The notes below the pieces were generated by a model that was given only the letters and a program-made list of their open reading frames with translations, did not search any database and was not told where the DNA came from. Made by a program: the position numbers and the translations under genes. A DNA stretch of 63,754 nucleotides, the filler included, from Blastocystis sp. subtype 4 (lineage: Eukaryota), in the NCBI RefSeq assembly GCF_000743755.1. It is 3 parts of 3 records of this genome, joined end to end, with 100 filler letters (N's around TTAATTAATTAA, not from the genome) between each part and the next. Parts side by side here need not be neighbours in the genome. Positions count along the whole stretch, not along the records: positions 44,146 to 63,754 come from NW_014569340.1; 2 more parts are not named here. One strand, 5' to 3'. This document shows, piece by piece, positions 1 through 63,754 of the stretch; position 1 is the first letter of the stretch, and each line of letters begins with the position of its first letter.

Positions 1-4
1 ACAA

Positions 5-2821
5 ATGCAGACTTCAACAGTAACCACTCCAGTGACATTCCTTCAATCTGGAAGTAACACGATTGCTATTGCGATTGTTGCTATTGCTGACAGTTACACT
101 ACATCCTATTTCGATGCAATGGTTCGTTTGATGCCTTCAGAACAATCTGAATCTCATATCTGGGAATTCACTGCTACATTATCGGGTATATATGGAACTG
201 CAACTGGTCCATTTGATATGTATTGTTACACCTATATCTATTACTATTCATGTACTGATAATTCTCTGATTGTGACTCTATCAAACAATCGTCGTGAATG
301 GATCAGTTCTGTTCAGATTCAGAACTATTACTCTTCAACATATAGCAACTATAAAGCTACTGAATTCAATCTGTATGGTCGTAACTTGGGAACAGATGAA
401 TGGACACTTCTTACTGAAGTCACTGGTCTCACTTATTCTACTATTGGTCAGAAAAGAAGAATCTATTTCACCAATAATACTCCTTACAATCAATTCAAGT
501 TTGAGAACTTTGGTACTGGTGATTCCTCTGAATGCACCTGGTATGTCCAATCTCTGGATCTGTTTGCTGATAACATGTTGGCTGATATTCCTAACTTCAC
601 CTATGATTCTTCAGTCACTGTGTATAAGGATATTGAGATGGCTGAAGTGATTCCTGAGAATAATGATGGCTATTATAACTTCCGAGTCTCTCCTTCTCTT
701 CCTGATGGTATTATGATTGATCCTTATACTGGTTGGATCTCAGGTACTGCCACTTCTGAGAGTACTACTCAAACCTACACCATCACTGCTACAAAGGTAA
801 GTGGAGGAGATGTGACTGCTATCATCTCTCTCTCAGTTACAGTATGTACTGGAGGCCAAGGATTGATGACTGTTCGTTTCCGAGCTGACTATTATGCAAA
901 TGAGAATTCATGGAAACTGTACCAAGGAAGAGGAACTTCAGGAACTGTTCTTCAATCAGTATCTTCATTCCCTGTATCAAGTGCTTATTACTATGTTGAT
1001 TTCTGTTTGAATGATGGAATCTACACATTTGAAGGATCTGATTCATATGGAGATGGATGGTCTACTGGAACTGGTTACACTCTGACTGTTGATTTGGGAG
1101 AGATGGAGTTGGATATCATGGAAATGAATAGTGGAACGAAACCGATCTATGTATCTTCTGTATTCTCAACATATTTCCCTTTCCAGATTGAATATACGAA
1201 TTGGAAGGTGATACAGAGTGATGATGTGTCAAGTGATTGGAATAGTGTGAGTTTCGATGATTCCACTTGGAACACATACAAGGCTGTTGATATTCCTTCC
1301 ACTTCTTCAATCACAACATATATCCGAAAGAGTTTCACAATGAGTGGAGTGAATGATTATCAAGTGTTGAATGTTCGAGTGAAGTATTCTGGAGGAGTGG
1401 CTGCCTATCTGAATGGAAATCTGGTTGCTCGATTCAATCTTGAAGAGGACTTTGATTCTTCGAGTGTATCAATCACTGATCATGATGCTAATGTGTTCTC
1501 GAAGTTCCATGTGATTCTGTCAACAGCTGGAATTCAAGAAGGCAGTAATGTATTCAGTTTCGAGATTCATCGTCCTTTGAGTGCTTCCTCTTCTGATCCT
1601 GTTGTGTTTGATGCTACTGGAGTATTTGGAGTTGAAGACTGTTCTACTGTTGTTGATTCTTATTCTTCTCTCACTTCTACTACTCCCACTTCAGGTACTC
1701 TTGCTGATATCATGGATCTGGATCCTTACACAACTGGATATCTTCCTAATTCTGTTGGAACCTATATTGATTGGACTGTTGAGAATCTTGTTGGAAGCAA
1801 ATGGAACTCATTCAACATGGTTGGAGCGACCACTGTTTCTTCTTGGGGATTTGATATCATTGCTACCTACAATCCTGATGAATCTGCTGAGGAAATGACA
1901 ATTCTGAGTGCTATTGATCAGACTGTGACTTCTCGAACAAAGCCTCAGATCTCTGTTCCTGTAGCTCTGGCTGGATTCCGTAGATATCGATGGGAGGTAA
2001 CTGATACAGCTTCATCGACAACCACTTTGGGTTCTGTTCATATGGCCTATTGTAAGGCTTCAGGATCTGTGTGTCCTGCAATTGGTAACTATCCTTCAGT
2101 GGCTGAAGGTCAAATCTCTCCTTCTTCTTGTGAGACTGGTTATAGTGGCTATTCATATCGTGAGTGTTCTAATGGTGTGTTGGGTGAAGTGAAGATGGAT
2201 CATTGTTCAAAGAGGCCTCCAACCAATGCTCGTTACCTGTCCTCCCAGAATCGATTTGTGATGGGAACAGCTGTAACCACTGGTGTTCCCTCAGTGAGAA
2301 ACATTGTTGAACGTTGGTACATTGATACTGGAGTGGTTCTTCCCGCTGGATTGAGTCTAAATGAGAATACTGGAGAGATTTCTGGAATTCCTACAGAGAC
2401 ACTGGACTTAACAACCTACACAGTGTATGCTGAGAATGAATCAGGAGCTACGAGAGCAACAGTATCAATTGTAGTACGAAAGGGACAATGTGTTGCAGAA
2501 GGTGTGTTCCCTGTGACGGATGTTGGTACAGTGGCTGAGTATGATTGTGCTACTCAAGGAAGTTACGTGGGTACACAGAAGCGTGCTTGTGTATTGGGAA
2601 CCACTGATGGAGAATGGCAGAACGCTACTGGCTTCTGTGTGTCTATTCCCATTTTGGCTGTGATTGCATTGGTATTGATTATGATTGTTGTTGTTGTCGT
2701 GTTTATCCTTATGAGAACTGGAAAGAAGGCGAAAGCAGTAGGTGGTGTGAAGGGAAAGAAGTCGTCGAAGTCAACCAAGACAACATCAAGGAAGGTTTCT
2801 GCAAAACAGGTGAAAGTTTAA
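5..2821 (+). CDS. Large type I membrane surface protein (galactose-binding-like, He_PIG/Ig-like and Cys-rich hormone-receptor-like modules); probably 5' partial
   Basis: Intronless 938-aa ORF. He_PIG-like motifs LPDGIMIDPYTGWISGT and LPAGLSLNENTGEISGIP; FDDSTW...YIRKSF...YLNG module; C-terminal hydrophobic TM segment and Lys-rich tail. TGTTTGTT at 2839-2846. Confidence 0.85.
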   Translation: MQTSTVTTPVTFLQSGSNTIAIAIVAIADSYTTSYFDAMVRLMPSEQSESHIWEFTATLSGIYGTATGPFDMYCYTYIYYYSCTDNSLIVTLSNNRREWISSVQIQNYYSSTYSNYKATEFNLYGRNLGTDEWTLLTEVTGLTYSTIGQKRRIYFTNNTPYNQFKFENFGTGDSSECTWYVQSLDLFADNMLADIPNFTYDSSVTVYKDIEMAEVIPENNDGYYNFRVSPSLPDGIMIDPYTGWISGTATSESTTQTYTITATKVSGGDVTAIISLSVTVCTGGQGLMTVRFRADYYANENSWKLYQGRGTSGTVLQSVSSFPVSSAYYYVDFCLNDGIYTFEGSDSYGDGWSTGTGYTLTVDLGEMELDIMEMNSGTKPIYVSSVFSTYFPFQIEYTNWKVIQSDDVSSDWNSVSFDDSTWNTYKAVDIPSTSSITTYIRKSFTMSGVNDYQVLNVRVKYSGGVAAYLNGNLVARFNLEEDFDSSSVSITDHDANVFSKFHVILSTAGIQEGSNVFSFEIHRPLSASSSDPVVFDATGVFGVEDCSTVVDSYSSLTSTTPTSGTLADIMDLDPYTTGYLPNSVGTYIDWTVENLVGSKWNSFNMVGATTVSSWGFDIIATYNPDESAEEMTILSAIDQTVTSRTKPQISVPVALAGFRRYRWEVTDTASSTTTLGSVHMAYCKASGSVCPAIGNYPSVAEGQISPSSCETGYSGYSYRECSNGVLGEVKMDHCSKRPPTNARYLSSQNRFVMGTAVTTGVPSVRNIVERWYIDTGVVLPAGLSLNENTGEISGIPTETLDLTTYTVYAENESGATRATVSIVVRKGQCVAEGVFPVTDVGTVAEYDCATQGSYVGTQKRACVLGTTDGEWQNATGFCVSIPILAVIALVLIMIVVVVVFILMRTGKKAKAVGGVKGKKSSKSTKTTSRKVSAKQVKV

Positions 2822-3048
2822 AAGTAGAAACAGGAGATTGTTTGTTGATAATCGTGATCTAGTGATACTTCTTGCTAAAGAAGTACCATAATCAAGTCAT
2901 TGACTCATTCATTCAACAGTTATCTTTCTCTACACCCAGAAAACTGATTTGAATTCCTGGTTCTGAAGATATGGAGAGATGAACTGATGAACGAAGAATA
3001 GGATGGATCATTTCCAGAAGGTGTTGTGACTTTCCATTTATTCTTTTC

Positions 3049-3061
3049 GAAGGTTCTAGAA
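3049..3061. promoter_or_regulatory. Heat-shock element-like GAAnnTTCnnGAA
   Basis: GAAGGTTCTAGAA is three alternating nGAAn units about 140 nt upstream of an HSP20 ATG; a further TTCcaGAA lies at 3012-3019. Confidence 0.5.
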
Positions 3062-3196
3062 ACAATGGAAGAATGGTTGTCAAAGAATACAAACACTTCA
3101 TCTTGATTATCATATGTACGGATTACTGAACATATTCTCTTCAACCAACACATCCTTGTTCTCATTCTTTTCTTATAAGTGAACTAATAATTGAAT

Positions 3197-3817
3197 ATGG
3201 ATTGTATATTAATGATGCCTTTTGGGTTTATGGCAATGCCTATGATTGCTGATATTATTGTCTCTGTTGTTGGAACTATTCTTCGTATTGTACCATGTAT
3301 TCTTGTCATAGTATTGACAACGAAATTGCTTTTGAGACTAGTTGGATGTGATCAAAATGAGTTGGAAGAACAATGTAAACGCCATTGTGAAACAATGAAA
3401 GAGAAATGCAGACAACACTGTGATATGATCAAGGAGAAATGTGCTTGTGCGTCAAATAAGGTGAAGGAGTGTTGTCAAAAGAATGCTCCCATCCTATCAA
3501 TTGCTCTGGATGTAAAAGAAAAGACAGATTCGTTTGTTGTAGAAGTTGATCTTCCTGGAGTGAAGAAGGAGGATATCAAGGTTGAAGTGGAAGATAATGT
3601 GATTTCAATCTCTGGAGAACGAACTGCTGAGACGGATGGTGATTTCAAGTCTCATATTATTGGAAGACACTTTGGCTCATTTGATAAGAGGGTAAAGCTC
3701 CCTGAGTCTGCTGATCTAAATGACATTATGGCCAAATACGAAAATGGAGTATTGACTCTCGTAATTCACAAGAAACCAGAGTTTGTGAATCAGAAAAAGA
3801 ACATTGTGATTGAATAG
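3197..3817 (+). CDS. Small heat-shock protein (HSP20/alpha-crystallin) with hydrophobic N-terminus and Cys-rich linker
   Basis: DLPGVKKEDIKVEVEDNVISISGER, FGSFDKRVKLP, AKYENGVLTL and C-terminal IVI (IxI) motif. TGTTTGTT at 3820-3827. Confidence 0.9.
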   Translation: MDCILMMPFGFMAMPMIADIIVSVVGTILRIVPCILVIVLTTKLLLRLVGCDQNELEEQCKRHCETMKEKCRQHCDMIKEKCACASNKVKECCQKNAPILSIALDVKEKTDSFVVEVDLPGVKKEDIKVEVEDNVISISGERTAETDGDFKSHIIGRHFGSFDKRVKLPESADLNDIMAKYENGVLTLVIHKKPEFVNQKKNIVIE

Positions 3818-4011
3818 TCTGTTTGTTTGCAACACATGAATAGAATCAAATAAAGAAAATCATCTTTCGAATAGAACCTTCGATTCTCTTGCATTAGAAG
3901 AATAGAATAAAACTTGATCGAATCCTTAATTATCAAGAAATGATCAAATGATGAAACGTGCGAACCAAAACGAATCTATTCTTCTTCTTTTCTTCATATA
4001 TTACTTATATT

Positions 4012-4638
4012 ATGTTCTATTTTAGTTCATTACCGCTTCCTTACCCTCTTAACCCTATTATTTACCTCATTACTCTTTTTCCAATAATCATTCTTCTCCT
4101 TACTCAACTACCGAAGCTATTTCTTATTGTATTTGGTGTAAAACTTGTGATTCATGTTCTTGATACATTTGTGAACAAGAAGGAGAATCAAGAAGAAAAG
4201 GAGAATGGAAAGAAGGTTGCGAGTTGTTTTAGTGATGCATTTGATGATATGAAGGATTGGATTATGAATGCATGGAATGAAATCAGAAAGTACGTTGTAA
4301 ATGTGAAATCAGCCTTTGAATGTGGAGAATACCGAGCTGAGATGACTGAATCGAAGACAGATTTTGCTATAAGTATTGATCTACCTGGAATGAAGAGAGA
4401 AGACATTAAGGTGGAGATTGAAGGAAACGAAGTAATAATNNNNNNNNNNNNNNNNGGAGAAGAGAAGAAATCAGTCTTTTCTGAAAGGGTTTATGGTGAA
4501 TTCTCGAAGAAGATTACTCTTCCTGAATCTGCTGATATGGAATCAATCATTGCAAAGTATGAAAACGGTATTCTGTCCCTCCTGATTCACAAGAAGGAGG
4601 AGAATATCCGAGATAAGAAGAGTATTGTGATTGAATAA
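4012..4638 (+). CDS. Small heat-shock protein (HSP20), tandem paralog with hydrophobic N-terminus
   Basis: DLPGMKREDIKVEI, YGEFSKKITLPESAD, AKYENGIL, IVIE. Contains a short N gap. Confidence 0.88.
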   Translation: MFYFSSLPLPYPLNPIIYLITLFPIIILLLTQLPKLFLIVFGVKLVIHVLDTFVNKKENQEEKENGKKVASCFSDAFDDMKDWIMNAWNEIRKYVVNVKSAFECGEYRAEMTESKTDFAISIDLPGMKREDIKVEIEGNEVIXXXXXXGEEKKSVFSERVYGEFSKKITLPESADMESIIAKYENGILSLLIHKKEENIRDKKSIVIE

Positions 4639-4677
4639 TAACTGTATCATGTACCATTCTTGTTAAACAAACAATAC

Positions 4678-5670
4678 AATCCTTCTTCGTTTTCAAGTCT
4701 TCAGAATAAGATGCTTGAAAAGGAATGGGGATAAAGAGTCTCTATACATCACCAATCCTATGAACATCTACTAGACCAAACAAGTGTTCAATTCCATAAA
4801 GGAAGAGGAATAAAGTGAAACAAAGAGATTTGGCTGTTACCTATATATCACCTTGTAGAATAGAAGCAACAGGATGGATTGGAGTAATAAAAGGAAGCGG
4901 AATAAACCCAATGGCACACTGATAACACAGTGACAATGTCAGCAAATGCTCTATTTCTCTTCCTTTAATCAATCAAATCAAGTTTACTGTTTTCGGGTCA
5001 TTAATGCCCTTGTAACCTTGTCCATCCATGAACCCTTCATATCATCAAGCAGAAGCGAAGCAAGAAATCCACCTCCACACCCAGTAGCAATCGATCCAAA
5101 AGTTGCAGAAACAACACTTCCATTACTCCTTATTGCTGTATCTACTCCCCACGAAGTCACACAATGAACACGTAGTAAAGCTTCAGTTAGAAAGAAGAAC
5201 AACTATCACTCACAACACAACACAACAAATAAAAGAATTCTTGAAGAGAGAATCAACAACAGATTGAGGAAGAAGTGTTATACTCACTCTACTCATATCA
5301 CTAACGATAACTAACATACGTACAAATCAAATAGGAGATAAAACCAATGGAACGACGGAGATATCCAAGCATTTGACCATGAACAATACTTGTGAATGTT
5401 GAACCACCTAGATAAGATTAAATCATCCATGAAATACCAAAACACATTAAGAATGTACATACAAACAAAGGAATCCCATGCATATATCCTTTGTACTGAT
5501 TCCGTAAGAATAGAGATGCTGTAAGTGCACAAAGAGCGTCAGCAACACTTAGAAATGGAAACGGTTCCAACCATTGAAAACCCTCAATCTAGTCCATCAA
5601 ATATTCATGTGATTAATACCGCTTGTACAGCTCCATTGAGAATAAATGTCTGATTGAAACTAGTGAACAT
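4678..5670 (-). CDS. TRIC/TMEM38-like trimeric intracellular cation channel (spliced; stop predicted to be created by polyadenylation)
   Basis: Manual splicing of ~30-nt introns gives CTFLMCFGGSTFTSIVHG...ALLRVHCVTSWGVDTA...SIATGCGGGFLASLL, matching the two Gly-rich TRIC repeats. Ends KTKKD plus an in-frame T 5 nt before TGTTTGTT (4673-4666). Confidence 0.75.
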
Positions 5671-5722
5671 GGTAAAGAACTAAGTACAACAAACAAGAAC
5701 TATACTATACATCACTGAAATG

Positions 5723-6306
5723 TTATTCTTCCAGAGCCCACTTGTTTTCCTCACGAATCTATATTCAACAATACCTCAAAACCCAACCTTCGCCTCCTCT
5801 TCAGAAGTGAAGTCATTGACAATTCCGAATGCAGCACGAATCTCTTCAGGACTCTTTCCCTTGATAATACTTGCAACCTTGGCACAACTACAGGTCAAAC
5901 CCAAGTCCCAACAATACGTCAAATCCAGAAGCGGCTGAATAATCAAGAAATTGGCAACAACAATCAGATCCAACAACTCTTCTGTAGTAATGTTCACGAA
6001 ATTGGCATCCCATTCGGATACGACATCACGCATATTGCTACTTTTCAGCGGTCTATCGATTTCAGTAAAGGGTTTGTCCAAATGATATGTACCTACAGAA
6101 ATCACTTCAACAAAACAAAACTCACAAAACTCAACAACTCTATTAAGAGAAGTCTCTTTCACGTTCTCCAAAGTGACTGTATTATTCGAGATACTTCCCT
6201 TCTCTTTCAGTCCTTTCAGATACTCAGACATTTCAAGAACCTTTGGTTCAATGATATGTCTGCCTCCTTCCATACTAATAAGTACATATTTGTCTCCGTT
6301 CTCCAT
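5723..6306 (-). CDS. SKP1: SKP1-family SCF adaptor (spliced)
   Basis: VSEWDANFV, LIVVANFLIIQPLLDLT, AKVASIIKGKSPEEIRAAFGIVNDFTSEEEAK|IREENKWALEE*. Minus-strand TGTTTGTT at 5695-5688. Confidence 0.93.
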
Positions 6307-6590
6307 ATTCTTGGCTCCAAAATGACACTTTTTCCTAATTGTCCCTATTAATAACTGACCCAATTCTTTCTTTTGTTCTTTTATCTATAGATCTTGAATA
6401 GAATGGTTGTTTACTGATCTGTAGGATGGAAAAAGTGAAGGATAGTGATATGTCGATGGATTACAGAGAACAGTAGAAGGTAATGAATGGGAGATAAGTG
6501 TAAGGAGATTCTATGAATATTGACTATGAACATTTGGAACAACACACATTCTCCATAAACAACCATGAAAGATACAATACAAACATCAAC

Positions 6591-8186
6591 TCAACTATCT
6601 CTAGACACAAGAATATCACCAAATGCTTCGTTTTGATGAACCTCCACATCATGCTTGCTTGCTGCAACTAATAAATGGAAGAAATTCGTAGCAGCAGTAC
6701 GACGATCATTCTTTGTCGTATACTTGTTCCAAGATATAAATCGTTCTCCTTCCTTCACTAAAGAATCTTCCAACTCCTGTTTCATTTCTGCTACAAACTC
6801 TTCATAAGCTGGAACAGCATGCTCAGCTTCCACTTCACGAATCTCAATATTATCCTGCTCTTCAGCTGGCAAGTCCATCATCTGTTCCTCCATAGGATCT
6901 TCACCTACTGACAGTGGTTCCATATCCATATCAGGCAATTCACCCTTACTTGTAGTAGAGTGTACAGGAGTGAACGATGGAAGAATACCACTTGTCTTTC
7001 CAGAAAGCAACCGACTTGTGACAAGATCTTGAAGACTAGATCCATACGACTCACTCAACTCCATCTCTGTTGCATCCAATAGTGTTATTCGTAATCCACT
7101 CAACTTCTGACGTTTTGCACGAGCAGATTCCAAAGCCTCCTTCAACTTCTTTCGAGTCATCAACACACCCGACATTGGCAATTCGAGAGCTATTCATCAT
7201 TATCATATCCTATTCCGACATTTATCCAATGTCACCAAAGGTCGTTTACGTTGTCGGCGAGACTGACCACTCTTCTCGATGGGTTTCAATAATGTTTGTT
7301 CCACAGTTGGTCTACAAGTCATTCCCAGTCCTATTATCCACTCTCCATAAGAAGTCGGTTCCACATCCATATCGAGTGCTCCATCCCAACTATCTTCCAT
7401 CTGAGCAATTGGACCAATTGCATTCCTATGAAGATCGGTGGGTAGAAGTAATGTCGAATCAAACCCAGAACGCTCTAGAAATCATCCTCCATACAAAGCC
7501 AAACCTCCTCGACGAGACTCTACCTCCAATTCTTGAGCAATCAGAGAACGATCAGGAACAGCAGGAAGCAAATCATCAAGAATACTCTCCTGAGTGTACC
7601 GTTGAAGCATATCTGTCTCCACATCCATCAGTTCATCTCGATTATCCAGAGAAACATTCATACTCCCACTCAGAGAGTCTGAAGCAAGCTGATCACCTGA
7701 AAAGTTCTACCAATCATCAATCACCATCACTCATCATACTGCAGCAATCCAACGATCCACAACATCACCCTGATCAAAGGAAATGTCAACCTCACAAGCA
7801 CTTCGAGAAAACAAGCCACTGTTTAAGGTAATTTGTTGATCACTAGCCACCATCAACTCTTTCGGCAAGTCATTCGAGCTCAACGACATCACATCCTTAA
7901 TCGCACTCTGAATACAACAACAATCATTGAACAATAGTTGTGCTTTCTTGTCTAAAATACGAGAAAGTCCTAGAAGAAGCAAAGCACGCATTCGCAAAGG
8001 AAGATCAACCTCTGGAGCAGCAATACTTTCCGCACATGACTAGAAATCATTTCAGATTCCAACAAACCCAACCTGAATCGATATATCCAATCGTACTCGT
8101 TTTGAACCTTTGGTTGTGGATTGTGTGGCAATCAATACTTGACTCAATTCACCTTTCTTATCTTTCAGAAACTTGTAATACAGCAT
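6591..8186 (-). CDS. Rad21/Rec8-family cohesin kleisin (spliced)
   Basis: N-terminal MLYYKFL..KKGELSQV and LRMRALLLLGLSRILDKKAQLLFNDC; C-terminal winged helix RRTAATNFFHLLV..VEVHQNEAFGDI. Confidence 0.82.
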
Positions 8187-8337
8187 TGTATCTGCTTCTG
8201 GAAACCAATCAATGAAGAGAATCAAATTGGCGGTGACACACATTTCTGGCGGGAAACCTGAACAAAGAGCTATTTGGAGTGCAACGACATTCTTATTCAA
8301 TTTGAATCTCAAAAACAAACAAAACAGAACAACTAAA

Positions 8338-10759
8338 TCAACCAGTCTTTTGTTCAAACCATTCTGGAACCAATTCTGGAATCCAACTGGACTCAATAGC
8401 AGTAACTCCTCGAAAGTAGTCTTTGGTTGTATATACCAATTCCTATTCATAAAGGAAAACAACGAAAGAAGCATATCAGGATATAGTATACACAATCGCT
8501 TCAGGATATGGTTTCTTCTGAAAGAGGACCGAAGCAGGATGAATAGAAGCTGTTTTGTTGCCTATCATTGTTTTATATTCAGCTCGACTGTTCTTCACGA
8601 CTTCTGTCACCTTCTTTGCGAGTTGGACAAACATCCCTGCAGTTAAGCATTTTCGAACTTGGTCCAGCTCTCCTTCACAACTCTATATTCACAATTCCAT
8701 ATCAAGACAACAATTTCCACAAGACCCAGCTTCTCACAATATCCAACCAACTGTTTGCGAATCTCTGTAGCTGTTTTCATCGATCTTGGATTGATGAAAT
8801 TATCATAGCACCACTGAATGTTTCCATTCACTTCTCTAGTCTTCACTTTCTTCTCTATTCTCTACCGATATGCATGATACACATTCAAGAAGGTTAGATG
8901 ATCACCATAAACAGATGCAAAACGCTTGTGAGAAACATTCGCCTTCTCGCGTTCCTCACGAGGTGAGAAGAAGATATTTTCCACAGACAGAATCGACACC
9001 AAATCTAGAATCTATGAATCAATTCTTCTATCAACGAACACCTCAGAAGTACAATGGAAGTCTTTGCTCAGGAGAAGAAGACGAGCATAGATTGGATCAA
9101 GAGGAAGCATTGCCATTTGACGTCCTACTGATGTGAGAGCTCCCTATTCATAAAAGGATGTTGAAGGATCTACTGTCTGTCGATCTAATGCTCCCAACAT
9201 GAGTAATTGCTGAAGAGCTCGCTTCAATGAATCACGAGAAGGAGCTTCCAAATAGTTGAATCCCAAGACATCCTTCACTCCGATAGTCTTCAACTACAAG
9301 GAAACAAATCCCTCCAATCATACCTGAAGAATGATACTCGAGAGATTACATCGCTGAATCTCAGGAACAGAATCTTCTGCCAGTGCTAAGAAAGCCTCTT
9401 CAGGGAATAAGCGATAACACTACAATCAATCAAGCAAGCAAATCAATCGTACTTTCCCTTCACTTTCTCTTCCAGCACGACCTGTTCGTTGCCATGCATG
9501 TGATTTGGAGATTGGCACAACCAGAAGCGATTCTAGTCCTGTAGCTGCTTGACTCACACGGATCTTTACCATTCCCGTATCAACCACATATTTGATTCCT
9601 TGAATGGTGACGGATGATTCAGCGATGTTTGTAGAGAGAATCACTTTACGACAACGAGGAGGTGCTGGTGCAAATACAGCCAATTGCTGATCAGGAGGCA
9701 GAGCAGCATAAAGCGGATAGATCTAGAATCAAAATGGATCTGCAAACATACTAGAAGGGTCCAATCATCCTTTGGCAGCAACTTCACTTTGTCTTGTAAC
9801 AGAAGGGATAACGATTCTATCTCTTCCTGACCTGTGAGAAACACAAGAATATCTCCTGGAGGCATATCCAAATGAAGCTGAAATGAAGGAACACAATGAC
9901 TCCTACCTGTAGAATGGTTATCAAGGCAGCTTCGAGATAATCAGGTTCTGGTGTTGGAGTATAACTATATTCAATCCACTTCTTCATTCCTACTAAACTT
10001 CAACAGGGAATGTTCGACCCTGAATTCGAATAATATGATTGGGATACAATCGACCTGTCTCTCCTGGATAGTAGAATTGATCAAACAGATTGGATTGAAG
10101 TGTAGCACTCATCACAATCAGTCGAATGTCTCTCTTCTCCTGAATCCATTTCACAAATGAACACAGAATATCAGTTTGGAGAGATCGTTCATGAGCTTCA
10201 TCAATAATAATCACACTGTATCTACTCTCAATCCAACAAAGAACTAATACTCAGACAATTCATTATCCAACATGGCTTCACGTAGAAGCATTCCATCAGT
10301 GATGAATTTGATATAGGTTTGAGGACTAGTACAGTCGTCAAAACGAACACTGTAACCAACTTCTCCTCCTAACTGACAACCTCGCTCTTCTGAAACTCGT
10401 TTCGCAACAGTAATAGCTGCTACACGACGAGGTTGGGTGATTCCAATCACTCCTTCACTACATATGAGAGATTCCAGAAGAATCCACCTAAACAATCCAG
10501 ATTCGTGCAGGTATTGGGCAATTTGAGTCGTCTTTCCACTACCTGTTTCTCCAACAATGATCGTTGTTGGATTCTTTTTCACTGAATTGATAATTTGCTG
10601 ACGATACTGATATACAGGAAGACTCTTCCGTTCTTGTTCCAGCTACTTCTCACTGAAGAATCCCAAACTCACATTCTTTTTGGTTCGTTTATTTCGAAAC
10701 ACATTTGCAGACTCATTCTCATCATTGAAGAACACTTCCTTCACTTGTTTCCGACCCAT
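8338..10759 (-). CDS. DEAH-box RNA helicase, DHX33/Dhr2-like (multi-intron)
   Basis: [47 protein letters not shown] and OB-fold [18 protein letters not shown]. Short N-terminus. Confidence 0.9.
8443..8484 (-). other. U12-type (minor spliceosome) intron with AT-AG termini, 42 nt
   Basis: 5' end ATATCCTG, branch-like TTTTCCTTTAT, 3' TAG. Removal yields the conserved AIVYT|ELVYTTK; the retained intron contains stops. Confidence 0.8.
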
Positions 10760-11140
10760 CTCTGATTATATTTCTATATGTCAATATTGATAGTTTCATC
10801 GATATACTATAAAATCGAAATGGTACTGTAGTCGTACAAGTGAGAGGAAACGAGAAAAGTGTTAGAAAAGAAGAACCGCGGTTTGGAAGGATTCTTGGCG
10901 GATATCAAGAACACATTCATTACAAGTTGGATTTGGATCCTTTGGAGTTCGAGGGTTGTAGAAACGTTGTGTAAGTAGATTGAACAAGTGGAAATATCTT
11001 TCTGTGAAAGGATTCTTTGTTTCAAGTTGCTGTTGGATTCCTGTGAGTGAATTTGTGTTGGACTGCATTGAATGAAGTGATTGAATTCTTTTCAGAACTC
11101 AATTGGATGGTTTTGAAGTGATGATTGACCTGTGTTGTAG

Positions 11141-12977
11141 ATGAACGAGGGTGATAGTTCAAAAGATAAGAAACAGTNNNNNNNNNNNNNNNNNNNNNNN
11201 NNNNNNNNNNNCTGTGGTCCCTGAAGACTTATCTGTGTGTAGTGAAGATTTTTATGAAATGGATATCCCAGAAGAACCATCCTCTCAGAAGATAGTACCC
11301 ACTGAGATTCCCAGTTATGTTGATTTGTTTCTTTGATCCATAGAAGTGCAAGTTCCAGTACTAAAAGGTCAATATGATGTGACTGATAATCAATTCACTT
11401 GGGTTGGAGTCGTAGGGACTGAGATAAATATGAAATGCAGTGGGGAATGGGAAGTGGTGATTCTATCTTCGGGACGACAAGTGAATTCCGTTATTCTGCT
11501 CCTATTCCTCCTGAAAGTGATAAGAGTCAGCCCTATTCTGGCTACTATAATGGATACTTTGGATTCAAAGCAGAGATTCCGAAACGTGTTTATGAGCGTA
11601 ATGTGAAGTTGGAATTCACAGCACTGGAAGGACGATATCAAGTGATTGGAGTTGGAACTAACGAATTTGGTTCCTTCACACTTCTAGGTACCTATAATCC
11701 AGAAACCAAGGAATTGAATTGTACAAAGGAGTAGGAGATAGAGAGAGGAATCATAGGAAGATATGACCCAGTCGCATCTCCTTCAAAGAAACGCGTGAAG
11801 AAGGCTCCTTCAGTCAAATCCAAATCAGTTAAGAAGTCTGAAACTGTCAAACCTCAAGTAAAGAAGGAATCTGTAAAGGAATCGGATCTTCAACAGTGTC
11901 ATACCATTTTGGCTCATCTCATGGTACATGTATGAGAGAGAAATGATGGATAGGAGCATGAGAATGCAGCTCCATTTCTTCGTCCTGTAGATCCTGTTGA
12001 ACTGAAGATTCCTGACTATTTCGATGTTATCAAACACCCGATGGATCTGGGAACCATTCACCAGAAGCTTGAAACAGGAGAGATTCAATCAAAGAGCAAA
12101 TTCATTGAACTGGTTCGACTCGTATTCGATAATGCTCTGTTGTACAATAAGCCCTATGATCCAGTGTAGGTGAGAGGAGAGAGTGGAAATGTAGTGCAAC
12201 TATGGCAATGACGTTGAGTGAGTATTTTGAGAGGGAATTGGCAGGAGGGATAGTCACAGAAGTATCACATAAACAGAAGAAAGATATTCAATCAAGTCAT
12301 GAACGAAGTGGAGTGAAACGTCCTCGACAGTATGTATGTATGAGTCGCGAAGTATATGCCATGATGCAGGATGTATTGCAACAGAAACCACTTCATCATG
12401 AAGTTTTGAATCCAGTGTTGCAAGAGTATCTAAACACACAATGGAAGCTGCGAAAACGATCTGCCGATATGCTGGAGGAAAGAGAGAAGCGAGTATGTGG
12501 TTGTGTACAGACTGTAATGATGATATCTCTCTTTCATTCCTAGTACTTTGAAGACGTACATCTCACTCTTGCAGAACTTGTGTTTATCTCCTCCCAATTG
12601 ATGAAATTGAAGACAAATCATCGACGTACCTTACTGATGACTGTGCTTTCGATATCTGAAAAGGAGTTCGATAGGTCTCATGGAGATCAGATAGATCTGA
12701 GAGATCTGACTGTCCAACAACAGCGTCTATTGCTTCTGGAATTACAAAGGATCCAAGAAGAAGAGTTCCGAGAACGTAGAAGTGAAGAAGTGGATGAAGT
12801 GTAGGACTGGAAAGGAGAGAAGTGGCGAGGAGGAAAGAGATTGCTGAGAAGCATATCCATTCCGAAAGGTCAATCATTAAGGAGATGTTAGAATCGTCAA
12901 GTGATGAAGAGAGTAAGCTATGGGAATCGAATATGACAATAGAGAAATCAAAGGGAAAGAAGGCAACTGTAATCTAA
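11141..12977 (+). CDS. BET/GTE-like bromodomain protein with ET-like domain and N-terminal Gly-rich beta domain (spliced; start uncertain)
   Basis: AAPFLRPVDPVELKIPDYFDVIKHPMDLGTIHQKL..VRLVFDNALLYN; ET-like QIDLRDLTVQQQRLL. TAA at 12975-12977, TGTTTGTT at 12986. Confidence 0.8.
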
Positions 12978-13132
12978 CGTGTCTGTGTTTGTTGGAAATG
13001 AGATAATGAACAGACGATAGCTAGAAACCAGATTGTGCATAATCAGGTAGTGTCTTGAGTGAAAGACATGTCACACCATTATTCATATTACCTTAGTTTT
13101 GATACTTTTGCATTCTCTCTATTTGTTCTTCT

Positions 13133-15177
13133 ATGTCTGATGAAGAAATAATTGAGTTTTCGAAGGACCAACGACTTCCAGAAGAAGGAGAACCCATATG
13201 TGTAGTAGGAGTTACAGGTAGTTGTTCAGGATAGGTGTGTGGGAAATATGGCGCTTATGTCTGTGATAAAACAGATGAGGATGTTTGTAGTATTGAATGT
13301 AAAAATATCCTCCTTCAAAGAGTAGAAAACACAGAAGAGAATCAATTACCTCCAGTGTCATGCGATGGTTGTTGATATGTGTTGTAATAATTGGAAGATG
13401 AGACGTTTTATCATTGGAGGATTTCTGCTTATTACAAGTACATGACATGGAGTACCTTGTACACAAATAAGGATGTTTTACTTTTTGTATTCTCTGATGT
13501 AGATTGTTGAGATTCGACGGGGTTTGAATATTTCTGTGAACGGTGACTTCTATCATTCATGTAGTCTTCGTGGTTAACTATGATGTAGTGATTTCATTTG
13601 ATGATATCCAATTAATGCCTCAGTTACGTGAGAACCTAATTGAAATGGGAGTGATTTCACCTACTCCCATTCAGATGGAATCAGTAAGAGTGATGGGATG
13701 AATTACATGAAGATTCCTTGCATTCTAAGTAATCGAGATGTGATCTTACGTAGTAATACTGGAAGTGGTAAAACGTTGGCCTATCTTATTCCACTTCTTT
13801 TACTTCTTATTGATTATGTTCACTTGTTTTGAAGGAATAATTGGTAGTATGAGACGTATTCTGTATATACTGATTTTGTTATCTTGATTGTTGTTCCTAG
13901 TCGTGAGCTGGCCATACAAATTGAAGAAGTGGTGAAGTTTATGGTTCTCAAACTACGAGGAGTTCGAACTGCTCTCATTATTGGAGGAGAGAGTCGAGAA
14001 CAGCAAGTAAGAGTATTCATTCTCTGAGACTTAGATGTATCGACTTCGACAGGATGTGAATGTTCTTATCTGCACTCCAGGTCGTTTGTCTGATATTGCT
14101 TCGCATGACCCTCATGGAGGTACTGGTAATAATGTTATTTCATGTAGCTGGAGAGATATTAAAACGAGTGCGTTCTGTAGTACTCGATGAAGCGGATCAG
14201 CTGATGAAGTCGGATTTTCAAGATCAAGTGTTATCATTGTTTTCTCATCTAATATCTCGTTGTCTACAAGTGACCTTTGTAACATGAAGTTGTTGTGTAG
14301 AAGATCGTAGTGTCAGCAACTATTACTGCGAATCTCCGTGCCCAGATTCTCCCTCATCTCCAGAATCCAATGGAAGTGACTGTTTGTGATATTCGTATTG
14401 GATACAGAAGAATCTGAGTTGAAGAACGATTGAATTCTACTCTCCAGTACTCTATTCAGTGGTGTGAAGAAAATCAGAAGAAGAAGAAGTTCGTAGCATT
14501 GATGAAGAAGTGTATTCAAGACACTGAGTCACTGCTTCAACTTCCTCTTGTCATTCTTTGTCAGACACGGTTAGAATAGACTCATAGTTTGATGCTTAGA
14601 ATGGAAGTAGTCGATGTTCAGGCCATTCTTGCTTCATCTTTCCCTACTGTTTCTCATAATGCAGTCACTGTTGAAACACCGTTTGTTCAACGTCGTGAGA
14701 TTATCCAACAATTCCAAACGAACCAACTGGAAGTCCTTGTGTCCACACCAGGTATTGTGGGGCGAGGTATAGAGTTGCGGTCTGCAAATAGTGTTGGTAT
14801 AATCTTTTGGTTTAATGTAGATCTTGCTTTGGTCATTTGCTTCCTCTGTCTCGGAATTCATTCATAATGTTGGTCGAATTGGAAGAGAAGGTAACACTGG
14901 ATCGGTTTGTGTATTCTGCAATGCACACAATAAGAAGATCTTTCAAGGATTTGTCAAGTTGGCTGAAGAGAATCACATCAAGATACCTTCTCGTCCTCTT
15001 TCCTCTTTCTCATAATTTGTAGAAATCAAGGAGTGCATTCGAGAAACAGGTAGGAATGAACTTGGTTTGTAACAGGGAGAACTCCGAAGCACAAAGTTAA
15101 CAACCAAAGAATTGAAGAATTTAGGGTTATTTACTGAACAGGCAATGGAGAATTGGAAACGTTTTCGTTCTCAATAG
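13133..15177 (+). CDS. DDX59: DEAD-box helicase DDX59 with N-terminal zf-HIT (spliced)
   Basis: [73 protein letters not shown]. Confidence 0.9.
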
Positions 15178-15234
15178 AAAGCATAGTGATAAGAATAGGG
15201 GACCCCAATTCTTGTAGTAATTATTGGTTTAAGA

Positions 15235-16071
15235 ATGTTTCGCTTGAAATCTGTTTGTGTATCTCGAAATGTTAATGCTTTCTACCGTTCTTTTGCTTCA
15301 AGAAACAATGTTCTGTTTGTCCTTGGAGCTCCTGGTTCTGGAAAGGGAAAGCACTCAGATCATTTAGTTGCCAAGTTTGGTGGTTGTCACGTTTCGGTTG
15401 GTGAGATCTTACGTGAAGTTGCGGTTTCGGATGGTTATCTCATTATCAGACAGTGAAAACTCCGGGAAAGTATACCGAAATGATTCAAAAGCATATGAAT
15501 GTAAGAAATACACGAATGAGTCATCGATTAGGAAGGTACTCTCGTTCCGACGGAGGTGACAATGGAACTGATCAGAGACAAGGTAATGAACTCCACTAAT
15601 GGAGTTCTTCTCCTTGATGGTTATCCACGAAATATGTCCAACTATAAAGTATTTGAATAATGTCTGAAATAAATATTAGACATGGTGTGATGTGATGGGT
15701 GATAGTTGCAACGTGCTTGGTTGCTTACTCTACAAATGTAGCTATGAATTTTTGGAAAAGCGTTTGATTGCTAGAGGAAAGGATTCGTAGCACAATAATT
15801 AATAAATCAACTGTAGAGGACGTGCTGATGACAATCTAGAGGTTATCAAAAGACGATTCTATAGTTATGAACATGAAACGAAAGAAGTCCTTGACAAGTT
15901 GAGAGAGAAGGTTGGTGATTTGCGTTGCTTCTAATGTAGTACTCTATTGAGGAAATTTGTACGGAACCGCCCTTTGAAGAAGCGTTCGAATGAATAACTA
16001 AGATAATTCCTAGATTTCCAAACTCTGTAAAAGCCTACTGCAAGATTATAAAACAAAACGGGTTAATGTAG
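15235..16071 (+). CDS. Adenylate/UMP-CMP kinase family, probable organelle presequence (spliced)
   Basis: VLGAPGSGKG P-loop, LLDGYPRN, GRADDN. Arg/Ser-rich N-terminus. TAG at 16069 with TATTTGTT at 16074. Confidence 0.88.
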
Positions 16072-16295
16072 TTTATTTGTTCGAAAATACATCAACCATC
16101 CGATACACCCATATATGCTAGTGGGAAAAGAATAATTAGAGCAAGATTCTCTCGTTCATCGAGTCCTTTACTGGATTGGCTGAACAGTTACCATAATTTG
16201 GTGCATCCAATAGTATAGGAACTTAACCCCTTCAGAGAAAACAGAATCTTCTCCTGTCTCCTATTTCAATTAGAATAAAACAAGTGAATTAAAAG

Positions 16296-16787
16296 ATGTC
16301 TATTTTTAACTATGCAGGTAACAAGTTCTTTGACAACGAGGACTACGCCTTCAATGCTGTTCCTACATCAAGAGTTGCTTTGTAAGATCATGTCACTCGA
16401 ATTACGGTTAGCGAATCTAGCAATATGAACTTCTACCAGCTTCCTCTCGATCTTATTGAGGTTACATCTCTTTACTGTTATGAGAAATAGACTCCTGATA
16501 TGTATGTTCTGATTGCTGAAATTCCTGGAGTTTCAAAGGATAGAATAACAATCACTACTAAGGATGATAAACTCATGATTGAAGGAAAGAAGAAGAAGAA
16601 GGTGATTAGCAATGAAGACCATTATCTAATCCATGAGAGAAGAAATGGACTGTTCAAGAAGATGATTCAGTTGCCTATTGATGCTGATTCGCAGAGTATG
16701 TCTGCTCGAATTGAGGATGGTCTCCTTGTATTATCAATTCCTCGCGTTAAAAACGTGAATGGAGCCAAGTATATCACAATTAACTAA
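16296..16787 (+). CDS. Small heat-shock protein (HSP20), two introns
   Basis: LPLDLIE|TPDMYVLIAEIPGVSK..HERRNGLFKKMIQLP..ARIEDGLLVLSIP..ITI. Confidence 0.88.
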
Positions 16788-16834
16788 TTGCTTTTGAAAG
16801 GCTATATGTTTCTTAACAAAATTCCATTTCTTAT

Positions 16835-19800
16835 TTATTGAACCACATCTCCTTTAATATAGTACATCATACGCTGAGTCAACAACTTTGATTTCATTCT
16901 TCCATAAGTACAGATACAAAGAACAATAAGGATAATGATCAGGCAAACAATACTACACCCGATCACAATAATGAGGAGAATTGGTATACAGCTGCCTCGT
17001 TGATGACTCCATTCACCCTCAGAAACACCAATCTGACAGGTACGAGAAATAGTACCCACAAACTTCCCTTTACTGGAACAAGGGATAGTAACAGTGACTC
17101 CAACATGAGTCTCAGGAAAGATACCATCTGCAGTACACATTCCAATATGTGTACTGAAACTAAGGGAGCAAGAACATACTCCGTTTTCATTGCTACCGTA
17201 GATAACCACATTTTGGTCCTTCATAACCTTTGTTGGAGTTCCACTAATGTATCCAGTTTGGGAATTTAGCTTCAATCCTTCAGGAAGGGATGAATGTTCA
17301 TCAGTTGAAAACTTAGTGATAAGGTTGTCGTAAGAAGGAGCGAGCGAGATGGGTACACCAAGAACAAGTGAATAAACATCTTGAGAATACAGTAGATTCG
17401 TTGGAGGAGCTAGAATGCAATCACTTGAATCAATATCGGAGAAAAAGCCATCAATACATACTCGTTTCATTGTACCTATCTGATTAGTAGGACATGGAGC
17501 TATTGAAATGCCACCACTTGGCACCGAATCAAATGGACCTAAAGCAGGACACAGTAGAGTTGTAGTACGATGGTATGTCAGATAAATCTCACTAACAGCA
17601 AGTATCTTCCCTGCTTCTACAATATCTAGATCCAGGGCATTAACAACGGTTGAAGCAGGATAGGAATGAGCTTGTAGAGATAACGAATGCGATTTTGTGA
17701 AAGATTCCAGCGACCAATAACCCTCATCCATCCTATTTGGCTGGTTTGAATACTGATAAAATCTCCACCTTGCAGTAATGTTCATTCGATTATGAACAAA
17801 CTCGATATGCGAGAAGCGACCTCCCACACGATTCTCTAGTTCCCAATGAAGGGTCAACTGACGATGTGATAAACGATAAACACAGGCAGTAGCCAGATCC
17901 TTATCAATGAGACCAGAAGAATGGAATCCACATCCATTTGTCGTAGTTACAGGCGAGATCGAAGTGTATATGGAAACAAAGGAGTTTGTACAAAGAGCAA
18001 TAGGAGCAATACCAAATGAAGCAACAGCAGAGAAATGAATGGGAAAGGAATGAAACCATATTGGATAGACCAACTGAATAGCAAGAACATTAAGTCCTTG
18101 AATAGCAGAAGAAAAGAGTAATACAACATGAAATAAAGACTGAGAGTGGAGATTACCAAGAGCAATGAATGTTCCATCTGATTCCTCTGTGGCATGGAAC
18201 ATAGCAACACGATGGCCATTCACCCAAGCAATGAGTCCAGCATGGAAGGTTACAGCAACATTCAATGTTAAAAACGTCGTTAATGAAGGAATAGAGAAAG
18301 AGTGGCGCATATACACAGAAGTGGAATCCATATATCCAAGAGATAATGAGGACTGAAAGTGAACAATAGACCAATTACTGTCATCAAAAGAAGGTACTTG
18401 CCAGCCAGAAGGAGCTTCAGAAACTACTTTCCATTCGAGATCAGGATCTTTGGTTGTAAAGGCAAGAAGGTTTGTAAAGACAATTTGAGCTTGGGATGAA
18501 ACTACTGAACTCATTCCAAGAAGAATATCTTCATTCCCATGTAATACCTTGATTCCTGGAGGAATCGAGGACTCAAGGAGTGGGGATTTCGCGGTATGAC
18601 ATGATAATCGATAGATCCTGATAGGAAGATAGAGATCATAAGATAGAGATACATTATCCATTGAGACTGAGAATGAATGAGTATTTGATACCCAGTCAAA
18701 TGGATAAGATGAGTCAATGGATACTTCGTCAAGAGAGCAATTAAAACTAGTAGGGAAAAATGGAGTGTAAAAATCGATACGAACATGATTCTGTGGATCA
18801 GAACGAATGATGTTCCTTTCTTGTTTTCGGATATGTGATGTTGAATGAGGAGGTATTCCTACATACACATATTCCATTGATGCTGAAGCCAAGTGGAAAT
18901 CATATCGAATCTGAAGGAGTTGTTTCTCCTCAGTGATGTCATAAACTAGAAGAAATGAGCCATCATTCCATGATGGCAATACACTACTCACTGTGATTCG
19001 ATACTTTCCTGGTTTCGCACAAAGTCTCCACTCACATTCCTCGATTTCCTTCTGTTCTTCATCAATTCCTTCTCCAAGAACCTGTATCCATGAATTAGCT
19101 TCCGATCGCTCCATCACCCAACTCTCTAATTGGGGTAACTTTCGATAATGTCGTATCACATGCAGAATATGAGATTCGCAAAGACCAATATCCAATGAGA
19201 ACTTTCCCTGAATTGACTGCTGTTGTGTTGAGAGCACGAAGACTTCATGAACAGAACTCTCAGCAACTCCCACGATTCGACATCTAAACGAATCCAACCA
19301 TAGTCCCTTAGGAAGTGATGGTTGAATAGTGCAATTCGTCACAGGTTCCAAAGGAGTTATGTCAAATGATGTAACCCCAACATAACCGGAATAGATCTCT
19401 GTAGAGAATGTTAGAGAAGATGTAGGAGGATATGAACAAATCAACAGTTCCATAGAAGACAAATGGATAGGATAACTACGTGTTTTGATCGATTTCATAA
19501 TGAGGACATTGGTGAACAGATCACTAAAAGGGAAGAAGAAGGTCATCCTTCCATTTTCGATAAAAGGATGAGATGGCAACAAGCGAGTCTCACTTATTCT
19601 CGATGTGGTGATATTTCGACTAGTAAACACCTCAAAATAGTCAATGGAATGGATTGGATCTGATAAACTGAAACGGACCCCTTCAAAATGCATTGTAATA
19701 TCTGAAAATGAGAGAACAAGAGAACAGTAAGAATATGGAATGATAATGGAGGACTTGATTGGAACAGAGAGACGTTGATCACCACATGTCAAGGCGATGG

Positions 19801-20711
19801 AATAGTCATATGGAACACTATAACAAGAGTCACCTGAAGAAGGAATGGATAAAGAGAGACTGAGTGCCAGATAGTTACTAACAGTCTGTTTATTGGACTG
19901 ACATAAGATGATAGCTAGTATGTTCGTTTGCAAAGTGAATACTTGAGTACTCATCAAAAGAACATGATGATGATGTTCACGATAACAACCTGTAGCATTT
20001 CTATCAAAAGAGTCAACATTATCTTGAAAGACGAGAAACCCATTTCCATAGATTTCAATTCCACAAGAATAATCAATCGATAATTCCAATGCATTTGCAT
20101 TATTGATAGAGATAGTAAAAGGAATACGGATTGCTTGAATTGGATAACTAAAGTCAACAGTACTCAAAGACGTTTGGGTCCATTTAGAGTCATCAAATAG
20201 TGGGAGAACCGCATGATAATCGGGTCTCTCATTAAAGATCCGTACTAGAGAAGAAGGAGAAACAACAACGTTTACTACACAATAAAGAAAAAATATAAGA
20301 GGAACATGAAAATGTCACATTTTGTTCAAAAGGTTGAGTCATCTGACCTCGGTAAACAATGTTGTTCCAATAACCATAAAGAATGAGTTCCGATGTAGAA
20401 CTCCAAATATACTTTCTAGAAATAAGTATCTTATTGTATACTAACCGATCCAACATACTTAGTACATAAACATTCTGCATATTTTCCTTGAGACAGTACG
20501 AATAAAACTGAGTCTCATTGTCAATGAAAGGTTCACTAGACACTTCCAATTTGCCATTGTTATAGATCTTGAACTTTTCGTTCAAAGAAGAGGCTCCACT
20601 ACGCTTTTCAATCCCAACGAACACTGTATTATTCTCACAACTCTGAATCAACGCCGAAGGGAAACGGCAAAGCGCCAATATGAAGAGTAGTTGAACTACA
20701 ACTTCTTTCAT
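16835..20711 (-). CDS. Divergent member of the large surface-protein family (signal peptide, He_PIG, Cys-rich modules, TM)
   Basis: Signal-like MKEVVVQLLFILALC; LPKGLWLD, FDDSNW..YMRHSF..WVNG, LPEGLKLNSQTGYISGTP, CTADGIFPETHVG..GEW; C-terminal TM. 5' exons approximate. Confidence 0.8.
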
Positions 20712-20904
20712 ATTGCGAAATGGAAACCCCTGTAATACTAATAGATCAATAAATGGGAAAAGTGTAGTATCTGACGTTTTATGGAAAAACAGCAATTTCT
20801 ATGTCTCCTTTGATTCAATCAGCAAACATGAGTCTAGGAAAGGCAAATAACAATAATTGGACACTTTATATAATTGGGTCATCAATAATTGATACGAAAA
20901 AACG

Positions 20905-21889
20905 ATGCAACGGTTGAGTGTTGGTTTGAGAAATACTGTTCGATTGCATCTATCGGTCCTTTCGAGTATTCGGAGTATTTCTTATGCACGAACTCTTGTT
21001 GTGGTGGTCGCATGGCTATAATTGTAGAATCAGAAGAAGGGAAAACGAGTAGAAAGAGTTGAAGACTTCTATACTACTGTTATTGTTGATGAGCTTGGGC
21101 TTGATGACTACTTGTCTCCTCAGAAAAAGAATCTGTTAAATGGAGTGAAGGAGAAGTATGAAAATGTGATGTCTGAATTCAACATCAAACGAAAGGTACA
21201 ACTTTGCATTAGGAGTGAGAATAAGATTAAAGAATACAACCAACAAGAAGTTACCTCTAGTGTAACGGAGTTACTCCCAAAGTTCCAGGAGTTTTATGCG
21301 CTGGACCAACTTATGAATGCTTCTTCGATTCTTATTCCTCCTCTTCTTAAGGAAATGAAGAGTCTTCACCCTAATCATTATTCTGTTAGAGAATTGCAGC
21401 CTTTTCACAAGAATCTCCGTTTTGTGGGTTACAGTCTATCCTATTTGGATGGAAATCCTGAAATACTTCAGACACGAGTACTGAAGAGTAAAGAAACCAT
21501 GTTTGCTCAAGTGACAGTTGGTGTTCGTGCTATCGAGGTTGGATATGGGTTTGCATCTGATAGGTAGGATATCTATGGATGGACCGATCGGGGGAAAAAA
21601 GTGAAACTTGAAGGTGAATTCCCTGAAGTTTGTAACTAAAGAGGTATCTGATTCGTAGGATCTGCAAGTGGTATGTGGAAAAGAATTGCCTCTTGAGTCC
21701 AAACAATCCGACTGGAAGAGCAGCGAAGACACAAATCATAGAAAGTACTTTTACAACACTCTAACAAAGATTTCCTCATGGGATAATCCAGATGACTATG
21801 TGAATAACAGGAAACTGCGTGCATATCTGTTCGTTCTCGAGAGACCGCTATTCTCGTCAATGGGTGCCTGGCGTTTTCATAAGCTTTAG
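20905..21889 (+). CDS. Tim44/mL45-like domain protein with C-terminal WW domain, probable organelle presequence (spliced; may end at 21824)
   Basis: PEILQTRVLKSKETMFAQVTV resembles the mL45/Tim44-like fold; WW motif DWKSSEDTNHRKYFYNTLTKISSWDNP. Confidence 0.55.
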
Positions 21890-22041
21890 TGAATACTGTT
21901 CTTGTTGGAAAACAAGTTGGTAATTGTATTAATCAAACCCTATATGAGGCTCCAGAAAAACACCCGATTCTGCAGAAACTAAGCAAAGGAATATCTCGGC
22001 TATTTCCCATTCATTTCCTTTGATAATGAGTGAAAAGACAG

Positions 22042-22141
22042 NNNNNNNNNNNNNNNNNNNNNNNNNNNNNNNNNNNNNNNNNNNNTTAATTAATTAANNN
22101 NNNNNNNNNNNNNNNNNNNNNNNNNNNNNNNNNNNNNNNNN
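22042..22141. other. Scaffold gap with artificial six-frame stop linker TTAATTAATTAA
   Basis: N-run, TTAATTAATTAA at 22086-22097, N-run; same construct at 44046-44145. Confidence 0.95.
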
Positions 22142-22735
22142 ACCCCCGTGAAGGATCAGGCTTCTTGCGGTTCTTGCTGGGCTTTCTCTGCCACCGGTTC
22201 TCTGGAGGGAGGAAACTTCGTTGCTAACGGAAAGCTGATTTCTCTGTCTGAGCAGCAGCTGGTCGATTGCGATCCCAAGTCCAACGGATGCGGAGGTGGT
22301 TTGATGACCAACGCTTTCGAGTACGTCATGAAGAAGGGTCTGTGCACTGAGGAGGACTATCCTTACCATGCTAAGGATGAGGACTGCAAGGATGACAAGT
22401 GCACTGCTGCCATTCAGATTAAGGGATATGAGGAGGTTGCTGCTTATGATGGAGCTGCTCTTAAGGCTGCCGTTTCTAAGGCCCCCGTGTCTGTTGCTGT
22501 GGAGGCTGATTCTGCTGTGTTCCAGATGTACACTGGTGGTGTTGTCGATAGCACTGCTTGCGGAACCTCTCTGAACCACGGAGTGCTCGCTGTCGGTTAC
22601 ACTGATGAGTACTGGATTGTCAAGAACTCCTGGGGTCCTAGCTGGGGTGATGAGGGATACATCAAGATTGCCTACAAGGCTACTGGAGCCGGTATTTGCG
22701 GTATTAACCAGATGAACTCTTACCCTACTTTCTAA
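22142..22735 (+). CDS. Papain-family (C1A) cathepsin L-like cysteine protease, 5' partial
   Basis: QASCGSCWAFS, LSEQQLVDCD, LNHGVLAVGY, YWIVKNSWG catalytic motifs. TGTTTGTT at 22760. Confidence 0.96.
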   Translation, partial: TPVKDQASCGSCWAFSATGSLEGGNFVANGKLISLSEQQLVDCDPKSNGCGGGLMTNAFEYVMKKGLCTEEDYPYHAKDEDCKDDKCTAAIQIKGYEEVAAYDGAALKAAVSKAPVSVAVEADSAVFQMYTGGVVDSTACGTSLNHGVLAVGYTDEYWIVKNSWGPSWGDEGYIKIAYKATGAGICGINQMNSYPTF

Positions 22736-22867
22736 GTCGTATGACTGCAGAGTAGTGATTGTTTGTTTACACTAGACGTTGTTTGATTTAAATCGAACAA
22801 AGACATGTTGGAACAATAGAACCATCAATCGCAGCTTTTCGATTTGACGAAACATCTCCAATATATA

Positions 22868-25297
22868 ATGGACTTGACAAAGAAGAAAACTGCAGGGTCC
22901 TTTCAGAAGGGAAAGAAGGGATTGTCTCCGAAGGGGAAGTCGATGAAGAAGAAAGCTAATAAACGGTTTGCAAGAAAGGAATCAAAGGTTGATAAGGAAA
23001 TCAAGGAGATTGAGAAGCTAAATGCGATACTTGCCGACCTTGCTTCTTCGTCCGAAGAAGAAAAGACAGTGATGAAGAAGTTTGAAGAGCTTCCGATTTC
23101 GCAATATACAAAAACCGGTTTGTGGTGCATTGTCTGTTTTACGTTTCTAGGCCTCAAAGAAGCTGGATTTGTTGAAATGACTGAAATACAGCAATCATCG
23201 ATACTGCAATCTTTGGAAGGGTCGTTATTTCGTCGTTTGTCTTAGCTGTAGACATGATACTCTTGGTTGTGCCAAAACAGGTTCAGGGAAGACTCTTGCT
23301 TTTCTGATTCCTGCTTTGGAATGTCTTTATCGGGATCGTTGGGATACAGATGATGGGGTTGGTGTTTTGATTGTTTCTCCGATTCGTGAATTGGCTATTC
23401 AAATCTTTGATGTCCTCTGCACAATTGGAAAGTATCATTCCTTCTCTGCGGGTCTTGTCATTGGTGGAAAGGATTTCGAAGTAAGTTTACGGAACTCATT
23501 TCAAATTTAGGATGAGCAGAAACGAATCATTTCAATGAATATATTAGTGGCAACACCAGGTCGATTACTCCAACATATTGAGCAAACCCCCGGATTCGAC
23601 TGTTCGAATGTGAAGTGTTTGGTTATTGACGAGGTGGATCGATGTTTGGATATGGGTTTCAGAAAGGTGTTGGATCAGATCGTTGATTCTCTTGGCACAG
23701 AACGACAGAGTCTAATGTTTAGTGCTACTGTGGATGAAAATGTCAAGAAAGTAGATGGAAGAGTGATTGGTTGATGGATAGTTATCCAGTCATATTCTTC
23801 ATGAACCACTGTACATCAATGTAACTCCCGATGAAGATTATGTGACTCCAAAGACAATCGTAGGATCACGAGATAGATCTAATTGTAGATGCAACGATAT
23901 GTGGTATGTGAGTTAGGCCAAAAAATCGAACTATTATACTCATTCCTAAAATCCCATTTAAAATCAAAATCGCTTGTATTTGCGAACAGTCGAAAAGAAG
24001 TCCGATTTTTGTTTGAGACATTTCGTCGAATGAAACCAGGAGTTTCACTCATGCATATTCATGGGAAGCAGAAGCAAACAATGCGAACATATACGTACTA
24101 CGACTATGTTCTGTTGAATGAGATGGTTAATTTGTAGTTGCAGAAGGATCAGGCATGCATGTTGAGTACTGATGTAGCTGCTCGTGGATTGGATTTTCCA
24201 AATATTGACTGGGTTATTCAATTTGACGCTCCTGAAGATTCGGCAAGTTATATTCACCGTGTTGGACGAGCTGGGCGTTTCAGATCAAAAGGAAACGCCC
24301 TCACTTTTATCCTTCCATCAGAAGAAGAGAGATTTCTGAATATGATGGTTGAAGCTCGGATTCCCGTTAAACGAATCTCCGTAAATCCAAGTCGAACAGA
24401 ATCCGTTACACGAAGAGTCATGCAAGAGGTAGCAAAGGATACAGAACTGAATGTGTTGGCTGTGGGTGCATTCCGCTCATATGTACGGAGTGTGGCATTG
24501 GCTGGGCATGATGTGAATGAACTACCATTAGAGAGTTTTGCTGAGAGCTTGGGATTGGGTGTGGTACCGAAAGTGAAATTGAATAAGGTAAGTGTGTGAA
24601 TGAGTGTGTGAATGAGTGATGCATGAATGAATGAGTGGTGTGTGAGATCATGCCTTGACTAATCAATTCACATATCACTCACCATTACAGAAGAAGAAGT
24701 CGTCTGAATCCTATGAACTACAACAGCTTCGTCACGAGATCGAGACTCCAACGCATACTCAGTCTGTTGCTTCTTCAGAGAGTGAGGATGAACTACTGGT
24801 TGCTACAGGTCGAACCACACTTTCTATTGATGCGAACGAGTTGCCTCAACTTCCAGTAGGACTAATAGAATGATCTGATCCATAGAAACGCGAGAAACGT
24901 CGTCTTCGTTTGAATGTTGGATTTGACAGAAATAGTCATATTTTAGGGAAATGAAACTTCCTCAAAATCGATTCGATTTGATGAAGATGGAAATCCGATT
25001 CAGCGTGGAGATGGTGTTATGAATATTGATGAACTGAAGGGTGAGTGATGAAGAGACTGGTTACATGTAGAGAGTGAAATGAACAAGATGGCTATTCAGA
25101 AGCGTGTAGAAGAAGTGAAGAAGGATGTGGAAGCAAATGAAGAGAAGGACAGAGAGAGAGAAAGACAGCGTGTACGTGAAGTGAAGTTACAGAGGAAGAT
25201 CAAGGACAAAGCTCAGAATGTGATCGAGGAAACCCCGATGGTCCTTTTAGGAAGTGAAGAAGAAGAAGATGATGATCAGGAAATGAGTGAAGAATGA
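22868..25297 (+). CDS. DDX10: DEAD-box helicase DDX10/Dbp4 (spliced)
   Basis: [84 protein letters not shown]. Confidence 0.9.
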
Positions 25298-25417
25298 TCT
25301 GTTTGTTAGACTGATCTCTCCCATTGTTGATAACCAAAAATTGAACCTATTTTATCGTAGAAACTGGAGAAACTACGATAATTGCGTTTTTCTCGCAAGA
25401 TATTGATACTGGATCGA

Positions 25418-26539
25418 ATGTTGATTGATGAAGAGAAACATCCAGGTATAAACTCACTTTCTAGAGTTATCTGTAGTGATCTTCGGTGTCTACAAGTTCT
25501 TCTCTGGTTCTGCTTCAGGTGTTGTGGCAGGTAGTTTCTATACTTTTTTGTAACAGTACAGCAACTCTTTTACAGCCAATGGATGTGATCAAAACCAGAC
25601 AACAGGGATACTATCACAAAGCCACTATCCAACAGGGATCAACACTGGAGATGAAAGAGAATGTAAAATGGCAAATCGCTGCAAAGAACATTTACAAAGA
25701 ACGAGGCCTTCTTGGGTTTTGGGATGGTTTAGTAGGCTTTTCTGGTACACATTAACACAAGTCCCCAAGTTTGATTCGTGTTACCTTTGGAGTAGGTCTC
25801 TACTACTATTTGTTGCATTTGATTCTACAAGATGAGACAAATGGCAAACCGTATTGATTTCCCTCTTCTGTTACATAGAAACATCAATCATAAGTCGCTT
25901 TATTCGCTAGGAGCTGGTTTTACTGCTCGATCTGTCTGTTCAGCTATTATGCTTCCAGTAACGATTGTTAAAACCAGAATGGAATATAATAAGGTTGTAA
26001 ATGACACAATCTATCACACCTGCAAGAATGTTCTGACTGTGAATAAGAAAGGTCTGTTTTCTGGTTTGATTCCAACTATTTTGCGTGATGCTCCCAATAG
26101 TGGGTTATATATTTGCATTTATCATACAATCAAACCTCACATCATGCAGTTGCGTGAAAACAATGAATCAATTCCTGTTACTTTGCTTAATTTATTAACT
26201 GGTATCACTGCAGGAATTACTTCAACGTTTATCACACATCCCTTTGATATGATAAAAACGCAAATGCAGATTAATGGTAGGTATTGGAAATGAATAACAG
26301 AAAGATGGTGATCCTAATTATTTGACAGTTCGAAGTACTGTTAGAACGATTGTGCATGATGCAAATGGAACAAGCGGTTTGCGACGTGTATGTTCAGCAT
26401 TTAAGAATATGTATACTGGTGGTTTTATGAGAATAAGTAAGCGAGCTTTGAATAGTACTATTACCTGGTATATTTATTGGTTTGCTTTCATTGTAGGACG
26501 ATTTATGAAACAATGAATCGATGGGTAAAGAATAGTTAA
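25418..26539 (+). CDS. Mitochondrial carrier, SLC25A38/Hem25-like glycine carrier (spliced)
   Basis: Three carrier signature motifs QPMDVIKTR, LPVTIVKTR and HPFDMIKTQ; LRDAPNSGLY resembles Hem25/SLC25A38. Confidence 0.8.
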
Positions 26540-26576
26540 CCGATGTTTGTTGATTCTGTGAATAAGAACAAACAAT

Positions 26577-29188
26577 TTACTGAAAGCATTCAGCACATTG
26601 AAATAGCAACATCTGAATCACATTCGCTTCTCGCAACACATTATTATGAGCAGTCTTTCCTATAATAGAATCCAAAGATACAGCAATATTCTATGACTCA
26701 AATTACATCGAATTTCACACTTCATAATAGACATCGAATTTCTTTACCTTGACCTTCTTATCAGCATGAAGAACTCCATTCCAGAATCCATTCACCATTT
26801 CTTGATATACTTCCTTTTCAGATCCCTTTGTAGCTCGAATGGTTGGGCTTGTTTCAATTCGTTCCGAATGGAATGGTACAAAAGTATCCTGACACGATGA
26901 GAATAGATAAACATAACGAAAAGCATCAAGTCCCGAATTCAGCGCCATTTTGTATAACAGGGAATTACGCTGATTCTTTTCCTCTTTCAGCAGTAGTTGT
27001 TGTACGACCTTCGAATTATTGAAGAATGAATAGAATTTCGATCCCCAATCCAGTGTGATATTCGGAAACATTACTCCCAGATGTGGTGCATTCAAAGACA
27101 AAAAAAGATTGAATTTCGATCGGAAGGGATTCAAAAGTGGCGAATTAAGCGCCAATCGAAGTACAAGTGAACCAATTGAATGCGAGATGAATGAAATGTG
27201 AGTGAGTGTATTTGCAAAAGGAATAAGATGTGAATGAATTTCTTGTGAGATCAGAAATGCTTGTTGTGTCAAAGAATCTTGGGTGTGATGAATAATGGAA
27301 TGAAGTGAGATCACATGAAGATGATGATATGTGAGAAGAAGAAGATTACCGATATGACGCATATCTGAAGGAGCTGCCTACACAATAATGATACTCATTT
27401 CTAACTTATCCGAAATCCATGTAAGATAAATACTACATGAACGTCATTTCGTTTCCATGTTAAACAACCTTCGCAGCGCTTTGCACAACCAACACACCAT
27501 CGACCACACTTCATGCATCTCCACTGTCGATTACTTCGCTTCTCCACAGTCATTTCCTCTTTCTCATATTGCTCCACTACCATCAGTGCACGATCAGTCT
27601 CTAGAAACCTCATCAAAGAATCATTCATCATCATGTTTTCCTTCTCTTCTGGAGGTGGAACTCTCTCAAACAAGGAGTAATGATCATTCAGTGTGTCCGT
27701 ATTCTACTTTTCAAACCCACATTCATTCATCACTTCACCCTCCAGATCATTTCGATTCATCTTGCTGACAATCACATTCTTAGAGAAATAATTGTGCAGA
27801 TTTCTGGAATTCACTTCTGCGAGCGCTTCTACAATAACCCCAATACAATCGCGAATTCCCGCAGTTAATCGATCATGAGCTGTCCACAACTGATGTGAGC
27901 ATTTCCGAATCCCCTCGACCAATTCTGATGCTAAATTCTCTCTTAACCCACGCATTCCTTCGATTCGCAATTCTAAGGACTCCCGTGGTGAAATAGGTTC
28001 CTGCGGGAATTCATTGCTTTTGTCAGGGGATATCAAACTAGGAGCTTCCACAGAAAACTCCATGCATGATAAGGATTCTCTCAGCGTTTCCCGTGATCCA
28101 CTTAACCGTGGCGAACCACAAAGTGGTGTTGAACTTGGCTGAGGAGTGTGGAGCGTGAGAGAAAAAGCAGAACTGAGAGTTGATTCTGACAGACCCGTAG
28201 GTGAAGGAAAAGAAGAGGATGCTTGATCAGGATACAGAAGTGATTGATAAGGAGCATATCGAATAGCTGCTACTGAAGAACTAATGGAGGTAGTACTGTA
28301 TTGCTAAATCATGAGGATTTCTGGAATAACAGAATTACAAGATCAATCGTTTGAAGACAGTTGAGAATATGATAATAACTGCTCTCAAAGAGAACATTGA
28401 TTTGTTCCTTCAATTGCGAAGCCTTGCTTGTCATCTCAATGTATGACTACATGGTAGATTCTGTTCACACTTACATCACAATCTCCAAACAGATAGTCTG
28501 CCATTGACATATGTTCTTGTTCTTCGATTTGGGTGAAACGAATATCAACTAGCGAACAAATTACAATTCCCGTGATTTCGCATAAACCCTGTTCAGGGAA
28601 CAACAAACGAACATAACTCATGGAAGAGTCGGAGCTAACACGAGAAATAGTTATGGTTTGACTTCCTATTAACTATGTAATCAACAAAGCAAGACATGTA
28701 CTGTTGGTTTTTCTGCGTATGCAATAACACGCTTATCATTCCGAATGGGACACTGCGAGAATAGATCAACGGTAAATGTCAAGGATGTGTCGTTTACATC
28801 TTCATAAGGTACTTCAATACGCCAACAACAGGAATCACGAAAAGAAGCTTCCTCACCAGAATAACGAATCAAAACACTCCGGGAAACGAAAGCATTGGAT
28901 GTCAAATCAATACTGCATGGCTTATAGTACAGCTCTGCATCCTCAACCTACAGCATAAACAATTCGCAGTAAAAACCTTACATACGTGTTATCTCTGAAA
29001 TTGCTTTTGATACATGGACTTGAATCATAAAAGAGAATCTGACCCTTGTTTGAAGACTGATGACGAATACGAAATGAATAGATGCTAGAACTGACATTTC
29101 TACATTTAAAATACCCTTGATGAACCAATCCAATGTTGCGAAATAGGTCAAAGTCCATGAAAATGAGAAACACTGCTTTCAGAGACAT
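26577..29188 (-). CDS. FAM135-like protein (DUF676 putative serine esterase; spliced)
   Basis: N-terminal FRNIGLVHQG; VVFILHG, ISFISHSIG, LSLNAPHLG, SSCQDTFVPFHSERI, LDSIIGKTAH. Confidence 0.85.
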
Positions 29189-29285
29189 CACACAACTGCT
29201 TCCCAAATCTCAGTGGTTCAAGTAACAGATAGAAAGAAATAGAATTCTTTAGATAGACCTTTTACAAACAAAAAGCTACTGATCC

Positions 29286-29332
29286 AGAATGGGGATCCCA
29301 CTGTATTAACGATCCTTTGGGATCCCCATTCT
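29286..29332. repeat. Perfect 15-bp inverted repeat with 17-nt spacer, intergenic
   Basis: AGAATGGGGATCCCA (29286-29300) and TGGGATCCCCATTCT (29318-29332). Confidence 0.9.
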
Positions 29333-29400
29333 TTTACTCTCTGTTCAGAAACCCATTCCAACCTAATCCATTGTGATTTCATTCCTTATGAACAAACATT

Positions 29401-30920
29401 TCATTTCAAAAACACCCCAAAATTAAACGGCGTTCGATCAACCCACCGCAGAACTTCCTGAAATTGAGTGCGAACACTATATCCCTAAACCTCATTCTTC
29501 TTCTCCTCACATACCTCCACAACAAATGGAATCGAAGGACATAAATCCTCTTGCAGTAGTCTCTTTACACCTTCCTGACCCACCTTCGTCCGAATCACGA
29601 TGTCATAATTCCTCATTGCACTCCAACGATATTTGGCTCCCATATCATGGAACAGTTTCAACACCCTCATACGACAAGCAGATTCTGGCATTTCTCTACA
29701 TTGTAAAACTATTTATGATTTTTGGAAAACGCAAATACCGAACTCTTTTGCTTCTTTGTGAATATCCAGAACAGAGTCATATTTCTTGCAATAATCATTA
29801 ATAACAATCACACCTGCACCAAAACACTCTTCTCTTGCTCTTGCAGAAATCATTTGTTTTTGTGTCTCTGACAAAAGTACTCCCTTTTGTTGGCAAACTT
29901 CAAATACTCGTTCTGCTTTCGCCTTCCACTTTTCCGAATGATCAAACAACTCACACATTTCATAGTAAGCATCTTCTCGAGGTATCACTCCTTTCTGAGA
30001 CATCTCGCTCATAATGCGATTCATTCCCTCCTCATCCTTCAATTTGCAGTATGACTTCAAAACAGCTCCATATCCAACATTATAGAGTTCTGGAGGTTTA
30101 GTATCTGCATCTTTAGGATGGAGGGATAATTCTTTCAGCTTATCAAACATCTCAATACACTGTTTGTAATAACCTCCTAAGTACAATCCATCTAGCAAGA
30201 TATTGTTGCAATCACTAAAACGAAACTCATCCTTCTCGAAGAGTTTCATATACTCCATTCCCTTGTCATAAAGGCCACAACAGAAGAGTGCACGAGCATA
30301 TTTGGCCTTGAAAGCGTAACGACCTCGTAGATAATGCAAAGAGTATTGAGGGATGCGTTGAAGAACATCGACATCTTTCCGATTGCTACAGCTGTAGAGT
30401 AACCACAATATCGTGGTTTCGTTCAAAGAGGACATCTAGTTTACAGATCACCCATTCTTGTACAAGATTATGATCCATACAATACTCTGCAAAAGCTACA
30501 ATCCGAAGATACATCTTATTCTTGATGAATGAAGCAAGAATCGTCTCCATTTCCTATTCTTCATCGAATAACCATTTCATTACCTGACTTGTAAAAGGTT
30601 GATTCAAGAGAACCACTTCAGCAATCAACTGCTTTCTCTGGCCATTACTCAAAGCAACCAGTCCCTACTCGCTCGTTACTCAACTTTGGAGCAATCAAGT
30701 CTCGGATCACTTCTTCTTTGGTTCGTTGTGGACCACTTGGAACATACGACTTAATCACATAATCCATGTATTCTCTAGATTCTGCAGAAAACATTCGGTT
30801 CTGCAGAGTCCATTTCGAGCTTGTTCCCAATACACCCTCAACTTGTCCTCTCAAACCAAGGAAATTCATCGTCACTGGTCTAACGAACACCGAGGACTTC
30901 TGAATTCCTCTTGCAAACAT
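29401..30920 (-). CDS. Pentatricopeptide-repeat (PPR) protein, probable organelle-targeted (spliced)
   Basis: PPR-like repeats CNNILLDGLYLGGYYKQCIEMFDKLK and YGAVLKSYCKLKDEEGMNRIMSEMSQKGVIP; presequence-like MFARGIQKSS. Confidence 0.78.
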
Positions 30921-31179
30921 TCTCCAATGAGTAATACCCGAAAAGCGAATAGAAAAGAGAAACCGCGGTAATTGTCTTCTTCTAGCGATAACGTTAAAAA
31001 AGGAGCAAAATGCAATTGAACCAACCGATCGCGATTGGATCTCTGGTCCATATCGTATCGTGTAGATGATTATGTGAATTCCTAGGGACATCAGGAACTG
31101 GGGATTGTGATTGGTTATAGTAAAGCGTATAATAATCTGTTGATCTACGTTACAGACTCCGGACTGCTTTTGGAACAAA

Positions 31180-34100
31180 ATGGAAGCGATGTCTCTCTTG
31201 TGGGTCAGGAAGTAAATTGTTGTGTTTCTGACAGCTTAATTTGTCGAATTCAAAGTGAATATGCCTCATCTATTGATGATGTCTTTCCACTTACAACGCT
31301 GTCTTCTCAAGACAGCAATGCATCTTTCAAATGTAATGATGCGTATTTTGATTCTACACTTCCTCTCTTTGAGAATCGTTTTGAGTTGATTCCGTTCAAA
31401 TGTTTCTATCCAGTAGCTTATTATTGCTATCAATGATCCGAATAGGGGACAATTGGATATGATAAGTTGCTCCACACATGTCCTCTTGTAACTGAAAAGG
31501 ATTCAGATTATCTACAATGCTTGTTATTCTGTGTCTCTCCCTGTCTAGCGATTCCACAAGACCTATTCTTGGATTTTATGGCTGTCACTGTAAGGATTCG
31601 TATTTTCTATCATAACTAGAATCCTATTTTTGTTACACCTCATTTGTATGTTATCATCCATGAGATTAACTCACAATCGACTCATTGTACTCTTCAATCT
31701 CCTCTTCTTGGCAGTCATTGTGATCCTGTTCTTTTCAAAGCTTCCTGTTTTCATAATGCTTCTTTGATAGATAGTTCTGTTCAGTCGATGGTATGTCTCT
31801 GCAATTCTCCTCAAGTCTAGAGAGTGGAATTGGCACCGTATTCTGATGATCAGCCCTATTCATGTTTCTTCACATTGGCTGCTTCCTCCTCGTTTTCTAT
31901 TCTGTCTTATCATCTCCTTATTCGTTCTCCTTCAGTTTCTGCAATATGGAGAGATGTTTATCAGCAATCAGATTCTTTTGTGTCCAATTTGAATCAGTTG
32001 TTTTTGTCAGAATTGGATTCCATAATGAAACTCCCATTATTAGATTTAGCGTCTCTTGTTTAGTAATTTATAATTACTATGGTTATACATAGTTACTATA
32101 CACGAACTCCAGGACGAGAGGTTCGAAGAGTTGATTGTCGTGTGACTGATCATGTTGAGGGAATACCAATGTTACTTCCATTTGTTCGATGTGCTCCAAA
32201 TGATACTGTACAGCGATATTTTGATGCAAAATCTGTATGCTGTGTACATGATAGTATACATGAATGGGAGGGAGACAATGAAAATGTACAGAAGTTTCGT
32301 CGATATGGTGGAAGAATAGCTGATCGTGTGACAGTGAAAGAATCAGATATTCTTGTTATGAAAACACGTAGGAGAGGGAAGAAGAAGTAATGAAATAGAA
32401 TTGAATGAAATCTCATTGAATAGGTTCAAAAACTCAATTGAGGGTTGCCAATTTGATACAGCATATGCTCCTGAGAGGGTATGGCTAGATGATCCTCCTG
32501 CTTATTCTAATTGTCGTTATTTGGTGCTAATTTCGGAAGATCGACTTAGTAATGAGATCCAGAATCAGCTGGAGTGTTGGAGGTCCAGGATTCCTCAAAC
32601 AATTCTTGTATGTTATCCTTCTCATCAGCAGGAGAACGAAGTATCCGTTCTTGACACTGAACTCATTGAAGCTGGAGTGTTCCTGAATCTGTGTGATAGT
32701 CTTCATATTTCTGTTCATATGAACTGGAATGAATTTGCATTTGAAGTTAATGATGGGTCTGAGGTTATGAAAGAGGTGAGATTGTGATGGTAACCTGTGA
32801 TGTGTAGATGGAAATTGTATTTTCGATTCCGTCGACAAACAAACAAATGAAATGGGAATATGTACAATACGATAAGGATTATGATTTGATTTTATGGATT
32901 GAAATGGGAAGGGAGATTAATCCAAACGTGTTCCGAGAATGGAATGAACGAATGAAACGATTAGAGGGATTGGTTCCTCCAATCAAACAAATTCTATTGA
33001 ATGTACTTAGGAATGAAAAGAAGTATTGTGGAATGGTAAGTGGAGAAAGTTACATCATTGTCAGTCATGTCTCATTCACTCACACTCTCACTCTCATCAC
33101 ATTCATTTAAGTCTTTTTCTCATTTCTTCTAGATGCTGGGCCCATTCTCAGAGAAGAAGGAAGTGTATCAGATCTCTCTCAAATCCTTTACTGCTACTCA
33201 TGCTTCACAACTCCTCTCACAAGCTCAAGCAATCTGGAATCAAGGATATGAACTGAAATCATTCGAATATTTGTCATTCCAGAATCAGGCACGATTTTTT
33301 AATCTACATACGATACAGTCCATAGCCGATCTGTCTCCATCAAAGCGTTTGGAACACTATCTCAATATGATAAACCAAATTAAAGCATTATTTCCACGGG
33401 AATATGTGATTGATAATGTAACTCCCATGACTTCTTCCTTTCCTATTTCTACGGGAAAATCATGGAATCTGACTGCAAATTCGGAGCCTTGGCGCATTCC
33501 ACTATTAAGTGGGCTCAGTCTGCAAGAAGTCCTTGATGATTATGATTTTGTGAATTACTGTACATGCAATTCGATATCATGGTGGAGCGAAGAAGAGTCA
33601 AATGAAGTATCCAACCAGGCAAATCCAGAAAATGAGACTTATTTGACAATTCCGAATGAAGAGCCGACTTCGGACATGTCTCCATCCATTTCTCCTCCTT
33701 TCCTTTCCCCTCGCCTTTCACCATCAGTATCCCGTCCACCTGTCTCTCCTCCCATCTCTCCTCCTGTCTCTCCTTCTGTCTCTCCTCCTGTCTCTCCTTC
33801 TGTCTCTCCTCCTGTCTCTCCTTCTGTCTCTCCTTCTGTCTCTCCTCCTGTCTCTCCTCCCATCTCTCCTCCTGTCTCTCCTTCTGTCTCTCCTCCTCAT
33901 TCCCCTCCTATCTCTCCTCATTCTCCTCCTATCTCCCCTCTTCATTCTCCTCCAATCTCTCCTCCACAAACCCCTCCTCATTCTCCTCATATGTCCCCCT
34001 CACACCCCACATTCATACCCCACATTCCTACTGTGCCAATTGATCCACCTCTCTTCTTCTTCCAGTTGGAGTATTCAGATGACAGTGATAATTTTCCAAT

Positions 34101-34684
34101 TCACTACACACGTGAGCCTTTATCAATCTCATTGGATTGTACCAAGCATCAGGTCTTTGGTGTTTCTGATAGTTCTGAAGAGGAATTCATATCTCCAGTG
34201 GACTCGGATGAGCTAGAGGAGAAGAAGAAGGAGGTAGATCACGTATTCCAATATACGCAGGATCAGCAGCAAGTACCTGAGGTAGAGGCTGCTGTGAAAC
34301 AAGTCATTGAACAACAGGAGAGAGAGTGGATTGAGGAAGAACCTACGGTTGAAGAAGTATTTCCTTCTGTAATTCGCGAATTCTCCATGACGATGCAGTC
34401 GACTTCGTCCCGTCGAAGACTCGTTCACGGAGATGAGAATATAGATGTGAAAGCAAATTGTTGGCGACAATGTGTTGAAGAGGGATTGAACATTTGTGTG
34501 AACTCGATTTTAAAAGTATCTCAGAGTCCTGCTATGCTACAAAATAGTGTACGCTCGTTGAATGAGAGCGTTTTCAGTCTAGATGTGAAATCAACCAATG
34601 TCTGGCGAATGGAGGAAGAAGAATTGCCTGGAGATGCAGAAGCATTTGCCGAGGATTTAGGGGATGTTGGAGAGGGAAAAGATT
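31180..34684 (+). CDS. Hypothetical multi-exon protein with Pro/Ser repeat (stop predicted to be created by polyadenylation)
   Basis: Chain of + strand ORFs separated by short GT-AG introns; last exon from 33133. Exon linkage and start uncertain. Confidence 0.5.
33740..33990 (+). repeat. Coding tandem repeat, 12-nt unit CTGTCTCTCCT(C/T) encoding VSPP/VSPS
   Basis: More than 12 near-perfect units, degenerating into HSPP/ISP units. Confidence 0.92.
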
Positions 34685-34707
34685 CGTGTGTTTGTTAACA
34701 ATCCATT

Positions 34708-35051
34708 CTACTTCTTTTGAGATTCTTCTTTAATCCGTAATGTCCATTCAGCAATCTGCTGTTCCAATGCCTCCAGTTCTTTCGCATGTTTATTATTCGT
34801 TGCCCGATTAGCTAGAATTAATCTATACAAGTCAAAGTAGTTAGAGAAACTGTCACTCTTCTCGTCGTTTTTCTAACCCTCGTAGATAGTCTCGATGTTT
34901 CTTCACACGTTTCCTCTCCGAACCACTTAATTTATTCGTGATTGCCTTTCTACGAATGATACCATTCCATGACCATTTGATACGATGCGGCTTTCATAAT
35001 TTTACCACGTACTTTCTGCTCAACTCGCGTTGATTTGGCCTTCTTCACCAT
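34708..35051 (-). CDS. Small basic protein, 91 aa, two 34-nt introns; absent from the ORF track
   Basis: MVKKAKSTR|PHRIKWSWNGIIRRKAITNKLSGSERKRVKKHRDYLRGLEKRRE|ELILANRA...EESQKK*; both GT-AG introns preserve frame. Confidence 0.65.
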
Positions 35052-35085
35052 TATCTGAAATCAATTTTGTTCCAACAAACAAGCA

Positions 35086-36366
35086 AAGTTCCCTGTCGAA
35101 TGAATTTATCCAATTCATCTACTGTAATATTATCCAAAATACTATGAAACACATTCTCCACAGTTCGCTGCGAATTCCCATTTAGCTTGTCACTTCGAAT
35201 TCGCAGCGGCTTCCAGCCTCCCTTTCTCCACCCAGGACCCTTTTCACTCGTTGGATATCGAGGAGAAGGAATCCACTCTGTACCGTTCCAGAATGGAATA
35301 TAAGACCACCGATCCTAGTACTAAGAGAAATAAAGTGTCAAATACAAAATCAAATACACACTCGACCACCAATCCCGTTTTACCGAATGTTTCCTCTTCT
35401 TGTGGAGTATCCAATGTTAACCAATCAAAATTTGCATCAATTCGGTTTCGAACCACTTGGAGACGGAATTGACGTTTCCCATCTATAACTCATTCTGTTT
35501 GATTATTCAGACGTATCATCTCTCCCTGTAACTTGAAATCTGCTGAATTCTTCTCCACTGGCTTCCACTTCAACAATTTGAGACATTGACCAGAAGTGTA
35601 TGGATCACGAATTGGTGTGAAAATCAACCCATCACATTCATGAAGTAGATTTTGAACAACCTATTGATAATTCCCAATGAGAATAAGAGACTTCCTTCCA
35701 TACAAAAACAGTTTGATCAAGATTGTACATTGGTTTCAAGCGCATTTGAAAGGGTAAAACGAGCTTTCCTGCTGAAGTGGTTTCATTGAGAGGATGGATC
35801 ACAAACGACCGAATAAGATGGAGACGATTGATAAGAGAAAGCTGTGAAACGTTTCTGTTGTTGATACAGACGATGTCAAAAACCCAATAACACAAGAATG
35901 GTTTATCTGCTTTCGTCTCGAGAAGTAATTCTCCATCTAAGACGGTTGCTTTGTTCAAATCAATATGATCAGGAAAACTGAGAGATTCAAGGAACGAACA
36001 TGCCTCATTGAAATCGATATTTTTGAGTAATCGAAAGTTGAACATGCGGTCGATAAAATAAAAACGCTTCTACTCATCAACAATTCTCCAAAGAATAACC
36101 TGCCAAATTAGCAACATGTATCGAACACCGTCCGTCTTTTCACATACGCAATATTCGATTTTGGATATAAACTTCACATTCTCCCGATCCATGGATACCG
36201 GCTGCGAACCTATATGCTTATTAACTTCCAAAAACACAGCCTTACCTGGAAAACTATAGACGTTTTCATTTCGGCACATTCGAGATACATCTTCGCGCAA
36301 CTCCCGAATACGCGTGTCGTCACTAATAGGATCGCATATAGATTCCAGGAAATCGGCTTCTGCCAT
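35086..36366 (-). CDS. mRNA capping enzyme, stand-alone guanylyltransferase (spliced; stop predicted to be created by polyadenylation)
   Basis: FPG|SQPVS, CEKTDGVRY (KxDG motif I), VLDGELL, VFDI, DGLIFTP, LLKWKP, VVECVFD, WKPLRIRSDK. No N-terminal triphosphatase domain. Confidence 0.92.
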
Positions 36367-36405
36367 GAAGGGAGTTCGTCAAAACAGAATCTGTTTGGCA
36401 ACAAC

Positions 36406-37969
36406 ATGAATATTGATGCGTATGGATTGAAATTGACTTAATAAGAAGAGAATTTACCAAAGCGGAGCAACTGGTATTCAATGAGTACTGTGATGTCAAA
36501 GCTCTGCAAGACCGTAATGCATCGGTTCAGTTAATGAAGTACTATTTGAATGAACTAAATTTGGATATTAATCAGCTCCAATTTGTTCATGTGACAGGAT
36601 CAAAAGGAAAAGGAACTTGCTGTACCTATGTGGAGTCAGCACTGCGTAAACATGGCTTGAAGACGGGTTTCTTCTCATCTCCTCATCTGCAGAATCTTTG
36701 TGAGCGATTTCGGATCAATGGAAAGTGTATTTCGAAAGAGACATATCTCAAACACTTTAACGTTGTTTGGTCAACGTTACAGAAGGTAAAACAGAATAAG
36801 GTAGGAAGAAATAAAGACTCATCAACAGAATCGTCCTGCATATATTGCCAATTGGCCGGGTTTCTTCCGGTTTCTGACTCTTATTGCTTTCCGCTTGTTC
36901 CTTGAAGAAAAGGTGGATGTGGTTGTGTTGGAGGTTGGAATGGGAGGGAGAATGGATTGTACCAATGTCATTGAGACTGCTATCACTACTGGAATCACGC
37001 TAATTGATCTAGAACATACAGAAATCTTGGGTCATACGTTGTCGGCAATTGCAAAGGAAAAAGGAGGAATTTTCAAGAAGGGAGTTCCTGCAGTTGTTTT
37101 AGACCAGGACAAAGATGCGATTGATGCATTAAAAGAATGTGCGAAAGAGACAGGTAGGGATTGGAAGGAAGAGTCAACAGTAGAATGTCGAATTCAAATC
37201 GTGAAATCATCTGATCTTCCCGATATTGTGAAAGACACAGATGGTACATATTTGTTGGATAACTTCACTGTTGCATTCTATCTCACTCGAAATGTGTGTG
37301 ATTATTTTGGAATTGTATTTCGAGAGGATTGGATGAAGGAAGTAAAGAAGACAACATCGATGGCTGCTCGATGTCAACATGTGAAGAAGGGATCATTAAA
37401 CTGTTTGATTGATGGAGCTCATACTCCAAAGAGCATGCAAGCAGCTTATAAATGGTTCAACCAGCAATTGATAGATGTGAAGGAAAAGAAAGTGTTGTTA
37501 TTTTATTGTGGAAGGGACAAAAATTGTGATGCATTGTTATCATCGCTGGTTCAACTTCCTGTTGATGAGATTGTCTTTACCATGGTAAAGCATCCTAAAC
37601 CAGAATACACGTAAGGATAAACGTGGGTTGTAAATTGTAGACATGTGAAATTACCAACCATTGAAGAATTGCTAACTACTCGTCAGTTGGAAGAAAAGGA
37701 TGTACCAGATCTTCAACCAGAGGGAATTCAAGATGAATGGTTAGTTTATTTAGCGAAAATTTGGAGAATTGAGGAGACATACCACCATCTTCAGCATCGG
37801 TAGGACAAGGAATAGTTGTTGAATTATAGGATGATTCGATTTGTGAAAGATGCAGATCACTTGGTAGAGGAAGCGTGTCATTCAAAGCAGAATACAACTG
37901 TATGTTGCACAGGATCACTGTATCTTTGTGGTGATCTCTTAAATGCTATTGAATGGAAAGAAGAGAATT
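36406..37969 (+). CDS. FPGS: Folylpolyglutamate synthase (spliced; stop predicted to be created by polyadenylation)
   Basis: VHVTGSKGKGTCC, FFSSPHL..ERFRING, LEVGMGGRMDCTN, IAKEKGGIFK, IDGAHT, CTGSLYLCG. Confidence 0.93.
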
Positions 37970-37999
37970 GTTGTGTTTGTTCAGTGAACAAGAACGGAT

Positions 38000-39262
38000 A
38001 ATAATAATGGATCTTATTAAGCGTAATAGAAGCAAACTTGTACGCAACATAGGAATAGAATAGAAGAAGAACAAGAAATGTCGATACCACTGCGATTCCA
38101 AGGAATAGATTTCGTAGAATCGAATTCACCATCAAGAATTCAACGTTCGAATTAGAAATGGAACAAACAAGTGGCGAAGATTGATTACTTCCATACAAAA
38201 TGCGTAGCAAACTGACCAACAACAAATCCAAGTACAAAAGCAAGAATAATAGAGAAGATTGTGACTCCTGTCAAGATTGCTGGTTTCACAGAAGTAGAAG
38301 TCGAAGTCTACATATGATACTCCAGAGATTAAACGAACAGAAACAGTAGGATGCAAATTCATATCCATCTTCAAGGTGGTTACTTCAGTTTCCATGGCTG
38401 TAACCTTCTCTTTCAGCTCTTGTTTATCCTTCTCTTGTAGTTTGATTACATCTTGACACCGTTTGAAGAGGACACACAATGCATCATACTGTTTACGTAG
38501 CTTCTTGTATTCAGGAGTCTACATGAAATTAGTTAATAGAATGAATACAAGACACACATCGGAAGATACAATACTGTTTAATGATTCCTCGGATTTCTAC
38601 TCATAAACCCATTCAACAAAGTCGACTCGCTCTTCAACAGGATTCACAGAATTAGATGGACAGGATTTGTATGAAAGAATGATGGGTTTTACAATTTGTT
38701 GAATATCAGACTTTGAAACGCGATTCCACTACAATCACCAACCCACTGAACATATCTACGACCACAGACATTTCATCGAGTCGTTCTTCTTCCTTGAGTT
38801 TTGATATCTTCTCAAACATAAGATCGGAGATGAATGTAATATTAAATTGAAGTTTATATCTTCAGTTAAACGCGAAATGACAAAAACATACGAATCAAGC
38901 ACTTTAGAATCCTCATGTTTGCTAATGATGTCATCAACGATTTTAGAAGGTATTCGTACTACCTATCAGCCAAAAGAAACGGTATCACTATCAAAGCTAA
39001 TTGTTTGCTTGGAATCAATCGCAAATAAGTTCTGCTTGATTCGAAGAAGTTTTCCAGCATTGGACCGCAACTTCAGAATAATCTGTACGTGAAACACTAA
39101 GATTATTATAACCTTCTGATCATTAGAGTTGAGTACGCTGATTGATGTGGTAGATTGCTCTCCCTTGTCCACTACAGATAGAAATTCACCAAATCCATTA
39201 CATGTGAGGATAATGTCTTCAGCAGGAGTAATTGAGATGGAAAAGGGCCTTGAATAGCTCAT
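38000..39262 (-). CDS. Membrane protein with possible divergent MSP-like N-terminus, coiled coil and C-terminal TM helices (spliced)
   Basis: ISITP..ISVLNSNDQK|IILKLRSN loosely resembles an MSP domain; coiled coil IKLQEKDKQELKEKV; hydrophobic C-terminus. Confidence 0.45.
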
Positions 39263-39470
39263 TCAATGCGTTTTGAGCAAGACCAGATTTCCAGAAAGTT
39301 GTCCAAAATGCGTCATTCCTGATTTCAGGATCTCAGTTCAACATCCATATTGAAAAGGTTTCAAGGGCGATATTTGAGTCACATCTGTAGAGGTTGTGTT
39401 GTTGTTGCTTGTTATGCTATTTGACTGCTGTTTTGGCGATCGCTTTCATTTTGGTTCTCAGAATAGTGTC

Positions 39471-42400
39471 ATGGGTAGAAACAAGCCTATTGAGTTTAAT
39501 TCCAAATTAAGGAAGCAATTTCACAACCTAGTGGAATGTCCAATTACAATCACCAAGCGAATAACTCTACTGGAGTCTATGGAGTCTTTGTTTGAGTGTC
39601 CCAAGTTCCGTTTGGGTTGAACGGATGTGTGAGTCGTAGAGTATGAAGATGAAGATTCGACGATTCTAGGAATGCGCTATCTTTTAGCTACCTGGGAGGT
39701 GATCTTGAGTGGGTTGAATTCGGTTGTTTTGTGCTTGGGAAGTCATAGTTAGGTGAAGTTGCGCGATCGATATGTGTTATATCGGTTTATTGTTTATATA
39801 GCTAACCGTAATGAATTTCTATTAGTAGGAGAGGGAAAGATCATGGAGTGTAGGAACAGAATGGATTCGATGGAACTACGTACCGTCTATCTGCAACAAG
39901 GCAACCTTTGCTGAAGCGTTATTTGTATCTCCTAAAATTGACGCTCATTGAAGCAATGGTTATTGCAAAGGACTATGATAATCCGATTCAAATCCTATTT
40001 TCCTGTCGCATTTTGGCTTTAGCTACCTTTCGTATTCCTAGTTTTGGTGACATTGTGATGTCAGCTCTGTTGGATCTTCAACCTCCACTTCACTTATCTC
40101 TTCCTGATATTCGTTTTGATGTATTGAACAATGTTATGAGTGATGATTGCTTTTCTTGTACATTATCCGAGTCTGAAACAGTTTCAGATGAGACTTCTAG
40201 TGTGACACGGAGTTACAGTTATAGTTATGGTCCTTCAACTTTGGCTGTCTCTACGGAAGTGGGAGTTTCAGCAGAAGTGGGAGTTTCACTAGATGTGGGA
40301 GTTACAACAGATTCAGAAACAGATACCAGTTCATTTTCAGATGAGTACTATTCTTCAGAATATGAGAATGACAGTAAGAGTGTTGGTGAAGAGGAGAATG
40401 AGCCTCCGCTTATGTTGTTTCCATTTGAAGAATCCACTTTGTCAAATCATGAGGATTCCACAGAGTCAAATAATGGGGATCCCCTTCTTCGTTGTCGTCC
40501 ATTGGATTCTATTCGGAATCAACAGGATGCTCTTCCTTCTGATCTCAAATTAACTCCATCAATTCATGAATCAGATCTTACTCCTGACACATCACCATTG
40601 CTTGTAATCGATTATACTGTACGAGTAGAACAACTGTGTGAAAGCAGTCTACATTCTCATACATCATACCAGCATACCCAGTTTGCCTCCAATTATCCAT
40701 CTCTCCTCTATTGGTGTGTGTTACCAGATCCTGGTGTCAATGCTGGAACACGTGCTTCCTGGTATGATTGCTTCTTATATCATCCAGTCCTCACTCTCTC
40801 CTTCATACGTTGTTGGTGTGACCTATGTCATCTCTATCAGTATGATGTACAGAAACGTCCTTTCTTACTATCTTATTCATTCATAGCTATGCTATATGAA
40901 GCAATTCCTGGCTATTTCCTCATTCTCAGACTCTTCTTACCAATTCTTCAATCATTGATTCTCCATCAATATCACTGCGGATTAACACGTTCTCATGCAG
41001 CTATGGATAATGCTGAGTATGTCGTAGCTGTATTAAAGGCAAGTGAAAGTATGTTGATGAATCCTGATCTCATCAATTTGTCACTGTTTTTGGAATTCCT
41101 GATATTGTAGGTTTGTTGAGATTCTCTTCTCACAATGTAATGCTCTCATCGTAAATGATGTCGTTTCTTGTTATTCCAGAAATTGCCCCTAATATGTAGG
41201 TTTCCACTATTTGGACTGTTGGATGGAGCGTCTGCGTGCTCAAGCCATTTGTTCTCTCCTTCGTTTGCGTCCTTCATTTGATCAGTGGAACGTAGGAATG
41301 AATATGACAGTTGATTGGTCAGATCGTGGAAATGAAATGTTTGTGGTCTCTCGAGCGTTACATTACTTTGCACAAGCAACAACTAGGATTCACTTCTCAT
41401 AATCTGAGTGAAGCCTTTCAGGTATGTGGTAAGCATCTCTCATCTCTGTCAATGCTAGGTCTTCTTCTCTCGGATGGAGAAACATTTCGTATCCTTGAAA
41501 CTCTCCTTGATGGCAAATCGATACGACAGTTACGCTCAGATTTGGCTTCGGGACACTTCCTCTATCGTATGCAACGACCCAAATACCCACTTTATTTGGA
41601 ATCCAATTGTTCGGCAGTACAGGTGCCAAGCACGATGAATTATGAGTTCATGTTTGAAGGATTTCGACGATTGCTACAACAAGAACATGTGATTGTGGAA
41701 TTCCATTTTTGGGTCTGATTTTGTAGATATTGAAACGTGTTCTTCTCTTCCTGTATAACAATTTCGATCTATTTGCTGATTCGTTTCGTGCCCAAGTCGG
41801 GATTTGCATATGCGTTAATTGTAGTTTATTTTGGAATACCTATTTCCCGAGAATTTCCGTCTTTTCTGTCATTGGGATCGAGATATCCGTTCTCTCTACC
41901 ATTTGTTCCTCCTCTACAAGTGTTTGCAGAACCGTCGTTCTCATTTGCCTGTGATGCATCGAAGTAATGGTCATCTGTCTCTGTCATGTAGATGATCTGA
42001 TCAATATGTTAAGCAAGGAGAAACGAAGAGAACTGCTTATGTCTGATCATGATTCACCATTATGTTCCTGTCTATCCCATGAGAAATGGCAAATAAAGTC
42101 TCGAATTTCGACTAATGAAGTGGATCGAGTGACAGTAGTGTGTGAGTCTCGGGATACAGTTGGTTTGTATGATCAGAATATTGACTCAGTACGTCTGTGG
42201 ATATTCGACTAAGAGTTAGTCCTTGGATACGGTGATTGGAGAGAAGATGGATGCATTGTGGAAAGAAATGCTGATTGCAATTGATCGAGACCAGGTACCT
42301 GTCAATCAAAAAGTGAGATTTGGAGTGAGGAATCATGGATAGCACGCTGTATATGAGGCATGGTCAGAGTTCTTGGAACTACTAGGTGCATATGAACGTA

Positions 42401-42495
42401 TTGACAATCAATTGAATATCAGTGAGTTAATGGCTCCTCCAATTCTGGATACTCGATTGATCTTAATGGAAGGAGTTGTAAATATGATGGAGTGA
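39471..42495 (+). CDS. DUF1765/UPF0592-like protein (spliced)
   Basis: VLLFLYNNFDLF and FPSFFCHWDRDIRSLYHLFLLYK resemble the DUF1765 core. TGTTTGTT at 42510. Confidence 0.55.
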
Positions 42496-42578
42496 TTTCG
42501 CTACTAGTGTGTTTGTTTAGTCAGTTCTTTGGTTTATACGTTGTGATTATCGTACTCCATGTCTTAGAACAAACACGA

Positions 42579-44045
42579 CTACACCTTCACAACTCTGGTC
42601 TTTTTGATTGTTGATTTGACAACCTTCTTGCCTTTAACTCCTCCAACAGCATGCTTCTTCTTACTAACACGAATCAGAATCAGAACTACAACCAGAATAA
42701 TCACAATTGCAACTATCACGAGAATCACAATCGTTGCAATAGACATACAGAAACCAGAAGCCTTCTGCCACTCTCCATCTTCTGTTCCTAAAATACATGT
42801 ACGTGTCTGTGTACCCACATAGTTTCCCTGTGTGGAACACTCGTGTACAGCCACTTCACCAACATCCGTAAGTGGGAAGAATCCCTCAGACAGACAACGA
42901 CCTTTACGGATAGAGATGGTCACCTCCACGGCAACTGCTTCTGCCTGATTCTCAGCATATATCACATACTGAACCATCTCTGTAATAACCGTAGGAACTC
43001 CTGAAATTTCTCCTGTCTTCTCATTTAGAGTCAAACCAGCAGGTAAGTGGATTCCCTCATCAATATACCAGTGTTCAACAATATTCTCAAATACTGGAAT
43101 TCCTGAAGACACCTGTGTATCCATCACAAATGTCATATGCGAGTTACGATAACGAACTCCTGTTGGAGCCTTCTGAGAACAGTGATCCAATTGAACCTCA
43201 CCAAATACGCCATCTTCACACAGGCGATACGAATAGCCACGATATCCTTCAGGACACACTGAAGAAGAAATCTGACCTTCACCTACTGAAGGATAAGTGC
43301 CTTCAGCAGGACATACAGCACCTGACGCTTTGCAGTATGCAGTAAACATGGCTCCAAGACTCGTTGTAGCTGAGCCTTGATCTGTAATCTCCCAGCGGAA
43401 TGTACGGAAACCAGCCAATGCTACTGGAACAGAGATCAGAGACTTTGTTCGAGAAGTTACCGTAACATTTCCATCAGAGAACATTGTGATTGGGTCGCTT
43501 CCTTCGCTCAGCCAACCATTTATATCGAAGCCCCAAGAAGTGACCGTGCTGCTTCCTACTAAATTGAATGTATTCCACTTGCTTCCTTCCAGATTCTCAA
43601 CAGTCCAGCTCACGAACGTACCAATGGTCGAAGGAAGAGTAGCCACTGTGTAGGGATCCAGGTCCATGATGTTGGCTAGCACTCCCAATGTGGGTGTAGA
43701 GGACTCGAGAGAGGAGAATGAGTCAACAACAGTAGAACAGTCATCAACTCCAAATACTCCAGTAGCATCAAACACAACAGCATCAGATGAAGTACCGCCA
43801 ACAGGACGATGAATCTCGAAACTGAATACATTAGTACCCTCCTGAATTCCAGCTGTTGATAGAATCACATGGAACTTCGAGAACACACTAGGATCATGAA
43901 CAGCCAGAGATTCTGTGTTTGAATCGAAATTCTCAGCCAGATTGAGTCGAGCAACCAGATTTCCATTCAGATAGGCAGCCACTCCTCCAGAATACTTCAC
44001 TCGAACATTCAACACTTGGTAATCATTCACTCCACTCATTGTGAA
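42579..44045 (-). CDS. Large surface-protein family paralog, 5' truncated by gap
   Basis: Colinear homology to the C-terminal half of 5..2821, with He_PIG, Cys-rich modules, TM and Lys tail (VGGVKGKK). Confidence 0.88.
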   Translation of the reverse strand, partial: FTMSGVNDYQVLNVRVKYSGGVAAYLNGNLVARLNLAENFDSNTESLAVHDPSVFSKFHVILSTAGIQEGTNVFSFEIHRPVGGTSSDAVVFDATGVFGVDDCSTVVDSFSSLESSTPTLGVLANIMDLDPYTVATLPSTIGTFVSWTVENLEGSKWNTFNLVGSSTVTSWGFDINGWLSEGSDPITMFSDGNVTVTSRTKSLISVPVALAGFRTFRWEITDQGSATTSLGAMFTAYCKASGAVCPAEGTYPSVGEGQISSSVCPEGYRGYSYRLCEDGVFGEVQLDHCSQKAPTGVRYRNSHMTFVMDTQVSSGIPVFENIVEHWYIDEGIHLPAGLTLNEKTGEISGVPTVITEMVQYVIYAENQAEAVAVEVTISIRKGRCLSEGFFPLTDVGEVAVHECSTQGNYVGTQTRTCILGTEDGEWQKASGFCMSIATIVILVIVAIVIILVVVLILIRVSKKKHAVGGVKGKKVVKSTIKKTRVVKV

Positions 44046-44145
44046 NNNNNNNNNNNNNNNNNNNNNNNNNNNNNNNNNNNNNNNNNNNNTTAATTAATTA
44101 ANNNNNNNNNNNNNNNNNNNNNNNNNNNNNNNNNNNNNNNNNNNN
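44046..44145. other. Scaffold gap with artificial TTAATTAATTAA linker
   Basis: Linker at 44090-44101 flanked by N-runs. Confidence 0.95.
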
Positions 44146-44510
44146 ATGATTGTTCAAGAGAAGTAGTAATGCGTTTCACTCTTGAAGAAGAATTGGGTGA
44201 TTATGTTGAGAAGAAGATCGCTCCAATTCTTCCTCATTTGGGAAAAGAAGCTGCTGATAAGATTGACAAGGATTATCTTCGTCCATTCACAGTTGAATTC
44301 GATTTGAAAGCGACTTATCGTTATCCTTTCCCTTGGAGTATAGTGTGTTGGATTGTGATTGGTGTTGTTTTCTACCTTGTGTCTTTGGTTGTGGCTATTT
44401 TCTGTACGAAGTTATCAGTCCGTTCTAATTTGACTTCTGGAAAGGTGTCAGCTGTAAAGCGTCTGAAGAAATCTAAGACTGTGAAACAAGAAGAGGAGCG
44501 TCTTTTGTAG
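44146..44510 (+). CDS. 3' fragment of a single-pass membrane protein
   Basis: TM segment WSIVCWIVIGVVFYLVSLVVAIFC, basic tail ending EEERLL; TGTTTGTT at 44548. Confidence 0.6.
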
Positions 44511-44650
44511 ATATGATTTTGCAGTTCTATTGAAGTTTCTGCATGATTGTTTGTTGATTCATGAATCAAATTGTCAATAAGTCAGTTCTTTGAAGAAACA
44601 GATGAACAAACAGAACCGCGGTTTTCAATATGAAAGAGTTGATTCCTTGA

Positions 44651-45841
44651 ATGTACCGAACACCTAAGAAGAGAAACAAGTTAAAAACACTAATCGCATC
44701 AGTCGTGTTCTTCATCTTATGCTTTGTGAATGATCACTCCGTTTTTGAACTATAGTATATTGGATATCAGGAGAGATATACGAATTGTGTTGAGCCATCG
44801 CTACACATTCTGGATTCTTATGGTGACTATGTCTGTTGATAGTTACTCATTAGATGGTTATTCACTAACAGATCGAAATACTCTAGGGAAAGAGAAATAT
44901 CTATTGTGGAGTTCTCCTAATATCCTCTGGAATGCTGCTATCACACGGAAGAAGTATCAGTTGGTGCTTACAACAACGATTGGTGATAGTAAAGTTGGTA
45001 CTGTTGTTATCTGTGAAGGGATAGACTATTGGACCAGATGTTCTAAATGTTCTCCAAATGTTTTCTGGATATCAACAGCAATACTCGTTCAGGGTCGTTA
45101 TTTATTCTAGATCTCCTGCTGTTCTTTCATTTTGCCGTGATCACAACATTACTGTTATCACATCTTATTTGTAGTACTTAGAGGATTCTTTTAGTAGTAG
45201 GGTTAATAGTTATGGAGTTCCATTTGTCCGTTACTTTTTAGTTCAAACCAAACTTCTCATTGCAGGTCATTATTATGGTTACATTAACAGTGATATTTTG
45301 GTGTCTTCGAAACTCTTTGATCTCCTTATACAATGCGATAATTTGATTCGTCAACAGGTATTACCCTCGAAGGTAGCAATTGGAAGTCGTGTATTTGAAA
45401 TACCTCTAGAACTTGTTCCTTCTACTCTGTTGAACACATCATACGTTACCGTTGACATGGTGAATAAGGTGGTTGAGTTGATTGTTCAAAATCCGAAAGC
45501 TGTCCTTCGGCATCAGCATAGTTCTGTGTGTCACTTCCATTGCCTTTAATTCTTAGGATTATTTCATCTATTCGGAGTCTGTTGATCTTACAAAGATTAC
45601 AGATATTGTGATTGGAAGAATGCGAGTGGACAATGGTTTGCTACAGTATGTGCGATATCAACATGGATCACTTGTGGATGCAACTAACTTTGTTCCTGCA
45701 GCTCATTTGGGAGTTTGTGGGTTTCGTTGTAAGATGACTTCTTCCAAGATACCCTATTTGGATAAGTATTGGAACATATTCTACACACAGTATTTCGTTT
45801 GGTTTCGAGGAACTCTACGCCACCCCGATTATCGGTTTTAG
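44651..45841 (+). CDS. Type II membrane putative glycosyltransferase-like protein (spliced)
   Basis: Basic N-terminus plus signal anchor (TLIASVVFFILCF); NSYGVP, YGYINSDIL (DxD-like), DYFIY, IGRMRVDN, LVDAT..H. Confidence 0.55.
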
Positions 45842-45871
45842 TTTTTTATTTCTGTATTTGTTTTTCATTAC

Positions 45872-46348
45872 ATGAGAAAGGAGAATGAAGTGTGTTGTAT
45901 CTGCTTTCAAACGATAACAAGAACGAATGTGTTTGTTACATGATGATCTTCATTAACAGAAATCGGTTCTCCTTCCATGTTTCCATAGCTATTGCTATCA
46001 TTGTATTGTCCATTGGTTGAAGGTTCGATCTGTTTGTCCCATCTGTCAAGATTTGTAGGAATTTGATATTGCTAATTTACAAGATGCTGGATGTTATTGT
46101 TTTCAATTAGAAGTAATGACGACTATAAGATCATCACCATTCGTCCTGACCCCTTGTACTTGGGTCTAGCAATGTGTTTAAATTCACACGTAGAGTGTTC
46201 CTCGTGTTATGAGAAAGAAACTGTTTCGTTGGAATATCATCCTCATCTCTTTCTCAATGAAAGAGGTGAATATGAGTGTTCTATCCTCGAAACAAATCGG
46301 ATTCGAGCGTTATTGGGCCTAAGACCTTTAGAAATCGATGATGAATAA
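45872..46348 (+). CDS. TOPORS-like C3HC4 RING finger protein with C-terminal HIND (Hub1-interaction) motif; two introns
   Basis: CCICF..|..LPCFHSYCYHCIVHWLKVRSVCPICQDL|CWMLLFSIRSNDDYK and SILETNRIRALLGLRPL. Introns 45929-45959 and 46055-46083 keep frame. Confidence 0.8.
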
Positions 46349-46424
46349 CTTGATATTCATTCTCTGTTTCCTATCCAACCAATAATCAAACAAACATGAT
46401 CTAAAATATATTGGAACGAATCAT

Positions 46425-47161
46425 CTAAAACATAAACATATCGATTACGATTCCAAAAGCAGCAAATCCTACGCAACTCATACATGCCGACTAATGTGAC
46501 AGACCGCTAGTAGCACCTACCATGGGACCCTTTTTTGCTCCAAACGCAAGACCAGCTCCACAACCAGCTAAGGCATTTGTCCATATTGACTTTGTTCCAA
46601 GTATCCGTTCTGTAACACACTCCAATGCCGTATAAACACCTATGGTTTCAAGCATAACCCAAACCAACCTCCAAACAGTGCCATACTACGAGCAGTACTC
46701 TTTCCTTTAAGATAGGTGAAGCGCATTGACTTCTTAAACTATGACTAAACACATTGCATCTCAGCTACTTCACTTCCAACAGATGCTTTTCCAGGCTCAA
46801 CAATAGGACCACTTGCATTCATCATTGGTGTGGACATTTGACTAAACGAACCCATGAAGAAACCAAAGACTCCACCCATTGCAGCCGCTATATTTCAATT
46901 TAATTCAACAGAGAAACCCATAATACCACCAGTCACAAACTTGATGAAACAGGAATTGTTGATTTCTCCAATATTTGAAGGCATCATAACGAGTTCATTG
47001 CTTCTATAGTTGATTGAAAAAGAAAGCAGTCACTTTACGGGAGGATTAATGAGAAATTGGAATGACTCCTTATTTGGGACCGTATCTATCATAGGAAAGG
47101 GTCCAGTATTAGGCTTCTTCTTCTGGAGCAGTTTCTCGAGTTCCTGCGGATCTGTTTCCAT
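46425..47161 (-). CDS. Tim17/Tim22 family inner-membrane translocase subunit, Tim22-like (spliced; start 47161 or 47092)
   Basis: NSCFIKFVTGG..MGGVFGFFMGS, VYTALECVTER, NALAGCGAG, GFAAFGIVID. Confidence 0.8.
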
Positions 47162-47220
47162 GGAAAATGGCAAAAAAGTGAAGGGTCGAAACTCTTTCAT
47201 TTCTTATCAAGCAACGGAGG

Positions 47221-48027
47221 ATGGATTCACACAGAGAGGCATCACTCCATGGTTTAGCAAAAGAGAATAATGTAGAGGAGATGGTCAAGTTATTGACAAG
47301 CAGGGAGAATCTCAATGCCAAAGATAAGTTGAAACGGTAGCTTTGGATTCCCTTGTTTACAATAGAACACCGTTACACATGGCATGCTATTTCGGAAGTC
47401 TTGATGCTGCTCGGCTTCTTATCCAATATGGAGCTAATGTAAATGCTTTAGCACAAGATAATGTTCGTCCTTTGGGATTTGCTGTGATGAAGAATCATAT
47501 TGATATTGTTATGTTTCTTACTTCTATTCTGATTCTGTAGGTTCGATTATTATTGTCCAACGGTGCAGTATCAGGAATCAATGCTGTCTTTCAAAAGAAT
47601 GATATCAGTTGTCTTCATATAGCGGCTAAGAATGGAAACACAGAAATGGTAAAACTCCTTTTAGAGAATGGTAGTAATCCGAACCAACGATCTAAGGGAA
47701 ACAAACTAGCCAGTGATGAAACAGATAATGAAGAAGTACTTCTGAATAGGAAATATGATTTTGTAGATACGAAAGATAATCGAAGAGGCACGGGAAAAAT
47801 GGAATGCTGAGAAGAAGCGGAAGAGTAACGAAAGGCGCCGGCTTGTGGGTGAAAGTTGAGTGATCGATTTGTAGAGACAAAGAAAGGAAATGAATGAAGA
47901 CGAAGAAGATCCAAAGGTGGTTCTTCTACCATCGAAAAGAGAAAATGAAGATGAAGATACTCGAAAGCCTGTACCAAAGAAGTTGGATCTCAAGAAACTT
48001 GCATTTATGCTTGATGAAGATGAATAA
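47221..48027 (+). CDS. Ankyrin-repeat protein with charged C-terminus (spliced)
   Basis: NAKDKLK|RTPLHMACYFG..LLIQYGANVNA; SCLHIAAKNGNTEMVKLLLENGSNPN. Confidence 0.85.
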
Positions 48028-48136
48028 ATGGAGTACTCAAGTTTCTTGTTTTATATTGGAATTATTCTAGTATTCGTTTGTTATACATACCATTTACTAT
48101 TCTTGTGTATTAACAACTATACTATGATTATAATCA

Positions 48137-48241
48137 CCAATGATTAGTCCTGTCATACTTCTATTATATATCAGTATTCGCTAGTATCAATTAATTTCTA
48201 TTGATTGGCTTGAATTCGACTATGTCTGAAATTAACCAATC
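48137..48241. promoter_or_regulatory. Cluster of three CCAAT boxes upstream of histone H3
   Basis: CCAAT at 48137-48141, ATTGG at 48204-48208, CCAATC at 48236-48241. Confidence 0.55.
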
Positions 48242-48316
48242 AACTCCTTCATTTTGTGTCATTAGAATCTGGTTTTATCTTTGTTTTCCTGGCTTGTTCA
48301 TTTTTTATTTCGATAA

Positions 48317-48730
<414 letters not shown>

Positions 48731-48797
48731 GCAAAGTTCGTGTATTTATTAATACAATGGCTTTCTGTTTGTTCATATTCACTCTCACTGTTTGAAG

Positions 48798-51700
48798 ATG
48801 TTGGGAGCGATACAGAGAAGAGGAATTAATGGACGATTATGCAATAGGGTGTATGCGCTAACGCGCCAATTCTCAATCCTTGAAAACAAGCTGGCTTTCA
48901 TCGATACCCTTGGAGAGGAAGTGGATAGAAATGGTTTGCTTCTTCCTCCTGTGGGATCACTTGTGAGTTATTCTACTCAGCGTCAATATCGAGTTGGTGT
49001 CTATTGTGGAAAGAAGAATATCGATGGGTTACAGAAACTACAAATTCGGAACGAACATGACTGTATTCATGATGTATTTGCGTTTGTCTCCTTTTATGTA
49101 GATTGGTATTGGTTCTCTTAATAGTTTGCTTTCTCTCCCACTGGCTCTTCCGTCTTCGTTTTCTGCTGCTGACATTGAGTCGATCGAAAACGATATTAAT
49201 ACATTGTACAGATCATCAAAGTTACCAATGGAACGTATTTATAACAAGTTTTGTGGATATGCCCGGTTCAATGTCCAACAAGTTCTCCCGTATGTTCCAG
49301 CAAAGTGGAAATCACAGTATTCTGATATTGTTCTAATTGGTGTCGTTGATAGAGTGCCTCTTAGGTTTTTGGTTGATGACTAGTTCCTCCGGAACAACTG
49401 TCAGTATGTAGAAAAGATGAAAAATGATTGGACGAAGTACAACGAGTATCGATGTCAGCCAAAGCAATTCTTAAGTTTGCTAAAATCGAACTATGCTCTT
49501 GCAATGGAAGTTAACTCGATATTTCAGAATCGATATGGTATTGATTCAAAGGAGTGTGATTCTTTTGTTAACGATTTTCGTGCTGTTGTTAATGGATGAC
49601 TGACTGATTTGTAGTTGAACAAAGAGAATCCAGAAGAAATCCAACAGTTTATATCTTCTCATCGTCGCCTTGTGAACGCATTGATCATCCTTGCAAATGT
49701 ATTTTCTCCTTCTGAAGAAAATGTAACGGATTTTGCTCTAATTCGAGATCATGTGCTTCTCCCATTGTATGGCCAAAAGGAGGATTCTTCTTCTCATTAT
49801 ACTCTTCAATCACGGGAAATGGTTCAATTCAAAGTAATGTTTATAATTATTGAATCATAATTAGTGTGGTGATGTGTTGCGCGAATTGAAACTTCTCAAA
49901 CCATATTATCCACCACAGTTCCTTATTGATAGTAAATGTGGCTATACAGATTTCACACCGTCATGTCTCACTTCAGCAAAGCGGATTCTTGATACATTCT
50001 TTTATAAGGAGGTGGGGAAAGAAGATGAAGCATGGGATCTGATCGATGATTATGCTGATAGTCGAAGCGAGTTCTCACAATTAGCTGTTGCTATAGACAG
50101 CATCTCTGTGATTACAAATTGTTCTTCTCATGAAATAGACATCAGAAGTTGATGACAGTATCTCTGTGATCAATGATCATACAGTTGCTGTTCATATAGC
50201 TGATCCAACATCATTCATTCCACTCAATTCTGAACTTGATTATAATGCTTCTTTGCGTTCAGTTACGTATTACTATCCTAATCGAGGTATTGCTGTGTCT
50301 CTCTCTTCAGTATAGTATATCCACTATATCCATGGGACATTGCTACTGCTTGTTCTCTGAGTACAACTCAATTTGCTGATGTTCGTCCTGATAGTCGGTA
50401 TTCTCATCAGTCACTTCAATCGTCGGAGGGAGCTCCTACGACTCCTCGTCCTCGTGCTCTGACACTAATTATCTCCTTTCAAGAAGATGGTTCTATCAAT
50501 GATTTCTCTGTTCGATGTACAACTCTTCAAAGACCTATTCGACTCACATATGAAGAAGTTGAACAACTATTGAAGATCAAAGAGAACCATCCTTCTCGTT
50601 CGTTCCACTGTTCCTCCTCTCCATCGTTTGATCTTCCATTTCAACCTCTTCTCAATCCTCAGCGTTCAGCAGAGAGTGTAATAACTCGACAGACCTCTCC
50701 TTCAAATGCAACACTCATCGGGTTTCAACAACCTTCCACTCCTTTTATCGATTCCAATTCTGTGATTCATCGAGTCTCTTCATGTTGTTCCCAGGAAGAT
50801 CTACTTCATACTCTTCACTCTCTCCAGCGTCTGGCTCACATCCGAAGACGATATCGTGAACAACGAGGGTGTATCGATTTCTCCTTTTCTGAAGCTCGAT
50901 TCCATATCGTAGAGTCTTCCGTTGAAGGAACTATTGAGAGTAATTCGTGTAGCATGGAAGTATTTCTCCTTCATTCGAGTAATTGCTAGTCTGAACAGCT
51001 TGTAATGGAGATGATGGTTGCTGCAGGAGAAGTAATCGGGCTCTTGGGTAAAGACAATGTATGTTCAGGTATCTACTGTTATCATAGAATATCCCGTTCC
51101 CATATCGTTCTCATCCATACAATGTTCTTCTTCCAGCAGATCAGATGAGTCAACGACATATCCACAATTTATCCTATTTTTGATACCTTCACTTCACTAT
51201 TTAGTGCACCAATCACGTATCCTCTGCTGATGCATAGCTGGGAACAACTCATTCGTTGCCTGCCATCAAGAATCACGACTACTGCGGAACCTCATAGTGG
51301 TTTGGGAATTGAAGCCTATGTCCAAGTGACATCGCCTCTACGTCGTTACAACGATTGTCTTGTTCACCGCCAGTTGAAAGCATTTGCTCATCATCAACCA
51401 CTTCCTTATAATGAAGAGGTTATGCAGATGGTTGGAACAAGATGTTTCTCATTGGAGAAAGCCTCTACCAAATTCGAAGATAGCTGGAATCGATACATCA
51501 TTCTGCAGAAAATGAAAGAGGTATTGAAAGAACGGGGAAAGTTGGAACTGTATGGAACTGTCCTCGATGTTACGTTGAGAGGGTATTTGTGAATTGATGG
51601 ATGAATGGTAGAATGAACTCGGTGATCTGTGGGATTGTTCTGAATGATCTGGGTATCCGGTTTAATGTGTCTTCTGCATCTATCCCACAGAAAGGAGAGA

Positions 51701-51810
51701 ATGTGAAAGTGTCGATTGAAGATGTCCTTGTTGATAATCTACGTATCAAAGCTAGTTTGACAGAAAAGTGGTATACAGATGATTACCATGATTATTCAAG
51801 AGTCCTTTAG
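48798..51810 (+). CDS. RNase II/RNB exoribonuclease, Dss1-like, probable organelle-targeted (spliced)
   Basis: AIDSIS|TSEVDDSISV, VAVHIADP, LVMEMMVAAGE, PYRSH, HSGLGIEAYVQVTSPLRRYNDCLVHRQL. Confidence 0.88.
51158..51197 (+). other. Probable U12-type AT-AC intron, 40 nt
   Basis: ATATCCAC...TACCTTCAC TTCAC. The only junction I found that removes an in-frame TGA and rejoins the MHSWEQL frame. Confidence 0.6.
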
Positions 51811-51923
51811 AGAGAAAACTGTTTGTTACGATCATCTGTATAGTGGTTCTATGATAGCTAAGTAATTGTATTATCTCAAATAGAGTCTATCTTTGTAGTA
51901 AAAGAAGTGAATCTATATTTATC

Positions 51924-54900
51924 ATGTCCTCTACAGATACTATAATGAATATTGTTCTCGTATCCTGTGAGTTTGGTGTGTCTCATTGGTAGTCAGAGAG
52001 TGACTATGCAACTGTAAAAGATATGTCCCCGCCAATTATTGAATACAATTTCAGGTTTGGCTGGGTGTTAGGGTTGTGATTGTGTAGTTGGGACGATACT
52101 GGGATGAAACTGGCAGATCTTTGGACAGCATTTGAGATTGCTTTCTGTGAAAAGAAAGCAGCTGTAGGATTGTTGGTTGGATACTTGAACAACTAGATGT
52201 GTCAAGATGAACTATATTTATTTATCGATCTATTCGTCGAGGTCTATCAGTACTGGAAACCAACAGAATGTGCTGAGGATACGTTCTACAATACAGAAAC
52301 AAGAAATGTTATTGGAGAGTACAAGCATTGCATTGCAAACGAGGCTCTACAATCTTTAGGTCATCCATTCCGCTTCATTCGTGGTCTAATCACAGTAATC
52401 GTTATTAGTAATAATAAATAATAGTGGCTGAAATGTATGATGAGTGAGAATAAGGAAATTCGAGATGTTCATAAGATTGAGAATACTCTAGAGATTTTGA
52501 CGCGATCTCCCCATAATCGGTTTTTCCTCATGTTTGGATTTATAAATAGTGTTCTTCTTCGATATAATCATTTTGAAGAGATTCTTCTCAAATGGTTGGG
52601 AGAGTGTTCAAAGACCATTACTGCTATTGCTACAGGTGAGGCCATAAGTCTCGAGGATGCTTATCTTTCTCTCTGTAACATCATGCATATCATATATAAC
52701 TTCATGCCTACACTGGAGACTTGTTCTTGGTTCACATTGAAAGGGGCTTTCTCTGAACAAGCCTCGAACTTGCTTTCCAATATTAATCATATTTTTGGCT
52801 CCTTAGTTTGGTATGTATGGAATGGGAGTTTCATTCATAGTATGTCATTGGCTGGTCATGAAGAATGTGTGATTGATTACAGTTGGGAAATGACAGTAAT
52901 TACATGCAAGCTGAAGGAACTCATTGCTAATCATAGTATGCCAAAGAAATGGGTTGTGTTGCTCCATCAATATATCCTGATTACTGCCAACAACATTCCG
53001 TTTCTTCAGTCTTCTACACGTGCTGATCGTGTGCTTCGTTTGTTAACTCAAACTTGTGAGGGTGCTGGACAATGGCTCTTTGGAAAGATGCCTGCAACTG
53101 CTTTAGAAGAAGAAGAACTTATGACGCTAAACGTGGATATGATGATATTGTTGCTGAATGTTTGCAATGGAAGTGATGCTATTCGTATTGAAGCATATCA
53201 TTGTGGTTGTTATGTGCTTGTCAATACTATATCCTTGATTATGAGGAATGATAGATTTCTTAATCACACGTCTTAGTGTATCTGATGCGGATAGCTTTGC
53301 AGCACGGAGAAGTGTCTATTGTTGGATCCACTACGAATTCATTGATCACTATCGAAGTACCCCGTTCCTATCAGATGCTTGAAGATGGTGTAGCCAAACT
53401 GACACCAGAACTCTTCCGTCAAAAGTCGACAGTTACTACTCCTCATTGGAATCTATCAGAGGAAGCTCATAAGTTGCATCTTGAGGGTATAGCCGAGAGT
53501 TCATTGGATGTATTGACTCGATTCATGATTCGGAATATAATCTCCTGGGATGTATCATCTTCATTCTGTCTTCATTTGTAGGGACCAATTCGTGTGGTCA
53601 ATAAGGAATTCTTTGAGCAGTTCCTTCAAACATTCCAGAACATTGAAGTGTTTGATCCGTCAGCAAGGTTTGTCCTTCATTTGTCTTTCATTCAAAGACT
53701 TGTTGCTCAGTTCATTCTCTTGGAAGTACTTCGTACAATCTGTCGTGAAGAACCATCGTTATATCGCTTCTGTATGGATAAACATTTGATTAGTACTCTT
53801 CTCTCTGCCAAGTTCTTGATCCCACTCGATAGTACTCATTTCACTTGTAGTACTGATGATTCTATGGAGAGATGTGTGAATGAAAAAGCAAGTGACTTAG
53901 ATCGGGTTTGTATCTTTGGTAATAATTGAACATTGAAATGAAAGTTAGTCCGTGAAGCAATCCTTGATTTGATCTTTGATCTGTTACGTCATTCAGAAGA
54001 GAGTACTTATTTGTATGAGCTTTCAACGCTTCTTCAAGCAATGGCAGCTGATTCATTTGATGAGCTCTTCATTATAAGCGTTGTTCTTCATTCATTCTCT
54101 CATATTTAGGTGTGTAACCGTCTTCAAACCCTCGTAGTGAATCATCCTGATACTATCAAAGCGGTGTCTCTTCCTCAATACCTTCTTTATCTTCTTTTTG
54201 CTCGAAACCGGGATTCTCCTCTCAACTGGCCATCAAAATATGCTATGCTTCAGCTCCTCGATATGATCTTCAATTCATCTCAAGTCGCTATAAATTATAT
54301 CGTTGCTTCAGATCTCAGACTCAATGGATCAGTTCTGAATACTGTTGAATATTACTTCAGTCTTGTGGATAGTTCACATACTCACGCTCTGGGAATTGCT
54401 CTCATTCTTCTTCTTGTCCGAACAGCTACGTCGACACCATCACTTGCATCAGCTTTCGGTCAGATCATGAACATTTTCATAAAGTATATGTTAGCTTGAC
54501 TAATCACTTCTAGTCTGGGAACCTCTCTTTCACGTGTCCATCAATCGGTGTTCACTGAAATGAGTACCAGACTTACTCACAGTCTCTTCAATATTATTGA
54601 CTATATCTTACTGGAAACATGCCATTCAGAACCTGAAGTGACACGTTCTCGTCAAAATATGTTGTGTAAGACAAATATATCCTATTTTGGTATATCCAAA
54701 AGAAGTTCCTTTATTTGCACTTTGTAATTCATTGTTTCTCTATTGTGGCTACCACAGAACCCAAGTACGTCTGTGTTGATGACTTCAATGTAGTGAATAT
54801 TCCTTCTCGGTTGTTCGTCACATGCTGTTCACAGTGTATCTGATGCTTCACAACAACCCTGAGTACTATGAAGAGTTCCGTCACACAGTTCAGGATGATC

Positions 54901-57900
54901 AGTTTATGGTAATGATCATAGCAGAGAATAAGGAGTAGAGTGTGTTGAGTACAGAGAAGCAGGAATGCCAAGAATGGTTGTTAATGGCACTCGTGAACAT
55001 TCTGACGGATAGAATGTTGCTAGATGAATGGTGTTTGATTGATTCTGATCAGCAGAGAAAGACATTTATTCTGTCAGAGCTTAGAAAGGAGTCAAATACG
55101 GTTCTTTCTACTAGTTTCCAGGATATTCTTAAACAGGAGGAAGTGATGGATTCAATTCAAATCAAACGACCAGATTTCCTAAGTATTCTTCTGTTCTTTA
55201 CCTTGCATTCGAATCCCTCATTACAACGAGACTGCTTGTTATTCCTTCATGGACTATTGATGAGTCATATGAAGCAAGTGAATCTGATTGCTGTAACTTC
55301 ACCTTCTCTCTCTCTTGTTGATCATCTTCTCACTGATTTAGAGAATTATGCACCTGAAAATGTGGATCTTGTCTTGTCTATTATTGAATGTGTTGCTAAG
55401 CACAATATGACTGTCCAGCAGTTGAAGAAGATCTTCCGTCTCCTCCACACCCAAGGAGATCATCGTGCCAAGTATGCTGACTCCATTTTACGGATGTTGA
55501 ATGCTCTCTATCGGGCTACAGATCGAAGTCGACCTGACCATAGTTATCTCCTCATTCCACCTGCATCTGGAATCCGACTCATGTCGCAAGTGAATGGGAA
55601 CAAGATCCCAGGAATTCCTCGCTTCCCTGCAGGAGGGTACGCATTATCGATGTGGTTCAATGTTCGTTCTCTGGCCGCAGACTGGATCATGAAGGGAGGT
55701 AGGTCTTTAGTGATGTCACGATCAATAGAATTCTCAGTACCTCATCTCTTATCGGTGATCGATTCTCGTTCTAGTCTGTTCCTTGTTATTCAGAATGCAT
55801 CCATGGTCGTAAAGTACTATCAAGATGGAAAGGAAGTGGCTGTTTGTGATACGAATCTTCCAGTCTCAGAGAACCGCTGGTATCATCTTGTTCTTTCTCA
55901 TATCTTCAATCGTGTGGATCGTTCTCGTTCTACTCTCTCTCTTGCTTTGGATGGAATGTGTAATTTTGAATGTTCCTATCCTTATCCTGTATTTGAGAAT
56001 AATCCTCAAGTGTTCATAGGAACACGTGGTGTGGATCTTCCTTATACTAATTTGCCTACTGCTTATACTGAGTTAGCAGGAGAGATTGGTACAGTGTATC
56101 TGTTCAACAAACCATTGAATAAGGAGCAGGTTTATGGAATGTATCTTCTTGGATCGAATTACATGTATAACTTTGAGAATATTGAAATTGAACATCGTAC
56201 TGTGTTTGAGCAAGATTTGGTAACAGAAAAGGATCGTATTACTGTGAGAATGTTATGTGATGGTTCACTCACTTCATCGTTACTTGTCAATCTCTCTGCA
56301 TGTGTTCAAGATAAGGATAAGAAGGCTGTCTTGGATAATACACCTCCTCGTTATCGTATGATGAAGTGGGGACCTGTTAGCAAGGATAACAAGGATGGAT
56401 TGGCTGTAGCTGTCAATGGTGAATTGTGTACAGGTACATATGTCTGCTCAACCAAGCAGATTCCCGCGGTATTAGATTCTCTTGGAGGTATTGCTCTCTT
56501 CCTACCGTTGTTAACACAGTTGGATTTGATGGTATCAGGAGTGGAAGATGGAAATTATACCATGGATCCAGAGTTCACAGAAGGTCTGTACTCTTTGTTA
56601 AGTGCTGCTATGATGACTTCAAGTTCGCAGCAGTATATTCAAGAACATAGCGTCTTTGAAATTATAGCATACTTGTTACAGCGAGCTACTCCTGTTCATC
56701 TTACTGTTTCCTTCTTGGATCGTATCATAGCACTATTGGAATCTCCGAAATTGTCAAAGGATCTTCATAATCAGTTGTTCAAAACATTCTTCCAGAATAG
56801 TGCTTTGTGGGTATATTGCCCTGCAGATCTTCAAATTCGTGTGTATGATTATATTCGAGAAGCATTCGTTACAAAGGAGAATGAAGAGATTGTTACATGT
56901 ATTCGAAGTTATGGAATCAAAGGATTCACAGACACAATTCGTTATTACTATAATGAATTGGAGATTGAGATTAGTGAAGAATTGAATGAAGAGAGAGGTT
57001 ACTTGAAACAGTGGTTGGTACTAAATGGAGAGTTTGTTCATCCTCTTTCAGGAGAGGTTGTAGCAACATGTCTTCCAGCAGATGAGTGTAAGCATGTCCG
57101 AAGTAGTATATTCAATATTCTAAATGAGTTGATTCAAGGTAGAAGATTGAGATAATGAATGAGAAATAGATGATACTCTGTTGACGAATGAGGCATTGTT
57201 CAATCTAGTGAATACCATCCTCAGCTGTAGTCGTAATAACAATACCACACTTATGATCGAATTCCTTCAACTTCTGGATCGTATCCTTCAGACTGATGCT
57301 CGTTGTCAGAAGTTTATCTCACTCCTGACCGTCTTCAGTCATGTTTCACTGGATCTCACTGGATTCGAAACACCTGAAATACCTTCTCAGACATCCGTAA
57401 TGCAGGGTTCAGCATTGATGGAGGAACAGAAACCTTCAGAACTGATAACAGAGACTCCTTCCCGTTAGAATGTCTTATTTCATTCACTTCTAGTCAAAGC
57501 TGGTATCCTTCCCTTCTTCCTAGCCCTGCTACAGTTAAAACAACCGACTGTCACCACCATCACACTCACTACTCTTGTTCGTCTCATCGTCTTATGTGAT
57601 CATATGCCTGCATTGTGGTCTGAGCTGGGAGTGAGTCGACAAAACTCTCATGTGATATTGGATTATGTGGCTTCCCAATGTACCCCAGAATTGATAAGTG
57701 AGGATCTCATCAAAGATTTGTTCTCTAAAATCACTGGAACCCAACAAATTGAAGAAAATGGTCGAAATTGTGTCATGGCATTATTCCTAGACAATCTTGC
57801 CATTCAATCAGGGACGTTATTACCTCTGTTCCTTCAGTTGCTTCCTCTGTTGAACCAAGATATCATTCTTCACTATTACTCTCTTTTCATAGGTTTATTC

Positions 57901-60900
57901 ACAAGTACAGAAATTGGCTCTTTTTTACGTAGATATTAATTCAGCCAGTAATCTGATGCAATTGAGAAGAGTCCCTTGTTGGTGTGTCTATGTGTTTGTT
58001 GTGCTGGAACGTGTTCGAGGAACAGAGAAGGATGTGAGTGAGCAACTGTGGGGTCAGTTGCAAGGATTACTGTTAGTAGAGGTGTTGAGTCCTCTGGAGA
58101 ATAGTATGTATGTGACAGCAACAGATGTTGGGAATGAAGATGAGAATCGTCTTCTTGTTTATGAGGTGTTTAGAGCTATTCGAGACTATGATCAGAATGT
58201 ACCCAAAACCAGAGTATATGAGAAGGGTTTGTTGGCTGATTTCTTCGTCTCGGTATGTAATCGATTGTTTGTTATTCTTGGAATGCCTGGAGATAAGGTT
58301 AATTTGATAAATTGAATTGAGATATAGTCTTCTATTGTTCATAAGATTGCTGTGTATATTCGAGTATTCAGTGATATTCTCATTTCATGGATCCAGTATC
58401 CAGAGGATGAAGATGGTAGGTCTCACGAGGGAGTTTGATTGTAGAATTGGAAGTAGATCGTAATCATTACTATTGGCAACTCATCACTCCTCTTCATACT
58501 GTGATAACCTCAATATTGGAGACAGTTTCACAGCAGGCACTTCCTGTTCAGACAAGTCTCTTGGATCTAACGAAGGAGTATGTGACTCTGGACCTGTCAA
58601 TTCTGTTAACCCATTTCGCTCGTTACAATGTTATCATTAACGATCATTGTGCAGGTATGGAGGATGCGACTCCTCTCTCAACACCGACCGAGAATCCAAC
58701 TGTTGATTCTCTGTTGGGTCATGCTACAGCACCATCCCCATTGGATGATCTGTTGGGTGGCGTAGCTCCTACCACAATTCCATTCAATGGTATGCCGATG
58801 GCTCCGTCAACCACTCCTACATCCGAAGGTGTGTTGGATGTATCTCCACTATTGGAAGAGAAGTATCATCCTTTGTATTCTGAAGCCATTCAGATTGCAA
58901 AGCAGATTAAGCTGGTTGTTCAGAGTCTAATGTTCCCTCATAAGAATCTTGCTTATCTTTCTCGTCTCAATGATTGTGTGCGAACAATTCAGACGGAAGT
59001 AAGAATGATTGATCGAAATAATCCCAGAGTTCGTTGAATATGGCTGACAATTTGAAGGCAACGATAACAGAGATCTGTAGTGAAATACTGAAAGATATTG
59101 AGACTCGAGCTCGCGAGATTCTCAAAGAATTGGATGAAAACAAGCCCAAATTGAAGTGGATAATGACTGGCAAACAGAAACAGCAGTCAGCAAGAAATGA
59201 AGAATTGAGTAGAGAACGTATGTGAGAACAAAGCGAATGATTGATAGTGAATGAGTTGTTACTTCTACCATCTAGCAATTGGGCTGAGAAGAATGTGCAC
59301 TTGGTAAAAGCATTGTCTCTTCTTGTAGAGAATGATGGTTCTTCATTCCTTCTGGATCTACCAGCTTTACGAGTTCGTGTTGAAGAGGCCTTCAATCAGT
59401 CTCCTCATTATATCATTCTCAATGATCATGTGCGAGCAGTGATCGAGGCTGCGATTGGTTATGTGTTGAAGCAGGAGAGAAACTATGAAACAGAGTGTTT
59501 GCGAAGTGGTTCTCATAAGTACTGGAGACATCATCAGATCATTATCAAGCAGTGGGGTGAGATTGTCGAGTCACTTGTTCATGAAAGAGGTTCATGGGGT
59601 GAACTTCAAGATGTGGAGGGGTATGAATTGAAATCGAGTATTATATATAGGATTCTTACATTGATCCCCTGTTGTAATGCATTGGATATGCATAAGATTT
59701 TGATTGCTGATCCTAAGGGAACAACTCATCCGGAAGCCTCTGTATGGAAGAATGAGGAAGGTACGGAAGAGGAACCTGAACCAGAAATGAAGCTCCGTTT
59801 ATCATCACTGATGCGCAGTTCTGTGGACGATGAGTTGGATGAGAAGCAGCGAAAGGAATTGGAGCAAGAACTTCAAATCACTGGAGTTCCAAAGAAGGTG
59901 CTTCGTACCTGGGAATGTGAGTTGGTGATTCCGATGCTGGCAGTGAGAGGTCAATTGGAACTCACAGCATCCACACTTTCGTTCACAATGAATCCTGATT
60001 TTGAAGCTCAATTCAAAGAACAAGTGGCTAAGCAAGATGCTCAACGTGCCGTGAAGAAGATGGAAGGAGTGAACAAGTATACAATGTTGAAGCTGCCTGA
60101 GAATCGTATCTGGAAGCTCACCGAACTAACTCATGAAGAATACCGTCTCTATTCAGTAGGTCTGATGGAATGATGTAAGAACTAGTTCCGAGATGTTGCT
60201 GTTGAGCTGTTCTTCCAGGATGGAACTTCTTCATTCTTCTCTTTCAAGTCCTCATTCAGTCGGAATGAGTTCCACACAACACTCCGTCAACAGAAGACCC
60301 CCAATCTCACGGAGTTCCTGGGTGCTACTGCAGCAGAACGATATATGAAGGATGACTGCACACGTCGCTGGCTCCATCGAGAGATATCAAGCTTTGAGTA
60401 TCTGATGCGATTGAATCGACTGGCAGGTCGTACATATAATGATCTCTCCCAATACTATGTTTTCCCGTGGGTAATTGCAGACTATACAAGTGAGACAATT
60501 GATCTGCGCAATCCAAAGATTTACCGTGATTTCCGCTATCCTATGGGAGCACAATTGGATTATCGTCGTGAGGCCTTATTGGTGAGTGATAAAGAATATG
60601 ATAAGGAATAGGAGAAGTTTAAGGTGATGAAGGAGAACTTCCGAACTCGGTCAACAGATATTGATGATCCCATCGGTATTTTGTGTCCTCCCCCGCGGTT
60701 CTTCTCTACTCATTATAGTAACAGTGCAAGTGTCTTGTGGTATCTGATTCGTTTGGAGCCATATACCAGTCTTCATATCTTCTTGCAGGATGGTAAGTTT
60801 GACCGTCCAGATCGTCAATTCTGGAGTCTTCCTAACACTTACAATGGTTGTACTACGAATGATGGAGATGTGAAAGAGTTGATCCCAGAGTTCTTCTATT

Positions 60901-62513
60901 TGCCAGAAATCCTAAAGAATTCCAACAAGTAAGTATTGAGAAGGGATATGAGAACTAGGATCAATTTGGGTGTACGTCAAGATGCTGTGAGTCCTATTGA
61001 AGATGTATTGCTTCCACCATGGGCAAAGACTCCTGAAGAGTTTGTAAGAATCAATCGTGATGCTCTTGAGAGTGAATATGTAAGTCAGCACTTGGGTGAG
61101 TGGATTGATCTTGTGTTTGGATGTAAGCAACAAGGAATTGAGGCTGAAGCTGCTTATAATATCTTCTCTCATGTCTCGTACTATAAGAAGTTGGATATGG
61201 AACAGTTGCTTCGAGTGGATCGTGCTCGATTTGATGAAGCTACTTCAATGGTTGAGAACTTTGGTCAAACACCTCTTCAACTCTTCAGTACGCCTCATAA
61301 GGAACGTCGTCCTCTCATTCCTCAACCGCCACTTCCCTTGTTCTCCTATCGAGATTGGTTGACATCGTTTGGAAACCAGCATCTTGGAGCTGGAACCTGC
61401 GTTGGTGAGAATGCATTCAAAACCCAGAGTCTTGGTGTGTACAAAACGAATATCCACTTGTCCTCTCCGGTAATGGCTTTGCAATCTTCTCATGCTGCCA
61501 ATGCTGTGTTAGCTCTCGGTTTGAACCGTGCATTAGCAGTGAATCCGGTGAGGAATGGAGGTTTGTCTCCATTTGATATAGTCGCAGATTCCAGACTGAA
61601 GAACAATGCCTGTTCAATTATTGGTGAACCATTCAGTCCGCAGTTGACATTGGATCAAGGATCGCTTGCTGGTGATCAGTTGGTGGCAATGATGCACAAT
61701 CGGCCATATGTGTGTTTAGCTGGTAGTTGGGACAATGCTTTGAAGATTGTGAATGTGACAACAGGAGCTGTAGTATTGAGTGTAGCGAGTGGTCAAGACG
61801 TTGTGACTTGTGTATGCGTATCTGCTGATGATTCCCTTGTGATCACAGGATCGTTTGATAATTCTGTGGTTGTGTACCATCTGGATTACGCTTCTGGTAG
61901 TCCTCGTTTGGTAGATAGGAAAGTGTTGTTTGGACATGACGGTGCTGTGACTTGTGTAGCTGTGAATAAGGAGATGGGACTATTGTGTTCTGGTAGTCAG
62001 GATGGTACCTTGATTCTGTATTCTCTTGCCAATTTGCAGTATTTAAGAACGATCTATGATGCTGAATATGATAAGAAGTTTTCTTCGATTCCCGCGGTGA
62101 GTTGGTGTGATATTACGAATGAAGGTAATTTGATTTGGTATTCTCAATTGGACTTCAAGTTCCATTTGTATTCGTTACTAGGAGAGAAGTTGTTTGAGAA
62201 AGAGATGAACAGTCAGTTGAATACAATATGTTTGAGCAATGATCGTGAATATGTGTTGGCTGCAGGAGATAAGATCACATTCTTCTTGATGCGATTGGTA
62301 GACTTTACTGTGGTTGCTGGTGTGACTGAAGAGCATTATGGAGGTGAAGGTCGTCCTGCTTCGTTCCTTCAGGTAAGTGTAGTGAATAGAGATAATGATT
62401 AGACACCGAACCTTCATCTGAGTGTACGTACTCTTCGTGTATCTCCCGAAGAACATTTCGTCTACTTGGGTCTGGAGAATGGTGATGTATACGTTGTTGC
62501 AGCTAAGACTTAA
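51924..62513 (+). CDS. BEACH-domain protein (neurobeachin/LvsA-like: ConA-like, PH, BEACH, WD40), many introns
   Basis: RWYHLVLSH; RRWLHREISSFEYLMRLNRLAGRTYNDLSQYYVFPWV; THYS; DVKELIPEFFY; LPPWA; WIDLVFG; FGQTPLQLF; GHDGAVTCV. Confidence 0.92.
53229..53269 (+). other. U12-type AT-AC intron, 41 nt
   Basis: ATATCCTTG 5' site, TTTCTTAAT branch, CAC 3' end. Removal joins ...VNT|VLVYLMR, linking ORFs 52437 and 53276. Confidence 0.88.
54677..54720 (+). other. U12-type AT-AC intron, 44 nt
   Basis: ATATCCTA 5' site, TTCCTTTAT branch, CAC 3' end. Removal avoids a TAA and keeps frame through to ORF 54942. Confidence 0.82.
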
Positions 62514-62542
62514 GACTATAATGTGTTTCTTACAAACATTCA

Positions 62543-63754
62543 AAAGAGGATGTAACGCAATATCAATATAATTTATTGTACTCAGATAATCTTCTATTGG
62601 AGCATCAGGAGTATTGTTAAACCAGTCAACTACACTTTGGTAGTACTGACCAATATTTGGATCCGTGCTCATCAATTCATCGAGACGTTCTTTCAACTCA
62701 TTTATCTTTTGTGAACAAAGGTTCCGGCTCTGTAAGCGATCATTGTTCTTCATCATCGCTTGTGTTTCCTTGCGTTCTTTGGCTGTCGATCCTCGATTCT
62801 TTAATATTGTAGGTCTAGCTGGAACATTGTTACAGAAGGCTTTGAAGGATACTTGACAGAAAGGATCTACTGTCACTGTTAAATCCACTTTCACTTCTCC
62901 TTTTGGCTTTCGAGGAATAGTATCAAATACAAGCTGTTGATATTCATCATTCTCAGAGTATTTCATTGAATTACCTTGAGCAATATCAAGTGTGATCATC
63001 TCTTGATAATCAACTATTGTCTGATATCGAGTGATCTTCTTGAATGGAAGTCTGGCTCCTTTAGGAACAACAATATCCACTTCATCATTAGGAAGCTTCA
63101 CAACATACTGCATGGGCGAAATGTCGTGAATATCAACAGTAATCTCATTGGCATAATCAGGAACAACAACACTATTGAACGGATAAGAAGATCGTTCAGA
63201 CAATGGAATGATATCCGTTTGTATGGTTGAAGGATCCACTGCACTGATAACACCATAAGTAATATCATTCATTCCACAAACCATGTTGTGACCAGCTTTC
63301 TGACATACAAAACACATTGCACCTCGAGCTACTGCTTCATCTGGATTGATAGTAGCCTTCACTTCTCGACCACCAAAGAATGAAGTCATTGCATCACGAA
63401 CAGCAGGAATTCGAGAACTACCTCCTATCATAATCACTTCATCAATATCCTTTGGAATCATTCCTGCTTGGGATAAACAATCCTTCACAACAACTGTGGA
63501 GCGTTCGACGAGGTCCTCAGTAGCTAGATTGAAATCTTCTCTTGTGACTCCAATAGTGGACAATTCAATGTTCAAGTCACTCAAATCGATCTCATGGTAT
63601 TCATTAATAGAGAGACCCAGTTTAGCTTCTTCAGCTTGGGCGCGAAGACTCGCTATCATCTTCTCAGTCAATTCAATTTCACCAACTTCTTCTTTGATAG
63701 AATCTAGAAGCCATTCATAAAGACGATTAGTGAAGTCAATTCCACCCAAATGAG
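62543..63754 (-). CDS. Divergent Hsp70-family protein, 5' partial (stop predicted to be created by polyadenylation)
   Basis: LGGIDF, AEEAKLGLS, DEVIMIGGSSRIPAV, INPDEAVARGA. In-frame T at 62543 lies 5 nt before TGTTTGTA (62538-62531). Confidence 0.88.

What the first reader, a model, noticed from the sequence alone, without database searches (positions are those of the whole stretch)
4666..4700. Poly(A)-made stop exposes a KxKxx ER-retrieval signal on a TRIC/TMEM38 channel
The last exon reads ...EDLKTKKD then TGT AT TGTTTGTT. Termination at T4678 places lysines at -3 and -5, a canonical dilysine COPI retrieval signal, which works only at the extreme C-terminus. TRIC channels are ER-resident and animal members also have Lys-rich ends. 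This independently supports the cleavage position. It also implies that a shift of a few nucleotides in cleavage would change localisation or give a non-stop mRNA.
Basis: partly seen in the sequence, partly recalled or inferred. Interest (0 to 1): 0.7.

Follow-up and report, generated by a model that had tools for sequence, protein, structure and literature searches.

The report
Poly(A)-completed stop, ER-signal-tailed TRIC gene
In the gut protist Blastocystis, a TRIC-family membrane-channel gene has no stop codon of its own and likely gets one from its poly(A) tail, a known habit of this organism, which would leave the protein ending in a lysine pattern that its relatives all keep and that likely returns it to the endoplasmic reticulum.

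Summary
This is the published Blastocystis geometry for poly(A)-made stops, first found through C-terminal CAAX motifs (PMC4159000). The gene is an eight-exon TRIC-family gene. An ortholog's model matches TRIC structures at Z 17.4, but the animal gating motif KEVxRxxK is absent. All 16 scorable related loci (of 18) end K-x-K-x-x; half have a genome-encoded stop there, and so does a tortoise-clade protein model. This supports the cut site independently. The poly(A) junction of this gene was not seen directly, and COPI binding is untested. Two corrections: cuts shifted within 8 nt give either the same protein (1 of 16) or non-stop mRNA (15 of 16), never a relocalised protein. The window copy also lacks 8 nt at the intron-4 donor. 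The stop was probably lost at least twice. Verdict: a well-supported new instance of a known mechanism, with modest interest.

The parts
4666..4673 (-). TGTTTGTT downstream element that likely fixes the cleavage/poly(A) site
   Evidence: geometry as in PMC4159000
4674..4677 (-). 4-nt spacer between the predicted cut and the element
4678..4678 (-). last templated base T, predicted to be completed to UAA by poly(A)
   Evidence: junction not seen in RNA
4679..4693 (-). codons for K-T-K-K-D, the KxKxx end
   Evidence: conserved in 9 of 9 distinct tails
4678..4741 (-). exon 8 (last), predicted cytosolic tail
   Evidence: intron 7 (4742-4771) supported by spliced proteins P0001, P0017, P0018, not crossed by a laid RNA contig
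4772..4840 (-). exon 7 (TM7)
   Evidence: intron 4841-4870 skipped in run X1
4871..4958 (-). exon 6 (TM6)
   Evidence: intron 4959-4987 skipped in X1
4988..5202 (-). exon 5 (TM4-TM5, CGGG glycine motif)
   Evidence: PF03458 E 2.5e-4, below cut-off
5231..5232 (-). site where the window lacks 8 nt (end of exon 4 and first base of the intron-4 donor) that other copies have
   Evidence: RNA X1 shows a 22-nt net skip here
5232..5288 (-). exon 4 (truncated in the window)
   Evidence: intron 5289-5319 skipped in X1
5320..5407 (-). exon 3 (TM2 GG motif, TM3)
   Evidence: 30-nt intron 5408-5437 skipped in X1 and X3
5438..5588 (-). exon 2 (TM1)
   Evidence: intron 5589-5619 skipped in X1
5620..5670 (-). 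exon 1 from the ATG
   Evidence: matches NCBI model P0018
4653..4664 (+). poly(A) site (4653) and variant element of the convergent HSP20 gene, back to back with the TRIC element
   Evidence: 23-A loose end behind 4653 in X1; sequence

Best explanation
This is the 3' end of a Blastocystis TRIC-family membrane protein gene whose stop codon is likely completed by polyadenylation at T4678, which would end the protein in K-T-K-K-D, a conserved dilysine pattern that likely works as a COPI ER-retrieval signal. Shown: the element geometry, six of seven introns in RNA, the TRIC fold of an ortholog's model through TM7, and the K(-5)/K(-3) register in all scorable relatives. Inferred: the 3'-processing complex binds UGUUUGUU and cuts 4 nt upstream; poly(A) turns U into UAA; the 263-residue protein puts its tail in the cytosol after TM7; alpha/beta'-COP binds the two lysines and the free C-terminus and returns the protein to the ER. 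There it likely forms a trimeric monovalent-cation pore gated differently from animal TRIC-A/B. The signal is older than the poly(A)-stop system. The genomic stop likely decayed at least twice once the cut overwrote it.
For: Geometry as in PMC4159000; motif 27 vs 4.75 by chance. P0001, a spliced ORF on an 830-nt contig, ends at KKD. Both NCBI ST4 models stop 7 residues short and are flagged partial, as expected when no stop is encoded. 16 of 16 scorable loci of 18 end KxKxx: 8 by the poly(A) rule and 8 at a genomic TGA/TAG/TAA. In 9 distinct tails of 18-28 residues, K is at -5 and -3 in 9 of 9, at -4 in 0, at -2 in 2, and -1 is acidic in 8. The tortoise-clade protein P0091 ends KSKKD, and that clade lacks the element (PMC12129017). 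Background is 119 of about 6,800 human membrane or secreted proteins, with Asp/Glu common at -1 (PMC8825798). Fold: Z 17.4 over model residues 9-244, next unrelated row 6.7; Atlas 0.94 to PF05197 clusters. TM7 ends on the cytoplasmic side (PMC5477506).
Against: No poly(A) junction was seen for this gene. P0001's DNA was not visible, so its end could be a contig end. The tails are K/E-rich: shuffles give KxKxx in 3.5-10.7% per tail, and the lineages are related. Only 7 of 24 more distant homologs end in a strict motif (7 of 16, then 0 of 8). Mouse TRIC-A-mCherry stays in the ER (PMC7202670), so if that tag is C-terminal as its name implies, the animal protein does not need a free tail. The window copy lacks 8 nt at the intron-4 donor and may not make this protein. 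Pfam TRIC is below cut-off (13.1 vs 25.9 bits) and KEVxRxxK is absent. The model is of the ST3 ortholog (61% identical), mean pLDDT 68.
Confidence: 0.8

Rival explanations
1. The poly(A)-made stop is right, but the two lysines are kept for another reason (basic cytosolic anchor, lipid contact or partner binding), and the protein stays in the ER by other means.
For: K/E-rich low-complexity tails; 17 of 24 distant homologs lack a strict motif; tagged mouse TRIC-A stays in the ER; the TRIC-A tail binds RyR2 (PMC7940156).
Against: The lysines are fixed relative to the C-terminus, not to TM7, across tails of 18-28 residues, while -4 and -2 vary. In 16 distant homologs the motif count is 7 at the true end against a mean of 0.65 in 20 slid registers, maximum 4.
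Confidence: 0.13
2. The window copy is a damaged allele or second copy that makes no full-length protein, so the signal is not exposed from this locus even though it is in other copies.
For: 8-nt loss at the intron-4 donor; intron retention stops at 122 residues; only non-standard 19-, 43- or 46-nt introns restore the frame. ST4 strain BT1 has two annotated copies.
Against: Apart from that gap the window differs from each of L001-L003 at only 1-3 single bases over about 1.1 kb and shows no other lesion. The window is a gapped assembly (6 N runs), so an assembly error is at least as likely. This rival does not touch the finding for the species.
Confidence: 0.25
3. The mRNA is cut elsewhere or reads through, giving a protein with a 43-residue extension that buries the motif.
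For: The last exon was not covered by RNA contigs. One low-depth contig in run X2 spans 4495-4676, but it may be DNA or HSP20 precursor.
Against: The extensions are not conserved (43, 12 and 22 residues, unrelated past the element). Read-through would overlap a highly covered antisense HSP20 mRNA. Orthologs with genomic stops end at the same register.
Confidence: 0.05

Closest known systems
Polyadenylation-made termination codons of Blastocystis nuclear genes (Klimes et al. 2014, PMC4159000; PMC5608401; PMC12129017)
   Same: Same element, same 4-nt spacing, UAA from U. The phenomenon was discovered because it restored C-terminal CAAX prenylation motifs on Ras-family GTPases.
   Different: The exposed signal here is a dilysine motif on a polytopic membrane protein. 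Orthologs show the stop present, overwritten (TAG at the cut, L011) and lost (TGG, L014) at one site.
C-terminal dilysine (KKxx/KxKxx) COPI retrieval motifs, e.g. yeast Emp47 (PMC9960064)
   Same: Lys at -3 and -5, free C-terminus, predicted cytosolic tail, acidic last residue as is common in human motifs (PMC8825798).
   Different: Binding and retrieval are untested. No listed paper or 76 describes such a motif on a TRIC protein or in Blastocystis.
TRIC channels: animal TMEM38A/B (PF05197; PDB 6iz3, 6iyu, 5egi) and prokaryotic UPF0126 (PF03458; 5wue, 5h36)
   Same: 7-TM fold, glycine motifs in TM2 and TM5, N-terminal region aligning to animal structures, hydrophilic tail.
   Different: KEVxRxxK aligns to EALxRxxC, so the gating Lys is absent. 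The tail is about 20 residues against about 60 in mammals. Pfam TRIC score is below cut-off. The nearest relatives are protist-type TRICs.

Membership tests
Blastocystis poly(A)-made stop genes | No in-frame genomic stop before the element | tested here: met
   frame open for 43 more codons
Blastocystis poly(A)-made stop genes | In-frame T, TA or TG exactly 4 nt upstream of TGTTTGTT | tested here: met
   T4678, GTAT, exact motif
Blastocystis poly(A)-made stop genes | Transcript with poly(A) attached at that base | tested here: inconclusive
   no RNA contig on the last exon in 4 runs; spliced ORF P0001 ends at KKD but its DNA was not seen
Dilysine COPI retrieval motif | Lys at -3 and at -4 or -5 from the C-terminus | tested here: met
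   9 of 9 distinct tails
Dilysine COPI retrieval motif | Tail is cytosolic on a membrane protein | tested here: met
   by homology only: ortholog model aligns through TM7; TM7 ends cytoplasmic (PMC5477506)
Dilysine COPI retrieval motif | Binds alpha/beta'-COP and drives ER retrieval | not testable with these tools
   AlphaFold failed on this interaction in PMC9960064; COPI subunits of Blastocystis not checked (S3 Fig of PMC5608401 not readable as text; text says nearly all LECA components are present)
TRIC family (TMEM38/UPF0126) | 7-TM inverted-repeat fold | tested here: met
   Foldseek: the 18 best listed rows are all TRIC structures, prob 1.00, best E 1.5e-3; VIA Z 17.4, rmsd 3.6-3.7, 216-217 aligned
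TRIC family (TMEM38/UPF0126) | Glycine motifs in TM2 and TM5 | tested here: met
   CFGGS (G68-G69) and CGGG (C160-G163)
TRIC family (TMEM38/UPF0126) | Pfam PF05197 or PF03458 above curated cut-off | tested here: inconclusive
   P0018: PF03458 17.0 vs 23.5; P0008: PF05197 13.1 vs 25.9; PF03458 passed by P0003, P0007, P0009, P0028; 10 of 16 nearest distant homologs pass PF05197
TRIC family (TMEM38/UPF0126) | Homotrimer | not tested
   no complex prediction was obtained
Animal-type TMEM38A/B channels | KEVxRxxK lipid-binding/gating motif in TM4 (PMC5143425, PMC9899828, PMC7940156) | tested here: not met
   aligns to EALxRxxC through a profile that includes protist homologs; no Lys in this stretch in 5 of 5 Blastocystis rows other than P0091
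Animal-type TMEM38A/B channels | K+ counter-current for ER Ca2+ release | not testable with these tools
   needs electrophysiology; Blastocystis has lost many Ca2+-binding families (PMC5608401 supplements)

The most novel reading that the evidence does not exclude
A C-terminal dilysine is an old, so far undescribed ER-retrieval signal of eukaryotic TRIC channels. In Blastocystis it predates the poly(A)-stop system and pins the cut to a two-base window, while the genomic stop decayed independently in at least two lineages. Conserved C-terminal signals could then serve genome-wide to map poly(A)-made stops and count independent stop losses.
Probability: 0.45. Interest if true: 0.5.

Novelty: new member of a known kind. 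Interest (0 to 1): 0.33.

Why it matters
It gives a sequence-only check of poly(A)-site precision in Blastocystis. It corrects public gene models: the ST4 models lack the last 7 residues, and the ST7 and ST1 models have other C-termini. It shows a stop codon present, overwritten and lost at one homologous site, as the relaxed-selection idea predicts. It also points to a likely ER-retrieval signal on protist TRIC channels that lack the animal gating lysine. It does not add a new mechanism.

Tried and rejected
A strict GTA..YAG splice search found no full path; this is explained by GTT donors, an AAG acceptor and the 8-nt loss. A canonical-looking 33-nt intron (5213-5181) was rejected: it gives a stop at 140 residues, and RNA uses acceptor 5203. 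A profile of Blastocystis-only rows (A1) found no TRIC chain in the PDB; phmmer of P0008 gave TRIC-B at E 0.024. The E 1e-18 hits come from a profile with 16 more distant homologs, so they are transitive. 'Shifted cut changes localisation' was rejected: 15 of 16 shifts within 8 nt are non-stop and one gives the same protein; the next in-frame T (4669) lies inside the element. L012 (ends before the last exon) and L017 (contig ends in the tail) were dropped from counts. X10 laid nothing and X3 only a distant piece; absence of cover proves nothing. The shuffle product over 8 tails (7e-11) is not used as a P value because the lineages are related. No whole genome was held. No trimer prediction and no DNA-read check of the 8-nt site were obtained. 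No earlier scan findings matched.

Full report
Observation. The finding lies on the minus strand. Positions 4699-4679 encode DLKTKKD, followed by T4678, the spacer GTAT and TGTTTGTT at 4673-4666. The window is Blastocystis, most likely subtype 4. The gene matches NCBI models of strain BT1 (P0018, KAK8793917.1), which is ST4 (PMC12129017, passages), and GC is near 39%. The element occurs 27 times against 4.75 expected. Klimes et al. (PMC4159000, parts 1-2 of 3 read) report the element exactly 4 nt downstream of about 96% of 2,419 poly(A) sites, and poly(A)-made stops in about 15% of genes. They found the phenomenon because it restored C-terminal CAAX motifs. The kind of event is therefore known.

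Gene. There are eight exons from ATG 5670. Contigs of run X1 skip six of the seven introns and show a 23-A tail at +4653 that belongs to the convergent HSP20 gene. No contig of the four runs covers the TRIC last exon with a tail, so the cut is inferred. Indirect support: P0001, a spliced ORF on an 830-nt contig, ends at KKD, and both BT1 models are flagged partial and stop 7 residues earlier. The window lacks 8 nt at the end of exon 4 and the intron-4 donor. L001-L003 have them, and X1's 22-nt net skip and both NCBI models agree with L001-L003. In the window copy only non-standard introns of 19, 43 or 46 nt keep the frame. Assembly error or a damaged copy cannot be told apart here.

Conservation. 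A metagenome scan gave 18 loci, 16 of them scorable; L012 and L017 end too early. All 16 end K-x-K-x-x. In 8 (L001-L003, L010, L014-L016, L018) the stop follows from the poly(A) rule, with an in-frame T 4 nt before the element. In 8 (L004-L006, L008, L009, L007, L011, L013) it is a genomic TGA, TAG or TAA. Among 9 distinct tails (7 from DNA, 2 proteins), 18-28 residues long, Lys stands at -5 and -3 in 9 of 9, at -4 in 0 and at -2 in 2, and -1 is acidic in 8. The proteins are 54-90% identical to each other. Per-tail shuffles give KxKxx in 3.5-10.7%, and the lineages are not independent. P0091, named by NCBI as Blastocystis sp. Blastoise, ends KSKKD. That this is a tortoise strain is my recollection; tortoise-clade strains lack the element and stop-less transcripts (PMC12129017, section 7). 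Of more distant homologs, 7 of 16 (P0091 included) end in KKxx or KxKxx, against a mean of 0.65 in slid registers; 0 of a further 8 do. The background in human membrane and secreted proteins is 119 of about 6,800, with Asp/Glu common at the end (PMC8825798, passages).

History (inferred). In the tree (midpoint root, no topology test; P0091 on a long branch), L001 and L010 group (99/97) as sister to L004 and P0003, which have genomic or gene-called stops. L014 groups with L011 (99/98). L011 has TAG with its T exactly 4 nt before the element, and L014 has TGG there. With L007, L013 and P0091 outside, the simplest reading is two independent losses of the stop after polyadenylation began to overwrite it, as proposed in PMC12129017.

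Family. Pfam is weak, but the Atlas's best feature hits are eukaryotic PF05197 clusters (0.94, 227 of 256 features shared; family on 29% of members). An AlphaFold model of the ST3 ortholog P0008 (pLDDT 68) matches TRIC structures first, at Z 17.4 over residues 9-244 for animal chains and 14-16.5 for prokaryotic ones; the next unrelated row is 6.7. The glycine motifs of TM2 and TM5 are present. TM7 ends in the cytoplasm (PMC5477506, passages), so the tail is predicted cytosolic. The KEVxRxxK motif of animal TRICs (PMC5143425, PMC9899828, PMC7940156, passages) aligns to EALxRxxC. The protein is therefore TRIC-family, but not an animal-type TMEM38, and its ion is unknown.

Mechanism. The likely sequence is: cut after U4678, poly(A) completes UAA, a 263-residue protein inserts with its tail in the cytosol, and alpha/beta'-COP binds the lysines and the C-terminus (motif rule: PMC9960064, passages) and retrieves it to the ER. 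Only cuts at 4678 or 4677 give a stop, both with the same protein; the other 15 positions within 8 nt are non-stop. The cost of imprecision is therefore non-stop mRNA, not relocalisation. Against a strict need for the signal, mouse TRIC-A-mCherry co-localises with an ER marker (PMC7202670, passages; that the tag is C-terminal is read from its name). COPI in Blastocystis rests on a general sentence (PMC5608401, section 15); the figure listing subunits could not be read, and most supplements were not searched.

Literature. None of the 15 listed papers (of 98) mentions Blastocystis, nor do the 12 listed (of 61). By title and abstract start, no listed paper or 58 describes a TRIC dilysine signal. 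The library lacks most subscription papers, so this is weak evidence of absence.

Verdict. It is a new member of a known kind. Interest 0.33; confidence in the best explanation 0.8.

Noticed in passing
window 5231-5232 (-): The window lacks 8 nt that remove the intron-4 donor; L001-L003 have them and RNA run X1 agrees with those loci. Assembly error or damaged copy.
   Followed up: partly
window 4653-4678: Convergent HSP20 and TRIC genes end 24 nt apart with their poly(A) elements back to back; the HSP20 tail is seen in RNA at 4653. The arrangement is also in L001, L004 and L010, but L011 and L014 appear to have another neighbour.
   Followed up: partly
window 3191-3817 and about 4011-4638 (+): Two tandem HSP20 genes with long hydrophobic N-terminal extensions; the first has a Cys-rich stretch, and its genomic TAG has the T exactly 4 nt before an exact element.
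   Followed up: no
window + 25295, + 34684, + 37969, - 42580, - 35086: Further candidate poly(A)-made stops by the same rule; frames not verified.
   Followed up: no
window 26539-26579 and 42505-42580: Further convergent pairs of exact elements 16 and 50 nt apart.
   Followed up: no
P0007, P0028 vs L013; P0002 vs L014; P0017, P0018 vs window: Public models have other C-termini than the spliced loci give: ST7 models read into the last intron, the ST1 model ends differently, and ST4 models lack the last 7 residues.
   Followed up: yes
L011 2086-2115 and L014 2095-2124: An extra intron inside the CGGG glycine motif, absent from the other lineages, consistent with L011 and L014 being sisters.
   Followed up: no
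P0082, P0087, P0096-P0101: A clade of eukaryotic TRICs that ends right after TM7 with no tail and no dilysine; it may use another location or signal.
   Followed up: no
window 5701-6384 (-): Skp1 gene directly upstream, whose element (5695-5688) ends 17 nt before the TRIC ATG; the order is kept in L001, L004, L011 and L014.
   Followed up: no

Follow-up and report, generated by a model that had tools for sequence, protein, structure and literature searches.

The window, by which we mean the whole stretch of Blastocystis sp. subtype 4 (ST4) DNA analysed here (63,754 nt in three joined parts, to which all coordinates refer), contains a gene for a 128-aa protein in which a flexible linker connects a RING finger to a C-terminal HIND. 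This protein is a candidate Hub1-targeted ubiquitin ligase, a reading to which we assign a probability of roughly 0.5. HINDs have been placed solely on Snu66 and Prp38 and regarded as specific to the spliceosomal recruitment of Hub1 (PMC4141198, PMC7615767), and published work states that clear HINDs were not found outside these two proteins. Because a RING is here joined to a motif reported only in two splicing proteins, the product would likely be a Hub1-binding ubiquitin ligase. Judged from its sequence, the combination of RING and HIND is genuine and conserved, and it appears not to have been described. A full-text literature search, with most subscription papers outside its reach, contained no description of a RING-HIND protein, which agrees with the original prediction that a HIND on a RING ligase had not been described before; nor did the literature searched contain a ligase acting on Hub1. 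A HIND on a RING, kept across Blastocystis and distant proteins, would make a third class of HIND carrier. If the reading is true, the protein would provide Hub1 with its first dedicated connection to an E2, and the sole non-conjugated ubiquitin-like splicing factor would be coupled to ubiquitination.

Structure and transcript of the gene

The gene lies in the part of the window that comes from NW_014569340.1 (44,146–63,754). The GC content of the window is 39.5% (published values for ST4, 39.4–39.6%; PMC12129017, PMC5608401). The 128-aa product was read from a 1,498-nt spliced contig of run X6, which is presumed to be RNA, and the gene has the following parts:

45872..45928, + strand: exon 1, with the start codon (placed from the frame and the orthologs) and the first two zinc ligands of the RING, C8 and C11
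45929..45959, + strand: intron 1, 31 nt, GT-AG, spliced out in X6; position common to the ST3-like and ST1-like loci
45960..46054, + strand: exon 2, the remaining C3HC4 RING (C26, H28, C31, C34, W38, C45, P46, C48), with Q49 at the linchpin position
46055..46083, + strand: intron 2, 29 nt, GT-AG, spliced out in X6; position conserved
46084..46163, + strand: exon 3, ICP0/TOPORS-type post-RING segment, a predicted beta-hairpin (profile alignment to 1CHC; ortholog model)
46164..46193, + strand: intron 3, 30 nt, in frame, spliced out in X6; missing from the annotated ST3 proteins P0005 and P0018
46194..46237, + strand: start of exon 4, variable linker (2/15 positions invariant; ortholog model pLDDT 53–54)
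46238..46276, + strand: conserved extension before the HIND, likely a short hairpin (9/13 positions invariant in three lineages)
46277..46333, + strand: HIND core (PF19252; alignment to SART1 117–138), with Arg115 at 46304–46306 equivalent to human Snu66 R127
46346..46372, + strand: stop codon (46346–46348), poly(A) site near 46360, and a 6/8 match (46365–46372) to the Blastocystis downstream motif, as taken from PMC5608401

The original prediction had located a RING and a HIND segment in one spliced product, and both were found where it had placed them and are borne by the single spliced X6 contig, which has a 25-nt poly(A) loose end behind 46360. Its two introns and product of about 138 aa need revision: a third, in-frame intron of 30 nt (46164–46193) is also removed in this contig, and with three introns rather than two the product is 128 aa. 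The RNA-type evidence consists of this one contig from one study, and contigs may fuse overlapping transcripts; runs X19, X20, X23 and X24 are without coverage of the gene. The DNA-type runs X5 and X7 retain the three intron stretches wherever these are covered. The annotated ST3 proteins KAK8798200.1 and KAK8826633.1 support this gene structure independently: they have the RING and the tail in one chain and lack the third intron.

The X6 contig (44646–46360) covers not only the RING-HIND gene but also the gene upstream (stop codon at 45839–45841), with 30 nt between the two. It may be a two-gene transcript, or overlapping ends may have been joined in assembly. The upstream gene had no match in Pfam or PDB. 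A read-through fusion with this gene, considered because only 30 nt separate the in-frame stop from the start codon and the contig spans both genes, was rejected; the ST1-like loci have three in-frame stops there, and the ST3-like loci are without that neighbour.

The RING finger

Exon 2 matched the Pfam families zf-C3HC4 (30.3 bits; cut-off, 21) and zf-RING_2 (31.8 bits), and thus bears out the C3HC4 RING that had been predicted. All eight zinc ligands (C8, C11, C26, H28, C31, C34, C45 and C48) are kept, together with Trp38 and Pro46. The post-RING segment was held to resemble that of TOPORS, and this view gained support. The best solved match of the family profile was a herpesvirus RING, 1CHC (E-value = 5.6e-11), with an alignment running through the post-RING segment, and clusters of the TOPORS, RL2 and PHRF1 families are among the structure neighbours of the ST3 ortholog in the Atlas. 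The motif comprising the RING and the post-RING segment is common to 75 of 152 sequences. Trees on 76–78 columns, with rows lacking TOPORS labels, had no resolved branching; the window protein is too short for the other TOPORS regions.

An initial model from 9 rows reached a mean pLDDT of 45 and was set aside. The model of the ST3 ortholog (73 rows; mean pLDDT 83.9, pTM 0.55) has a RING, a post-RING hairpin (strands 51–58 and 61–66), a linker of low confidence and a tail helix. Fold searches took in the RING portion, with the tail not searched separately, and gave Z scores of up to 7.8 for the modelled ST3 RING, which overlays E2-binding E3 RINGs at 0.7–1.8 Å over about 45 residues; the E-values are weak (1e-3 to 1e-2).

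By convention we take as the linchpin the residue that follows the last zinc ligand; it is Gln49 in the window protein, Ser in ST3, Met in the ST1-like loci and Leu in P0047. A basic linchpin (Arg or Lys) is absent from the window protein and present in five of the eight longer RING+HIND proteins. According to PMC12326332, a linchpin Arg promotes ubiquitin transfer, yet the identity of the residue differs among active E3s, and XIAP is a ligase with Tyr at this position.

The HIND tail

The core of the tail, CSILETNRIRALLGLRPLE, is encoded at 46277–46333. When the exon frames of the gene were scanned with the Pfam HIND family (PF19252; cut-off, 25 bits), the 87-aa open frame scored 26.5 bits (E-value = 4e-6), so that the HIND of the original prediction was recovered by profile; the last 24 aa scored 29.4 bits. 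The window has 407 stop-free frames, and of the 150 longest no other matches HIND at E ≤ 1e-4. Among solved structures, the sole match of the HIND was human SART1 117–138 (E-value = 0.7).

Eight residues in contact between Hub1 and HIND are named in PMC4141198. Six of the eight human Hub1-contact residues are identical in the tail, including the salt-bridge Arg, and the other two are replaced, Cys for Leu and Ile for Leu. The Arg that had been singled out as contacting Hub1 is Arg115 (46304–46306), the equivalent of human Snu66 R127. A helix is predicted at 106–115 in the ST3 ortholog model, with a pLDDT of about 85. Neither a SART-1 nor a Prp38 domain was matched by Pfam in the window exons or the full-length orthologs.

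Orthologs in Blastocystis

A metagenome scan yielded 13 loci, nine of which are of the Blastocystis type and four of which are chance matches. The Blastocystis-type loci form ST4-like, ST3-like and ST1-like groups, the subtype labels being inferred from GC content and similarity. The same three intron positions fit seven of the nine, and the other two (L001 and L006) are without a gene model because their contigs start within the gene. The four chance matches (L010–L013) were dropped since the match is confined to a short pre-HIND stretch in GC-rich, intron-free frames. L014 was a chance phage match, and P0003, a Tim17/HIND chimera on a 732-bp contig, was also dropped. P0006–P0008 and P0019–P0046 are unspliced, partly misframed calls, of which the tails alone were used.

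Synteny extends downstream in all three groups, to a Tim17-like gene and an ankyrin gene; upstream, the neighbouring gene is conserved in the ST1-like loci, not in the ST3-like loci. The best named relative of the window protein is from Blastocystis sp. NMH. KAK8802158.1 (Blastocystis sp. Blastoise, 283 aa) is a longer ortholog that also has the motif at its end. All named members of the family are annotated as hypothetical proteins.

Positions invariant in the three Blastocystis lineages number 20/42 in the RING, 12/28 in the post-RING segment, 2/15 in the linker, 9/13 in the extension and 11/19 in the HIND; by this count the tail is the best-conserved part among the orthologs. The Pfam HIND scores of the orthologs are 22.4–24.3 bits in the ST1-like group, 14.2 bits in P0004 and 9.9–12 bits in ST3 (cut-off, 25), and the full-length ST3 proteins had no Pfam HIND match. 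In the ST3 tail the Arg is still present, and each of the six hydrophobic contact positions is occupied by an aliphatic residue; the changes in the ST3 HIND are mostly at the Gly turn.

In the ST1-like ortholog (L007 4640–4665 and L008 10125–10150) a genomic stop codon is absent nearby. A TGTTTGTT-like motif 5 nt past a T in these loci suggests a stop codon made by polyadenylation.

RING and HIND beyond Blastocystis

When 1.84 billion representatives were searched with a profile, 1,196 matched at E ≤ 0.001. Among the best 150 of the 1,196, at least seven longer proteins (201–376 aa; P0051, P0056, P0057, P0058, P0060, P0063 and P0078) pair the same ICP0/TOPORS-type RING with one or two C-terminal HINDs, and two of them, P0051 and P0057, have two HINDs in tandem. 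Their RINGs are about 40–50% identical to that of the window protein and Gly, Ala, Arg and Pro are strongly enriched in five of the seven, from which we infer that they come from other eukaryotes. Two pass the Pfam HIND cut-off (P0051, 25.6 bits; P0057, 37.1 bits) and two others reach 22.7 and 24.8 bits, whereas none of P0050, P0060, P0063 and P0078 matched the Pfam HIND at E ≤ 0.001. A profile built solely from the three HINDs of the Snu66 protein P0071 scored at least 15 bits in 23 of the 152 sequences, including all seven and P0071, and below 0 in the other 129, a separation that is partly circular because P0071 was itself picked up by the family profile. The Arg is kept in all 21 HIND copies tabulated outside P0071. 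On these sequences the RING+HIND architecture is no Blastocystis speciality.

An N-terminal helix is common to five long HIND-bearing proteins, and its profile also finds (at 10 bits or more) five HIND-less relatives, P0059, P0065, P0086, P0102 and P0120; the short ST1, ST3 and ST4 forms are without it. Those of P0059, P0065, P0068, P0069, P0086, P0102 and P0120 that were Pfam-scanned had RING matches alone at E ≤ 0.001. The named RING relatives are from Diphylleia rotans, Spongospora subterranea and two Galdieria species; 11 related RINGs, including those of Diphylleia, Spongospora and Galdieria, had no HIND in the sequence analysed, though some of these sequences are perhaps cut at an intron. 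For the 12 HIND-bearing RINGs and the 11 related ones together, one common origin was neither rejected nor demonstrated (p-AU 0.40). A strict Pfam scan of the 95 other RING matches found no extra domain, and an alignment search for named members gained unrelated RINGs alone. PF19252 was not found in the Atlas clusters (of at least 50 members) listed for P0018 or P0056, and the viral contigs contained neither a RING-HIND relative nor a HIND pattern.

P0071 is a Snu66/SART-1 protein with three tandem HINDs, before each of which stands the extension of the RING proteins; Snu66 proteins described in the literature searched carry one or two HINDs each. P0124 (cluster P0209–P0213) has 90 aa, with two extended HINDs and nothing else (Pfam, 43.4 bits), and may be a stand-alone Hub1 binder or a single exon of a longer gene.

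Hub1, Snu66 and introns

InterPro counts for eight Blastocystis proteomes, Proteromonas and Cafeteria are given in Table S5 of PMC12129017. In that table, the number of HINDs equals the number of SNU66/SART1 matches in nine of the ten proteomes. Snu66, Prp38 and MFAP1 are annotated in all eight Blastocystis proteomes, and Prp38 and MFAP1 in all ten. Hub1 is annotated there in one of the eight (ST3-NMH; not in ST4-BT1) and in Cafeteria, and is unannotated in Proteromonas although two HINDs are annotated there. As the ST3 RING protein has no Pfam HIND match, the HIND counted in ST3 is another protein's, likely that of Snu66; the single HIND counted in ST4-BT1 is ambiguous. Since Snu66, Prp38 and MFAP1 are present throughout and HIND counts track Snu66 counts, a replacement is not needed, and it does not seem, as far as these annotations go, that the RING-HIND gene is a substitute for the HIND of Snu66. 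The Hub1 gene is of the 73-aa class, and a gene of this class is easily overlooked in annotation. Scans of viral and prokaryotic contigs for Hub1 motifs were empty.

The original prediction had tied the architecture to the tiny and non-canonical introns of this genome. This link was not upheld: the architecture also occurs in seven divergent proteins, and 98.3% of ST1 introns are GT-AG (PMC5608401). Elsewhere in the window, two AT-AC introns of the minor-spliceosome type, both starting with ATATCC, are at 53229–53269 (41 nt) and 54677–54720 (44 nt). Both are skipped in X6 and one of them also in X20. A third skip of 40 nt, near 51156–51195, has an ATATCC-like start and ambiguous ends.

A candidate Hub1-targeted ligase and its alternatives

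In the proposed mechanism, the protein would bind Hub1/UBL5 through its HIND, and its RING would recruit an E2 charged with ubiquitin, placing it next to Hub1 or next to proteins held on the other face of Hub1. We think it quite probable that the HIND docks via Arg115 on the Asp22 face of Hub1, and the RING probably possesses ligase activity. Hub1 binds HINDs via Asp22 and Prp5 via the opposite, His63 face (PMC8431670, PMC8790634), and MFAP1 occupies the Asp22 face in the B complex (PMC10943123). Because the Asp22 face is used by the Snu66 HIND and by MFAP1, the protein would meet Hub1 outside the B-complex exon channel. The target pool would be free Hub1, or Hub1 held via its His63 face by Prp5 or by SIM-bearing proteins. 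The ligase would thereby set the supply of Hub1 for splice-site choice; splicing is reportedly tuned by the level of Hub1 (PMC8431670).

Several points stand against the ligase reading: the ST3 HIND is far under the cut-off, the linchpin is Gln, and Hub1 is annotated in one of the eight Blastocystis proteomes. The depletion of human UBL5 under ER stress, reported to be ubiquitin-independent (PMC10339194), also counts against it. In plants, UBL5 sends a viral protein to the proteasome (PMC7485977). No HIND-bearing ligase is named in the abstracts of these two papers.

The tail resembles the HINDs of Snu66/SART1 and Prp38 (PF19252; human Hub1-HIND complex, 4PYU) in its core motif, the Arg, 6/8 contacts and the predicted helix. 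The tandem HINDs of P0051 and P0057 are as in yeast Snu66, and the extension before the HIND is as in P0071. Unlike Snu66 and Prp38, however, the HIND carrier here is a RING protein without a SART-1 or Prp38 domain. The RING and the post-RING segment are like those of ICP0/TOPORS-type ligases, although those ligases are long and have SIM clusters, whereas the window protein has 128 aa and a HIND tail, and the short Blastocystis forms differ from them in their non-basic linchpin. TOPORS and ICP0, the closest RING relatives of the window protein, have been reported as SUMO-targeted ligases (10.1101/2023.12.20.572718; 10.1101/709485). The likeness to SUMO-targeted ligases (RNF4, TOPORS, ICP0) is one of design alone, namely, a flexible linker between a RING and a short motif that recognises a ubiquitin-like protein; they use a SIM, in place of which the window protein has a HIND. 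Since Hub1, to our knowledge, does not become conjugated to proteins, targeting would go through non-covalent complexes. By analogy, the simplest reading, to which we give even chances, would be the design of a SUMO-targeted ligase with a HIND as the targeting motif. The yeast ligases Uls1 and Nfi1 are two-hybrid partners of Hub1, but contact it via SIMs on an Asp22-independent surface, not via a HIND (PMC8790634).

The low conservation of the RING relative to the tail, the lack of a basic linchpin in each of the four short Blastocystis forms and the existence of P0124, which is 90 aa of two extended HINDs alone (though perhaps a single exon), would also suit a decoy or adaptor, the HIND of which binds Hub1 against Snu66 and MFAP1 while the RING is weak, structural or self-ubiquitinating; a HIND and MFAP1 do share one face of Hub1 (PMC8431670, PMC10943123). 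However, zinc ligands, Trp and Pro are all retained, the linchpin is Arg or Lys in 5/8 longer members, and XIAP is a ligase despite its Tyr linchpin (PMC12326332), so that we consider a decoy unlikely. It is quite unlikely, too, that the protein is a spliceosome-associated RING with an extra Hub1 site, which would deliver Hub1 at the tri-snRNP or B complex or ubiquitinate a spliceosomal protein. HINDs shift among tri-snRNP proteins in evolution and function after transplantation (PMC8431670, PMC7615767), and the extension before the HIND is common to the Snu66 protein P0071, but a protein of 128 aa in which Pfam recognises no spliceosome-binding domain does not fit this role well, nor does the annotation of Snu66, Prp38 and MFAP1 in 8/8 Blastocystis proteomes.

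The tail may, alternatively, be HIND-derived or HIND-like with another partner, or its binding to Hub1 may have been lost, in which case the protein would be an ICP0/TOPORS-type RING E3 with another target. The low HIND scores of ST3 and P0004, an extension more conserved than the HIND core, the HIND-less relatives and the lack of a Hub1 annotation in 7/8 Blastocystis proteomes (PMC12129017) point in this direction. Yet ST3 keeps the Arg and the aliphatic residues at the six hydrophobic contacts, with changes mostly at the Gly turn, the small Hub1 gene is easily overlooked, and the proteome of Proteromonas has two annotated HINDs with Hub1 likewise unannotated; we hold such a tail to be distinctly improbable. 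Returning to the Hub1-targeted ligase, we suggest, as a tentative extension for which the odds are somewhat short of even, that the proteins may represent an undescribed family of Hub1/UBL5-targeted ligases in several eukaryotic lineages, possibly ancient, of which Blastocystis ST1, ST3 and ST4 would have a minimal RING-linker-HIND form.

Other features of the window

Three long, intron-poor frames (2–2818, 16838–20314 and 42582–44045) have putative Ig (He_PIG) domains, and three HSP20 frames lie within 3191–16784. A weak match to the Mur ligase C-terminal domain (26.6 bits, below the cut-off of 28.4) is at 36805–37611 on the + strand.
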